A stretch of DNA of 63,719 bases, the filler included, from Hausera hauseri (taxonomy: Eukaryota): NCBI GenBank assembly GCA_046269625.1. It is 12 parts of 12 records of this genome, joined end to end, with 100 filler letters (N's around TTAATTAATTAA, not from the genome) between each part and the next. Parts side by side here need not be neighbours in the genome. Positions count along the whole stretch, not along the records: positions 30,203 to 37,007 come from JBJURY010063773.1; 11 more parts are not named here. The stretch is one strand, 5' to 3'. Shown here piece after piece: positions 1-63,719 of the stretch (positions are counted from its first letter, which is position 1; each line of letters opens with the position of its first letter). Position numbers and translations under genes: made by a program. The notes beneath the pieces are model-generated. The model made no database searches and was not told the origin of the DNA. It saw only the letters and a list, made by a program, of their open reading frames with translations.

Positions 1-1655
1 TGATTTAATTTCTGATTTAAATTTCAATTTTTTTAAAATTCTATATTATTGATTCATCAAAAAATTTATAATTTTGATATATATCATAATGATATCCACT
101 ATTAATGGGCCATCGCCAGGTCTCCAGCCCTGGGTGAGAAACGCAGAGGTAGTGGATGCATAATTCGATACACGGACTTGGAATATGTTTAATGTACGTA
201 AACAAAATGGTGTTTCTTCCATGTCGACAAGGGCTTTTACAATCACCACACTCTTTATTTCATACATATTTACATACTCAGGCACCTATACCTCTTTCAA
301 GCAAACTCTGTCCTTCTACATTCTACATACATGCATACACACTCTTTTATATACACAATCTTCAAATTCTGATTGTTCCCACACTTCTGATCGGACTTTT
401 GCCGAATTCCCCAACTGAGCAGTCGGGTCCCAACAAGCTCAGTTACAAGTCCGGTTTATTCGCGACATCCGACAAATGATATAATGCATGATCACTTTAG
501 CATCCTTCATCCTTTGCGTGGTCACCGAAGCTGATAAATCACGTCGAACATACTGTCGTATTGCATAACGTTGCTCCGTTTTTAAATTCGTAATCATAAC
601 GAGAAATAATGTGATTAGCAGAGCTGTTGAACGTCGACTAATGAATGAAAAAGGTTCGGCGCGTTTAGTAGTTCAGTTACTCAAATATTTCTTGATGGCG
701 CACCTTGCTATGATGAATCACCGATTGTTTGTTGTGAGCTTAAGATAAGCGCGCTAAATCGAATCAACTTTAAGTAAGACAGAACATATATATCGAACTT
801 TCCCCGTCTATTTCATTCTTTCAAAACTTCTAGAAAATCTTGAATACGAAAAATGTTTCTATCGTCACTGTTCATTATCTTCATTTATAGTAATAAAATT
901 GTAATCATAGCATGCTGTATCAATGAATAAAGTTCAACATAATACAGCGGCAGGACTTTGAACTTTTCTCTGACCAGTTTTTATTTCCGGATCAACAGTT
1001 CGGTTCATATTCACCAAAAATCGTACGTCTACTGTTCATAGTTTTAGATCCGAGTTTAAATGTCACTTCATTTATTAATTTATTACTTCATTCGTATGAG
1101 AATTATTAAGGTCGAGATAGTATTAAAGTAACGTGTTTTTTTCGAACAAAAATCCTTAGAAACACGTATAAAATTGAGATTTTATTGATTTCGTTTATTC
1201 ATTGGAATAAAAGCATTATAACACAATTACATGATTCAAAATGTGTTTAAATGTATGGATAATCTATTATTTGAAAACATAAGATTTGCTTTTAAAATCC
1301 CCAACATCAGAATAAATATTTAGCAAGTAAATTACTTTTAAAATTTCAAACAATCTTATTGACAAAATTGATCATTTTAGAAATCGATAACGTTTGAATA
1401 TTACAGTCTAGAGCACACAGTTATACATCATATCAAAGTAAACGATACTGGTTGGTATATTTTAATGAAAAATGAAAATTGGCAATTATGAACGTTATTC
1501 AAAATACTGAACACTTTAGACTGTCGTATGTATAATTTACTGAAAATAGAACCCTAATCCAATGACGTCATTTTTTCATAGACACTGACGAAAATTAAGT
1601 CACTATCGTAGCACATATTTTGGATAAAAATAAAGTACATCAAAAAGACCATTAC

Positions 1656-2139
1656 CTTCAGGGTCATGTTTCCTGGCAATCTCTACTGAATCACTGTTAG
1701 CCAAATCAACATTGGCTGCTGACACCGCCAGTATTATAGTCAAAGACGGCGAAACGAATTTCTCGCTCAGTGCGTATATTTTATCCACAGCTCCATTCGG
1801 TAATTCCCCGACATTTTTTATTATTCCTGGCACGTCAATGAGAGTGAGCGTTGGTAACGTTTCACTGTACAGCTGGACAATGATGGGTTTTTCTGATACA
1901 CCTTGTAACTTGATTTTATTCATCAACGATTGCAATTTTCCACTGATCCGCTCGACACCATACATTACACTCTCTTGTTCATCTTGGAATATGGCTTTGA
2001 TATCGTCTTTGGGATCAGTGCTCTGAATTTTCTCATTTGTCAACTGCAATATTATCGGGCATCTGGTGGCCACTTGTGCACCCTTCGGTAAGATGTCTCG
2101 GCCTATGATTCTTTCTAGTACGGAACTCTTTCCAGAACT
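1656..2139 (-). CDS. Dynamin-related GTPase (DRP1/Vps1-like), internal exon
   Basis: Reads (Q)SSGKSSVLERIIGRDILPKGAQVATRCP (G1/G2), LTLIDVPG (G3) and ILAVSAANVDLANSDS. It is bounded by an acceptor cag at 2140-2142 and a gt donor after HDPEG. Other exons were not located. Confidence 0.88.
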
Positions 2140-2558
2140 CTGAATTTAATGAAATTTGTATAACTCATGATATATTCATAATGTTGTTCAAAATTAAGGA
2201 ATATAAAATATTGTTGATAGTAAAAACGTGAAAACTTTTCTAAATCTCTAAATTCTTCGGGAACAGTTATATCATATGTTGAAAGCTCAGTGGAAAAATA
2301 TGAAGTAAACATAGGGCCCGTTTTATTATTCAATTCAAAAACTATATGGATATTACACGGGAATTTACTGGAATTACGTTTCACTATAACTTTAATGTTT
2401 GATAATTTCATTGTATTTAAACACAAACACAACATTCTGACATCCCAAATAAATATAAATATGAACAAACGAATATAATTAAAATTACTGTTATTACGAT
2501 TTATAAGTTCCTCACTACAGTTTTTATGTATCACAAGAGTTTCTTCTCAAATGTTTTG

Positions 2559-2978
2559 TCAAAATATTTCAAGTTCGTTGATGAACACAATGGTCATGGC
2601 AACAATGGAAGATTTATGATTTACAAGAATATCGAAAATCTTGGCCCATACGATATCATTGTTGCGGAATACGTTAACTTTTATATTCGCGACAGGATTG
2701 GATCTCACTTCATTGTCTTTTCGGTTGGATTCCACGACATTTTTATCACCCCGTTTAATATGTTGCACAGAATCTTCCAATACTTTTCGATTATGTTTTT
2801 TATCATTTAATGAAGTGATGACAGGATCAGACTGATAATTATCATCATCTACAAAATCATAAACAGACACATCAGAAATTCGAGGTGTTTCAATGTAAGA
2901 TTGAGGAATTTTACTTTTGGCCGAAGGGGTTTTACCCTGTTCAACAGGTTTTAATCGTAGCCTTTTCCTGGTACACAA
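2559..2978 (-). pseudogene. Possible degenerate PWWP-domain protein fragment
   Basis: FRNNDIVWAK resembles the start of a PWWP domain and follows a low-complexity region. The PWWP core is not intact. Confidence 0.25.
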
Positions 2979-3997
2979 ATCAATTATTTTTTATTAGCCT
3001 TTGTTTTTAGTAGTCTCGATTGAATGCTTCATCGTTTAACTAATTCATTACCAGTTCTATATTTTTAAATAACGTTTTATTTTCCTTCAGTTTCCAAACA
3101 TCTTGTTCTTTGGAGGCTATTCCTCGTTGACAACATATCGCTGTTAATATCGTAATTCGTCAAATCCGGGCGAAAGTTATCTGATAATTCATAGTTGATA
3201 TTGCTTATTTTGCCGTGATTAATAGTATTGAAAAGTCTTGATGTATCAACATATGCCAATATCGATAACGGTCTTTCATCTATATTGGTTTGAAAGATGA
3301 TTTTTATTCTTGCCGTCAGGATGATGATGTCGATTGAAACGAATGTGGACCGATAGACTGCCAAACCAACAAAAATCGGCAAGCAAGAACCGAGGCGGCA
3401 AACACCACGGTCGTGCGGAGTCGTGCGCTGAAGTAAGACCAGGACTTGTGGTGGCGCCCGAAACTGTTGCACCACACAGATATTCGAAAAGAGGCTTAAA
3501 TAAAAAAGCTGATTTTTCGATAGAATTCGAATAATCGAATAATATTATCGGATTTCCCATGTTAGAAAACCTTTGCAGACCAAAAATATGGTGTGCAAAG
3601 TAATTACAAGTTTCTCAAAATTAATAAAACATTGAAAAATTCGATAATATTCGGTCAAGCATGCATTATTGGAACAATATGATCACTCCATTCGATTGCC
3701 CATGTATGAAAACATATTTGGTACCCAAGTGCATTTAATTTATTTGATGCATTAAAACAAAGTGTGCTAGAATGTTCGAAAATTCAAAATTTAAAAAATC
3801 CATAAATGAGGCAGTATGCGCTGATATGGCTATGTTTCATTATTTACAAAATCACTTACATGAATGGTGAGATTTTGATTTGTGCTCCTCAAATAATTGG
3901 TCGATGTTTAGATGTGCAATCTATACAAACAGTGCTTGGCTCAAATCCACGAGCTTGAAAATTGCCACAACGCTATGCAGAAACACTTCAGCCATCT

Positions 3998-4097
3998 NNN
4001 NNNNNNNNNNNNNNNNNNNNNNNNNNNNNNNNNNNNNNNNNTTAATTAATTAANNNNNNNNNNNNNNNNNNNNNNNNNNNNNNNNNNNNNNNNNNNN
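3998..4097. other. Artificial contig-joining spacer (N44-TTAATTAATTAA-N44)
   Basis: An identical 100-nt spacer with stops in all frames recurs at 8444, 13093, 19976, 24695, 30103, 37008, 41396, 45776, 49878 and 59646. A pure 100-N gap lies at 26212-26311. Confidence 0.98.
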
Positions 4098-4290
4098 GAA
4101 CAGTAATGGAAGACATGATTCTTGATACACAAGGCAAAGGTCGACCAAGAGGACTTTGGCCGCCGGACATTAAAGAAAGTCTTGATCGTCAAATTGAACG
4201 AAGCAGGTTAGTTAGCACGAGACAGTCTATTTGGTGTGCACTATAAGTAGAGCATTGTTGTATAAATGGCATGCTACATGATGATGATGA
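4098..4290 (+). mobile_element. RTE-like LINE 3' end
   Basis: QGKGRPRGLWPPDIKESL resembles the RTE ORF C-terminus and is followed by an (ATG)n microsatellite tail. Confidence 0.5.
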
Positions 4291-5509
4291 TATATATCTT
4301 ATATTTCTTTCCAGAAACCTCCAAAATTTGGTATCAATTTGATGTGTAACAGATTCACGACTCTCGCTCCAGCAGTTAAAAAGCCATACCTGTTTAAACG
4401 GCTTGGAAACATGTACGAACACTGCATGAACAAAGTATCGAATATGCATAGTAGACATTGCGTTTTATGCCCTTGCTTGTCGATTTCATGGTCTTGGATT
4501 TAATCCGAGGTGTGGCATGCTGAGTATTATTTATTCAAAACGAACCCAGGGGCCACCTAGCCTCAAAAATGGGTACCAAAAAATTCACTGGAAAAATAAA
4601 GTCAGCCTGACGTTATGCTATAACATAAAACTATCATGCGCCAGTGTCTAGGAAAAAAGTGGACACTAACTCCACTTTCTCCTGTAATCCTATTTTATGC
4701 GTGAATGAACTTGACTTAATACTTTGTTTTCTTTGCTTTTTTCTATTTCATCTAATTTATACTTTAAATGTGTGTTTATTAATTTTGTTTTGCTGCAAAA
4801 AAAGTTCACCTGGAAATATGCCATTTTCTGTTTTAAGTTTGGATAAATTAACTTTAAAACAACTTTGCTCTTCATCATACATTTTTTATAATTCAGGATA
4901 AAACTGCAAGATGTAACAGTAAAAAGGAGTTATGTGGATTTTATCCCAGGAAAAGTTTTATTCAAATACATCACAGATTATATGCCCATTAATGTGATAA
5001 TCTGATATTAAACCCCTGCAGAGTCTTTGCTAATTCACTAAATGAAACCTATTGAAAAGTTCTTGTTGCCACTTTGTTCATTTGTGAATGAAAGTGGAAG
5101 AAAAGTGACCTGTGGCTTTAATGTTTGTCTCCTCAGCGAGGACAGCGAACACTTCCCACAATGTCCGGGTAGGAATACCAGAATGTTTTCTTTGAACACT
5201 TTCTGTCCAATAAAGAGACACATTCAAACTAAACTCTGCTTTTTCTTTCTTCTTCTTTGAAGCGGAGAAGCAGCAGGTGGGTCCAACGTTGTCATGTTTC
5301 CAAATCCTTCTCTCTGATTTAGTTTGCTCACTTATTTGTAACTTTACACAGATCTTCCGGCACCGAAGCGTAAGAAGAAGAGGGTGAGGAAGGACATGGT
5401 TGGAATGGGTGAAACAGATGGTAAGAAACACAAACAGAATCAATTCACTTAGCTTCTTTTCTGGCCTGGAAGATTGACTTTGTTGACTTTCATTGTTTAT
5501 ATTGGTATA

Positions 5510-5900
5510 AAAATGTGGAAATGTGATTTCAAAAGTAAAACTGCGTACTACTTTAAAGCAAATGTGTATTTCGGTTTATGGAGTAAAAATATGGAATAGC
5601 TTGGATGATGATTTGAAAAAATCTTCTACTTTAAATCAATTCAAAATACTTTATAAGGAAAAATTATTAAGTCTTATACAATTTTGAGTTAACAATGAGG
5701 AGAATGATATATTGTTTGCAATTTATATTTTTGCTTTAATGGATGTGGCCATGAAAAAATAATTGTAATTAATGATAAAGGAGCAGGTTTAAACAACGTT
5801 TTTCTTCTTACTGCTCCCTTTTCACTCATGCGTAGTGTTAAAAGAAAATGTGTTTGGATGTCATAATGATGAAATTGTTGAATTGAGTGAATAAACTTAT
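5510..5900 (+). mobile_element. L2/CR1-group (Crack-like) LINE 3' fragment
   Basis: RTTLKQMCISVYGVKIWNSLDDDLKKSSTLNQFK is a typical RT C-terminal motif, followed by a 3' UTR ending near AATAAA. Confidence 0.6.
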
Positions 5901-6208
5901 TGATTCATTTATTGCAAAACCTCACCAAAAACAAAGGATCAAAAAAAGATCCTCAAAAAAATGTATAAAGTACGGTGGACCATGGGCCACCTCAGGTACT
6001 TCAGTCTGGCCCACTTTTGAGGCCAGATTTTATATATAAAATGTGAATCCTGTTAAATAGATGATCTATGACAGGGCTTACAACATGTCTGCCAGCGACT
6101 CTATTTAATATACAACAGATTTTAAATCTTAAAATAGATATATTCTTTAAAAAAATAAGCCTCTAATTCAAGTCAGTGAAAACCAGATTCTCTCCTTTTG
6201 TTCCTCAG

Positions 6209-6950
6209 ATCAGGCAGTAGAGATGGGAGGCATCGACAGCCAACGGGCGTCTGAGGTGGGAGATCATCTGACCCTCGAAACCACGACGGACGTGTCGACG
6301 CACAGGAGGAAGAAGAAGAAGAAAGCTGCGTCCACAGGTGAAACCAGACCACCGCTCCTCTGGATTTGACAAAGAATCTCGAGAGGCTCGCTGTGATCGT
6401 TAAAGTTTAAGTTTGGATTTCAGACGTAGAGGACGACCAAGCTGACCTCGTCAACGGAGACACAGGAGATCAGACCACCGACGGAGAAGAGGTGGTCAGA
6501 AAACCCAAGAAGAAAAAGTGAGAGAAGCCAAAAATTCTTCTTATCAGCCAGTTATTAAAATCATTTACATACTCCTCTCTCTTTCAGGAAGTCAAAGGTC
6601 GCTGAGTCGCAGTTTCCTGACGAGCTGGGAGTAGAAGATGATGACATCATCACCGACGCCTCCTCTCCGATCCCCCAGCATTCCTTGTTCTCGGCTCCTC
6701 AGGGTCAGAGCCAGCCGGTGGGGAAGGTGTTTGTGGAGAGGAGCAGTGAGTGTCGCAGGAAAGGCTCAGAGCAGTCAACACTTACATCCACCTAAATACG
6801 GCCGTGTTTCTGTTCAGAGCGATTCCAGGCTGCAGAGCGCTCTGACTGGAGGAAAACCAGCAACCAGATGGACAACGTGGCAGATCTCCAGCACATGCAG
6901 ACCCTGTGGACCACCAGAGACGTTTCTATCAGAGTGCACGAGGGCTTCAG
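6209..6950 (+). CDS. tmem237: Transmembrane protein 237 (ciliary transition zone), four internal exons, fish-like
   Basis: GT-AG exons 6209-6337, 6424-6517, 6588-6745 and 6818-6950 splice in frame to ...[10 protein letters not shown]...[22 protein letters not shown]...[15 protein letters not shown], matching recalled vertebrate TMEM237 motifs. Confidence 0.93.
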
Positions 6951-8543
6951 GTGAGGGGCAACAACAAGAACAAGACGTGGCTTTTAGCTGAAGAACCAGA
7001 GCACTAGCTAAAATCTAAAAGGCTTGTTAAAAGTAGCAGAACCTAGCTAGATGCTAAATGCAGCACAATAGTAGCTAAAAGCCAAAGTGTGCAAAAAGTA
7101 TCAAGTAACTCAAAGTAGCCGAAGGCCTGCTCACTCGCTAGCTTCCTAATAGTTGAACTAATATTTCAACGAGCAGTTTAGTGTTTGCATTATTTTTATG
7201 ACATTAACAGACATTAATTCCACTGCTGGTAAAAAGGATTAATTCATGTCAACACCTTATTATTACATGATTGTTTTTTCTTTCACACACTCCTGTGTCA
7301 TTGGTAAAGAAGCTACAATCGTGGAAATCATTCCCCAGCCAGGGTCACTTGGTGACATCATCCTCAGTCCAGGGACGTTATTTTGCATTTGGAGTCTCCT
7401 CTTCAATAAACCAGGTCTTCTGACTCACACTTTCAGTTTTCCCAGCATCCTTTGCAACAGTGATGGTTGCAAAATTAAAAAAATGTGAAACATAGACACA
7501 CTTGTTTGGTTTAGTCTGGGCTGTAGAAATAGTTGTTTTTAGTGTTAATGATGTTTGAATATAAGAACCAAGTTAGCAGAAACACTGTTTGACAGGCTGT
7601 AAATTTTCACCTCCTGTTTTTTCATCCTCTCCTGTCTGCAGCTCCTGGCTCAGAAAACAGACTAGTTTCTCTAATTTAACCTCTAAAAGAGACAACCTTT
7701 TATCCATTTATTCTCTATTTATTATTTTAATATTTTGAGTTGTGTTGAATTATGTTGTCATATTATGCATTTAGGTTTGGTTTGAAATCTGTTGAAGTTT
7801 AGTCCCCGACTGTAAATCTGACACACTGAGGTGTGAAGCAGGGGAATAGAAAAGGGAGCTAAACGCTGGAGTGTGGTGTGTTCAAAGATAATAACTCATT
7901 CATTTTGCACTGAATGTCATGGAGAACTGGATATTTATATAAATATTAGCTTGTTTAGCTTTAGATTCCGTTATTTCTATTTAGCTTTTTATTGTTAGCT
8001 GAGCTAAGCAGATCTTGATGCGGTTTGAGAAGCTAATATTTTGGTTAGCTGTGCCCACCACTGCAAAAGGCTGTGTAGAAGCTAAAGGTGGCAATGTATT
8101 AGCTAAAAGTAGCTTATAGCTTGTTTGGAGCTGTTAGTAACAGAACAGAAGCTAAAAGCTGAGATTTGCACGAGAAAACAAAAATAGAGCCTGTTCAGTA
8201 AAGCAGATTTCAAAGAGAATGTTTTTGTGAAATTGAAACAATTTTTTATGTTCTATGTGGAAAATTATTGTAAATAAAGTTCAAAATCATTATAAGTAAA
8301 TTTCGAAGGGAGAAGCTATTTGAAAATGGTAAGTTGTATTTCTTGGTATCCTTTATTTTATGATTCTAGATTTGAAACTTCAACTATTGTACCAACAAAC
8401 TTCATTCACAGGAAAAATGCAACGAAACAATGGAGAAACACTANNNNNNNNNNNNNNNNNNNNNNNNNNNNNNNNNNNNNNNNNNNNTTAATTAATTAAN
8501 NNNNNNNNNNNNNNNNNNNNNNNNNNNNNNNNNNNNNNNNNNN

Positions 8544-8746
8544 TCATTACGAATTGACATTTAATGCGACATTTTCAATTGTAAATCAATTAATTTCGTC
8601 TGCAATATGAAATATTTCGGCTTCAATTTAATTTCGTTGCAATATAAAATATTTCGGTTTCGGTTTCGTTTTCGATTTCGTTTCCAGTCTAATATACATA
8701 TTTACAATTAACAGTTTTGACCCTTTTTACCACATCTCTCCTCCCT
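8544..8746 (-). repeat. Polypurine tract (8735-8746) and start of 3' LTR (from 8734, cut by contig end)
   Basis: Minus strand reads AGGGAGGAGAGA immediately followed by TGTGGT. Confidence 0.75.
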
Positions 8747-11135
8747 GAACGGCACTCTGGGATGTGCCCACTGAGTCAGTAGAGATGTCGCGTAATCGGT
8801 TCATTCGTCCGCGTAAGTCCGCTTCGGAATACGAGTCATTCTGTGGAGATCTGGAATCAAGGTTATAGGACGTAGTAGGTTCTTGTGGCAATATCTCCAC
8901 TATTTCGTTGTTTTCCCCATTAGAGAAATATCTCAACCTTGTAGCCTCTGCCCTACATACTGGACAGGTTGTTTTTCCATTTTTCAGAGTCCACGTTTTT
9001 AAGCAGTACCGGCAAAATTTGTGACTGCAATTTTTGTTGTCCAATACTACGAATCCTTGGTAGAGATCCGCATCGCAGACGGGACATTCTTCTTTTTCGG
9101 CTCCATTAATGTCTACAAGGTTTTCATCCCCCTTTATCCTCTCGAATACTAGTCCTTTTTGTCCTTATATAGGTATCCGTATAATCTCTTTTGATTGGGG
9201 ACACCTTGACTAATGTCCATTCGACTATTTCTTGTTTATCCAAATCGGGTATTCCAGTCTTCTTGTATTGCCTTTTTAGTTGAATTCTAACTTGTGTATC
9301 TACGGGAATTGTCAATCTTTTAGTGCCATTCTTCGACTGGAATATTGGGGCTAGGTATCTACCAATAGTGATATCCTCTTTGGCATATCCATTTCCACTT
9401 ACTATCCATCTGGGAACGGTGGATACATAGAATATCGCTTCTTTGATCTTGTCCTTGCTATAATATTCGGTCATGATGAGGATTCGTTTATATTCTTTTA
9501 CTTGGCCAAATTCTGTAACTATAATTGGAGCATCTTCCTCCCAGTTTTTCCGAAGGACGTTAACTTTTGCCTGAAGGAGATTGGGATTCGTAATCTTTAA
9601 TTGGTCTTCGTTTAGTTTTTCCGTCTTTCGTCTGGTCGATAATTCTTGTCGTTAGTTTGTTTGTGCCTTTGGCGTGAGGCTGTTATCCGTTGACTTGGGT
9701 TTTTCCATTTGGTTTTAACTAGTTTTGCTCCTTTTTTACAAATATATTCCAGGAAGGAAGTTTTCGTCTTTTGTCCTCTTGGGTTTTCTGGGTTATTTGA
9801 CTCCACAGTTATTTCCTTTTGAGCTGGGCTGGTCGTTGGTTTCAGTTGGCTTTTTAGTGCTCCTACTGAATTATTATGAACAGTTACTCGAAATTGGTTA
9901 TTTTCTTGGGGTAGGACTTGTTTATAGATAGGGTATTCACTAAACCCTTTTCGAAATTTTTGTATCGAGATTTTGGGGTTGTTATCGGATACCGCGTTTT
10001 GCATGGGGTTCTTGGGTTTCCGCTTATGTTCCCATCGTAGTGAGTCATAGATGTCTTTTATAAATTTGGTTCGTTGACTTGCTGACATCAATTTAGGGAA
10101 TTTGAATCGTTCGCCATTCTTGGCTTCTAGCATCATTTTAAATTGCGATTCACGTGATGCTGACGACGGAATTAGGCAACCTCTTTTCCTCATCAAAGTA
10201 TTTTCTACTTGGCTTACAACTGCTGGGTTTCGTCTCAATTCCTGAATTCGGGCTATGTATTCTTGTCTAAATCGTAGCCGCTCTAACGCTTCGTGCACTC
10301 GGAATCCGGTGACAATATATCCATAGAAACAGTATCTTATATATTCTTGGATCTCCAAAAAATCTTTCCCTTTTTCAAGCTGTAGTTTCGTAATCCATGT
10401 AACGTCGGGAAAGGTATCCTTTACTATAGCTCGAGGCGCGATTATTTTGTTTATGAGTTCTTCCTCGTTCGTATTTCTGATAGAGACCTCGATCGGAATA
10501 TACCATCCATCATCCTTTTCTCCATAGTTTACGGCTAATATCCGGGTGTTCCTACCATTTGGAACTAGTCTGTAAGACTCTCCATTTTGCTCTATCTCGT
10601 CTTCTGTTGGTTTCTGTATGTATAATAGTGGTGGCAGTGGCTTCATTACTTCTGTTCGCCAGGTCATTTCAATCATGATTTTGGTCCGAAGTTCTGCGAT
10701 CCTGAACTCTAAAGCGTAATTTATGAGGCTATAACAACACAGTTCATAGGTGCTAAATTTTCATTGTTGTCCTTTTTGTGTACTTCAGGATTGTTCTACA
10801 ATCCTGTATTGAATTTCCCCATCAGCGATATGTATGTACAATTGCTGATGGGTGGGCTCGTACGGAATCATTTCTCTCAAGAGGTATGCTCGTGCATCCT
10901 TGGGATTACGCATTGCGTATAACCGAATCAGCCTATTTTCCTTTAAGTCCCATTTCAACCCGTTTGGTATTTTACTCTCTTGATTAAATTCTAGGTAGGC
11001 CTTGTTTTTCAGATTTTCTCCAATTTGTCGATATAAACTTTTGGATATTGGTTAAAGAATAGTTACGTGCTGCTGTAAGAAATCATCAATATCCTAATTG
11101 GAATTGATTACCGGATTTTTCGCCTTTTCGGCCAT
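8727..11135 (-). pseudogene. Accessory ORF (~800 aa ancestral): unknown N-domain, inactive DEDDh exonuclease fold (10029-10541), C3HC4 RING (8955-9086)
   Basis: ATG at 11135 is in frame with ORF 9612-10676. The exonuclease-like segment reads EVSIRNTNEEELINKIIAPRAIVKDTFPDVTWITKLQLEKGKDFLEIQE..GYIVTGF. The RING reads CPVC..CSHKFCRYC..W..CPVC. Several stops here are sense codons in the C7 copy. Confidence 0.8.
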
Positions 11136-11240
11136 ACTTACTTTGATAAAATAAAGATAAAGATTAATCCTAAGACAGATCATCGTTTTGAAGCAAAACA
11201 TTTTCTCTGTCTGATGATAGGATAACCTGATCTGTAATTG

Positions 11241-12577
11241 TCAGGTTATGATATCATAAAGTTCGTCTCGGCGCTCTTTTACCCGTTTATTTCCCTTTTG
11301 AATTTTATCGCGTTTATTACAGTTTTTGGAAACTAGAAAAATCATCACCGTTAATGTAACAAGAACGAAAATTGACAAACTGAATATAGCTATTATCGGT
11401 AAATTGTTTTCCTCTATGGAACAATTCGTGATGAACACTCTTTGTGTACTAAGACACTTATACTGCATTACTTTATTTTTATTGTCTAAAGTCCGCACTG
11501 TATAAGTTTTAGGGTTCTTACCCTTCGCAGTGATTCTTACTATATAGTCATGTTGCGGTCGTAATGATTGGCATTCGGTTTCCGGATTATTCTTTCTTAA
11601 GATTACGGTTTGATTGGTGTACAGGGTGCGACATTCAATTTTAACGTCGTAAATTAACGTTTCCTCCGCGTAGACTAGAATTTTGTTACTTTTTGTCAAG
11701 ATTTTAACTGGTATACTCCCCAGTTCTTTCTCGAGCAGTTCCTCCGAAGTGCCGATCACTGTTGTTAGGGTCGTACTCGGAGCAGTGGACGTTTTTGTCG
11801 TAGTGGTTGGAGGCAGAATCTTACACATTCCGATTTTTGGACAATATCACCTTAAATAGATGCTTCTTTCTCCGGGTACATCTTGTACAAATTGAGTTGT
11901 AACTGATACTCTTGTCCTAGTTGCAGTTTACAACACACAGTGGGTAGTCGTCGTCGGCCCAAATAACAATACTCTAGAATAGGAACTGACGATTTTTGTT
12001 GCATAAATCAAACAGACATTTGTCTATCTCCTGGCAATTCTACTTTGGTCTCAATTCGAATGCTTTGATTCTTTGGGTCTTTGGAGATCCGAATAATGTT
12101 ATAATCTAAGAGCCTTTTAAGTGGGTCAGTATTCTGGATTATCTCGTCCGTCTTGGCTTGATTTGTGTCATTTTGTTAAGGCATTCTTATTAAAAATTCA
12201 GTAATTATATATGCTTGGGCTCCCGGTTGATTATAATAGAACATATGAAACCTGTATCGGTAGTTTTGTCAGAAATCCAAATCGCAACAAGTCCTATGAA
12301 TCCCGTACGCAAAATCGCATGTTCTTGTTGTGGATCTAGCTACAAATATTATTTGAAATTTCACATGGTTCTGAACAGGTTCACTTACTTTGAACCACGC
12401 ACATGGTTTGCTCCAATTCATGTCGTACACTCTAAGTGACTGTAAGTTTTGTATATCCTTCCGACTTGCCGCATATTGTAACTTTTCGGTTTTAGTTATC
12501 GACTTCACCTTCGGTACATACGAGGCGATTAACGATGAGGCCAGGACTATTTGCACATACGATATTGGTCTAGTCAC
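11241..12577 (-). pseudogene. Type I membrane protein in the env position (signal peptide, Cys-rich ectodomain, Thr-rich stalk, FN3-like segment, TM, basic tail)
   Basis: Starts 7 nt after the integrase stop. Contains hydrophobic leader VQIVLASSLIAS, stalk PPTTTTKTSTAPSTT, SLRPQHDYIVRITAKG and TM PIIAIFSLSIFVLVTLTVMIFLV. The middle is disrupted. Confidence 0.72.
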
Positions 12578-12583
12578 TATCGA

Positions 12584-13092
12584 TTACGTTTTCTTTTCTT
12601 TATTTGTTTTGCTTGAACGCAAATTATAGCGTTTGTTTGGTCTTAATTTCGTTTTAACTACTCTCTGAATTGATATGACTTCTTCCTTGCCACTTTTATT
12701 TATATAAACTGTAATTGGTGTAACTTTGGTAACTTTGTAAGGTCCTCTACCTGTTCTGGTATGTTTGAGAGATGTGCCTTTCTTTGCAACTGAATAGTGT
12801 ACGTAAACCAAGCTTCCGGGTTCTAGATCGTGTGGTTTAACGTTCTTATCGTAGTGTTTCTTGAATTGTTCCTGGTATTCTTTGGATAATTCCCTGGCTA
12901 TTTCCCAACATTTGCGTAATCTCATTTGTAATATCTCGACAAAATTTTTCTCTAAATCTTCCGTTCTTGTGGTGTAGGGAATCAATCCTAAATCTGTAGG
13001 TAGTACAGCTTCTCTGCCATATATCATGAAAAACGGAGTGAATCCTGTTGCAGGATGTGGTGTAGTATTAATGGCAAACTGTGTACCTTCTA
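12584..13092 (-). CDS. Ty3/gypsy integrase C-terminus (GPY/F domain)
   Basis: FAINTTPHPATGFTPFFMIYGRE..LP, KKHYDK, GRGPYKV motifs. Confidence 0.92.
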
Positions 13093-13689
13093 NNNNNNNN
13101 NNNNNNNNNNNNNNNNNNNNNNNNNNNNNNNNNNNNTTAATTAATTAANNNNNNNNNNNNNNNNNNNNNNNNNNNNNNNNNNNNNNNNNNNNGAATTATT
13201 ACAAGTGTTAAATTGTGAATTAATAGAAAAGTGTTCATAACGAATTAATACAAAAGTATTACTTTATTGAATACGCGAAAGTGCAAATTTAAATTTCACG
13301 AAAATAATGTTAAGTTTGATTTTGTTTATATATAAAAAGGGGCTTGAACAATTAATTCGAACTCAATTCGCAGGAAACAGATCCGATACCAAAAAATGAA
13401 GCTATGAAATTGTCACTACCGAAAGGCGAAGAGAGGAAGATCCGCAAAACGAAACTAGATAGAAACATAGCCATGAAATTGCCGATACCGATAAACGAAA
13501 CAATGATAAGAAGCGAAACGAATCTGCTGCTATAACCGAACAAAGAAATCACCAAACGAAAGATGGGAAGGTCGACAAGGGGAGAAAACGCGGACGGAGG
13601 TGATAGACAGTTAACTTGGAAAGTTCAGTCAAGAGAAAGCACAAGTCAAACTCCGCTGACGACAGCGAACGTAAGGGAGGAAATTATTT

Positions 13690-14558
13690 ACCCTGTTAAT
13701 TCCGACAGGGAGGCTCTGGTCTCATGCTGTGCGGGGAGCTAGACGGTCTATATCGGCCGCGACGACGGTGTAACAACATTTTTCTGAGACACAGACCTCA
13801 CACGAATATGAAGCGAAACCGAAACCCACGACCATCAACGCCAGGAGAGGCAAACAAATCTCCCACGAAAGCAAGGGATCCGCCCGACCAAGACACTCGA
13901 CCACTTGTGTTATGAAAACGACAGTTTCGATTCCAGGGTACCGAATTCCTCGGATACCCCGACCAACCCCTTCTGGAGTACGTTCGCAGTACCTCGGCAG
14001 AGATTCCTTCGAGGAACCCGCCTCACAGGGAACTTCTTGAACAGATCGACAGATTGTGGGACCGCCCAGAAAGCGTCGCCGACTGACCCGTGGAACGGCT
14101 CCGTACCGATCCGACCCGGACTTTCGTACACACGAGAATTTTTACAGCATAGCCGATTTGTGGGCACTTCACTCGGTTGCCGCGCTGCGACCCTTACGCG
14201 TTACCCGAGACCCACCTCAACGAGTTCTACGCCGACAGCGAGAGCAAACAGTTGCTCGATTCATCGGCATTTTTTGAATCTTTTTGATGTTGATTGCCAT
14301 GGTCGACCGCTTATTTGAATCACTGGTCCCATTGGACAGCCAGTTGATTCCAGCCAGCTGTCTCTGCGAGCAAATGTGTACAAGACGGCTCAGCTCCAGT
14401 TCGGAAAATGAGTTGATTCCCCTCGCCGACGTAATAGATCCGAACCTACACAATCGTATGCTTCCGTGATGATAATAGAATTATGATAATAAATCATTCC
14501 GTGTGTTACTTATTCTTCTTTCATTTGTTCATCTTCATATATAGTTTCCTTATTTACA
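13690..14558 (+). repeat. GC-rich island, possible solo LTR or other repeat remnant
   Basis: Abrupt GC rise, AATAAA near 14490 and an end at ...TTTACA. No coding homology recognised. Confidence 0.25.
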
Positions 14559-14651
14559 AAGGAATCTTTAATCAGATTATGTAAAGACATGTTCTATTTT
14601 AATGTCGGGCCAAGAAGATTGCAGATGCCGGCAACCGCTCATTTACCTATA

Positions 14652-15512
14652 CAGTGGGATGCGAAATTTTTGCACCCTAAAATAACTAAAAAACTTAAAA
14701 TATTATCGCACCCTATGTAAAAATTTAAAATAAAATCAGAATTCTAGTGTAAAATAAGTTAAAATCAACACAAAAACTTAAATTATTGATTCTATTATTC
14801 TCTCTATATTTTTTAATATATTAATAACAATTTTGTTTTATAAAATTTTGTTTTAATAATTATCGCACCTTTAAAACTTACCGCACCTTTTTTGAAATTT
14901 TAAGAAATATACGGTAAGTTGCTTATTAGTTGGCTTGTTAATTTGCTTATTAATTAAAATTTTAGCGCACCCATGGAAGAATCAGGCAAGAAAGAAAAAG
15001 TAAAAAATTTAAGGAATAATGGATTTCCAATATCAAAAAAGGACATAAAAACCGTGGCTAATATTATAAAAAATGGTAATGTTAAGTTTGAAAACATTAT
15101 GATAACAGATTATTTTATCCGAACATTTATTGAACATCACCAATTACACAGTGTTAAAATTCATCAGACATTGCCAAAATCTAATGATTCTGAAGTTCAA
15201 AAATTCATGGAAGAGTTTGAATCAGTAAAGCAAATTTATTGTAAAGATGACATTTATAATACTGATGAAACAAGCTTATTCATCAAATCCCCAAATAACA
15301 GATCTTATGTCCAAAAAATGACAGATTGAATATGAAGGGAATTTCTCAAATCAAGATGCAATAATGAAATTAAATGAGCTTGAGGCTATATTATGCAGCA
15401 ACGAGTAATTTCTAGATTTTTATCTAAGCAAAAAAAGAACACTTTGTAAAGATTTTTTATTCGAAAATAAATGTATAGTTTTGTGTTGGTTTTGTAAGTT
15501 CTCATCCCACTG
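14652..15512 (+). mobile_element. Internally deleted pogo/Tigger-type (Tc1/mariner superfamily) DNA transposon
   Basis: TIRs CAGTGGGATGCGAA and TTCTCATCCCACTG (1 mismatch), TA on both sides. Transposase remnant 14973-15329 has DIYNTDETSLF. Confidence 0.88.
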
Positions 15513-15514
15513 TA

Positions 15515-16440
15515 TTTAGCTTTAACGACCATCGTTTTACTTTAGAACATGTTGACTTATGTTGTTTTATTGGAAATATTACTGTTCACCGGTTACACTT
15601 CTTATTGGTGTAGGGATGATGACGTGTCCAAAAACCGTTTCATTGAGAATGAAGAAATACGTGCATTTGACAAACAATATATGCATCTTGAAACAAATGT
15701 CTAATCCAATTTGGTCTTTCTGAAAAAGGATTTATCAACCGATGAGCAAATGGTGCCGGTATTACGGTAAGCATAGCCACAAAATGTTTGATCGAAATAA
15801 ACCGATGGGTTTTGTGTTCGGGTGTATACTGGTAAAAATGAATCAGAAAGTAAAGAATCGCTAGTGGGTCAGAGTTGTTTTTTATCTTTGATAACGTTTT
15901 ACATCGCATACTTTGCAATTCAGAAGAAAGCCAGAAGTGCTTATGATTTTTATCGTGATGGTACTGTGTAATCGTGGTCCGGTGGAACGATAATAAGCCG
16001 GTATAGGGTTGCATGTAATAGGACCAACGAAACTTGTAAAACGATATTCCCACTCTGAATGTCACCACATTCGTACACAACAACCAGCCATAATTAGCAG
16101 TTATAACGGAAATATCGGAGCAGTGAATATCTGGGTTAGTTTGTTCAGCAATCGGTATTTTCCGATTTTCCCTCACGGTATTGATATTTGTCCTGCTGCT
16201 TCTCGGAGGCTGCACTGCGCTGTTGGAGGAAAATTGTCACGTTTGGAATTTTGGACGTTTGTTGTCAAGTTAATTCTCAAGTACACACCAGCTGGACTAC
16301 GACGTAATCCTCTCAATTCATTCGGATATGGGGTGGATTTGGTCATCAACTTACAAAGATTACTAACGAAGGTCGATGAAAATGCTGCCACGAAAGGGTA
16401 CTAAATATTCATGTGGAAGTTGTATCATGAGCGGGAACTG
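15515..16440 (+). pseudogene. piggyBac (PGBD-like) transposase remnant
   Basis: Frameshifted motifs ILLFTGY..YW, KKYVHL, YYGKHSHKMF..KP, FDN, RWNDNKPV and QQPAIISSYNGNIGAV. Confidence 0.85.
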
Positions 16441-17336
16441 AAGTAATTACACAGACAATTTTTGTTAGTGAGTGAGAATACGCAAATATGCTAGTGTGAA
16501 TGTTTTTGTTTCGTGTTCATTTTATTTGAAAAATCTAAATTTTTATTTCCTCCGTAAGCAAATGTGCCAATGGTCATTTGGACGAATATGCTACCCCAAT
16601 CTGAATGTTGAGCAGATAACTCAACACTTTACATTATCAATATACTCAGCCCTTCCGAAAGCTAAATATTCAAAATCAGACATTTTAAGTACATTTTATT
16701 CCATTGATTTGAAATTGGTTAAAAGGGAACAAAGAAAGACGCGGAACTGGGTCAAATAGAACATTATAGATTCGCTTTAACAGTCGATCGAACAGCGACG
16801 TTTTCATAAACATCTTTACAAGTGGAAAGTGACAAAACGCGGTTTCGGAGATTCCAGCACACCACAAATGTCCCTTATTTCTGTATTTGATACTTTTTCA
16901 CTTCTCCCTTCTCACTACAAAATTTTCCTTCTTTTTTCTTTAGATAATGTTCGTTTAATATTCTTATAATATACGACCCATAATCTATGGATGTGGTGAG
17001 GGGGGGGAGGGAATAGAACAAGTGTCGAAAACACTGTCTTATTTAAAATGCACTAAGATAAAAGGGAAACTGTGCACCATAGAATGCCATGTATCAGCCG
17101 ATCCATTAACAAATCCAACGGCGTGGTCTCCGTAAATATTTCGTCCAGAGGAAAGTGGAAAAACTCTGCTTTAGAGGTTCCTAAACACCACAAATGTCGC
17201 ACAATTCCGTACTTGGCACTTGTTCATTTACCCCTCCCCATTAAGTTTGGGAATTTGGACAAAAGTTTCGGCCTTTTTCCCAAGCACATATATACTCGAT
17301 TTTGTGTTACCTTATAATATGTGGCGCACTATCTAT

Positions 17337-17718
17337 GGGGAGAATTGAACAAGTGCCAAAAACGGGAATCTGTGCCCTACAGAATGCCATCTATCAGTCG
17401 ATCCTTTGACAAACCCGACGGCGTAGTGTAGGAATGGATGTACAAATAAAACTAGTCAGTAGGTGCGAGGGGGGAGAATTGAACAAGTGCCAAAAACGGG
17501 AATCTGTGTCCTACAGAATGCCATCTATCAATCGATCCTTTGACAAACCCGACGGTGTAGTGTAGGAATGGACGTGCAAATAAAAATAGTCAGTAGGTGC
17601 GGGAGGAGGGGGCGGGAGAATTGAACAAGTGCCAAAAATGGGAATCTGTGCCCTACAGAATGCCATCTATCAGTCGATCGATTGAAAAACCCGACGGCGT
17701 AGTGTAGGAATGGACACG
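17337..17718 (+). repeat. Tandem repeat, ~135-bp unit, ~3 copies
   Basis: Unit GGGGAGAATTGAACAAGTGCCAAAA...CTACAGAATGCCATCTATCAG...GTAGTGTAGGAATGGA starts near 17337, 17470 and 17613. A diverged copy lies at ~16995-17130 and an inverted fragment at ~17210-17240. Confidence 0.9.
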
Positions 17719-17912
17719 TAATTTGAAACGTCTTACGTTGATCAAATACGTCACAGCGCGATGGAGAAGTAACAATGCCGACTGGCATTGGAACAATGTC
17801 AAATAGAGCAATTCCAGCAGATCCAACAGATATCGGCAGTCCTCGAAATTCTCCAATCGGGTATCATTCTGACTCATAGCACTACAACCGTCTATAAAAG
17901 ATCAGTAAATTA

Positions 17913-18995
17913 TCACCACGAGAACCTTCTCTTAATGTGTTCAATAGCCTTGATTATAATGAGCTTGTTGAGTTCTTTGGTGAAAAATCTCATCTTATCT
18001 GGCATTACGGAATCCATATCGTCTGACGCAACCGTGTTACTCAGTGTCCAATCATCCAGAACGTGTTGGAGATTGTTGAATTCGTGCAGACTAAAAATAA
18101 CCGATATGATGTTGGACGAATGGTTCCGTTCGTCGGCACTCGATTTATCATCGGTCGGCAGCGTTTTACTGATGGATTTGATGTCGAAATTTTCAGCGCG
18201 ATCTGACCAGAATTCGTTGTCGATTTTCATCGTAGACCAATTGGAAAGTGTCAGATTACAGAATGGCTGCGGCAGAGCTGAACTGTCTGCATCGGCTTCC
18301 GTTTCGGTGTAGTTGCTGCAATACGACATCGGTGATGCACAATCATACAAACGTACCTTTGGCCCTTCAATTCAACCTTTTTCCCGGCCATATTTCGGTA
18401 GCTCTTTCGATCACCGAAGAAATTTATATTTTTCAACGAAAACGTTAATACGTCTTTAAAAATCAACTTATGCAGTTCGACTTTCAAACAGTCGATTAAG
18501 ATCTGAATTCAACACAATCATCAGATAAATATAAATTCATCGAAAACCTTCTGACGACTCGTCAAATCCGAACGTACCAAATGAACTCCATTAACTTTAT
18601 CCAACCCGAAAGTCATCTTTTTCTCGGCAGCATTGACGGTTAACGTGGCGTCGATCCATTGTCGGGATTCGGTTAAAGATGTAACGAGTTCTGGTGCTAA
18701 ACGAATGTCCTCGAGAGCTTCCAGCAGTTTCACACAGTGTCGGTTTTCAACTAATTCTAACCAGAGACGTCGAAGGTCTTCTCGGTTGCATTGGAGCAAT
18801 TGTTTACATTGCGTAAGATTGTTTTTTATTAAGTTAACTCCAGCTTTATTTTCTAATATAAAATCATCGCAACAAATAACAAAACAAAATTCCCATACGT
18901 TTCACGCGTTCCGAAATGTATCTATAAACTTGAAGGATCTCTGAAACTTGTTCGTATTTATCTAAACCGGGAAATTCATCTTCTTCAATTTACAA
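17913..18995 (-). CDS. Uncharacterised protein gene with very short introns (termini uncertain)
   Basis: GT-AG introns 18853-18898 (46 nt), 18503-18547 (45 nt) and 18316-18356 (41 nt) join the ORF pieces into one open frame. Confidence 0.7.
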
Positions 18996-20075
18996 CTACA
19001 AAAACCAAACCAGCCAAGTTTTTATTTAAACTCGTTCCATTGACATTGTATTCAATTCCCAATTGCTTTTTCTTTTCTTCTTGTACAACCGAATTGTCAC
19101 TGTAAATAATTGATAAATACGAAAATACAAGTCATAAAATAATACTTTTCAATTAGACTTTTGACAAATGAAACCAAATATGAAACTTGAGCCTAAAACA
19201 TGAAGAAGAAATTTTTTAATCTGGAATTTAAAAAGATAATCGAAATATCTCTACATTCTAATTATAAATTACATGTACGAAGTAAAAGAAAAAAATGATT
19301 CTTCAGCAATTCCCTAAATTAGTTGTGTGGTGTGTGAATTTATCAATTTAACTTAATAAATAATCTACGTAGACAGTAAAGAGTGTGGTAATTTTAGCTT
19401 AATTTCGTAATTTCGTTAAAAATCAAAAGAATGAAATTATTCATGAAACTTTACACGAGAGGCTTATAAATTCCCTCATCATTGTGAAAGATATATTATC
19501 ATTAATATTCTGTTAATATTTTTTAAATATTATTACACGGAATTCCGTTAAAGTAAGTTTTGAATTGTTTTAAAAATCTGCAGCTGAAAATTTATATTTA
19601 CTATGTAGCTAATATAAAAATATTTTTACGAACACTTTATTCTTTTGAAAATATTCTACTTGCATTTATATTTATATAAATGTTATTGTAATGGGAATAA
19701 ATTCAAAAAAATTGTAAATGGAAACATTAATTCAAAATTTTATTAATTTTTTTAATTAATAAAATGTAAGTCAGAAACATCCTAAAGCATACAGTATTTA
19801 GCGTCCCAAGTTTTAATAAAATTGAATTATTCATCAGTACAAAAAAGGATTAAACATTTTTAAAAAATAATATTGAAATTTACAAACTAAAAATATCGTG
19901 ATTGAAAAGGTATCGCTCTTATCAATTCAGTAAGTTAGAAAATGTGATAATTTGTTTGAATAATGTCAATTATATNNNNNNNNNNNNNNNNNNNNNNNNN
20001 NNNNNNNNNNNNNNNNNNNTTAATTAATTAANNNNNNNNNNNNNNNNNNNNNNNNNNNNNNNNNNNNNNNNNNNN

Positions 20076-23000
20076 CATGCATTTTGGACTTAAGAGCCAC
20101 AAACCGCGAGATGATTGTCCCATTCGCCTCGTCTTTAAATTTCCCAAGGACCTTTTGGTTGGTAATTGAATAGTTAAGATGCTCCTTTGGATAGTCAGAC
20201 GTATCCATATGCACAGCCAATTTAGCAAAGTCCTCATAAATGTCCTCTATATGGATCTAATAGATGAAACTATCAGTATTTATGTACATCAGCTGTATGG
20301 ACGTGGATGTGGGAACTATGATGTCATAGTGGAATTTGTACATCAAGGACTTTGACAGGTCCAGTATTGGCATACACATATTTGAGTTTGTTGAATTGCA
20401 AGGATGTTTTCAGCATATGAATGCTGACCATGTTCTTCGCATATATGATGCTTTTGTGGAAGTTTGGTTTGGCAATGAGATTCTTTGCCCGCTTCCACTC
20501 ACAGATCAGTTCGATGTTGATCCTGTTGCCGATATTCTCCATTGTCTTGCCATAAAACGCTGTTGTTGTAAATCTTGAACTGATCCTTCTCAAAATTGTT
20601 CTTGGCATTTGTCCGCAGCTTGGTATTAAGATCTATATAGGGTTGCAGCCACATGGACTGGCTGAACTGCAGGGTCCGATGGATCTTCGTAATGCGGAGT
20701 CCATTTCTGACCGCCTGCTGGAGACTTATGTAGTGGACTTGTAGTAGGATTTGCAAAGTGCCGAATATTTCATTCCCGGTAAAATACCGCCGGAAAAATT
20801 CAATCCCAGTTTTTTCCGTTTATTTATGGATTTTCGAGCATTTTCATAAACAACGTGCCTACAAGACTTTTGCACATATCGTTTTCTGTTAAACACACTC
20901 TTTCTATATATTTTTAAGCAAATAAACTAACATAATGTAGTAATAAGACCAAAAAATGTAAAAATATTATACTTAGTATTTAAAATATATTTTTCTCCTG
21001 TTTAAAGAATAACAGTTCTTCAGAGGTTCTTCCAATTAATTCGTCCTAAAGGTCGATAGCATGAACTTTTATTGCATGCTTGTGTAATCCGGATGTTGAG
21101 CCACCGACAGATTTCAGTACCTTCTTGCAAGATAAGCATTTAGTTTCTTCTTTACCTGTCCTAGAAAAATGTTGCCAGACGTTAAATTTCTATGAGACAT
21201 TATAAAGGATGATTGTTTTTACTGTAATTCCAAATGTTGAATTTTTAACGTGTTGTATTGAATAATATAATGGAATATTAAAACAGCAATTTAAACCGGT
21301 ATTTCAAACTTCGGTTTCGGTACTGTCCTTACTTTTCGCATCCCGGTATTTCCCAGTATTCCAGTAACGGTTTGCAAACTCTATAGAACAGCTTTCTGTG
21401 CTTTCCATGGGGCGGATGCTTGCTGTCAAGGAGAAAAGGAAGCTGTTGATGCCTTATGTGAATAGAAGCCGGATATTCCATATCCTACTCCAGTATGTAG
21501 CCTGTATCACCAGTGGGATCCACATCCAATATAGGGATGTTTTCAGGGTGCTCGATCCACTTGAAGTCACCATATGGAAATGGGGCCCTCATTGCCCTTT
21601 CATACAGGTTGTTGGCATCTAGGTATGATATATATGACGATTCCTTTGTTGAGCCGTATTCGGCCATATACTTGTTGTTAGCCTCGCTATACCGGTGGAT
21701 TGCCTGGCACATTCCGCCTCTAATGCCTCTCTTGATCACGAGTATCATGTCGTAATCCTTTATGAACTGCAGCCTGACACCTGTATATCTAAGAATAGCT
21801 GCCCAGCTCATCTCTATAGCCGTAAAGAAATGAGCTGGATCCAATGCATGGTTCTTCGTCGTAACATCCCTGAAATTCTCAAAGACATCCTTCAGAAGCA
21901 GCACATCCATCTTGAGGTATATGTCGCTGTATTCCCCTAACGTTTGGCACTAGAATTCATACCAGACGTTCTGAACATGCTGATAGTCCATATCACTGAT
22001 ATCGCAGTCTGAGAGGATATTGTAAAAGTCCTCCTTAGCCGTTAATGAGGTTTCATCCAGTGTTTCCCTTGATGTTTTATAGTCATAGGGAAACACGTCT
22101 TTCCTCTTGACTAGGTCAAATGTAGTAGGGAAGAAACTCTTCGTATTCTTGAATTCTTCTGCAGGGAGGTTCTTCACTAAACTGTCAAGTGAAGAGGACA
22201 TGAAACGGAAGTTGTCTACAAAGCGAAGCCTGATTTTCCCAACATGCTTTGTAAACATTATGTACTTCTCCTCACTGTTGGAGATCACATCAATGTTTCC
22301 TTCAATGCTGCCCAGTTCCTGAACAATGAAATGGGAATCATGGTCATTGAGATTATGGAACACTACAGGCACATATGTAAATGTTTTGCAATGTAGATTG
22401 CAGTTATTGCATGCCACGCCTCGAGATGTGCCTGTAAAATGGCAGTGATCCCTGACTTTATAATTCTCCTTAGTGAATGATTTGGAGCAGAAGTAACATG
22501 CTTTTGCCTTGCACTATTCTTCTTCTTGCTACTTCGGCATGCTCATATAGTCCGTTTGCTGTTGAAGCATGTTTTCAAGCTTATGAGCCATATCTTCAAG
22601 TCGTTTCATAAAATGTGCTGCTGCGCCTGGACCCCTGAATAGAAACATTTCACTGTACAGTCCTTTGGCATACATGCAATACGGTGAGAGTTCATGATAT
22701 TGGTATGCCGTTGTGCTGCTGTGTTGAAGACTGGGAGTTCATGTCTGTACTGGTCTGAGAATAGCTTCAAAGTCGCAATAAACGACAACTGGGACCTTTA
22801 GCTTCTCCTCGAAATCCTTGAATTCAATGTAGTCCTCCTTGGGAAATTCTGGCCTGATACAGCAATTGTTGGTGCAGTACATCTTGTGCTCTTTCAGCTT
22901 CTCCACAGCTAACTTGCCACTAAAATGGAACAAGCATAGTTGCATAACTCGATTCTTTCCTTATATTTCGTCATTTTGGATCTGACTAGACGTTCAAAAT

Positions 23001-23700
23001 TCTTTATCCAGATGAAATGCCTCTTTTCACCATCATATAGTAGGAGCAGATCCCTATAATCTTCCAATTCAGTATCATATATCTGCAGGGGATAAAATTT
23101 GTCCGCCTCATCCAATCCAATGATGTTGATGAATATGTTGTTGATTCGGCTGAACTTCTTAATTTCATCTAAGGATGGAGGGAATGTGATACATTGGAAG
23201 TCATAGTTGTGCTTCAGATCATTATATAGCCAAACTCGATCTGCTGCATGTTTTTGATTTGGTACGAGTGTTGATAGAATGGCATACGTGAAACACTTGT
23301 TGTCGTTATTATGGACATTGACACATGCTTTCCATTCCGGAATCTGAATATAAGAACTACCCCGCATTGGAGAGTACTTGTGGACATACAGAAGCAATCT
23401 CTTCATGGTTGCCAGAGTCCATCCGCTCTTCTTACTTTGGCTCTCATCAGCTTCACGGATCAGCATTGCATGCTCTTCATGCAGCCATTCTACTATATTG
23501 GTGGCTTCAAAAATGGGTCTATTTATGGTCTTGAAGGCCATTTTGGACTCTTCGCCATCAACATTGACGTATATGGTTTCAAGTTTCATATTAGCCTTAA
23601 TGGCCTTGAGCTCAGCTAAGTTGTCCTGTAGAATTCCCTCTGTTTCTTCCTCTGTGTACTCCAGGAACTCCTTAATGGTTGTTTGACCAGTTGCATCAAT
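20076..23700 (-). pseudogene. polB: Polinton/adintovirus-type protein-primed DNA polymerase B, degenerate
   Basis: SGWTL..YSPMRGSSYI..NNDNKCF, VYCDFEA, endonuclease-VII-like RDHCHFTG..CNNCN, FHNL..DSH, RFVDNFRFM, YLDANNLY, K..NNSV/YGKT, YINTDS and LGKFKDE. Confidence 0.93.
20745..21383 (-). mobile_element. Non-autonomous hAT-like element with BED zinc finger, inserted in polB
   Basis: Imperfect TIRs TAGGATTTGCAAA and TTTGCAAACTCTA. Internal VWQHFSRTGKEETKCLSCKKVLKSVGGSTSGLHKHAIKVH (~21060-21185). No 8-bp TSD; only TAG flanks both sides. Confidence 0.8.
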
Positions 23701-25329
23701 GACATATTTGCGGACTTTTCCTTTAATGCTGCAGCATTAACTGACCGCTGTCTTCGACTTTTTGGTGGAGCCCCTACGCCTGATGCGCCTGATGTGCCTG
23801 ATGGTCCTGGTGCGAGTTTTAGTCTTGCATCTAAATGTACTGCTGCATCTGGCTGTGATACTGCTGCTGTAGGATGTGCTGCTGCAACTGGCTTATGTTC
23901 ACTAAAGATGATCTTTGACTTTGATGCGTAGTGAGTCAAATGATGTTTTTGATCTTCATAAAACTGTATGTATTCTCCACCACATACAGCCTCACATCCT
24001 GGGAAAATATAATAGAGGATCCTATTGAAATTTTGTCCATAATAGTTCCTCATAGTATTGTGGCAATTCTGAGGGTTGTGTATTGTACATGTGCAATACA
24101 CATATGGACTGCATCATTGATTTTCGTTTGGTATGAAAGTAGTTATTGGCATATTGGTACTGAATATTTACTTTTTCGACTTGGTGAAGGGAATTAGGTG
24201 TTGTTTATGGACATTATAAAAGTCTTCATAATTGGTTTAGCACAGTACCTCACATGTAGGGCATATATAATACTCAGCCCCGTTGTATAGTTGGCTAAAG
24301 TATTTTTTCATAATATTGCGGCCATTTTCAGGCTCATGGATTTGAGCCAAGCATCTCTGTAAAGTTTGCACATCTAAAAATCAACCAATTATTTGAGAAG
24401 CACAATTAAAAACTCACCATTCCTTGAAGTAATTTTCGAAATCATGAAAAAATATATCCATATCACCATGTACCGACTCGCTTATTAATTGGTTTTAATG
24501 CACTTTTGTTTTAATGCATCAATTAAATACAGGGAGGAGCCAAATTTGATTAGTTTTTCATATATGGGAATTCGAATGACGTCATTAGATTCTTCGAATG
24601 ATGCATTCTTGACCAAATATTCAAGTTCGAATAGCCAAATATTCAACTTGAAAGCTCGAAGTCAAATATCTAACATAATATTCCTATTCGGCATNNNNNN
24701 NNNNNNNNNNNNNNNNNNNNNNNNNNNNNNNNNNNNNNTTAATTAATTAANNNNNNNNNNNNNNNNNNNNNNNNNNNNNNNNNNNNNNNNNNNNGACGTA
24801 ATGACATTATTTTATTCAGAAATATTAAAATAATCTCAATGATCCAAAAATAGTTTCAAAAAATTTATTTGAAATAATGTGGTATGTAATGATAAATTTT
24901 CTTTTATATAGTAATATATAATACAAACACACAAAGTGACTTTTATAAAATAGATATGTTCTGCAATATAACATATATTGTATAATTAAATTGCTGAAAA
25001 AATCCTTTGTGTGCAGTTATTCCGATTTTATGTGGACTCGCTAAATTGAGGGAGTACGTTTATTGATATGAAACGTAGTGCAGTGATACTTGATACATAC
25101 TTATGTTCAACGTCTTGTCCCAAAACTGGACAGTATACATATTTGACGTTACTGTGTAGAAAACTCGAATTTTCAAATTAAATCAAATTACTGGACATTT
25201 GATGCACATCATTTTTGTAAATCCAAAATTAATTAAATCAATTTTCTATGTACTACATTTGTTAGTGCGTTTCATTTTATTTTTCAGCAACATTTCAATC
25301 AATATTGTTGATTTGTATGAAGCGATATG

Positions 25330-25545
25330 TTTGCAGTTTATGTGATAAGCCTTTGGTTGATCCGACTGAATTTAAACAGCATACGGATGGTCACCTTTGT
25401 AAATCCGATGAAGTCTATTTATGTACACTAAGTGACAAATCTTACAACCGTCTTACACCGATTAGTTGAGCATCAATTTTTTATTAAAACTCTAGTGCAT
25501 TCAATACGTTCAAATGTCAAACGTGCGGAGTGCTTTCATCTGACT
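25330..25545 (+). pseudogene. Possible degenerate C2H2 zinc-finger exon
   Basis: CDKP..FKQHTDGH, YLCTLSDKSYNRL and FKCQTCG fragments with disruptions. Confidence 0.35.
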
Positions 25546-25938
25546 TTTCTGTAACTCAAAGCAACGGTGTTATTTTCTAAATATTAATGATGCCTTATCC
25601 ACAGTAGAAAGATGACGTCACTGCTGAGAATCTGTAGAACAGAACTGTTTAGTTTTCCTGTAAGTTACACATCCACAAAAACATCGTAGTCTTCGTAACA
25701 TTCAAATAAAACCCAGAAAATGCCTCATTCTTCCTCTCATCCAGAACTTCATGTGATAGCTTTCAGTAACATTGACTGTTTGAACTCGAACCTTTGGTAG
25801 ACTTTGCTTCGTTCCTCACTCATCTCACATGTCAAATACTCAGAAATTTGGATATCATGCGTGGAAATAAAGCTGGAAGTGGAAGATGTTTCGATCATCA
25901 TCTACAACTATATTCCGATGTTAACAAGAACTGTTTCT

Positions 25939-28067
25939 GGTACAACGTCTTCTTGACTGCCATTTCAATCGAAATCGAAGAATAAAAATGTACTGTGGTC
26001 AACCGATGCTTCTCTCCATCCTGGTCATAAGATGTCGAATGTTAGTTTGATCGTCTTACTCATCTTTATGTCAGCCTGTAACTCTAATCACTCATGAACT
26101 TGACATTTAATCATCATCGAATCAATTTCAATCGACTAGTGTGTTTTTCAAGAAATGTTTATGATTATTGGTGTAAATTACGTAAGAAAACTGTTCATAA
26201 AGTTCCCGAACNNNNNNNNNNNNNNNNNNNNNNNNNNNNNNNNNNNNNNNNNNNNNNNNNNNNNNNNNNNNNNNNNNNNNNNNNNNNNNNNNNNNNNNNN
26301 NNNNNNNNNNNCTTTACAACAGCCTGTCATTGCAATGTTCAGTAGATATTATCCAGTTATCGGTAAGTTGACAGCCGCTAACTCTTTTTGTATATTTGCT
26401 ATCAAAATTCTCTTCTGCATTTCGTTTGGGCTGTTGTAAAAATGATCTCCTATCGAATTTTGTTCTCGATTAAAATGTTCACCTTTGCAGATTGTCGAAA
26501 AGCCGAATACCATGAAACAGATGAGTAAGACAGGAGAATTTGCGCTCTCAGTAAGATTTAATTTCGAAGGGAAACTCCCAAAAATGCCAATCCTTACCTC
26601 GAATGTTCTAAAATTGATCCACAACTGAATAGTTCATGTGTCCTTGACGTCTTGCGAGCTGCTGAAGCTTGACTTCATCACCCCGAGGCCGAGACGGCCG
26701 TTCCGTCATCGTCAGCTACCCTCGATACAATAGGTCCCCATTGGTTATTTACAACTCAACAAGGTTATGATGTAAGAATAAAAGCAAACCATCATATTTA
26801 TTGTTGCTAAATTTTATTTCAAAACAAAAACCTGTACAACGCGTATGAGCGGTTTTATTTACTTATCATTTAATATATTTTAAGTGGCTCAATTCATTCA
26901 AATATGGTCGACAGTCATCCTTGAAAAATTTAATAGAATCTTAAATTGGGAAAATTAATGGGTGATTCAATCAGGTCCCAACGCCATCAAATTGTTCGCT
27001 AATATTTCAACTCATTTGGCCAGTATTCCTCGGCAGTTCAGCACCGCGTCTATAGATTATTCGGGAGCTTATTCCACAAGGGTTTGACTTGCTTGTCGTT
27101 AAAGACTCAAATTAGTCGGCTGGCCATTCTATAAATAATTTAATAAGGTTCTTACAACTAGCATTAATGTTGTTGTCATCGATTATGTTTCTTCATGAGT
27201 TCTTGGTCAGAGTTCTCATGTTCGTTTGATAATAGTTCGTCGCAATATAGTTCCACCTATTATTCATACTAATCAGTTACTTCGTTTGATTTGTTTCAAC
27301 TTTCTCTTTTCGAAACGGAAAATGAATCTGATTTATAAGGATTATTAATTTCAACTGTAATAATCTATTCCGTAGACTGGAATGGTGTCATTAAGAAAAG
27401 ACTCTTTACAGTGTAAAAGTTACTGTTCAGTCTACTTCGATTATCCGGTAAAGGTCTTCTTAGAACTTTTCCGAAAATCCAAGTCGCAAGTTTAGTAGGG
27501 TAAAAATTTCGTTTTTTATGGTACAACATCTTGACTGCCATTTCAATCGAAATCGAAGAATAAAGACGTAGGGCTGTCAACGGATGCTTCTCTCCATCCT
27601 GGTCATAAGATGTCGAATGTTAGTTTGATCGCCTTACTCATCTTTATGCCAGTCTGTAACTCTAATCACTCACGAACTTGACATCTAATCATCACCGAAT
27701 AAATTTCAATCGACTAGTGTGTTTTTCAAGAAATGTTTGTGATGATTGGTGTAAGTTACGTAAGAAAACTGTTCATAAAGTTCCCGAACCTTTACAACAG
27801 CCTGTCATTGCAATGTTCAGTAGATATTATCCAGTTATCGGTAAGTTGACAGCCGCTAACTCTTTTGTATATTTGGTATCAAAATTCTCTTCTGCATTTC
27901 ATTTGGAGTGTTGTAAAAATGATCTCCTATCGTATTTTGTTCTCGATTAAAATGTTCGCCTTTTCAGATTGTCGAAAAGCCGAATACCCATGAAACAGAT
28001 GAGTAAAACAGGAGAATTTGCGCTCTCAGTAAGACTTAATTTCGAAGGGAAACTCCCAAAAATGTCA
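25939..28067 (+). repeat. Direct duplication of ~550 bp (25939-26590 and 27520-28067)
   Basis: Near-identical blocks run from GGTACAAC..TCTTGACTGCC to CTCCCAAAAATG. Confidence 0.9.
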
Positions 28068-28394
28068 ATTTAATCTGGGTAAGAAACGAAGTTGTTTATG
28101 AGTAAACTAAAAGAGGTAAACCAGAAGAACATAATCTTTATAAAAATGATAAGTTTTGTGTCGGTTATTATTGCTCATCATGGCGAAATTGTAAGGAGAG
28201 CAAAATGTTTAATGGATAAATCAGCTGATGTTTGAAATTGACATAGAATGCACGAGGGAAAGTATTGAGAATTGGTGTTATAAATAGTGCATAGAGTACG
28301 TAAATAGTTGAGATGTTATGCATGCAGCGAGAATTATTCGCGAATTATTTATTCACTAATCACAGCCAATCCGATTGGCGAATCAATCGCCGCA

Positions 28395-29229
28395 TTACTG
28401 CGGCGGCACGACCCTGCACCGCAGTACAATGCTGTCATCCTTGTAGACAGTTGGTTCATCGAGTAATTCATCCCATTCAATAAAATCCACACTGCCGTAA
28501 CCGACATTCGTCTCGCTCGTCGGACGAGAGAAAACAAATTTATTCTCATTCGGTGTCGACGAAATGTCATACGTCACCGTACAATGGGACATGTCATCAT
28601 GTCCCTGCACCATCAAGCTAATTTCAATCGGCAATCGACACGGCCAGTCCAGTAGATCATCGAACGATCCACGCAACAACGCAAATCCGATACTGACGTG
28701 CGTTCCGCGCCAATCGTTCAGTCCATTCGGCATGACCTGCAATGCCAGTTTGTATCCTCTGTCGTGCGAGAAAAATGCATCGCTGGACAAGATTTCGTTG
28801 TCGTTACCATCCTGTTGGGCTGCTGCGCGTTTTTTCTCGCTGATGTTTTCCACACGCCACCAAAATCCGCTGTCCGTCGCAACGGCGAGACTCACCGGGT
28901 CGAATTGCGGTGACTCGTCAAGGTGCTCGGCAATTGTAGATGTAGTGATCGTGCTTATTGGCATTATAGCACCTTCTTTTTGCAGTAGACCACCAGAATA
29001 CAGTCGCAACGGCATGTCGATGCTACGACGGCCACGCATGAGACTGCCACGACGCATTAACAAACTGATCTGGTTCCTAATTGTCACTAATGTCTCAACA
29101 ATCAGCCGCCCATGACTCATCCCCTCTGATGCAATGTGAGCATTCGTGTCGGCCGGTGTAGGTCCCTCAAACTGACACCCAATTTCTGCGTATGGGCATT
29201 TCACTGCCTTGTTGTCATCTGATATTTGC
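28395..29229 (-). CDS. TRAF-family protein, last exon (TRAF zinc-finger remnant plus MATH domain)
   Basis: CPYAEIGCQF; FWWRVENIS..SDAFFSHDRGYKLALQVMPNG..GTHVSIGFALLRGSFDDLLDWP..GYGSVDFI..YKDDSIVLRC. Acceptor cag at 29230-29232. Confidence 0.92.
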
Positions 29230-30204
29230 CTGAGTCAGCAAATAATTCATTTCAATATTTGACATATTTTAAGGTAATAAATAAAATTTCTAATATCATA
29301 AAAATTCACTTTCTAGAATAATTTTACCTAATCGGAAAATAAATTTTCAACGTCTAACAAAAAGAAATATTCGGGAATCTTGAATAATCGCTAAATTAAA
29401 ATAATTTTATTCAATAAGCTTAAACAAATAATAATTTAAAGTTTTCAGAGCACTTGTTTTATATCTGAAATGACGTGTAGATAGAAAAGTACATCTTCAT
29501 TAACTAAGTTACCATTGTTTTGCATGCTTGTATTTTAAAAATGTATCAATGCGTTATCATTAATTTGCTGAACTTCAAAATATTACATATTCCACGTAAA
29601 GATGGTTTTTTAAAATGAAATTTTTTCATGTTTCGGATCATGATAATTTGGTATCGACCACAGAATCTTGTAGCCCAGAATCTTTTCTACAAAATACAAA
29701 AAACTTTTGGTCGAAAATTGCATATTTCAGTAGATATAATTTGCATAATTTTCCACCTTCATTGTTCAGCTGAGTGAATGTTCGACGATATAATTACCAA
29801 AATTTTGAAATTCGAAAGGAATATTTCTGCATAAAACGTATTTCGGAAACCTTACACAGTGCATTTGAATGGGAATTTGTGCTATACATCAAATTTCATA
29901 TATCAAATCCATGCTATATTTTATATTTCATACATATTGTGTATTTCGTCTTGTTTTCGCATATCTGACATCATACCGGATTCTCCATATGTAGTTTCCT
30001 ACCTGTCCCAGCTTAAAGATTTTATCATTTTTGTATCCTTTCCCTTCAAATTCACAGTTAATTAATACACACAATCAAGTACCGTGGAATTATATATAGA
30101 TANNNNNNNNNNNNNNNNNNNNNNNNNNNNNNNNNNNNNNNNNNNNTTAATTAATTAANNNNNNNNNNNNNNNNNNNNNNNNNNNNNNNNNNNNNNNNNN
30201 NNGT

Positions 30205-32399
30205 TCACGTTTTTAAACAGTATCGGCAGTACTTGTGGATAGAGTCTTTATTATCCAATACCATGAATCCGTGGTGGAGATTGGCATCACAAAGAGGATA
30301 CTCTTCTTTTTCTCCTCCACCTATGTATACGAGGTTTTCGTAAACTTCTATTCGTTCAAATACTAATCCTTTTTTATCTTGATATAGGTATTCATATAGT
30401 CGTTTTTGTTTTGGATCAATAGAGCTTTTCTTTGGGTCATATGACACGGTGACTAACGTCCATTCGACGATTTCTTGTTGGTCTAGGTCTGGTATCCCGG
30501 TTTTCTTATATTGCCTTTTTAATTGTATTAGGACTTGGGTATTTACCGGAATGGTTAGTCTATTGGTACCGTTTTTGGACTGGAATATTGGGACTAAGTA
30601 TTTGCCAATGATCTTGTCCTCCCGGGCGTATCCGTTTTCACTTACGATTATCCGAGGAACACTGGATACGTAAAATATGGCTTCCTTGATCTTACCTTTG
30701 CTATAATATTCAGCCATAACGAGCATTCTGGTATATTCCTTTGCTTCGCCAAATTCTGTGACTACAATTGGTTTGTATTCTTCCTAATTTTTTCGGAGAA
30801 CGTTTACTTCTGTCTTGAGCGACTTTGAACCGGTAGTTTTCAAACTACTTTTGTCGGAATTTCCGATTTCTTCTTTTTTTGTTTCTCCTTAGATCCGTTT
30901 GCTTGTTCACTCAGTGTGCGGCGACCAACATAGTGTTTTAGTTCTTCGCACTGTTTTTTACTAGTTTTACTTCTCTTCTTGCTAATACACTACAAGAAGG
31001 AAGTTTTCGTCTTTTGTTCTCTCGGAATTTCTCTAACGCTCGATTTCAGACATTCTGACATTCTGTTAGAGACCATACCCTTTTCCGTCTGGGCTTGGCT
31101 GGTTGATGGTTTTTGTTGGCTGCTGGTTGTCTCTGCTGGGCTGTTATAAACAGTCACTTAAAATCTGTAATGCCCTTGGGGTTCAATTTGTCTATATATT
31201 GGGTATTAGCTGAGACCCTTTCCGAATTTTTGTATCAAAATTCTTGGGTTGTTGTCGGATATCACATTCTGTGTAGGGTTTCTAGGTTTCCACTCATGTT
31301 TCCATCGTAATGCGACATAAATATCCTTTATAAGCCTCGTTCTTTGACTTGCTGATATAAATTTAGGAAATTTGAATCGTTCACCACTCATGGCTTCTAG
31401 CATCATTTTGAACTGTGATTCACGTGATGCTGACGGAAAAAGACATTCTCTTTTCCTCATAAAGGTGCTTTCTACTTGACTTACAACCGCTGGATTTCGA
31501 CTCAGTTTACAAATTCCGACTATATACTCCTGTCTAATTTCCAGTCTTTCTAACATTTCGTGCACTCGGAATCAGGTTACAATACATCCATATAAGCAAT
31601 GGTTTATATCTTCCTGGACTTCTATAAAATCTTTCCGTTTTTCGAGTTGTACTTTCGTAATTCCGGTAACATCGTGGAAAGTATCCGTCATTCTGACTCT
31701 AGGCGCAATCGTTTTGTTTATAATTTCTTCACCGTTCGTACTTCGGACAGAGACTTCGATTGGGGTATACCACCCGTCATCCTTTTCCCCATAATTTACG
31801 GCTAAAATTCGAGTGTTCTTGCCATCTGGAACTAGCCTATAAGACTATCCATTTTGTGCTGTCTCATCCTCCGAAGGTTTTTGTGTGCATATTAATGGTG
31901 GGAGTCGTTTCATTACTTCCGTCCTCCAGGTCATTTCGAACATGAGCTTGGTTGGGAGTTCTGTGATTCTGAATTCCAGAGCATAGTTCACAAGACTATA
32001 GCAACATAGCTCATAAGTGCTAAATTTCCACAGTAGCCCCTTTTGTGTGCTCCAGGATTGTCCTACGATCCTGTATTGAATTTCTCCATCAGCGACATAC
32101 ATGTACAATTGCTGATGCGTTGGTTCATATGGAATCATATCTCTCAACAGGTAGGCCCGTGCATCCTTGGGACTTCGCATTGCATATAGTCAAATCAGTC
32201 GATTTTTTTTAAACCCCATTTCAACACATTTGGTATTTTACTTTCCTGATTGATTTCGATATAAGTTTTTTTTTAGATTCTCCCAAATTTGGCGATATAA
32301 GCTTTTAGATAGTGGCTTGAGGACTGTTACATGTTGTTGCAGGAAGTCGTCGATGTCATATCCGGAGCTGGTTGCTGAATTCTTCTTCTTTTTGGCCAT
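30205..32399 (-). pseudogene. Second copy of the exonuclease-like/RING accessory ORF
   Basis: Alignable with 8990-11135. Reads ILAVNYGE..EVSVRSTNGEEIINKTIAPRVRMTDTFHDVTGITKVQLEKRKDFIEVQE. ORF 30205-30726 links the pre-RING domain to the RING in one frame. Confidence 0.85.
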
Positions 32400-32499
32400 A
32401 CTTACTCTGCCAAAATAAAAATAAAGGTCAGTCCTAAGACGGATATTCGTTTTGAAACAAAACATTTTATCTGCCTGATAAGAGGATAACCTGATCAGT

Positions 32500-33400
32500 A
32501 ATTGTCAAGTTATGCTATCATAAAGTTCGTCTCGGCGCCCTTTTACCCGCTTATCTCCCTTTCGATTTCCATCGCGTTTATTACAATTTTTGGAACTAGA
32601 AAAATCATCGCCGTTAATGTGACAAGAACGAAACTGGACAAACTAAATGTAGCTATTATCGGTTTCCAACGGAATTTACTTTTCGACGCTTGTCCGAAAG
32701 CTCCAACACTTCCTGGGTAGGTTGTGGGAGACGGATATAATTGTTTCCTTAGGAGTTGTGGTACTGAGTCATATTTTATCAGTGATATTTCGGATCCTGT
32801 GTCTATCAGCGCATACACCGCCCACTCTTCTAATTGAATTTTTGCGAAAGGCCTACCTTCGGTTACCGTACCGTAATAACTTGGTGCTAGTCGGGCGTGT
32901 CTTATCGTGGACACTTTGTAGCCGTTGATGGTAACTTCAGTGGTTCCAACTGGCTGATCGATTAATTGTCTTAACTCTCCAATTGGGTATAGTTCGTTAT
33001 TCGCACCATTCGCGTTTTCTATTTCCTGTTTTCTAACTGGCGGCTGGATTTCTTGGTTTCTGAGATGGTGTGTTTCGCGGTTTCAGGTAAATGTTGACTG
33101 CCTTTCGTTCGGTCTAGGTTTTCTAGGTGAATAAATTATACCGTAATCGTCGACTGCTGAGCGACGATGTGGGGCAGCCGTTCTTTCCGTTCCGTGTTTT
33201 CTTCCTTCGTAAGGATCCTCTAGACTAAACGGTTTTCGATAGACGTCTGTTTGGCACGAACTCAGATTGTTTCTTGCAATCTTCATATACAGGTACCATC
33301 GGCGGCAGTATCGGCAACGGTAATTTCGTAACAGAGTAGTTTTTGTGCCTGTTCGACTGGGAAATAGCGTATACTCCCTTAGGCTCGTCATCGTCAGAAT
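32500..33400 (-). pseudogene. gag C-terminus (frameshifted zinc knuckle) and aspartic protease, joined by deletion to the membrane-protein TM tail
   Basis: CRYCRRW../..VYEDCK; ALIDTGSEISLI. Junction at ~32663 leads into PIIATFSLSSFVLVTLTAMIFLV, homologous to 11241-11400. Confidence 0.82.
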
Positions 33401-33409
33401 TATTTCTCC

Positions 33410-33975
33410 TTATTTTAGTAACGCTATGGAACATCACCTTCTGTAGGCGCATATCGGTTTCGTAAAAATTTACCATTATGATGTTTGACTCTAATCCTTT
33501 CCCAGTATCGTATTTCGCACCATAACAATGTCCGGTGTGCATGTCTAGTCTTCCTGATGCCAATTTATACACTCTGATTATTTTCCCTTGCTGCATTTCT
33601 AATTCCATGTCTACATATCTTATTCTTCCCATCTCTCTAGCTTGCTTACAATGCTGACATTCTAAATTCATGGGAATTGGTGGGGTTGTTGGCTTGATTA
33701 TTGATGAGTGTCCGTATACCAGTCCACAATGGAAAATACTGCAAAATCGTCGCAACATACATTCTACTCCGTCTAAGGTAACTAGTTCTCGTTGTTGATG
33801 AAACACATAATTTTTCTCTTTTGTTTCTAATTTATCTGGTCTCGCGTCTTCACACACTTCTTAGTTCATTAATGAGTATTTCTGGCCCAGTCTAAATTTG
33901 TCACAGTCATAAACTGTGACTGCGCCTATCTGCCTTATTAGCATCATCATGGTTAAGAAGTTATTTAACCACTTG
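33410..33975 (-). pseudogene. Chuvirus-type (class III, gB-related) glycoprotein N-terminal part
   Basis: Signal-like FLTMMMLIRQIGA, then VYDC..YSL..C..Q..VEC..FHCG..HSS..C..G..ASG..GHCYG, the Cys pattern of chuviral glycoproteins. One in-frame stop; truncated at ~33410. Confidence 0.78.
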
Positions 33976-36661
33976 GACTCGTTTCCTCTATTATTTCCGA
34001 TTATGTTTCGTAGCAAATCTTCAACTCTATTATTGCCAAGGAAAGACGTATTTTGCCGTTCTTCTCTTTCAAACAATTTTGGCCAATTCACTTCTCGCGG
34101 TAGTTTCCTGTCAGCCTTTCTCACCAAGCTAATGGCCTTATTGAATTCGTTTTCTCGGACTGGATTGATTTTAACGGCCAAATATAGAAAAACTTTCCTT
34201 ACCTCCTCTACGGTGTTCTCTGCCATAATTTTCTCGATTACCATTTCATCGCTTAGGGTACTTCTGGATAATTTACACCGAAAACTTTTCATAATTTTGG
34301 CTGCGTTAAATATAGCCTTTTCTTTTTTGTCCAGTATGTTGCCACCGAGACTAGGGTGGTTCACTATTCGTATCAACTTTTCCATGAGTTTCTTCAGTTC
34401 TTCGTCACCGGTGCTGAAGGTTGGTATGGGCATTGGCCTCAGTTCTCTGATTAAGTCTCCACTATAATCAATTTCTTCTCGCATTTTCCGTGGTCTACCG
34501 ACGAAACGCTTCTGTTTTATTACAGTCGGTGCGACCTCACTAGTTGGCGCTAGATTCTTATCGTATTGTGTCTTGTCTTCGTCGCTTTGCAGATATTCAA
34601 AATACATTGCTGCGTTTTGAACTCCTATGGATCGTCCTACCCACTGTTCTGCTCTGGCTTTTTCTTTTGACTCATCGGGAGAAATTGTTACCACTATCCT
34701 GTTTACTTCCTCCGGAATAATTCCGACTTCTATTAATAATTCTAATTCATCTAGTATTCTTCCTCTAAAATAAAGTCTATAGTTAACTCATGGGTGTATC
34801 CATTGCTCTTTATCTATGCTAATACATCTCTCACAATGGATCGAGTAGTAAATTCATGTTCCTTTTCGTCCATCCAGTCAGATGCTATCTTTACTATGAT
34901 CGTCTCCTCTGCCTTTTCCTTCAAGATTTTAGCATATTCTTTAATTAAAATCTTAGGTGCCGCACTATAAATTGTACCTTCGTTGGCTAATTTGGTTAGA
35001 GTGGGGACTAACTGTCTTAATCGAGTTTCGGTGAGGTTTATATTAATTAACTTAGTTAAATCTTTCTCTGTTTGTGCTGAGTCCAAAAGCATTTCCACAT
35101 TGAATTTTTGGTCCAAAGGATATACCTCCGTTCTGCTCAATCGTATGGGAGTTTTCGGTTTTTCAGAAATTATTGCATCTATATATGCCTCCAATTCTGC
35201 TTTGTTCTCATTATCCGGCAGTTGATAGTCCCTTGGTGGTGCATCAGTTGGCCCGTCCACACCTGCAGTCCATATTGTTTTTCTGAGTTCTTGTAGCTTC
35301 TGTTGCATTTGGGCCATTTTCGTTGTCCGGAAACAGCGCCCATTACCAGAAGTTTGGTGTAGCAGGGTTAACAACGAACATAATTCTTTAGCCGGAATCA
35401 GTCATTGTTCTTGATAGTTTGTTAGTTCGGAAGTGACATCTCTTTGCCATCTTTGCACGAATTGTGACTTGTCACCATTTTCTGCTTTTGTATGGACATA
35501 TTTGTTTTTATAGACTTCAAGTTCTTTAGTTAGTTCGTCTAACCTTATCGACCTCTGTTTAGTCTTAATGCAAGTTTCTTCGACTTGCTGTATCTGCTGA
35601 AACAATTGTCTTAATTTCTCGTCGCTAATTACCGCCATTTCCACCATCAGTAGCGCTAATTCATACATATAGTTAATACTTTTTGAATCTGGATCTATCG
35701 CATCTAATAACTTTTTTACAAATTTGATTTCTTCACAGCTAAGGTGGTGGTCGTTCTTTATTCTACTCTGTTCGGTGTGATGCCTTTGATCCATTCCGTC
35801 TGTCCATTCTTGTGGATGGTGTAAGAACTTTATCTTTTCTTAAACGATTGACCGATATTCGGGACAAAAGTACAAGGTTCTAAGGTCTCGGATTGAAATT
35901 TCCGCGATGGGCTTGGCTGTTAAGTACCGTATTACTTTCAGGCGGGCATCTCTCAATCTTGGATAAAAGTCACAAGTTGCGTTCCGTTTTTGTATAAAAG
36001 TTTGTTTCTTCGATCATTTTATACATATCATCCAATATTGTTATTTCTTGTTTTTTCCGATAAAGTCCAATTGACGCAATGCCTCGAATTGGATTTGGAT
36101 GTCAATTTTTGCCTTCATCATATCTAGATTTTGGGCGTATTCTTCTAATTGCTTCTTTACTGTGGGTTCGCTCTCCGGAAATTCGTTTTTCCTACTGGCT
36201 ACTAATTTACTCAACCTTATTGTTACTTTGTACCATTCGTTCAACTGGTTAGCAATTTGTGGATTTGCCAATATTGCTTTGTCCAATATTTTGTGAACGT
36301 CTTCTAGCTCATCATCTGGACCTTTAATAAAACGGATGATCCGACGGGCGTAGTCGAACTTGTCTTTATATTCGTCAAATTTGAGAATACAAGCCATAAT
36401 TATTTTCTGTGTTTTGCCATTATTTTTATGCATAATTCTATTCCTCAGACCATATATCTGCGACCTTTTTTCGGCCTCAATCTTATTACGATTTTCCAGA
36501 CTTGTATATTGTTTTGATGCCGTAGAAGCAACTTTTATCACCTCCATTAAGGGTGGAATGTCTATTGAGTCTATGCCCAACATCTCTAGATCAATTGCAT
36601 CTCGTTCCTTGACCGGTTTTCCCTTGAGTCGTTCGACTAGTGAAAATAGAATTTTATTCAT
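33976..36661 (-). pseudogene. Long uncharacterised helical polyprotein region preceding the glycoprotein
   Basis: ORFs starting at 36661, 35794 and 35374 share one frame. One frameshift leads to ORF 34694, which runs into the glycoprotein. The region is charged and coiled-coil-like, with AT-hook-like KRFVGRPRK. Confidence 0.65.
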
Positions 36662-36689
36662 GACACGCTCTAATTTACTTGCTACTCTA

Positions 36690-37007
36690 AAGGATGTACA
36701 AATATTACAAATTTGTCATATTGATGAACCATTTATACAGGATGTACTAATATTACAAAAATTGTGACATTGATGAACCATTTATGCAGGATGCACCAAT
36801 ATTACAAATATTGTCACGTTCATGAACCACTCATACAGGACCTGCGAATATTACAAAAATTGCCATATTGATAAATCACTTATGCAGGATGTACCAATAT
36901 TATTTACGTTTTCTTATTGATGAACCATTAATACGGAATGTACCAATATTTCAAACATTGTCGTATTGTTGAACCGTTTATGTAGGATGTATCAATATTA
37001 CAAAATT
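36690..37007 (+). repeat. Minisatellite, ~48-bp unit, ~6.5 copies
   Basis: Unit approximately GGATGTACCAATATTACAAAAATTGTCATATTGATGAACCATTTATGCA; runs into the contig end. Confidence 0.9.
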
Positions 37008-37107
37008 NNNNNNNNNNNNNNNNNNNNNNNNNNNNNNNNNNNNNNNNNNNNTTAATTAATTAANNNNNNNNNNNNNNNNNNNNNNNNNNNNNNNNNNNNN
37101 NNNNNNN

Positions 37108-37814
37108 CCCATTGAAATTGAGCTTAATTCTATAGCTGATGCTCATGCATGGGGTTTTCAATTAGTCAATGTACACTCAAAACGTCTACGACTAGGTGGA
37201 CATAGTATAATTGGTGAAAAATTGGACCTTTCATCCAATGCGGAATCCGATATTATAAAGTGAACTAAGTCAGAATCAGTCTTCCAACAATATATTATAC
37301 CACACGATTTATTAATGAAAACGGAACTGGAATTGTGTGAATACGTCAAGAAACGAGTGCATTAGCTGTAAAATCATGGGAAATAAACTCAGATGGTCAT
37401 ATTTCTATTATACTACTTGACAATGTTACATATTTTGCTTTTGATGAATTATTCGCTCGGAATCTGGGCTTTTAAAACACGAATTTTATCAAACCATTGC
37501 TGGGCAATCTATTGTTGCCAAATACAAACCAAAACTCTATGTAGCATTTCACTGAATAAACATTTTAATGGCCTTAACCTAATCCGTACTCGTTGGTAGA
37601 GAAGGTAAACAACTACTGGCTTCTATCGAACTGGATACTGACACGTACAAAACATCGGGTGAAACTGTTCGCGTTAATATGCTCAGACCACCTACCGTTG
37701 TCTCACAATATTGTGCACAGTATTTCCGTGTATATGCTTCATGAATTTTAGGAACCCATTAAATTTCTGTTTGGAGCTAAGACACATTTGATGCCATATT
37801 TTCGTTTTCGATAA
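37108..37814 (+). pseudogene. Polinton/adintovirus penton-like paralog 1 (partial)
   Basis: SVLVGREGKQLLASI..GETV..EPIKFLFGAKTHLMPYFR parallels the C-terminus of the adjacent penton. Confidence 0.6.
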
Positions 37815-37853
37815 TAAACAAACTGCATAATCGTCATTGACATCATTGTGAAT

Positions 37854-38915
37854 ATGAGTATTTACATGGTGTTTCCGAGCAACTGTTTTCCGACGACTCG
37901 TCCGAACAATTTAGCCAGTGAATACGTTGTAGATTGGAACAATCCTTTGGAATTATCTGCTGGAAAATGGGAGGTTGCACTGACGGAATTTAACTTTCCC
38001 TGCGCACCGGCGACATTGAAAAGTAGTATGAAAATAACGCACAACAAGAGTGTTACTGAAACCAATACACATTCTTGTCCTCTGACATTTACTAACAATA
38101 AAATAACATTTGAAGAATAGGCTATTTGCACGACCGAAGCAAATTACGGTTTACACGGCAAAATCGGTGTTTTTATTTTAGATCAAAACTTACATATTAT
38201 GACAGATTTTGAATTTACTGTTACCTTCGAGTCTTCTGAGATTGCGCAGAAATTTGGATTCAAAGATACACAGTACAAAAGGTAAGCATATTAAAAGTGA
38301 ATATGTAGTTAGTCCAAGATTAAGTCCTGTATATTACCAGACAACGGTGAAATTTACCTATATAGCATAAAGGGTGTCAACGTCATACGTATCGATTGGA
38401 GACTATATCTATTCACATCTCTGTCAACACTTTTCTTCAAATCAAATGTACAAGGCGATATTTAAAGTTTTGAGTCAGATGCAAATGGGTACATTAAATT
38501 TGAACTCGCTAAGGATATTGTCGACATTTCATTGGACAAAGCTTGGGTCATGATATTGGGTTTTGAAAAACATCGGTTTGAGATATCGAATACAAAGTCG
38601 AGGCATGTTGCTACACTTAAACACAAACTGAAAACAGGACTAAGTCAAATGTACATTTATGTGAATGTCATTGAACCGATTTTGGTCGGTGGAGTACGTG
38701 TACCGCTACTCCGTGAAATTTATCCGGAAAGCAGCAAGTATACTTCTGGCGACAATGTCACTGTCAAGCTCGATAAACCAATATACCTACCTGTGGCATC
38801 TACATCTATAAACAGTGTTGAAGTGAATATCCGATGTGACGCGGGCTTCCTTATTGAATTTCCGTACGGTACCACAACCTCTCTACCTCTTCATTTCCGT
38901 CCAAACCATGATTGA
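37854..38915 (+). pseudogene. Polinton/adintovirus minor capsid (penton)
   Basis: IYMVFPSN..PNN..LELSAGKWEVALTEFNFP; MYIYVNVIEPILVGGVRVPLLR..YLPV..IEFPYG..LHFR. Confidence 0.88.
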
Positions 38916-39029
38916 TTCCAAAATCATTTCCATTTACAGTAAACCCCAGCAAGGCAGTGAACTGCCATATTTCGTTGGTAAACGGTATGGCTCTGGATGA
39001 TTGCGTACATTGGCACGTTGTATATTTTG

Positions 39030-40236
39030 TATATTTGACAAAGCCGCTCCACAAGTTGTTATTAACAATGCGGCATTTGAAGAAACCTACCCTGTTTATT
39101 TTGTTTCAACGAACGATAATATTGACATTCAATTCAACATTATGGCATCGGACAACGAATATCCAGATTTGAACAATACGCTACTCTATGGAAAAGTCAT
39201 TGTTACAAAGGATGCATTAACGGTTTACGCTGCAACAGACACTGTCACACCGGCAAATTACCTTTTCCTCACATTGCTCCAGGAGGCTTCACTGACTCTA
39301 AAGAGCGTCAAAATTGAAGGCAACGCCAGTCTATACAGTATCAAAGCACTTATTGAAACGGCTCTGAATTACAGTGCAGACACGAAAACGAATCATTTGA
39401 CAAAAATTATGGGGTATGACACCACTGCAGAAAACCGTCATGCACGGGTGGCAGAATCAGAACTGCTTACAATGTGTGGACCGTTGTACTTTGACTTTTT
39501 CGATCAGCCGAAATATTGACTGCCCTGTTAAATCCGTAATTCGACTCAAACGCAGCAAAAATGTCTTTTGCTTTATATTGCAGTTGCAAATTTTAAACAC
39601 ATATTGAAAATTACCGAGGCCCGATTATACATACGTCGAATAAAGGTAGGACCATCTGTGCTCATGGGACATCGATTGATCTTGGAAACGCAAAATGCCT
39701 GTTAACCGATACAACGCACAGAACTCGTGATTTACACCATACCCAAAGGTTCAACTAAGTTTTACAAAGATGCACTGTTTGGCGACATGCGATTGCCGAA
39801 ATTTATGCTAGTTACATTTCAAACGACTGCACAACAAACGGGCGGTTATACCGTCGATTCTAAAATGTTTATTCCTAGCAATGTGAATTATGTCAGTTTG
39901 TGTAAGAATGCAGATATCGTTGAGACATACTAGCAGGATTTCGAGACCGACGATTTTGTTTGCAAATACATGCAATCTATTGTGCGCAACATGGGCTTGT
40001 TGAACAAAAATGTCAACAATGGAATATCGATGGATTTGTTCAAGTCCACTTATCCATTCTTTACCTTTGTCCTGACTCCAGATTATGACGTTGAGCCGAC
40101 TCAACTACCTCAGCAGGGAAACCTGAAATTGGCGGTTCACTTTGCAAAAGCGTTGGAGCAATCTACCGTGATGTACAATTACGGTGTATTTGATGCCGAA
40201 ATCGACATAACAAAAAACGGAACCGTCATTGTATAA
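39030..40236 (+). pseudogene. Polinton/adintovirus major capsid (double jelly-roll)
   Basis: IQFNI..EYPDLNNTLLY, KALIETALNYS, RLKRSK, LYIRRIKV.PSV, RLPKFMLV and FVLTPD..GNLKLAVHFAKAL..FDAEIDI. Preceded by a QQGSELPYFVGKRYGSG(W)LRTLAR core-protein-like remnant. Confidence 0.9.
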
Positions 40237-40379
40237 GTAAATAAAAACCATTGTGTCTCACCTATTTTTCGTCATCGTACTATGAAGTAATTTATCACTA
40301 TTACTATTATGCCTAAATCACGTTTTTCACATTTCGCTCCACTGAGCTCACTAACTAGGGAAAACTGCTCTTGGACACG

Positions 40380-40682
40380 AAATTTCGTGGTGTGTTTCAA
40401 CTAGACTGAGTGCCGCGTAATTTACGACAAACTAGTGGCCTTATTGTCAATACTCACACTTCATTGTTGCCCGGCGAACATTGCATTTCTGTGCATGTCC
40501 ATCCGACCGTTGTCAAAGTATACGATCAGCTCGGGTTTTACTATACGTCATCGTTAGTTCCTCAAATTGAACGGCAATCATCACTTCATCTTGAATATAA
40601 CCGATTTCATTACCAACATCCAATGACCATACAATGTAGACCTTACTGTTTATTGTGGCTTACGTTACAGAGACTTTTATGA
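40380..40682 (+). pseudogene. Adenain-like cysteine protease (Polinton)
   Basis: FRGVF..LIVNTHTSLLPGEHCISV..YDQLG..Q..TIQCRPYC. Confidence 0.85.
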
Positions 40683-41263
40683 GAGCAACAAGAACGATGA
40701 CGAAATGATTTCTGTTTTGTGAAATATATTATTTTGTTATTGTTAGGTTAATGTTTTTGGTTTGTGTGTGTGAAATTCCAATAAATAACCGATTATCTGT
40801 TTCAGTTCGTTTGTTTTATAGTAAGCAAAAACAGAAAACTTGACTTTTTACAATGATGATTTTCAACGCCGCCACCGTCGCGGTTGTTTTTCACCGACTT
40901 ACAATCGTCTGATCGTAAGGCGGCTATCATATGAAATGCTCAACTATCGATGAACTACATGCTCATTTGAAATTAGTATAAGGATTGGAGCACACTGGGC
41001 CAATATAAATTTCCTATCTCGAACCCCCAGGATTGAAAATCAATACATTATGTGACCGCTGTTGGGTTTCAATATTCCCACCCCCACTTTGTTTAAATTT
41101 TGAAAAGTTGATATAAATACCCCTGTGCAAGTGTCACTTGTGAAAAATGTCTCAATCAGATAATTTGTCAACATTTAAATGTACACATTTACTACGACAA
41201 AAACATATAACAGAAGACAAATAAGTCTTTAAAAATGTTTATTATAATAACACATACAAACAA

Positions 41264-41395
41264 TCAAATATCTGCAGTTTCAATATAATAATGTCCATAT
41301 GCGACACTTTTGTTTTTTGATATCCAGTGTCGCTTATCATCAAAAGGGTCCAAAGCTTTCTTTTTTGTACTGATCGTCAGAAGTTGATGGTTCTT
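41264..41395 (-). pseudogene. polB: C-terminus of Polinton-type PolB, convergent with the capsid genes
   Basis: KNHQLLTISTKKKALDPFDDKRHWISKNKSVAYGHY. Confidence 0.85.
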
Positions 41396-42062
41396 NNNNN
41401 NNNNNNNNNNNNNNNNNNNNNNNNNNNNNNNNNNNNNNNTTAATTAATTAANNNNNNNNNNNNNNNNNNNNNNNNNNNNNNNNNNNNNNNNNNNNAAAAT
41501 TTCAATGTTGCTACGCGCTCAATGACGGAAGAAGATTTAAAAGAAATGCAAAGATTAGCGCATAGTTAGAAAGAAAGAAAGTTGACCGCTGCCCACATTT
41601 TTTTCGATTAAAAAATTTAAATTTTTTGATTAAAAAATGACTGAAGAAATTATTAAAAAAATAGAAAATGATGAAAACTTTTATAAATCCATACACCCCG
41701 AAATGAAAATATTAAAGAATTAAATGTAGTAAATAAAGCAGCATTAACAGAAAAATTGTATGTTAATTATAAAAAATATGAAAAAGCTATGGTAATTTCT
41801 GGTGCTTCTATTTATGATTTGAGTGTTGAAAACGAAGAATTAACAAATGAATTAAAAAAGTATGGAACTTATTATTAAGGTCCAACATTGTAAAAGAATA
41901 ATGATCAAAATTTGTAATCAGTATCGTTATATAGACCTTGCAAATTATAAATAGACGCCCAAAGTCAACTGCTGAAAAAATAGGATTAAAATTGCAAAAA
42001 TACGGTTACTTCACAAAAAGGCGATAAATTTTTTAAAACGCAAGCCGTAAATGTATTTATTT

Positions 42063-42449
42063 TTATACAATATTTAAACAAAAATTTTCTTTTCCAAACC
42101 AAGCACAACAAAGATCGGTTTCCATTTTAAAGTGTGCAAAACAAAATTTTTTTGGAATGAAATGAATAAGATACCAGCAAATCGAACAATGATCTAAAGC
42201 TGGATAATTGGTAAAAACGGAAATAGGCGAATCATCGAACATTATAGATGTTATAATGGATCCAGAAAATGACAATGCCATTGGTAAAATAAAATTGGTT
42301 AACACACATTTACGGGATAATCTATCAGCATCTTTATCAAAATAATCCCTGATTGAAAGACATACTAATATATAATGTGAAATATTGAAGCATGAAAACA
42401 TATTCAACGAATAAAGGTATCGGAAAAAATCTTCAAAATTAGAAAACAT
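42063..42449 (-). CDS. TRIC cation channel (TMEM38-like), N-terminal part, possibly pseudogenised
   Basis: FNISHYILVCLSIR..LSRK..MALSFSGSII..SPI..WYLIHFIP matches the recalled TMEM38 pattern. The frame breaks downstream. Confidence 0.7.
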   Translation of the reverse strand: MFSNFEDFFRYLYSLNMFSCFNISHYILVCLSIRDYFDKDADRLSRKCVLTNFILPMALSFSGSIITSIMFDDSPISVFTNYPALDHCSICWYLIHFIPKKFCFAHFKMETDLCCAWFGKENFCLNIV

Positions 42450-42988
42450 AGTATCGATCTTCTGATTCGTATAAGAATTAAAGTTTACTGAAATAAAAAT
42501 GAGGTGCTGTTAGCTAAATTGAATTTTGAATCTGTGCTTTTATTTATCAAAATTAAAAACATGCACAATACGCAAATGGCACTATCCTCGATTCTAGGGT
42601 TTTGCTCTTCATCGACCCACTTAAAATTGATTGTTGAAGCGATGATTCTTAGTGCGTATGACTGGAGTGCCAGAGAGATGAAGTATGCAGTAGCTGAATG
42701 TCATCAGTTGGGTAACAAGCGACTCCACGAGCTTGTAACATCTTCATTAACTGCTGCTTTGCAGTCACTTGGGCTAGACATGGCCGTTTTGTCTGGAACC
42801 GATATAAAGACTTGGGAAGCATTTTCTGAATGTTGTAAAACCAGAGCAGTCATTATCGTCACACTCAAAATCACTGAGAATATAGTCGCTGTTATCATTT
42901 TGCTGTGGGGATATCTCATATAAATTCGGAATTGACCGTTGAAAGAGAGGACTGTCTGTCATTCCGCATTTTGATTGACATGACTGCT

Positions 42989-43151
42989 TGTAAGGTCGTG
43001 TGTTCATACTGTTGCGCGGCAACGGTACCCGGCGCAAGAGACCGGTACGGTTCGAGGCCTGGGACGCTATTAGAGCGATGACAGGAGCCCGACGTCGTCC
43101 AAATATCCGGCCGCGGGACGTGCAAACGGTGGGAACCACATTACCCCCCCT
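42989..43151 (-). repeat. PPT (AGGGGGGGTAA) and short 3' LTR (~152 bp, TGT...ACA)
   Basis: PPT at 43141-43151 is followed by TGTGGTTCC at 43140. Putative LTR end CCTTACA at 42989. Confidence 0.65.
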
Positions 43152-43564
43152 GCGAAGTGTAAACTATAAAGTATAAACATAAAAATAAAAAGAAGGAAAT
43201 GCGCAAAACAGAAAAAGTACGTACGGAAGTATATGTTGAAATTGTTGTATACCCTGGTGATTTTAAAATGAGGTGTCACGGAACCTTACTGTTTTCTTTT
43301 GTGGTGTGCGTGTCCTATTTGATTGAAGAGAATTTTGGGGTAAAACGGGTGTTAAGTTCTGGGTTATGCTGTGTGAAGGTGGAGGTAGAAGATGAGGAGA
43401 TGAAGAAAAGAAAGCAAAAGTGGCAGGAGGAGTGGCAGTAGAGGGGAAAGAGTCAGTGAGGGAGATTGGTGGAAGTGAACGAGTTGAAGGTGGAAGTGTA
43501 GACGTTTGTAAGAAAGTGAATTGAGTAGAGTTGTGGAAATGAAAATCAGCAGGTGTGTAAAAGT

Positions 43565-45775
43565 TTAAGGTTGAAGAAAGTGGAGGAGATAAGCTGGAAA
43601 ATGCGGAAGAAATTTGATGCTTTGGTGGAGGTCGGTGAGGGAGTGGATTAAAGAATTGGACCGAAATGGGAGGTAGTGAGGTTGTCGGAGTGTCAGGCAA
43701 GGTATGTAAAGTAGTGGAAAACAACGAAGGCTGAGATGTAATAGCTGGTTGAATATATGTTTGTGAGGACTGATTATCAAATTAACTTTTGGTGTTTGCG
43801 GGGTCGACAATGGAGCAGTTTCAGCTGACGTGGTATCGTCAATAAAGAAAGCAGGTTTTAAGTTAGTAATATGGACTGATTGTTTTTTGTTGTCCTTAAG
43901 AATTATGGCGTGATAGGAATAAAGTGAAAGAAGTTTATAAGGGCCGGTGTACCGTGGCTGAAAACCGACCGGAGTTTGGTTTTTTAACCAAACGAATTTA
44001 GCTATGTAAAGGTCGTTAGGAATGTATGGTCGATTGCCATGTAGAACTCTACAAAAAGCGTCTTTGCTAATGGCAACAAAATGTTCCTGGGCCGCCCGAA
44101 TTGTTTCATCAATAGGTGAGTTGTCCTGCTCAGTTAACTTGAAAAGGGCACATAGTGGTGTGCCAAATAGAGCCTCCGACGGGGAGCAACCGGTTGATGT
44201 GGATGGAGTGTTTCGCCATCCGAGTAAGACAAAATGTAAAAGGTTTACCCATTGGGGGTTGTGTTCAGCTAGAATTCTGAGAGAGGTTTTCATTGTACCA
44301 TGAAAACGCTCTAAAAGGCCGTTCAACTGGGGGTGGTAGGGTTTTGTGTGGATGTGCGATATGTTCAGTCGATTTACTAGTGATTTAAAGAGATTCGACT
44401 CCAATTGGGGGCCTTGGTCGGTGATGATGTGTTTGGGTTCGCCGAATCGGCTGAGCAATACACGTATAAAGGAGTCAGCTATGGACTCAGTGTTTGTGGA
44501 TCGAAGTGGAACTGCTTCTGGCCATTTAGACAAACGGTCCATTATTGTGAGGATAAATTGGTGGCCGTTGTCTGGTGGAAGAGGGCCGACGATATCGAGA
44601 TGGACAGTATCAAAGCATGACGTACAGGAAAAATGATAAAGTTGCGGATTTAGGTTTTTAATGATTTTGAATTTTTGGCATGCCGCACACTCCTTAACCC
44701 ATGCCTGCACGTCTGTTTTCATTGATGGCCATGTAATTTGGCGTTTCAAGAGGTGGTATGTGGCCTTAGATCCTAGATGGTGTAAGGCATGAATGTTTGT
44801 AAAGGCTATTCTTTGGAGAGAAGGAACTAATACGATTTTAGGCTATCCAGGGTCGGTGGTATCGAAGGCCACGCCATGATTGATTTTAAAAGATTTATAA
44901 GAAGTGAGAGTTTCATCATCCGGTTGATTCCGTCGAAGAGTCTCATTATCTAGAATTGGTTTAAAAGTTATCGAATTAACTGAAAGTGACAAAAAATCAG
45001 CCACGACGTTGTCATACCATGTATATGTTTTATGGTAAAATGAAAGTTGACAAATAGGATATATGTCTTTCCTGACGTAAAGAGGGAGATTTCATGGTAA
45101 AAATGTGTAGCAGCGGCTTATGGTCCGACTGAATTGTGAAGGTGCGTGATATTAATAGATGTTTAAAATGCTTAACTGCGAGGAGCATTTCTAAAATTTC
45201 TCTGTCGAAGACAGAGTACTTTTGTTCTGTTGTAGTAAATTTTCTAGAAAAGAATCCTAAGGATTGATGCGCGTTGTTTTTTAATTGGTGGAGTACTGCG
45301 CCTGCAGCGATAGTTGATGCGTCCGTTATAAGAAAAAGTTCTGATGTAGAATCTGGATAGGTTAATACTTCTACTCTGTTGAGATTTGTTTTTAGGTGTT
45401 CGAAAGCATTAACGAGGTCAGGTGTCCAAATAATAGGTTTTTTATTTTGACCGGAACTTTAGGTAGCGAATGGAGCGGTTAATATCGAAAAATGCGGCAC
45501 GTATTTGTGAATAAAATGCAAGGTACCGAGGAATGAAGGCATTTCTGAAGTTGTGCGTGGTAATTGAATGTTTTTCAGTTGAGTGATGCAGTTTTGCTGT
45601 GGAGCGTGTCCGTTTGGAGTAATAATGTGTTCGAGGAAATAATTTTTTTGTTTGAAGAAGGAGCACTTTGCGAAGTTTATTTGGAGGTTGTTTTAGTGGA
45701 GGCGTTTGAATACAATGCGTAGGTGCGCAGTATGGTGTTTAGAGGATGAGGAGGCAATTAAAATATCATCGATGT
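43565..45775 (-). mobile_element. Ty3/gypsy pol (RT end, RNase H, integrase), degenerate
   Basis: IDDILI, LITDAS..GAVL, HLDIVGPLP, ITDQG.Q, YHPQLNGLLERFH and YTGPY. Confidence 0.93.
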
Positions 45776-46189
45776 NNNNNNNNNNNNNNNNNNNNNNNNN
45801 NNNNNNNNNNNNNNNNNNNTTAATTAATTAANNNNNNNNNNNNNNNNNNNNNNNNNNNNNNNNNNNNNNNNNNNNAAAGAATCTTCGTATAGTATATTTG
45901 ATAACGATAATACTAACTATGAGCAAGTGAAGATGAAGACAAAGTACGGACAAATACCTGGCATTAAACAACTAGTGTTAAAGACACGAAAGCCTAAATA
46001 TAGGCATAAGCTTATGACAGATTTACCCCATATAGATGCCATAGACGAATATCAGCTCCCCGATACGTGGTACATACAGGATTATATCCAATGCACCATG
46101 TACAACAGATGCGACAAAATTTTGAGGAAGACGTAAGACCTTATAAGCGTGAATTGACGTGCAAAACTGATGATAAAAAAGGATAACGA

Positions 46190-49180
46190 TCACCTATAAG
46201 GCCAGAAATAGAAATAGAGGTAAATGGATACCCTATGAAGGCTCTGTTAGATACTGGATCTACAACAACAATAATGGGAAGAAGTCAATTACCCAAAGAA
46301 TTGAAAAAGAAGTTTCGAAGACCGACTACTACATTAATAGATGTAGGAGCTTTCGGTACAAAAGAAGAAATTAAGATTGTTCTTGACGGAAAAATTAAAA
46401 TCGGCAAACAAACGCTGAAACACACTATAAGGATAGCCGATAATTTGACAAATGAAATCCTAATTGGGTGTGATGTACGAAATCAATTAGAAAACGCATA
46501 TACAGATGTAAGAACCAGTCAGTTGAAGACGTTTGATAAAGACCGAGGCAGAGGAAAGGTCCCGCTAATAAAAGATATTTTAATACCACCAAAATCTGAG
46601 GTAATAGTACCCGGAAAAATAGAAAGCCAAGTATTACCAGAAGTTGTTTATTTTTAACCATTTGCACAAGTTATGGAAAAGTATGAAGTTTTAATCTCTC
46701 CTAATGTAGATAAAGTAAGTGAAAGAAAGATCCACTTGCGAATTTGCAATACGGCAAGTAAGGAAAGACGATTGCGAAAGAATACAAGAGTAGGAGAAGT
46801 AACGACTAGTGAAGGAATAGTAAAACAAGAAATATGTTCGACAACTTCAGACGAAGATAAGATAGAGAGGTTAATGACGGGGAAACTAAAGAGCGAACCA
46901 AATAAAAATATAGAAAAAGATAAAATAACCAATATTATCTGGCACAAGAAGTTGCAGAATTGCGACATTTTAACTGAGGATGAGAAGAGAAGGCTAATCG
47001 ACTTATTACAAAAAAGTAATGATCGATTTGCACAAAAATGATTACGATTTGGGTACAATGAACGTAATACAACATACTATTAAACTAAAAGAAGTACAGG
47101 ATAACCCAATCAAGAAGAGACTGTATCGATTAGCGTATGACAAAAAACAAGAAGCACGAAAGATAATAAAAGAAATGAGGGAAAACAAGATTATCAGACC
47201 AAGCTGTTTCCCCTGGACGGCTCCTGTGATAATGGTTAATAAGAAGGATGGAACTGAGATTTTGCATAGATTACCGAGCATTGAATAAAATACCCGAAAC
47301 GGATACATACCCATTCCCAAGAATTGACGAAATATTAGACAGGCTGCACGAATCGACCATATTCTTAACGATAGATTTACAAAAAGGCTATTGGCAAATG
47401 GAGGTAAAAGAAGAAGATAAACCAAAAACAGCCTTTTCAATCGGAGAAGGATTACGGAAATTTAATAGGATGCCATTTGGGCCAAAGAACGTACCACAAA
47501 CATTCCAGAGAGGAACGGAACTTTTACTATTGGACGCTCCACACGCCATGGTATATATTGATAATGTAATAATAGCATCATCAAATTTTCAACAACATCT
47601 AAAACATCTGCAAGACCTCTTCGATAAGTGTGAAATCATGAGTCTCAAGATAAACACGAAAAAAAGTTCATTTGCCCAAGCGGAAGTAGATTTTCTTGGA
47701 CATAGAGTAGACAGGCACGACGTAAAGCCTCAAGACAAACTATTGGGGAAAATAAGAGATTTCACAAAACCAACTACAGTTAAAGAACTACGTCGATTTT
47801 TAGGTTTGGCGAATTACTATCAAAGATTTATAAAGGATTTGAGCAAAATCGCAAAACCTTTATATGAATTATTGCGTGAGGAACTAGATACAGTAGTTTG
47901 GACTAACGAGTGTCAGGGAGCGTTTGATTATTTAAAAGAAAGATTGCTAACTGCCCCAATATTTATTTACCCCAATATAAACAAGCAATTCATTTTGGCC
48001 ACAGATGCCAGTGATTATGGAGTAGGAGCAGTGTTGTCACAAAAGGGCGAAGACAATAAGGAGCATCCAGTAGCTTATGTGTCACGGAAACTTAATAAAC
48101 ACCAAAAGAAATATGCAGTAATTGAAAAGGAGTTGTTGGCAGTAATATTTGCTCTAGAAATATTTTCAACGTGCATTAGTAAAAATAAACCATTGTTGAT
48201 ATATACCGATCATCGACCACTATAATGGCTGAAACAGCATGAAAATCCAAATAGTCGAATATTACGATGGGCTCTTAAACTGCTGCCCTATACATTAAAT
48301 TTCCAGTATAAACTTGGAACGCGAAATGTAAACGCAGATTATTTATCCAGAATGACAGAAGATTCAAAGGTAAAGAAAGAAGTAATAGCAGCTGTTTGGA
48401 GTATGGAGGGATCCGTAGAGAAAATCAAATAAAACCAACAGGAAGATCTCGAAATAAAAGTGATTAGGAATTTTATGCAGAATAAGGTACTACCAACAAA
48501 CAAAGAATTAGCACGACATCTAGCTCGATGTAGTGATGCCTATGAAGAGGAGGATGGGTTTTTGTATTACATCCACCAGGATGGACCGGCATTAGTAATT
48601 CCAAAGAAGAATAGAACAGTTTTGTTAACACAATATCAAGATGGATTACTCGGTGGACACCAATCAGTAAGAAAAACACTCAATAAGTTAAAGCGAAAGT
48701 ATTTCTGGCCCTCAATAATTTAGGACGTACAAGAATGGTGTGAAAGCTGTAAATTATGCGCTACCCGGAAAATACCGGATCAAAATTCAAAGCACCTTTG
48801 AAGGTATGGGACAACCCCCAGCACCATTCGAATTTACTGCAATGGATATAACGGGATCACTACCATTAACTCGGAATGGGAATAAATATATTTTGGTCTT
48901 CATGGACTGTTTCACCAAATGAAAGCAGATACGATTGCTGAGAAGTTTGTCGAAAATATAGTATTTAATTACGGAGCCCCAAGAATTATTCTGACCGACC
49001 AAGCATCAAATTTAACTGGAACTGTAATGCAATCTACATACGATATATTGAAGATATTGAAGATACACTGCACGCCAGGACACTCAGAAAATAACGGCTT
49101 GGTTGAGAGGTACGTTAAAGATCTAAAGGGAAAATTACGAACAGTAGTTAATACTAGACAAGACAATTGGAATGAATATG
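46190..49180 (+). mobile_element. Ty3/gypsy pol (protease, RT, RNase H, integrase), degenerate
   Basis: ALLDTGS, LRFCIDYRALN, RMPFG, YIDN (mutated YxDD), ATDASDYGVGAVL, GGH..K..YFWP, TDQASN and NNGLVER. Confidence 0.95.
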
Positions 49181-49619
49181 TAAATGTGTGTGTTACATCT
49201 TCACCTTGTGTTGCCACGAGGAGGAGGGGAAAAAACACATCCAACAATTCACATTCAGATAGTGTGTGTAATGACAGCTGTTTCAAACACTTGCTGGATT
49301 ACTCATCATTACAATTTGCATAACTTTGAAGTATTCATAGCATTAGTGAGGCAATTACAATAATTAACATGGGAATCAATGTCAATGGGCCACAGCCACA
49401 AGGCAAGTGCAATTACAGCTATGCTAATTAGGGTTTAATTAAGCTTTTAAAGAACAATCGGCTTATTTAACTGAACATATTCAAGAGGATAGAGATACCA
49501 CCCACACTCGCACACATTAGCACATCCGATAACGGAACATGGATGTTAGCATGTGCTTAGAAACAGGTGTGCAGTGTGGGGAAAGTGCGCACACACTGCT
49601 GCACTCGTACCATCTTCCT

Positions 49620-49877
49620 CTGCCTTCTTCTCTTGTTGTTGACCACCACCATGTCCGCTTGGTTAGTCATCACCTGCTTGTTGATCTGGATCTAGAAGTC
49701 CCACAGCACCTTAGCCCTTCCTTTCTGCCACTTTTACTGTGGACCTCCAGTCCTGTTCCTGTACACTACTCCAGCCACTTGGTTATGGTGTTCCATGTGT
49801 GCTTTGCCTGGGGCGTCTCAGCACAGCCTGCATCTTGGATCCTATCTGGTATCGTAGACCTCAGCCTCTATTGTTCC
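49620..49877 (-). mobile_element. R4/Rex6-like non-LTR retrotransposon fragment (restriction-like endonuclease region)
   Basis: DPRCRLC, HNQVAGVVYRN and AKVLWDF.IQINKQVMTNQADMVVVNK. Confidence 0.75.
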
Positions 49878-49977
49878 NNNNNNNNNNNNNNNNNNNNNNN
49901 NNNNNNNNNNNNNNNNNNNNNTTAATTAATTAANNNNNNNNNNNNNNNNNNNNNNNNNNNNNNNNNNNNNNNNNNNN

Positions 49978-50580
49978 ATCACTGGTTCCTCCTCCGTCTG
50001 TTGGTCAGTGGACACCAGTTGCCAGTTTGACATGTAGATCTTAAAATTAAAAAATAGAGGTCAAAATAAATGTAAAATAATACTTCATAATTGTATTGTT
50101 ACAGTGCTATCTTAAACTACACTTGCCTGATTGCCAACAGTCTCCTTCAGTTCTACTTCATAGTCTGAATAAAATGATACAATGATTATATTACATCTAT
50201 CTGTGATAAACATTGTTTAATCAAGATTAAATACACGTGTTCTGAAATAGCATGTTTAAAAAATACTGTGTTAGACATGTGTAGAGATTAATATTTACAT
50301 CTAATCAATCATTTAGCTAAAAATGATCATTACAAACTGAGTCCAGCAAACCAACATGTACAGAGTTTATTAGCGAACAGTTAAGCTGACCGGGTGGGAG
50401 GGGGCGGGGCTCCCTACTCTGAGTGGCCGGCTGAGAGTGCTCTATGGGCGGATTGTTTTTCTGATTGAGTCGGCGATACATCCAGTAGCCGGCAGAACCT
50501 AAAAGCAGCAAACCAGCGGCGCATGCGAGCTTCTGGCAGGTGCCCGAAGTTATAGTGGGCAGAAGTTTGCTGAGAGTCAT
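49978..50580 (-). CDS. Mitoguardin-like gene, 5' exons of the next tandem copy
   Basis: MTLSKLLPTITSG.. is a paralog of 55206-55805; cut by the contig end. Confidence 0.6.
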
Positions 50581-51278
50581 GAGTGTTTGTGCTTTAAATG
50601 AGCAGTTGAAGAGAAATTTAGCGGAGCGCAGAGACACACGTCCTCACTCTAGCGATGCAGGAACACGAATGTGGATGCGTTGCCAAGGTGACAGCATTTA
50701 TAACACGCACATGCGTCACGTGATCACGCAGGCGATCCCTAATACACTCTTTATTAGAAAATACAATTGTTATTAATAACGACAATGATAATAATTGGTT
50801 TGATTATTGGAATAGATCCGAGTTAATGTTTCACTTTGAAGATATTAAAATGAAGTTTATTTTCTGCCGAATCAGTTAAATTTAGTAAACAGGTTAATCT
50901 GAACTGCTCACAGTGTAGTGCTAACTGCTATAATAACTTATTTTAAACACACGTCCAAGCTTTTACAATATTATACTTTACATTCGGTTTTGTTTAATTT
51001 TAAGAACTGTTAAACCCTTTTTAATTTAGAATTGATCACGTGGATTATATGAGGTGGAAACTGAAGAACATAAGGTGTTTGGGTGGTGCAGTGGCTTATT
51101 ACACCAGTTGGAAGTTTACACAGACATGTTTGGTTGTTTATTTGGACTTTAACATCATGTTCATCAAGTAATATTACTATTGACCTTTGTGGAGTTTATG
51201 GAACTGCTTTGTATGTGTTCACTTCCATTAAAATACTTAAATATTTATTTTTTTGCTGCATTTTCATTATCATGGATT

Positions 51279-51622
51279 GGGTGGCACAGTGGCTTAGTGG
51301 GTTACACTGTCGCATCACAGTGAAAAGGTTTTGTTTGATCCTTGGGTGGGGCGATCTGGGTCCTTTCTGTGTGGTGTTTACATATACTTTGCGTGTCTGT
51401 GTGGGTTTTCTCCGGGTACTCCGGTTTCCTCCCACAGTCCAAAGACTTGCTACCAGGTTAATCGGAGACACAGAATTGCCCTGTAGGTACCTGCGATGGA
51501 CTGGCGCACCATCCAGGGGGTTACCATGAGCTTTGCGCCTGTTGAAAAGCTGGGATAGGCTCCAGCATGCCAACCTGACCCTAATTAGGACAGAGGTTAA
51601 AGACAATGGATGGATGGATGGA
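51279..51622 (+). mobile_element. tRNA-derived fish SINE (V-SINE/HE1-like)
   Basis: GGTGGCACAGTGGCTTAG A-box head, core GTGGGTTTTCTCCGGGTACTCCGGTTTCCTCCCACAGTCCAAAGAC and (ATGG)n tail. Confidence 0.88.
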
Positions 51623-53000
51623 GATTGTAAAAGATAAGGAATCTCAATAGAAATCTCATCTCATTAAAAAAATTATCCAGAGATGAATGGATGTAGAAAG
51701 GCCACAGATCGACACACTTGCAAATAAAGCTCCTCAATTATTTTTTACTTTCCAGTGGTGAGGCTGTTTAAAGATGTTTATTGCTCTCAGTCATGGTGAT
51801 TTCCATGTACATCCTTTGAACACTCCACTCAACCAGTCAGCCTACCTGATGTTTACAGCTGTAATATATCTTTACATTTAATTTTACAATCATTTATGTT
51901 ACTGTCAGCATGATTGCTCAGCCTCATGAGCTATTTCTTGTGCTGCTTTCTTTAAGCATTTTCAATATGTTCAATAACTGGTTCACCATGGTCAAGGAGA
52001 CAGTGGTTTCAAAGCTACATTGAAACCCTAAAAGCAAGATTGAGAAAAATCCGTCAATGCAACACATACATTTACCTACAAATAGTCGAGATTTCTTTAC
52101 TCAGACTGTGTACTGAAACGTGACTGTAAAGTCATTTTGGATAAATGCATCTGCTAAATGCATATACCAATGTGGTACTAGTTGCATTCTGACCCACTCA
52201 TTGCAGGTGATCTGATTTTATTGCTGCACTGCATGAGCAGCCAAAAGAATGATGAACTCAATGAATAATAGTTACTAGTTTCAATATTATTTCATGATTT
52301 ATATATTATGCATATCACTATGCATATGTTGTACTTGTATTCTGGCTACATTATGAGCTAAAACAGTTTTATGCTACACCATTACAGTAAAAATCTATTG
52401 CTAAACGATTTTTAAACATTTCACCAGTGTATCTTTGGATAGGGTTTGTGCCATTCTTCATTATCAAAAGCTTCATTTCATCACCTATACAAAGTGTGGA
52501 CATCATGTTATAGTGCGTACGAAGATGTAAAAGAAAAAAAGAACACAGACACAGAGGACACTGATTTTCAATATTTTATTTAAGTACTTTAAAACACCAT
52601 ACGTACATTATCAATATTGAAATACCTACAGAGTAATAAAATGATAAAATACTGATGTGAATTGGTTTTTAAAGATAATCTAAATGAATTATTAACAATC
52701 ATGAATCAATGTACAATAATATAAATCACACTAAATATAATCAGAATACAAAGTGATAGCACTACCCAACTAAACCCCCACCCCCGCCACACACACCCAC
52801 ACTTACACACGATCTGATAAACCTGTAAAAGAGAAAATGTTAGTGATTTCTTAATAATTAAAATCTAATAATTGTATACTTACCTGAGAAAACTAAACAA
52901 CAGAAATACAAAGAAGTGATGAGAAATTGTTCCTACTTAAATGACATGTCAGATATAATTAAATCTATAAGTACTGTAAGAATTTTGATTAGAATGTTGC

Positions 53001-55805
53001 TCAAATTTTCTTCACTGCCTTGAGCATCTGATGGACGTGATGCACTAGGTGGCTCAGGACCACGCTAGCCAAGCGTCCAGCGTCTTCATAAAGCTCTGGT
53101 GGCTGTGAAAACACAACCTCCAGAAACTCAGTCAGCTGGTCCTATTAATAAAAACACACACATTTCCAACATCACATCTCCACATCTTTATGATGTGTAT
53201 TATGAGGTGAACTGAAATAGTCAGTACTTACTTCAATAACGGTGAAGCACTGCTCCGCTGCAGGCTCCCGGGTCTTAATGTCCCAGCTCAAAAGGTGCAG
53301 GTAAAGTCTGTCCAGAAATCCTCCATCCACCTTTGAGAAAGAAAAATATTCAACTTCCAAAATGGGAGAATTATCGCAAGACAAGATAAAAGCTGTTGAT
53401 GAGTCACTTACAAACTCTGGTACATAGTTGTATTGGAACCATCCGAAGAGGACGAGTTCATAAATGATATCCAAGAAGTTTAGGGGCATCTACAGAACAG
53501 AAGTGTTACAAAGGCTTTTGATTGTCTGCTTAAAGACTACAGCAAAACAGCCGAAACCATGAACATGAGAGATTACCTGGATCTCGGACATCTCTGACTC
53601 GATCGAGGTCTGATTGGCGGTTTGTTTCAGGTAGCGAATCAGAGCCTCATAAGAGAGCTGCGTCTCACGTACATCCTGTGGCAAAAGAACCACATTGTTA
53701 CTATACACTGCTTTGTCCTCTTAGAAAACGGCTTTAGGTAACCTGGTGAAATCCATCACCTTTTTATTGAGAGCCGCCAAGTGCATCACCAGCTCTTTGC
53801 CGCTAACAAAAAGCAGGTTCTGGAGGTCAATGCTGGTTAACAGGGTCTGAAAAAGAGATAAAGTACAATGTCGGCACAAAAAGAGTCTGGAAACATCTGG
53901 TTATTAGAACGGTGGCAGAAGTTTAAGATGTACTCACAGAGAAGACCTCACGGAGCATGTGCCGCTTCATGACGATGTCCGAGATGCCGCATTCTTTGAG
54001 GAAGCCGCTGAGAACAAAATTAAAATGAATCTTTGTGATTCCTTAGTCAGTCGTGTATAAAATACAGCTAAATGGCTTGAAGATGATCCTACCTTATAAA
54101 TGGACTCTCACTCTCCTCAGGAGAAAGACTCTCATCGCTGCCCTGTAGTGACGAGTAATGGATAAATTAACACAGCCTGAAACTGAAGGAACAATGCTCA
54201 AGTTGTATTCACTGTATCTGTTGCAGTACCTCTGAGTCCATCTCGGAGTCCGTCTCAGAGTCCACATCCAGTGGCTTGTTAATGTCGGATTTTTTAACCC
54301 AATGGGCGGAATCCTCCTGTCCATCTGGCCACAGCCGCCTGTAGTCCCGTGTGACCACATAGAAGGTTTGCTGGGAATAAAACAAATGAACAAACCGTCA
54401 TTTGACTATGAACAAACCAGACACAAAATTTCGTACTCTACTATAATCCCGTGATCATGTCGGGTAGTGCCATTGATTTACCACAAAATCCTCCAGCTGG
54501 GTGTTGAGGGATGTCTCCAAGCGGCGGCAGGATAAAAATTCAACCACCTTTCCAGAAATTGTCTAAAAGGAAAAATTGAATGAGACAAATATAGACTAGA
54601 AGCTGCACTCAGAATAATATTTAAGGACACAAAACAATCTCTCACCTGAATGCCAGTGAAGAAATGTTCAGAAGTGGTGAAGAAGGTGAATCCCTGCAAA
54701 GGAAAATTAAAATCCACAAATGCACACAAGCTCTCGTCTAATTAAAATGAAGCTGGATGTGAATCGTCTGCTCTTACGAGATGGTTCAAACGAGAAGTCT
54801 CGGTAATGGTGAACCACCACTGCTGGACCACAGACCCTTCCACCACACACAGGTAGTACCTTTTGAGCCGCACGGTCTATGAAACAAACCCAAAAGTAGT
54901 TAGATAATTAGTTATAAAATATAGTGTATTGTTAGTTGCAGGTGCAACATCACTTATCTGTTATTGAATACCTCAGTGTGAGAAAGGTAGGATTCTGAGG
55001 ACAGGAACTGGACAATAACGTTCGTGATGCTTAGTTCACTATTGCCGGAGAGCTGTAACAGTACAGCACAGAGAAGCAAAATGTTTCCAAAGAGGTTAAA
55101 CCGTTTTTAACTTGAAACCGTTTTTACAAGGAGTTTGTTCACTAAAGTGATGATTAGTAACCTCTCTCATCTCCATAATATAAAATACTAGAAAGATTAC
55201 CACAATCACTGGTTCCTCCTCAGTCGGTTGGTCAGTGGACACCAGTTGCCAGTTTGACATGTCGACCTTAAAGATAAAAAATAGAGGTCAAAATAAAGGT
55301 CAAAAAATACTTAATAATTGTATTGTTACAGTGCTATCTTAAATTACACTTGCCTGAATGTCATCAGTCTCTTTCAGTTCAACTTCATAGTCTGAATAAA
55401 ATGATACAATGATTATATTCATTTATCTGTGATAAAAAATGTTTAATCAAGATTAAATACAGGTGTTCTGAAACAGCATGTTTAAAAATACTGTGTTAGA
55501 CATGTGTAGAGATTAATATTTACATCTAATCAATTATTTAGCTAACAATGATCATTACAAACTGAGTCCAGCAAACCAACATGTACAGAGTTTATTAGCG
55601 AACAATTAAGCTGACCGGGTGGGAAGGGGCGGGGCTCCCTACTCTGCGTGGCCGGCTGAGAGTGCTCAATGGGCGGATTGGTTTTCTGCTTGAGTCGGCG
55701 ATACATCAAGTAGCCGGCAGAACCTAAAACCAGCAAACCAGCGGCGCACGCAACCTTCTGGCAAGTGCCCGAAGTTATTGTGGGCAGAAGTTTGCTCAGA
55801 TTCAT
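53001..55805 (-). CDS. Divergent mitoguardin (MIGA/FAM73)-like multi-exon gene, complete copy
   Basis: N-terminal TM AAGLLVLGSAGYLMYRR. Spliced C-domain LREVFSTLLTS..LFVSGKELVMHLAALNKKDVRETQLSYEALIRYL..EMSEIQMPLNFLDIIYELVL resembles the MIGA lipid-binding domain. Confidence 0.65.
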
Positions 55806-56508
55806 GTGTGTTTATTGTTGAAATCAGCAGTTGAAGAGAAATATAACAGAGCGCGGAGACACACGTCCTCACTCTAGCGATGCAGGAACACAAATGATGC
55901 GTTGCTATGGTGGCAGCATTTAGAATCCGCACATGCGTCACGTGATCATGCAGGCGATCCATAATACACATTTTATTAGATAAAACAAACTGTTGTTATT
56001 AATAATTATAATAATTGGTTTGACTATAGGATAAGATCAGAGTTAATGCTTCACGTTGGAACTATTAAAATTAAGTTTATTTTCTGCCGAATCGGTTCAA
56101 TTTAGTAAACAGGTTCATATGAACTGCTCAGAGTGTAGTGCTAACTGCTGTAATAACTTAGTTTAAACACACGTACGATGCTTTTACAATATTATACTTT
56201 ACATTCGATTTTGTTTTATTTTAAGAAACTTTTTAACCCTTTTTTAATTTAGGAATTTATCACGTGGATTATATGAGAAGGAAATTGACGAACGTGGGGT
56301 GTTTGCGTGTTGCAGTGGTCTATTACACCAGTTGGAAGTTCACACAGACCTGTTTGTTTGGTTATTTGGACTTGAACATCATGTTCATCAAGTAATATTA
56401 CCATGGACCTCAGTTGAGTTTGTGGAACTGCTTTGTATGTGTTCACTTTCATCAAAATACTTAAATATTTATTGTATTACTGCATTTTCATGATCAGATG
56501 TTTGGATT

Positions 56509-56858
56509 GGGTGGCACAGTGGCTTAGTGGGTAGCACTGTCGCCTCACAGTGAGAAGGTTTTGGGTATGATCCTCAGGGGGGGCCGATCTGGGTCCTTTC
56601 TGTGTGGAGTTTGCATGTTCTTTGTGTGTCTGTGTGGGTTTCCTCCGGGTACTCCGGTTTCCTCTCACAGTCCAAAGACATGCTACAAGGTTAATCGGAG
56701 ACACTGAATTGCCCTGTAGGTACCTGCAATGGACTGGCGCACCATCCAGGGTGTTACAATGAGCTTTGTGCCTGTTGAAAAGCTGGGATAGGCTCCAGCA
56801 TTCCAACCCGACCCTAATTAGGATAGAGGTTAAAGACAATGGATGGATGGATGGATGG
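56509..56858 (+). mobile_element. tRNA-derived fish SINE, duplicated copy
   Basis: Same element at the equivalent position of the second tandem unit. Confidence 0.88.
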
Positions 56859-57948
56859 AGGTTGTAAAAGATAAGGAATCTCAATAGAAATCTCATCTCA
56901 TTAAAAATATGACCCAGAGATGAATGGATGTAGAATGGCCACAGATCCACACAATTGCAAATAAAGCTTCTCGATTATTTTTTACTTTCCAGTGTTGAGG
57001 CTGTTTAAAGATGTTTATTGCACTCTGTCATGAAGATTTCCATGTACATCCTATGAACTCTCCACTCAACCAGTCAGCCTACCTGGTGTTTACAGCTGTA
57101 ATATATATTTACATTTAATTTTACAATAATTGATGTTACTGTCAGCATGATTGCTCAGCCTCATGAGCTATTTCTTGTGCTGCTTTGTTTACGCATTTTC
57201 AATATGTTCAATAACTGGTTCACCATGGTCATGGAGAGAGTGGTTTCAAAGCCACATTGAAACCCTACAAGCAAGATTGAGCAAAATCCATCAATGCAAC
57301 ACATACATTTGCTTACAAATAGTCGAGATTTCTTTACTCAGACTGTGTACTGAAACATGACCATGAAGTCATTTTGGATAAAGGCATCTGCTAAATGCTA
57401 AAAATGAAAATGTTTAGTGCACATACCAATGTGGTACTAGTTGAATTCTGTCCCACTCATTGCAGGTGATCTGAATTTATTGTTGCACGACATGAGCAGC
57501 CAAAAGAATGATGAAGTCAATGAAAAATAGTTACTAGTTTCAATATTATTTCATGAATTATATATTATGTACATCACTCTGCATATGTTGTACTTGTATG
57601 CTGGCTGCATTATGAGATGAGACCGTTTTAGACTACACCATTACAGTAAAAACATATTGCAACGAGATTTTTAAACATTTCACCAGTGTATCTTTGGATA
57701 GGGTTTGTGTAATTCTTCATTATCAAAAGCTTCATTTCATCACCTATACAAAGTGTGGACATCATGTTATAGTGCATACAAAGATGTAAAAGAAAAAAGA
57801 ACAGGCACAGAGGACACTGATTTCAATATTTTATTTAAGTACATACATACATTATCAATAATGAAATACCTACAGAGTAATAAAATTATTCAAAACCAAT
57901 ACACATGTTAGTAATTCATTTAGATTATCTTAAAATACTGTCTAAGAA

Positions 57949-59645
57949 TTATGAGTAGATTTTCTTTACTGCCTTGAGCATCTGCTGGACGTGATGCTTT
58001 AGGAGGCTCAGGACCACGCTAGCCAATCGTCCAGCATCTTCGTAAAGCTCTAGTGGCTGTGAAAACACCACCTCCAGAAACGCAGTCAGATGGTCCTATT
58101 AATAAAAAACACACACATTTCCAACATCACTGAGAATAACGTCTCATCTTTATGATGTGTATTATGAGGTGAACTGAAATAGTCAGTAGTTACTTCAATA
58201 ACGGTGAAGCACTGCTCCCCTGCAGGCTCCCAGGTCTTAATGTCCCAGCTAAGAATGTGCCTGAAAAGTCTGTCCAGAAATCCTCCATCCACCTTTGAGA
58301 AAGAAAAATATTAAACTTACAAAATGGGAGAATTATCGTAAGACAAGATAAAAGCTGTTGATGAGTCACTTACAAACTCTGGTGCATAGTCATATTGGAA
58401 CCATCCGAAGAGGACGAGTTCATAAAGGATATCCAATAAGTTTAGGGGCATCTACAGAACAGAAATGTTACAAAGACTTTTAATTGTTGGCTTAAAGACT
58501 ACGGCAAAACAGACGAAACCATGAACATGAGAGGTTACCTGGATCTCGGACATCTCGGACTCGATCGAGGTCTGATTGGCTGTGTGTTTGAGGTAGCGAA
58601 TCAGAGCCTCATAAGAGAGCTGCGACTCACGTACATCCTGTGGCAAAAGAATCACATTCTTACTAGACACTGCTTTGTTCTCTTAGAAAACGGCTTTAGG
58701 TGACCTGGTGAAATCCGTCACCTTTTTATTGAGAGCTGCTAAGTGCATCACCAGCTCTTTGCCGCTAACAAACAGCAGGTTCTGGAGGTGAATGCTGGTT
58801 AACAGGGTCTGAAAAAGATATAAAGTACAATGTCGGCACAAAAAGAGTCTGCAAACATCTGGTAATTAGAACGGTGGCAAAAGTTTAAGATGTACTTACA
58901 GAGAAGACCTCACGGAGCATGCTCCGCTTCATGGTGATGTCTGAGATGCCACAGTCTTTGAGGTAGCCGCTGAGAACAAAGTTATAATGAATCTTTGTGA
59001 TTCCTTAGTCAGTCGTGTATAAAATACAGCTAAATGGCTTGAATATGATGCTACCTCATAAATGGGCTCTCACTCTCCTCAGGAGAAAGACTCTCATCGC
59101 TGCCCTGTAGTGACGAGTAGTGGATAAATTAACACAGCCTGAAACTGAAGGAACAATGCTCAAGTTGTATTCACTGTATTTGTAGAAGTACCTCGGAATC
59201 GGACTCGTGGTCCGACTCGGAGTCCGTCTCAGAGTCTGTCTCAGAGTCTACGTCCAGTGGTTTGTGAATGACGGATTTTTTAACCCACTGGGCGGAATCC
59301 TCCTGTCCATCTGGCCACAGCCGCCTGTAGTCCCGTGTGACCACATAGAAGGTTTGCTGCGAATAAAACAAATAAACAAACCGTCGCTTGACTATGAACA
59401 AACCGGACACAAAATTTTGCACTGTACTATAATCCCGTAATCACGTCGGGTAGTGCCATTGATTTACCACAAAATCCTCCAGCTGGATGTTGAGGGACGT
59501 CTCCAAGCGGCGGCAGGATAAAAATTCAACCACCTTTCCAGAAATCGTCTAAAAGGAAAATTTTAATTAGACAAATATAGACTAGAAGCTGCACTCAGAA
59601 TAATATTTAAGGACACAAAACAATCTCTCACCTGAATGCCAGTGA
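57949..59645 (-). CDS. Mitoguardin-like gene, 3' exons of the preceding tandem copy
   Basis: Paralogous exons with an expanded DSETDSETDSESDHESDSE repeat; stop at 57949. Confidence 0.6.
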
Positions 59646-60299
59646 NNNNNNNNNNNNNNNNNNNNNNNNNNNNNNNNNNNNNNNNNNNNTTAATTAATTA
59701 ANNNNNNNNNNNNNNNNNNNNNNNNNNNNNNNNNNNNNNNNNNNNTCCATGTCAATTATTTTCTTATTACTTTTCTTTCTTCCTTTACGGGATGTCTGTT
59801 TCTCTGGTTGATCCCCTATCATGTAGATATTACTTTCTTTCAATCTTTATTGCTGTCTTTTATACTCCTTTACTTCTATTTCTAACTGCTTCTTCATACA
59901 TTGGGATAGTAAATCATTTATATAATTAATAATTTCTTCTTGTTTTTCTTCTTAACTTTTTGTTCACTAACACTCCTCCGTTCGTATTTTCTGTCGGACG
60001 ATTCGTCTGACGTAGCTGATGCATTATCTTTCTTTTGCTTATTCTTATTATTTGATTTTGAGAAGTCCTTTTTACGTGATCTACATGATTTCGCTATATG
60101 TCAATATTTATTGCAATTAAAACATTTTAGTCTTCTTTCAGAGTATTCCATCTTTAGAATATTTCTTTTTATATCTCTCCTTTTCACCATTGTTTTTTAA
60201 TTTAAACTTTACTTTCTTTTATGCATCTGATTCAACTACTGTAGCTGACGTCTGTGAAAGGCTTCGATTTCTGTAATATCGTTCATACTTCTGTGTGCT

Positions 60300-60800
60300 A
60301 TGATTCTTTCTTTTGTCGTAACCAGCATTACTATTCCTTGACTTATTCCATGCATATAATTCAGCGTCTCATTCGGCTTTACGTGCCTTCCTTATAGCTT
60401 TATGAAATGTACGTGGGTCAGTCTGTGAAATTATCTTTCTTAAACTTTCTTCTAATCGGTATTGCAATTGGGCGACAAAAGCCTTACTTCTTTTCGTGGC
60501 GTCTGGGTAAGCCCGTGCAGGTTCTCTAATGAGCAAACAAATTCCTGTACCGATTCATCTTTACGTTGCCTCTTTCTTATAAATGCTTCTATCCGCCCCT
60601 TTACAGAGGAATCAACTAGAAAATTTTAAGACAGTTTTCCTAAACGGCTTTCCAGTCGCTCTTATCGGCATCAGGCATTTGGAAGTAATTGGCCAGGGCT
60701 GTTCCTTTAAGATGGAAAGGTAACCTCTACACACGTTGCTGGTCGTTCCACCCAAAGCTTTTTAAATATACTTCTTATTCCGTAGAACTTTAGATTGTAC
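60300..60800 (-). pseudogene. Ty3/gypsy gag remnant
   Basis: FGWNDQQR..LPFHLKGTALANYFQMPDADKSDWKAV and RKRQRKDESVQEF. Confidence 0.8.
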
Positions 60801-60977
60801 TACTTGCTCTATTTTATTTACATAGTGATTTGGCGCCATCTCGTTTCCTTCGTCACATAGATTATTCATGTAATCTAGTCCAAATGGCTGATCGCAATTT
60901 GCTTTATAGTGAGTGTCATTCCTAGTGGTAATCTCGAGATTTCTTCTTTATCTAAAGGTTAAGTACTACTTAGATGT

Positions 60978-60994
60978 TCCGGATCACGGCACAA
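60978..60994 (-). promoter_or_regulatory. Primer-binding site, tRNA-His-like
   Basis: TTGTGCCGTGATCCGGA compared with canonical TGGTGCCGTGACTCGGA. It lies 2 nt after an ...ACA putative LTR end (60997) and upstream of gag. Confidence 0.6.
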
Positions 60995-61899
60995 GTTGTT
61001 CAAGCCACGCAAATTTAAGTTGGGAGAGCTTCTAATTTAATAATCGTACGTAATTAAATTTACGGGTGAACAAGTTTATCTTTACTTAGCCGCGTTAGTG
61101 TCTGACAGAGATATATTAGCAGAGACTTACCTACTTATGGTCAGTAATGTGTTGGGTCGATCGTCGTTAATATCTTCACTTTAATTACTACGGTTTATTG
61201 ACCTAAATGTTATTCGTCTTGACTTTGGTCGTCGGCAACGGGTCGTGTACCCGGTCGACTATATTTACTTATGGGCGCTTACTTAATTAATCAATTATTT
61301 TTTAAAACAATCAGCAATAAACGTTGTAAAACGGAATAATTTAAATATAATATATTCAAAGCAACAAAAGTACATGAAAATAAAATACATTACTTGGGTG
61401 AAGACAAGTTAAATTTTTGTTCTAAAAATTCTACGTTGTACACTGCTTATATAGTCGTTGAATCATATCGTGCAGATATTAAATACATAAAAAATGACGG
61501 TTTGCAAGTGAATAACAATCATATAGAAACGGAAATTTGACACGGGAATATCACAAAGGTATTTTACTCTGGACACAACAGGTAATTGATTTCATTATTA
61601 ACTATTAACAGCACTAATGCCAGCTGATCATTTTCTTATTGATGAGAATGTCACACGGGATTTCAAGAGGTAGACAGGTAAATAAACAGGTGAAGTAGTC
61701 ATTTAATTGATTTCACAAATCGTCGGTGGTTTGAAGAAATTATCCCAAATGTGTCTTATTGATCTAATGATAAAGGCACATGAATGAACTTTCGAGACGT
61801 TCTGCTATTATATCAAACTGCTTCTGGCTCATATTTCGTCGTCTGCAACCATTGTTTCATCGATTTTGAATTGTCTTTTCCTACCAGATAGTGACTGGT

Positions 61900-62823
61900 G
61901 TTGTTCGCACCATATCGGAAGTCGTAGTCTGAGTGATTAATTCATCATTCCATTTTAACTGTTTATAGATGGCTTGGAAGCATTGTACCAAGGCAGTGCT
62001 TCGGGAGTGGCATTCCATTTGTATTATAAAACGACTTTGCCAATTAATTGTAGGTATTTGTGGTTAACTGATATTTGCGAATAGCTTCTTCGTGACATAA
62101 GATATTACGAACCCCACATATTAGCCTGACCGGGCACTTGCAGTGGTTAATAACCATCTCTAAGATGTCGGCTCCCAATATCACTTTGTCTGTAAATAAT
62201 TCCGTTATCTTTCTGTAGAAGTCCGGGGCATCTATTTGGTTATTTATGTTTGACTCCGTTAAACCCGCTAAGTGGGCATCAAAACTGTTAATTTGCTCTC
62301 TAGGGGTGATAATGCTGTAAAACAACATCTGCCCATTGAGGGTTATTACTGAGCGCTCGATGGGCTTCAACTGGTTCCACTGATCGTAGGCCAGATTTAC
62401 TGCAGCAATTACCAAGTCGTCCGGTACTTGTTGGGTTCGCTTGTATTTGAGATAATCCGATTTTGGGAGATTAAGGCATTTGCCTTCTGGGGGGCTTACA
62501 TAGAATTTCTTTTTCTTTATAATGCCTAGAGCCAGCATTATTTGATTTGTAAGAGACCTGATCTCCAGAGAATTTTCTTTCATGAATTTGTATTCGAAAG
62601 CAGGAGAGTGCTCCGAATCCATGTTTATTAGGTCTCGTTTTGTTGATGTATTGAGGTTTGTTGCTTTAATGTGGAATTTGCCGGTAATGTTGTAAATATT
62701 TATTGAGTGGTATCTTTCAGGGAAGGTTACTAAGCCAGTCAGGTAGAATGATGTGGGCTTTGTCAAGTGGATCAACATTAATGATGTATTTCCTGTACTG
62801 TAACCATTGAGGTTGTTTGCCAT
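61900..62823 (-). pseudogene. Distant homolog of the inactive DEDDh-fold accessory ORF
   Basis: IAAVNLAYDQWNQLKPIERSVITLNGQMLFYSIITPREQINSFDAHLAGLTESNI..DFYRKITELFTDKVILG. Beyond the stop, FQAIYKQLKW matches FIKDIYDSLRW in C3. Confidence 0.75.
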
Positions 62824-63200
62824 TTATGGCGTGGCGGCGTAATTTAGACTGTACGTATTGTCGTTGAGGATAACGTAATATTGATTGGTTGCATTAGCGT
62901 TAATCAAGTGCTTATTTGCGTTGTTGAACCGCGTTTTAATCTCGCCTGGATTTTATGGGATGTTTATGCTGATACTGTAAATAGAAGAGTAAATATCGAA
63001 TTAGAAGGAATACTTAAGCACATCACAATGGTTATCATACATATCACGGTGGTAATAGTTACGATTTTATACTCGTTATTTCTACCATCTGGAATATCCT
63101 GATAATGTTTGGTTACCGCTTTTAAGAGGGTTGCGTAAACAGCAATCCCTGAGATTAACCGTCAGCTGGGATTGTCTACGTCTAATGGCTTCGATAGACG

Positions 63201-63719
63201 TCACATATCGATACGAACACAATCGTGCCTTCCACGTTTACGTCGTATACATATTAACTTCACTGAGATCGTTATTACTATTGCGAGAACTGCGGGTGTC
63301 ACTGAACATATTATTTTAATTTTCAGTCTCGAATGTGAATATTTTGTGTAGGGTGAACGCATAGTTGTTGAATGTCTAATGGTAAACTCTTGTCGTGGTA
63401 ATTTTATTTCTATGTTGCTGTCAGTATTTTCGTGGATTATTATTATTATCGTACAGTTTTAAGTGTACTAAAATAGTCATTTCCATTGTATTGCTTTTGT
63501 CAATTAGCAGGGAGTGCACCACTGGTGTCGTAACATTAGCGTATTTCTCATTATACTCTATTTCATTTCAATACCGTACATACATAATTGGGCCATAAAT
63601 GTTTCATTTATTCCGTAAAACGCCGTATTATTTTCGTGTTAGTATGTATTGTAGGCGGTATATTTTCTTCTGGATACATTACAACAGATTTGCTGTTGTT
63701 CATGCCATATTTGGCCTTC
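63201..63719 (-). pseudogene. Degenerate type I membrane protein C-terminus (env position)
   Basis: IICSVTPAVLAIVITISVKLICIRRKRGR gives a TM plus basic tail; NxS/T sequons occur upstream. Same position relative to the exonuclease-like ORF as in C3. Confidence 0.55.

Follow-up and report, generated by a model that had tools for sequence, protein, structure and literature searches.

Among the closest described systems are the bdelloid rotifer elements Juno and Vesta, LTR elements with an extra 3′ ORF encoding a DnaQ-like DEDDy exonuclease, and their group also includes small ORF3s with transmembrane segments; splicing is the usual route by which LTR elements express an ORF3 (PMC5408684). The planarian element Burro (GYPSM1), which is gypsy-type, carries ubiquitin-related cargo (a RING-associated AIR1 motif, MATH and SUMO-like sequences) and an envelope region in frame within its polyprotein; its 4,900-aa ORF places both the cargo and an F-type env after gag and before protease, and no exonuclease is listed (PMC6431247). 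Stop suppression between pol and env in SIRE1 and readthrough between gag and pol in MuLV are both named in PMC2194720, and these cases, like viral type I and II readthrough, are marked by a single in-frame stop whose context is CAR-YYA or CGG, with a 3′ structure that follows after 8–12 nt (PMC3159437). An analogue in the way it works is PML isoform 1 (PML-I), in which a RING and a catalytically dead exonuclease fold (PXL) share one protein; PXL is reported to bind RNA, and PML-I to promote proteasomal loss of LINE-1 ORF1p (PMC13659232, PMC10123124).

The element that we describe here, from Hausera hauseri, resembles each of these systems in part. Unlike Juno and Vesta, whose exonucleases are DEDDy/RNase D-like with intact catalytic residues, its exonuclease-like domain is without the catalytic acids, is fused to a RING and has a membrane ORF in frame upstream; neither “RING” nor “readthrough” occurs in the text of the Juno/Vesta paper (PMC5408684). 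In contrast to Burro, its cargo lies 3′ of the integrase, and no similarity to fusogens was found. Its leaky-type stop follows a membrane protein and would append a pseudo-enzyme and a RING, whereas the SIRE1 and MuLV stops join pol to env or gag to pol, and the predicted structure at its junction overlaps a candidate splice acceptor, unlike those of SIRE1, MuLV and the viral type I and II cases as far as they are described. PML-I differs in that it belongs to the host, as a restriction factor found in jawed vertebrates, and has its RING at the N-terminus within an RBCC; it stands on the opposite side of the conflict and has the opposite domain order. Our literature search covered titles and the starts of abstracts, none of which describes this architecture, and it found no retroelement described as having a readthrough site that lies behind a membrane protein and overlaps a splice acceptor.

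The element and its membrane ORF

We analyzed a stretch of 63,719 nucleotides assembled from 12 parts (hereafter the window), in which positions 8544–13092 hold one defunct copy of an element, probably of the Ty3/gypsy type, that exists in many copies. On the minus strand, on which all features given below lie, an integrase-like tail is followed by a membrane ORF and then by the accessory gene, the order that a sequence-only reading of the window had reported. The tail (12587..13092), which would be the C-terminal part of a gypsy-type integrase truncated by the contig end, contains a post-core motif and a GPY motif, both picked out by eye as marks of an integrase; a Pfam search of the tail gave no integrase match, and its pairwise alignment with the gypsy integrase of contig 9, GPY included, was weak (E 0.12). 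Of the earlier integrase claim the order stands, and the identity is putative. The pol pieces are split over copies, with a protease in the copy on contig 7 and the integrase-like tail in this one, each 5′ of the 3′ genes. No single copy in the window carries a complete pol, and the RT of this element is absent from the window. The contig 7 protease matches, at 35% identity (E 8e-7), the one encoded by the PR-RT-RH-IN element on contig 10, where PR, RT and RH (by Pfam and BLAST) accompany an integrase-like end.

At the 3′ end (8727..8746), a polypurine tract of 12 purines (8735–8746) overlaps the last accessory codons, a TG follows, and 5 nt further along lies the accessory stop. The earlier description of a stop just inside an LTR after a clean polypurine tract thus holds for the tract, the TG and the stop; the LTR itself we infer from the tract and the TG, and no second LTR was found within this short contig. 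The natural relative P0002, described below, ends in the identical six-residue peptide. Summed contig depth falls from thousands to 21 in the bin 8544–8695, which suggests that little sequence beyond the TG is common to copies. Thousands of diverged contigs (5103) cover the accessory gene, and this, together with the overlap of its end with the purine tract, supports the proposal that the gene is cargo of the element.

A stop codon after the integrase (12584..12586) is private to this copy, since 63 contigs, making up 99.5% of summed depth, differ within the codon; the frame runs on into the membrane ORF. For this reason a single polyprotein that comprises pol and the membrane ORF is quite probable. 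The sequence-only reading had counted three separate ORFs, which is probably wrong, as pol and the membrane ORF likely share a reading frame throughout the family, with the accessory gene in frame behind the leaky-type stop. The membrane ORF opens with a hydrophobic segment (12515..12568; Kyte-Doolittle 1.6–1.7 over 15 residues), a possible internal signal sequence, and continues into a broken ectodomain with a Thr-rich stretch (11403..12514; four stops and one frame change). Atlas matches of the ectodomain to beta-sandwich families at 0.79–0.86 are a lead only; it may possibly hold Ig/FN3-like beta-sandwich repeats, FN3 identity again being a lead. Its pieces gave no Pfam or PDB match, and showed no similarity to class I fusion proteins (Errantivirus/F-type envelope) in either collection, in both cases at a sensitivity lowered by the broken sequence. 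A single transmembrane segment (11327..11402; Kyte-Doolittle up to 2.78 over 19 residues), retained in the contig 7 copy, precedes a short, basic cytoplasmic tail (11244..11326).

Domains and selection in the accessory gene

From the ATG at 11135 to the stop at 8727 the accessory gene spans 803 codon-lengths, in keeping with the roughly 800 codons claimed earlier, but the ORF is interrupted by four internal stops 5′ of the linker and by at least two frame changes. The second copy, on contig 7 (30203..36715), comprises a long 5′ ORF, a protease, the membrane segment, the junction and an accessory gene that ends inside the RING, and it is 75% identical to the 8544–13092 copy over 2479 columns. 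It has sense codons at all four positions at which the first copy has accessory-frame stops and holds the pre-RING domain and the RING in one frame, both as previously noted. The homologue placed earlier at 30205–32399 does align there, but it is incomplete: an internal deletion fuses the protease directly to the membrane segment near 32663, and the RING is degenerate, with two cysteine ligands lost by eye. In P0002, a natural relative of 870 aa, the whole fusion stands in a single open frame with the RING at 747–790, and an ancestrally open fusion of exonuclease-like domain, pre-RING domain and RING, as the sequence-only reading had proposed, is thereby supported.

The domain at 10035..10580 was found by PDB profile and by phrog_192. 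Its PDB profile matches were DnaQ, PolC and ISG20L2 (E 1–2e-4), the phrog_192 match had an E of 1.1e-4, and in a separate search all four matches were DEDD exonucleases; DnaQ, PolC, ISG20L2 and SDN1 were the best matches overall, and no PML chain was among the best 60 PDB rows. At the Exo I position the D-x-E is replaced by A-x-N, in 5/5 sequences and down to about 20% identity, the Exo II aspartate is replaced by a hydrophobic residue (Met or Ala), and the Exo III catalytic residue is also absent, as judged by eye only. Because the catalytic acids of DEDD enzymes are lacking in the alignments, the pseudo-exonuclease call made earlier is supported, with a predicted DEDD-type fold that would be a pseudo-enzyme rather than an active member. 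AlphaFold2 on the 4-row exonuclease alignment was uninformative (pLDDT 38). An R3H domain suspected by eye after the exonuclease had no Pfam match, and the Exo III helix fits that stretch better.

Upstream lies a conserved domain of unassigned fold (10581..11093), shared with P0002, P0003 and the contig 7 copy, for which a family search gave no assignment; a single weak match to cupins (E 1.4) is not evidence. Downstream, a short conserved stretch gives way to a basic linker of variable sequence in which the frame changes (9526..10034). Next comes the pre-RING domain (9161..9525), which is conserved (50% identical to P0002), had no PDB match and, in this copy, ends in a frame change. The RING (8955..9086) passed the Pfam cut-offs of three families (zf-RING_2, zf-C3HC4_2 and zf-C3HC4; E 8e-9 to 3e-6), and its C3HC4 pattern is complete, with all eight ligands, in this copy and in P0002, so that the earlier C3HC4 assignment was right. 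A Trp, a Pro and an Arg in both are presumably the E2-binding and linchpin positions. Judged from these residues, the RING is in good likelihood an active E3.

The comparison of the contig 3 (8544–13092) and contig 7 copies that had been suggested gave dN/dS of 0.05–0.17 in five accessory blocks, far below 1, with the ATG-proximal block saturated at synonymous sites; values were 0.07 for 10581–10931 and 0.05 for the pre-RING domain, and the RING and pre-RING domain together (0.05; intact in P0002) are constrained like the rest of the gene. Purifying selection on the accessory gene is thus supported by these substitution patterns. Word-indexed protein searches returned only P0002 and P0003 as relatives, no cellular relative was found among 1.84 billion representatives, and no related loci were found in metagenome, viral and prokaryote collections. 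Matches to cyclophilin, avidin and CAT were taken as chance, and AlphaFold2 on P0002 alone was uninformative (pLDDT 31).

A distant relative at 61960..63330, about 20% identical, repeats the layout minus the RING: a membrane segment, a UGA-CGG-UUA at 63164, an acceptor at 62975 and the pseudo-exonuclease. No RING was found in the 750 nt downstream of its pseudo-exonuclease, which suggests that the RING is probably an add-on rather than the core function. Its ectodomain showed no detectable relatedness, 40–207 of 300 shuffles scoring as high.

The junction behind the membrane protein

The earlier reading had overlooked that candidate signals for readthrough and splicing separate the membrane ORF from the accessory gene. 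The membrane ORF ends in UGA-CAA-UUA (11235..11243), in frame with the accessory gene and identical in the contig 7 copy at 32507, and this is the only frame break common to both window copies. The context of this stop, CARYYA, matches the TMV-type readthrough motif (PMC4132726, PMC3159437). A CARYYA context is expected by chance at about 0.003 per stop; eight of the 7009 stop triplets in the window have one, two of them being these sites. Among 411 contigs of run X1, which may be the window's own sample, the stop codon did not change at a 1% threshold, and the only variant of the following hexamer (2.6%) was still CARYYA. In the distant relative the stop stands at an equal distance behind the membrane segment and has a type II context, UGA-CGG; there an additional in-frame UGA lies 13 codons upstream, and the exonuclease ORF is in another frame.

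Synonymous divergence between the two copies is 2/21 sites after the stop versus 0.61 downstream (P 1e-6), and the conserved block extends upstream of the stop into the tail (3/19 synonymous sites changed), so that other RNA functions or a recent exchange between copies could also account for it. No protein-level constraint is seen in the 35 codons that follow the stop (pN 0.17 versus pS 0.10). In P0002 and P0003, whose junctions are inferred from protein sequence only, an uninterrupted in-frame run of 56 and 68 codons, respectively, leads up to the first conserved block and spans the acceptor-like sequence. From its context and conservation we judge it likely that readthrough at UGA-CAA-UUA happens, bearing in mind that, as Tca2 shows, readthrough does not necessarily follow from the presence of a stop and a structure alone (PMC2194720).

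Folding predicts a two-state RNA element (11161..11257), in which either hairpin A (core 11222–11249, over the stop) or stem B (11161–11228) would form. In the two copies hairpin A had z-scores of −4.4 and −2.8 and stem B of −3.6 and −2.4; the states lie 1–3 kcal apart, and B is predicted to form when the stop region is held single-stranded. Stem B begins 12 nt after the stop, a spacer as in Sindbis virus. Comparison of the two copies, only two sequences, gave one-sided changes, no two-sided compensatory change and 2/25 pairs broken, and the folds of the distant relative are weak (z −1.8 and −1.0).

About 100 nt downstream of the stop, a branch-point motif, a pyrimidine tract and an AG form a candidate 3′ splice site (11141..11168), followed by the ATG at 11135. 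This acceptor ranked 1 of 252 AGs in 8544–13092 and was the best with a branch motif among 411 in the contig 7 copy; overall the acceptor ranked best in three contigs, tied in one. Upstream of the first conserved block, both window copies as well as P0002 and P0003 have an ATG. On these signals we expect the acceptor to be used, and hold this to be likely. A GTAAGT donor-like motif stands right after the acceptor in both close copies and is absent in the distant relative. In P0002 and in the distant relative the acceptor is preceded by a hydrophobic segment; a second membrane pass there would put the RING on the wrong side.

Expression, function and rival explanations

We propose that in the unspliced frame readthrough of the stop would yield the accessory protein as a cytoplasmic extension of the membrane protein, and that splicing at the acceptor would yield it as a soluble protein. 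In free RNA, hairpin A would cover the stop and leave the branch point open; once a ribosome occupied the stop, stem B would be released and would bury the branch point. Whether the 3′ gene of this Ty3/gypsy copy, a pseudo-exonuclease with a RING, is made in these two ways, spliced and soluble or read through and anchored, is in our estimate evenly balanced. The accessory protein would probably bind nucleic acid or its partners and ubiquitinate a host factor; counter-defence by ubiquitination is a plausible, putative role, and a host restriction or silencing factor is a tentative suggestion for the putative target. The fullest version is doubtful: an animal Ty3/gypsy lineage with a receptor-like membrane E3 (a beta-sandwich ectodomain with one pass, in frame with pol and read through into a nucleic-acid-binding pseudo-exonuclease and a RING), an RNA switch between anchored and soluble forms, and a two-compartment, retrovirus-style counter-defence.

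Were the gene expressed by splicing only, the UGA would be an ordinary stop and the conserved junction structure would regulate splicing or packaging, as the well-ranked acceptor, the ATG shared by both copies, P0002 and P0003, the overlap of stem B with the branch point and the missing amino-acid constraint after the stop would all allow. This we regard as unlikely, because it leaves unaccounted for the exact CARYYA of one lineage alongside the UGA-CGG of the second, a hexamer whose sole variant stays within CARYYA, and the open in-frame stretch before the first Met in P0002 and P0003. That the conserved block is an internal DNA promoter, or a signal for termination and reinitiation at an ATG 13 codons after the stop, is improbable: both copies have this in-frame ATG (11201) and the Tca2 junction holds a minor promoter (PMC2194720), but the predicted apical stem would enclose the ATG, the distant relative has none at that place, and the readthrough contexts and the acceptor would both have to be coincidences.

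Dual expression could also serve another job, in which the pseudo-exonuclease shields or chaperones the ends of element RNA or cDNA, or decoys host exonuclease complexes, and the RING is a later add-on for membrane traffic, particle release or self-turnover rather than for destroying a defence protein. The distant relative, which keeps the pseudo-exonuclease with no RING detected, would fit, as would a readthrough form that keeps the RING at the membrane and the rotifer LTR elements that carry exonuclease ORF3s without a RING (PMC5408684); the dN/dS of 0.05 for RING and pre-RING domain, like the rest of the gene, and their integrity in P0002 count against it, and we find it rather unlikely too. 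That the gene is a passenger, a captured piece of a host gene or flanking DNA without function in the element, is highly improbable and already largely refuted. No LTR pair is seen in the contig, but 5103 diverged contigs cover the gene, its dN/dS is far below 1, its end overlaps the purine tract here and apparently in P0002, and the search of 1.84 billion representatives gave no cellular relative.

In complex viruses, accessory genes that direct the ubiquitin system at host defences are a familiar theme, but few characterised cases come from LTR retrotransposons. The natural, intact P0002 is a directly assayable protein, and the junction offers a compact, testable case of possible readthrough behind a membrane protein and overlapping a splice acceptor. 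The accessory gene mirrors, on the side of the element, the pairing of RING and pseudo-exonuclease in the host restriction factor PML-1.

The contig 3 element and its copies

Within the window of 12 short contigs separated by N spacers, the element under study lies on contig 3 (8544-13092, minus strand), and its host is an animal. Because 5103 contigs of one public sequencing run (X1) align to contig 3, most of them less than 95% alike, we regard the family as large and diverged. The layout proposed in the sequence-only reading stood as to order (integrase-like tail, membrane ORF, accessory gene, purine tract and TG), but the identity of the integrase did not gain the same footing: we take the tail to be integrase from motifs (the post-core motif and GPY), and its pairwise alignment to another integrase was weak. 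Similarly, the purine tract and TG of the claimed LTR boundary were seen, but no LTR was shown, as the terminal 150-nt bin (8544-8695), just beyond the presumed LTR start, was near single-copy in X1, with a depth of 21 vs thousands within the element.

The claimed second copy, on contig 7 (30203-36715, minus strand), does align to contig 3 at 75%, but it is internally deleted and is interrupted at different places, the sole stop common to both being the one terminating the membrane ORF. Its protease directly adjoins the membrane segment at 32663. RT, RNase H, integrase and ectodomain are all missing from this copy, in which the membrane segment, the junction and the accessory gene survive, and it is possibly a non-autonomous derivative. 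The 5′ region of contig 7 (33225-36715, minus strand) holds a decayed ORF of ~1,150 codons, unusually large for a gene in the gag position, which matched no Pfam family above cut-off and has a 49-nt tandem repeat (36660-37002) ahead of it. Two further gypsy-type pol regions occur in the window (45876-49877, plus strand; 43565-45458, minus strand), and the contig 10 protease resembles that of contig 7.

Other parts of the window carry decayed matches to type B DNA polymerase and endonuclease VII (21485-24113, minus strand), a region we assume to be Maverick/Polinton-like; an intronless 279-codon MATH/TRAF ORF and a dynamin-family exon (28395-29234 and 1603-2145, minus strand); and a ~5-kb tandem duplication of ~90% identity (49978-59645). 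GC-richer exons and introns at 6181-7000, in an otherwise AT-rich contig set, look to us vertebrate and presumably fish-like, and could derive either from a mixed sample or from captured host DNA.

The pseudo-exonuclease/RING fusion

The accessory gene is not open in contig 3, where it is interrupted by four stops upstream of the linker and by two or more frame changes. When 1.84 billion representatives were scanned in full with HMMER, two relatives emerged, P0002 and P0003. P0002 is an open 870-aa protein spanning the pre-exonuclease domain, exonuclease-like domain, linker, pre-RING domain and RING in one frame, supporting an ancestrally open fusion, and its C-terminal peptide is the same as the contig 3 peptide overlapping the purine tract; the fusion is real. 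The expectation of constraint was likewise upheld: dN/dS between contigs 3 and 7 was 0.05-0.17 across five blocks (pre-exonuclease 0.07, exonuclease 0.17, post-exonuclease 0.11, pre-RING 0.05, N-terminal part of the RING 0.05), with dS close to saturation in the pre-RING and RING blocks; in none of the five did the bootstrap pN/pS interval exceed 0.56. The accessory gene is a real feature under selection.

Single-sequence Pfam matches to the exonuclease-like domain were weak (RNase_T, E 0.014-0.018), and its best Atlas match was arenavirus nucleoprotein (0.92), with an RNase_T cluster at 0.89. Profile searches scored better: all four PDB matches of the domain alignment profile were DEDD exonucleases, bearing out the DEDD-type fold, at E 1e-4 to 2e-4 after the distant relative was added; P0002 also matched phrog_192 (E 1.1e-4). 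In the HMMER alignment, A-x-N stands opposite the Exo I D-x-E, and Met or Ala opposite the Exo II D; Exo III was assessed by eye. The A and N are unchanged in five of five sequences, which argues that loss of the catalytic residues is old and kept. Judged by these alignments, the domain is a DEDD-type pseudo-exonuclease without catalytic acids.

The membrane ORF and its junction with the accessory gene

The stop following integrase is not common to the family among the run contigs. After it come a hydrophobic stretch, an ectodomain that is broken and a single strong membrane segment, an order that fits a type I membrane protein cleaved from the pol polyprotein and bearing a cytoplasmic tail. 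We found no fusogen similarity in the ectodomain, whose Atlas leads were beta-sandwich folds under the reliable score.

The sequence-only reading overlooked this junction. In contigs 3 and 7 the membrane ORF terminates in UGA-CAA-UUA, in frame with the accessory gene, and 35 open codons separate the UGA from the next conserved ATG. The hexamer of TMV-type readthrough, CARYYA, is described as effective in cells behind a UGA stop (PMC4132726). Of the 7009 stop triplets in the window, 8 precede such a hexamer, and these junctions account for two of the 8. Among 411 contigs of one run aligned over 11170-11310, depth-weighted and not every one spanning the stop, no change at the stop reached 1% of depth, and the hexamer showed a single change that preserved the motif. 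Synonymous divergence between the copies fell to 2/21 sites after the stop and 3/19 before it, compared with 0.61 downstream. Folding of both copies predicted two mutually exclusive states 1-3 kcal apart: hairpin A, covering the stop, and stem B, beginning 12 nt past it when the stop region is kept open. Comparable spacers and stems are reported for alphavirus and plant-virus readthrough (PMC3159437). Covariation was sparse (three one-sided changes, no two-sided, 2/25 pairs broken), and Tca2 is an instance in which a stop plus structure can mislead as a sign of readthrough (PMC2194720). P0002 and P0003 are open and in frame across the matching stretch, for 56 and 68 codons ahead of the first conserved block, which, as protein sequence, would fit translation from upstream.

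Splicing is the normal route to LTR-element ORF3 expression (PMC5408684), and is therefore a rival as well as a likely partner of readthrough. A branch motif, pyrimidine tract and AG lie immediately upstream of ATG 11135 in contig 3; this candidate acceptor ranked first of 252 AGs, and that of contig 7 was the best of the branch-motif-bearing AGs (411 AGs scored in total). The 3′ arm of predicted stem B is the branch motif itself. A perfect donor-like GTAAGT lies 0-1 nt past the acceptor in both copies (11136-11141, 32400-32405), with V-S at the matching position in P0002 and P0003, and is a possible recursive splice site or micro-exon.

A third, distant relative, encoded on contig 12 (61960-63330, minus strand; 23% identity, E 2.5e-8), has a membrane segment, then an in-frame UGA-CGG-UUA at the same spacing as in the close copies, a predicted hairpin over the UGA, 62 open codons, an acceptor candidate joint first among 219 AGs and, further on, the pseudo-exonuclease. 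UGA-CGG is a type II readthrough context (PMC3159437); any listed context occurs at 46 of the window's 2469 UGA triplets. Against this stand an additional in-frame UGA 13 codons upstream and a shifted exonuclease frame; the predicted junction folds are weak. Its ectodomain had no detectable relationship to that of the close copies, and no RING was found in three frames of the 750 nt downstream of the pseudo-exonuclease. From this layout without a RING, the module of membrane segment, leaky stop, acceptor and pseudo-exonuclease seems to predate the RING. Further downstream, at 59746-61300 (minus strand), decayed gag-like sequence bearing a CCHC knuckle (Pfam E 0.017) represents an adjoining or tandem element.

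Precedents and proposed function

Exonuclease ORF3s are already known from rotifer LTR elements (PMC5408684), ubiquitin-related cargo from Burro (PMC6431247) and pol/env readthrough from SIRE1 (as cited in PMC2194720). In the open literature searched we found neither the combination of exonuclease-like domain, RING and readthrough nor a membrane ORF extended by readthrough into an accessory gene.

Most likely, the accessory protein would be made as a soluble spliced form and, less often, as an extension added to the membrane protein by readthrough. By analogy with the PXL domain of PML-1, which is described as binding nucleic acid or nuclease partners (PMC13659232), the dead nuclease fold may do the same, and we propose that the RING would recruit an E2. 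Shielding of the element's own nucleic acid and a role in membrane traffic are close rivals; the most natural target, conjecturally, would be a host silencing or restriction factor.

Follow-up and report, generated by a model that had tools for sequence, protein, structure and literature searches.

Burro (GYPSM1) elements are giant gypsy-like LTR retrotransposons of planarians, as outlined by Arkhipova and Yushenova (2019, PMC6431247), where Jurka 2007 and Grohme 2018 are cited on them. The order given there is gag, ubiquitin-like domain, BCL-2, env and protease, and decayed fragments with stops and frameshifts are described from a related planarian. Elements termed ancient errantiviruses, with the order GAG-ENV-POL and an HSV/gB-type ENV, are reported from Platyhelminthes, Nematoda and Bryozoa, and chuvirus-like glycoproteins occur next to gypsy pol (Chary and Hayashi, eLife, PMC13524379). 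In this group the literature normally places env upstream of pol (PMC6431247, PMC13524379), and the statement in an earlier note on the present DNA that env normally lies downstream of pol is out of date. The order env-gag-pol was found in literature searches for F-type env in mites only, a full-text search for it leading to PMC13524379 alone; the cases in that paper (6 of 6 rows, two mite genera) are all F-type, not gB-type. A chuvirus glycoprotein is also carried by the Anakin elements of mosquitoes, which are BEL/Pao (Dezordi et al. 2020, PMC7642597), and the rotifer LTR elements Juno and Vesta encode a DEDDy exonuclease as ORF3 (Rodriguez et al. 2017, PMC5408684).

The DNA analysed here, called the window, is a stretch of 63,719 nucleotides from Hausera hauseri joined from 12 parts, of which positions 30,203 to 37,007 are one contig (JBJURY010063773.1). 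This contig probably holds the remains of one Burro-type giant Ty3/gypsy element, collapsed by two deletions and now dead, whichever of two orders its gag and env had. The earlier note had proposed such a collapse as one of two readings, and it is the best reading, the intact relatives L001 and L002 holding env, pol, the second membrane protein and the exonuclease gene in one element. The element type is a published one, and the window extends the known hosts of Burro-type gB-env elements by one. The features are as follows.

36691..37005, no strand: 49-bp tandem array, 6.4 copies, non-coding period, at the 5' edge of the contig directly before the coding region
34757..36715, minus: upstream polyprotein region, decayed, 5 stops in 653 codons, the first ~540 codons without assignment
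34862..35089, minus: helical unit of the gag-env spacer (top match in the window of a profile made from relatives alone, E 4.5e-6)
34683..34769, minus: second half of the spacer's ubiquitin-like domain, past a frame change near 34800 (profile E 5e-4)
34056..34406, minus: helical domain in the position of the relatives' Bcl-2-like domain (model pLDDT 57, low confidence)
33921..33974, minus: predicted internal signal peptide, eroded (alignment with the relatives' signal peptides; hydropathy)
33411..33920, minus: class III fusion glycoprotein of the gB/chuvirus type, N-terminal end (~170 codons)
33861..33863, minus: TAA stop in frame, 19 codons after the start of the mature glycoprotein
33407..33411, minus: first break, where glycoprotein homology ends and other copies diverge
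33266..33322, minus: decayed CCHC-knuckle-like motif over two frames
32664..33082, minus: YP-containing linker plus the N-terminal portion of an aspartic protease, with DTG at ~32806
32660..32663, minus: second break, protease in frame with the transmembrane segment of the post-integrase membrane protein
32579..32635, minus: transmembrane segment of the second membrane protein (hydropathy 2.28; 2.78 in the sister copy)
31206..32396, minus: decayed RNase T / DEDD-type exonuclease gene with 4 internal stops
30203..30783, minus: region leading into a RING finger, cut by the contig end
8544..13092, minus: sister copy, on another contig
13078-12590, minus: integrase end of the sister copy
to 11244, minus: membrane protein of the sister copy, followed by its exonuclease
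9164-8730, minus: RING of the sister copy
8746-8735, minus: 12-base purine tract of the sister copy, then TG, as expected at a 3' LTR

The glycoprotein is a real fragment of a class III fusogen of the gB/chuvirus type, as the earlier note had recognized. Its translation, read with X at the stop codon, matches Pfam PF24664 (Monjiviricetes_fusion) with E 6e-8 and 31.5 bits, above the curated cut-off of 27, over profile positions 7-172 of 653 only. The conserved and invariant cysteines are present and aligned with those of the relatives, and every element of the cysteine pattern first quoted for this locus follows the hydrophobic stretch on the minus strand. A protein search with the fragment returned 28 proteins at E<=0.001 among 1.84 billion; identity to the relatives over env is 22-31% only. 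The predicted structure (pLDDT 75.6) has a chu-like glycoprotein as its best Foldseek match (E 4e-10), with 17 viral matches at E<=0.001. To solved structures it bears a weak resemblance only, herpes gB giving E 0.08 in one search and, level with secretins, Z 4.7 and an rmsd of 4.3 over 103 residues in another, and a PDB sequence search with the profile of the fragment gave nothing significant.

The internal signal peptide also held up: a hydrophobic stretch at 33974-33921 on the minus strand lies where the relatives have theirs and is weaker, its 19-residue hydropathy being 1.22 as compared to 1.95-2.21. The reading without a stop did not hold up. The TAA at 33863-33861 divides the frame into 34787-33861 and 33860-33225, so that the claim is good for the latter only, and this 211-codon open frame has no signal peptide. 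As the rest of the ectodomain and the membrane anchor are absent, the fragment falls short of a functional fusogen.

The closest relatives of the glycoprotein are Ty3/gypsy polyproteins, neither BEL/Pao elements nor free viruses. Among the 12 of 28 matches that were scanned, 9 have gag or pol domains. The order in the relatives is gag, ubiquitin-like domain, Bcl-2-like domain, signal peptide, gB-type env, protease, RT, integrase and second membrane protein. The protease is 3' of env in all 8 protease-bearing matches and in all 3 loci that reach the protease, and the window has the same arrangement, with env at 33920-33411 upstream of the protease (~32806) on one strand. The nearest RT-bearing relatives (4 proteins, 3 loci) match gypsy-type RT, RNase H and H2C2 integrase profiles after env, and domain scans of the glycoprotein's relatives gave no match to the Pao family, which contradicts the BEL/Pao context suggested earlier. 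L001 and L002, both intact, each unite env and pol in one element with hydrophobic segments past the integrase and with an exonuclease ORF downstream, which bears out the proposal of a second membrane protein 3' of pol. Searches for an intact member of the window's own family, in proteins and by DNA patterns, found none. Word-seeded protein searches returned no close relative of the glycoprotein piece (0 of 120 candidates, longer proteins), the exonuclease ORF (0 of 1433) or the junction peptide (0 of 2), and DNA-pattern scans with the window's own proteins gave no match. A DNA-pattern scan with the env alignment was negative in viral and prokaryote contigs and found at least 5 loci in metagenomes.

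With Burro as described, the locus shares a single polyprotein with a ubiquitin/SUMO-like and, putatively, a BCL-2-like domain, an env related to mononegavirus fusion glycoproteins followed by the protease, and tandem repeats. It differs from Burro in having no gag seen upstream in the contig, a knuckle-like motif 3' of env, and no RT, RNase H or integrase in this copy. The account of Burro in section 7 of PMC6431247 makes no mention of a post-integrase membrane protein or an exonuclease-RING gene. The assignment as Burro-type goes back to that published description and to the relatives. As in the elements of PMC13524379, the context is Ty3/gypsy and a gB-type env with an internal signal peptide precedes pol, although those elements are intact and the window copy is not. 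Anakin has the same class of glycoprotein on an LTR element, but the relatives found here, in contrast to its BEL/Pao arrangement, have pol in gypsy order with env before it. A 3'-5' exonuclease gene downstream of pol is shared with Juno and Vesta, in which, however, the exonuclease replaces env, whereas the present relatives have exonuclease, env and second membrane protein.

Upstream of env, the profile built from the relatives alone has its two best matches in the window at 35089-34862 and 34769-34683, in the correct order, which places the spacer and its ubiquitin-like domain ahead of env. Weak Pfam ubiquitin matches are seen in L002 and L003 (E 0.018 and 0.005). The relatives-guided model of 34056..34406 (pLDDT 57) suggests a Bcl-2 fold: the top 8 VIA rows are all Bcl-2 family members with Z 5.0-6.1, the best being BAK1 (Z 6.1, rmsd 3.6 over 96 residues). 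Sequence tests for a Bcl-2-like domain, including the relatives' profile run on the window, were not significant, and the ESM Atlas gave no usable match for 36715-36044 or 34406-34056. The coding region opens with an ATG at 36660, just behind the non-coding tandem array. No capsid or knuckle was matched in the 653 codons upstream of the glycoprotein; this gap is longer than in any relative examined. No gag is thus seen 5' of env as far as the tandem array in which the contig ends.

The join at 33410, which the earlier note took to lead in frame into gag, is a break, because homology ends at 33411-33429 in 12 of 16 env alignments and, in a public run, 45 contigs with loose ends diverge from the window sequence at 33407. 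The invariant cysteines that come next in the relatives are missing from the codons right after it, and the stretch between the break and the first protease motif, which spans 504-750 residues in every one of 12 relatives, is down to ~200 here. Three alignments pass the break, those of P0015 and P0027 to 33369 and 33354 and that of P0002 to 33231, at 27% identity. The frame is indeed open across 33410, but it ends at 33225, and with the protease in a different frame (33082-32543) glycoprotein and pol cannot be read as one. The gag origin of the sequence after the join holds up only in part. The knuckle-like motif at 33322-33266 is exceeded in only 2 and 3 of 2000 shuffles of its own stretch, yet it scores 25.2 against 43.8-58.0 for intact knuckles, is fifth in the window, and is accompanied by no capsid match anywhere in the contig. 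A CCHC motif 3' of env is present in none of 17 related polyproteins.

Past the motif, the protease part matches Pfam RVP slightly below the cut-off (E 0.0017) and, by phmmer, P0029 (E 4e-5) and P0009 (E 0.0016). A YP motif precedes the protease motif by 32-62 residues in 9 of 12 relatives and by 62 here. At the second break the identity to the sister copy falls from 13-14 to 2-6 residues in 15. Splicing was considered as the cause of this join and set aside, since no AG immediately precedes the join point in the sister copy. For the second membrane protein's ectodomain no match to the relatives was significant (E 1.5 and 0.14; profile included). The exonuclease gene matches Pfam RNase_T (E 0.007) and, by phmmer, the ORFs of L002 (E 6e-5) and L001 (E 9e-5), in which no RING was found; identity between 30203..30783 and the sister copy, in which the RING reaches 36 bits, is 75%. 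The integrase end of the sister copy is 29-36% identical to the relatives. RT, RNase H and most of the integrase are missing from both copies, and neither contig contains both element ends. Further members of the clade, with gag and exonuclease matches, lie at 60071-62433.

By combining these observations, it is possible to describe how the intact element would have worked. One long polyprotein would be made, and its internal signal peptide would route the gB-type ectodomain into the ER, where host signal peptidase might release it from the upstream part. The membrane anchor of env would bring the chain back to the cytosol, with protease, RT and integrase following, and a second signal and anchor pair would yield another surface protein. 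Entry of the particles into other cells would be the work of the trimeric class III fusogen. In the window copy the first deletion may have removed ~350-550 env codons including the anchor, and the second most of the protease through the integrase, presumably at least 1.7 kb judged by the sister copy and ~4 kb by L002. Stops and frame changes would have built up as well, and with all of these neither fusogen nor fusion protein could be made. The join at 33410 is thus likely a deletion scar rather than a working fusion gene, and the stretch likely an ordinary dead remnant.

Of the two orders within the one-element reading, the usual gag-env-pol is the likelier, with slightly less than an even chance overall, the knuckle in the env tail being extra or due to chance. 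Because a decayed knuckle lies 3' of the break and no gag is seen upstream, two other arrangements keep some probability. A recombinant of unrelated elements, the second reading of the earlier note, is improbable, since one clade provides the matches for both halves. A chimera of two related families is a minority explanation of some weight: an env-bearing Burro-type 5' part (spacer and env start) would have been joined, through template switching or a nested insertion with a later deletion, to a 3' part from an env-less sister (gag knuckle, protease, membrane protein, exonuclease and RING) in which gag runs straight into the protease. It accounts for the motif ~170 codons before the protease, for the other continuation taken by the 45 contigs and for the RING absent from L001 and L002, and clade members at 60071-62433 could have been partners. 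It needs, however, an extra event that happens to preserve the colinear order of the family, no LTR remnant is seen at the join, both sides are alike in GC (0.39-0.41) and stop density, and no env-less relative with the window's 3' end was found. A fusogen 5' of gag, as the earlier note had it, is contradicted by the relatives but keeps for this lineage, as a sub-case of the one-element reading, a minority weight close to that of the chimera. Here a cassette of accessory domains and env would stand ahead of gag in a rearranged lineage, the first deletion having taken the rest of env together with the capsid. The motif 3' of env, the lack of a gag match upstream, the ATG just behind the array and the order reported for F-type elements of oribatid mites (PMC13524379) agree with this. 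In each of the 8 relatives with knuckles, 11 knuckles in total, these nevertheless lie 5' of env, gag is N-terminal in Burro (PMC6431247), the array may merely mark truncation, and the motif is weak.

A mis-join at 33407 in a short contig of a high-copy repeat is very improbable. For it, contigs of 4-10 kb make up the window, the stretch is repetitive throughout (8233 contigs of the public run align), and no piece bridging 33407 was found among the 8 listed of 8424. Against an artefact, the two halves belong to one clade and stand in the order of the family, a 499-base piece of the contig is matched without difference in run X1, and the contig has two independent breaks of the same kind. The stretch was found in one public run, and no RNA run containing it was listed. 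Least credible of all are a selected fusion or domesticated gene and a free chuvirus glycoprotein gene freshly inserted. Both joins are in frame, the first without a stop across it, and chu-like viral glycoproteins top the fold search; but the TAA 19 codons past the signal peptide largely refutes a functional gene, the anchor is missing, the 211-codon frame lacks a signal peptide, the nearest sequences are retroelement polyproteins, and the retroelement spacer lies upstream.

One dead Burro-type element thus being the preferred reading, what the window holds is a dead piece of an element of published type, which matters little as it stands. Through two intact relatives, it ties an exonuclease gene and a post-integrase membrane protein to the Burro-type group. 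Tentatively, the genome may contain a Burro-derived lineage whose ubiquitin-like, Bcl-2-like and gB-env cassette has shifted to the 5' side of gag. Capsid, nucleocapsid and pol would then form the fusogen's cytoplasmic tail, followed by a second surface protein and an exonuclease-RING gene. Such an element would be of env-gag-pol order with a gB-type env, and the form with both deletions may have been copied as a non-autonomous passenger. If env does precede gag, the env cassette can move within a single polyprotein and gag can be tethered to the tail of the fusogen, which would bear on how such elements package their envelope.

The DNA under study is made up of 12 short contigs, one with an internal 100-N gap, joined by N spacers that carry a 12-base stop linker; pieces lying side by side are not neighbours in the genome. 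Every gene of the glycoprotein contig (30203-37007) is on the minus strand, and the 3' part of this contig is 74.7% identical over 2479 columns to contig 8544-13092, which holds a sister copy of the element. In one public run 8233 contigs align to the stretch, mostly less than 95% alike, and the whole stretch therefore represents a repeat family. One 499-base piece of that run has zero differences from it.

The glycoprotein (env) start at 33920-33411 (minus strand) contains the cysteine pattern described in the earlier note, and the class III fusogen of gB/chuvirus type proposed there is borne out. With X at the stop, 34787-33228 hits the Pfam profile PF24664 (Monjiviricetes fusion glycoprotein) with E 6e-8 and 31.5 bits (cut-off 27), covering profile positions 7-172 out of 653. 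A structure model built from a 13-row alignment (pLDDT 75.6) has 17 matches among viral structures at E<=0.001, the best being to chu-like glycoproteins (4e-10). Herpesvirus gB is the top solved structure, yet a weak one (E 0.08), its Z of 4.7 being level with secretins. Contrary to what had been supposed, the frame does not run without a stop: a TAA occupies 33863-33861, 19 codons past the predicted signal cleavage. The frame is open from 33860 across 33410 and closes at 33225; the protease is in a different frame from the glycoprotein. No fusogen can be made by the present copy, because the reading frame is stopped 19 codons in, the anchor and three quarters of the gene are missing, and five stops and a frame change lie upstream.

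A full HMMER scan finds 28 related proteins at E<=0.001, all of which match the glycoprotein part, and at least five metagenome loci were retrieved with the env alignment. Gag or pol domains are present in nine of the 12 proteins scanned with Pfam, and in all eight of these with a protease it lies 3' of env. The other 16 are pieces of 92-318 residues; the eight looked up are all unnamed or 'hypothetical'. CCHC knuckles, found in eight of 17 polyproteins, are located 5' of env in 11 of 11 cases, the bearers being not fully independent (P0011 and P0029 share a cluster; P0018 and locus L005 look close). Locus L002 has, in a single 3703-residue frame, knuckles, a ubiquitin-like domain, env, proteases, RT, RNase H, integrase and, further on, two hydrophobic segments, followed by a separate RNase T-type exonuclease ORF. 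Locus L001 resembles it, but starts within the spacer between gag and env. Both (L001 2-10279, L002 97-11205) are intact polyproteins, of 3426 and 3703 residues, with two or three protease domains; an extra hydrophobic pair of L001 (1585, 1753) between proteases makes up a third membrane cassette. P0029 (4844 aa) combines six protease stretches with ankyrin repeats and C2H2 fingers, P0012 has a candidate exonuclease-like stretch 5' of env, judged by eye, and P0009, although a retroelement polyprotein, is assigned to a bacterial genome bin.

The layout of these relatives is that of Burro/GYPSM1, the planarian giant gypsy-like retrotransposons, and of GAG-ENV-POL elements. For the former the published order, in one frame, is gag, ubiquitin-like, BCL-2, an env related to mononegavirus glycoproteins, and protease (PMC6431247); the latter, where their env is of gB type, are reported from flatworms, nematodes and bryozoans (PMC13524379). 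BEL/Pao, the reference frame previously adopted, is the wrong one; the context is Ty3/gypsy.

The upstream part of the contig can be mapped onto this plan. A helical-plus-ubiquitin profile made from relatives only matches 35089-34862 (E 4.5e-6) and 34769-34683 (E 5e-4), in the correct order and best among all window frames. The position of 34406-34056 corresponds to the Bcl-2 domain of relatives. Sequence tests of this stretch for Bcl-2 are not significant, and Foldseek gives no matches; in a low-confidence model, which leaned on rows of relatives, the top eight VIA rows all belong to Bcl-2 proteins (Z up to 6.1, with rmsd 3.6 over 96 residues). A Bcl-2 fold is thus suggested only. The upstream sequence of 653 codons, ending in a tandem array of 49-bp units, yielded neither a capsid nor a knuckle match. 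At the border of array and coding sequence, 36700-36686 (minus strand) is a pyrimidine run ending in TAG that resembles a splice acceptor.

Two breaks interrupt the plan, at ~33407 and 32663-32660, as the two deletions postulated earlier would have it. Of 16 env alignments, 12 lose homology at 33411-33429 (the remaining four at 33399, 33447, 33498 and 33231), the invariant cysteines next in relatives are absent from the codons that follow, and 45 contigs of the public run diverge from the sequence at 33407. Between this end point and the first protease motif, all 12 of the relatives compared have 504-750 residues, against ~200 here. At the second break the protease, ~50 residues past its catalytic motif, is joined in frame to a transmembrane segment located after integrase in the sister copy. 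The second membrane protein of the earlier note is borne out. The exonuclease remnant matches the L002 and L001 exonucleases (E 6e-5 and 9e-5 in a 19-sequence search), and the sister copy ends 3' with a RING finger (36 bits) and a purine tract followed by TG. As the two halves of the contig come from a single clade and follow its order, one element with two deletions is favoured over a join of unrelated elements.

A CCHC-like motif ~85 bases past the first break, spread across two frames, is at odds with this reading. Its score of 25.2 is attained in 2/2000 and 3/2000 shuffles of its stretch and nowhere in the 11 remaining tiles of the contig; three intact relatives score 5.4, 7.4 and 20.4 over their env tails. 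Intact knuckles score much higher (43.8-58.0), and within the window the motif takes fifth place. The motif is probably a real knuckle. An env cassette placed ahead of gag, the arrangement of the earlier note, would account for a knuckle here, against the 5' position in relatives; it is unlikely and stands unproven. A chimera with an env-less sister is rather doubtful too. In the linker that precedes the protease there is similarity to the P0009 env tail (E 0.0016) and a YP motif at the usual distance, but YP-type motifs also close the gag of ordinary gypsy elements. Among the pieces listed (8 of 8424) none bridges the first join; mis-assembly there is very improbable. The usual gene order, the knuckle being either additional or due to chance, is tentatively preferred, at somewhat short of even chances.

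Other features are seen in the window:
60071-62823, minus strand: exonuclease ORF belonging to the same clade (profile E 1e-11); ~1.3 kb past it, on the same strand, come a knuckle and a decayed capsid (E 4e-12), which suggests two elements in head-to-tail arrangement
46196-49194, plus strand: decayed protease-RT-RNase H-integrase of a further clade member, with 39-40% identity to L001 and L002 across ~680 residues
43568-44842, minus strand: integrase from another gypsy-type element
21488-22513, minus strand: Pfam matches to protein-primed DNA polymerase B and endonuclease VII, as in Polinton-type elements
28398-29234, minus strand: MATH/TRAF domain ORF (E 1e-23) with a cysteine-rich stretch near 28977, a putative parallel to the MATH domains reported for Burro elements
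1606-2145, minus strand: dynamin N-terminal fragment (E 1e-31)
49978-59645: ~5.2 kb tandem duplication, 90-92% identical, without an assigned ORF

The window copy is a new, dead element of an already known type. Judging from topology and the known biology of class III fusogens, the intact family would make a single polyprotein that is cut by the host signal peptidase and by its own proteases. The products would be gag with its accessory domains, a membrane-anchored gB-type trimer, the pol enzymes and a further surface protein.
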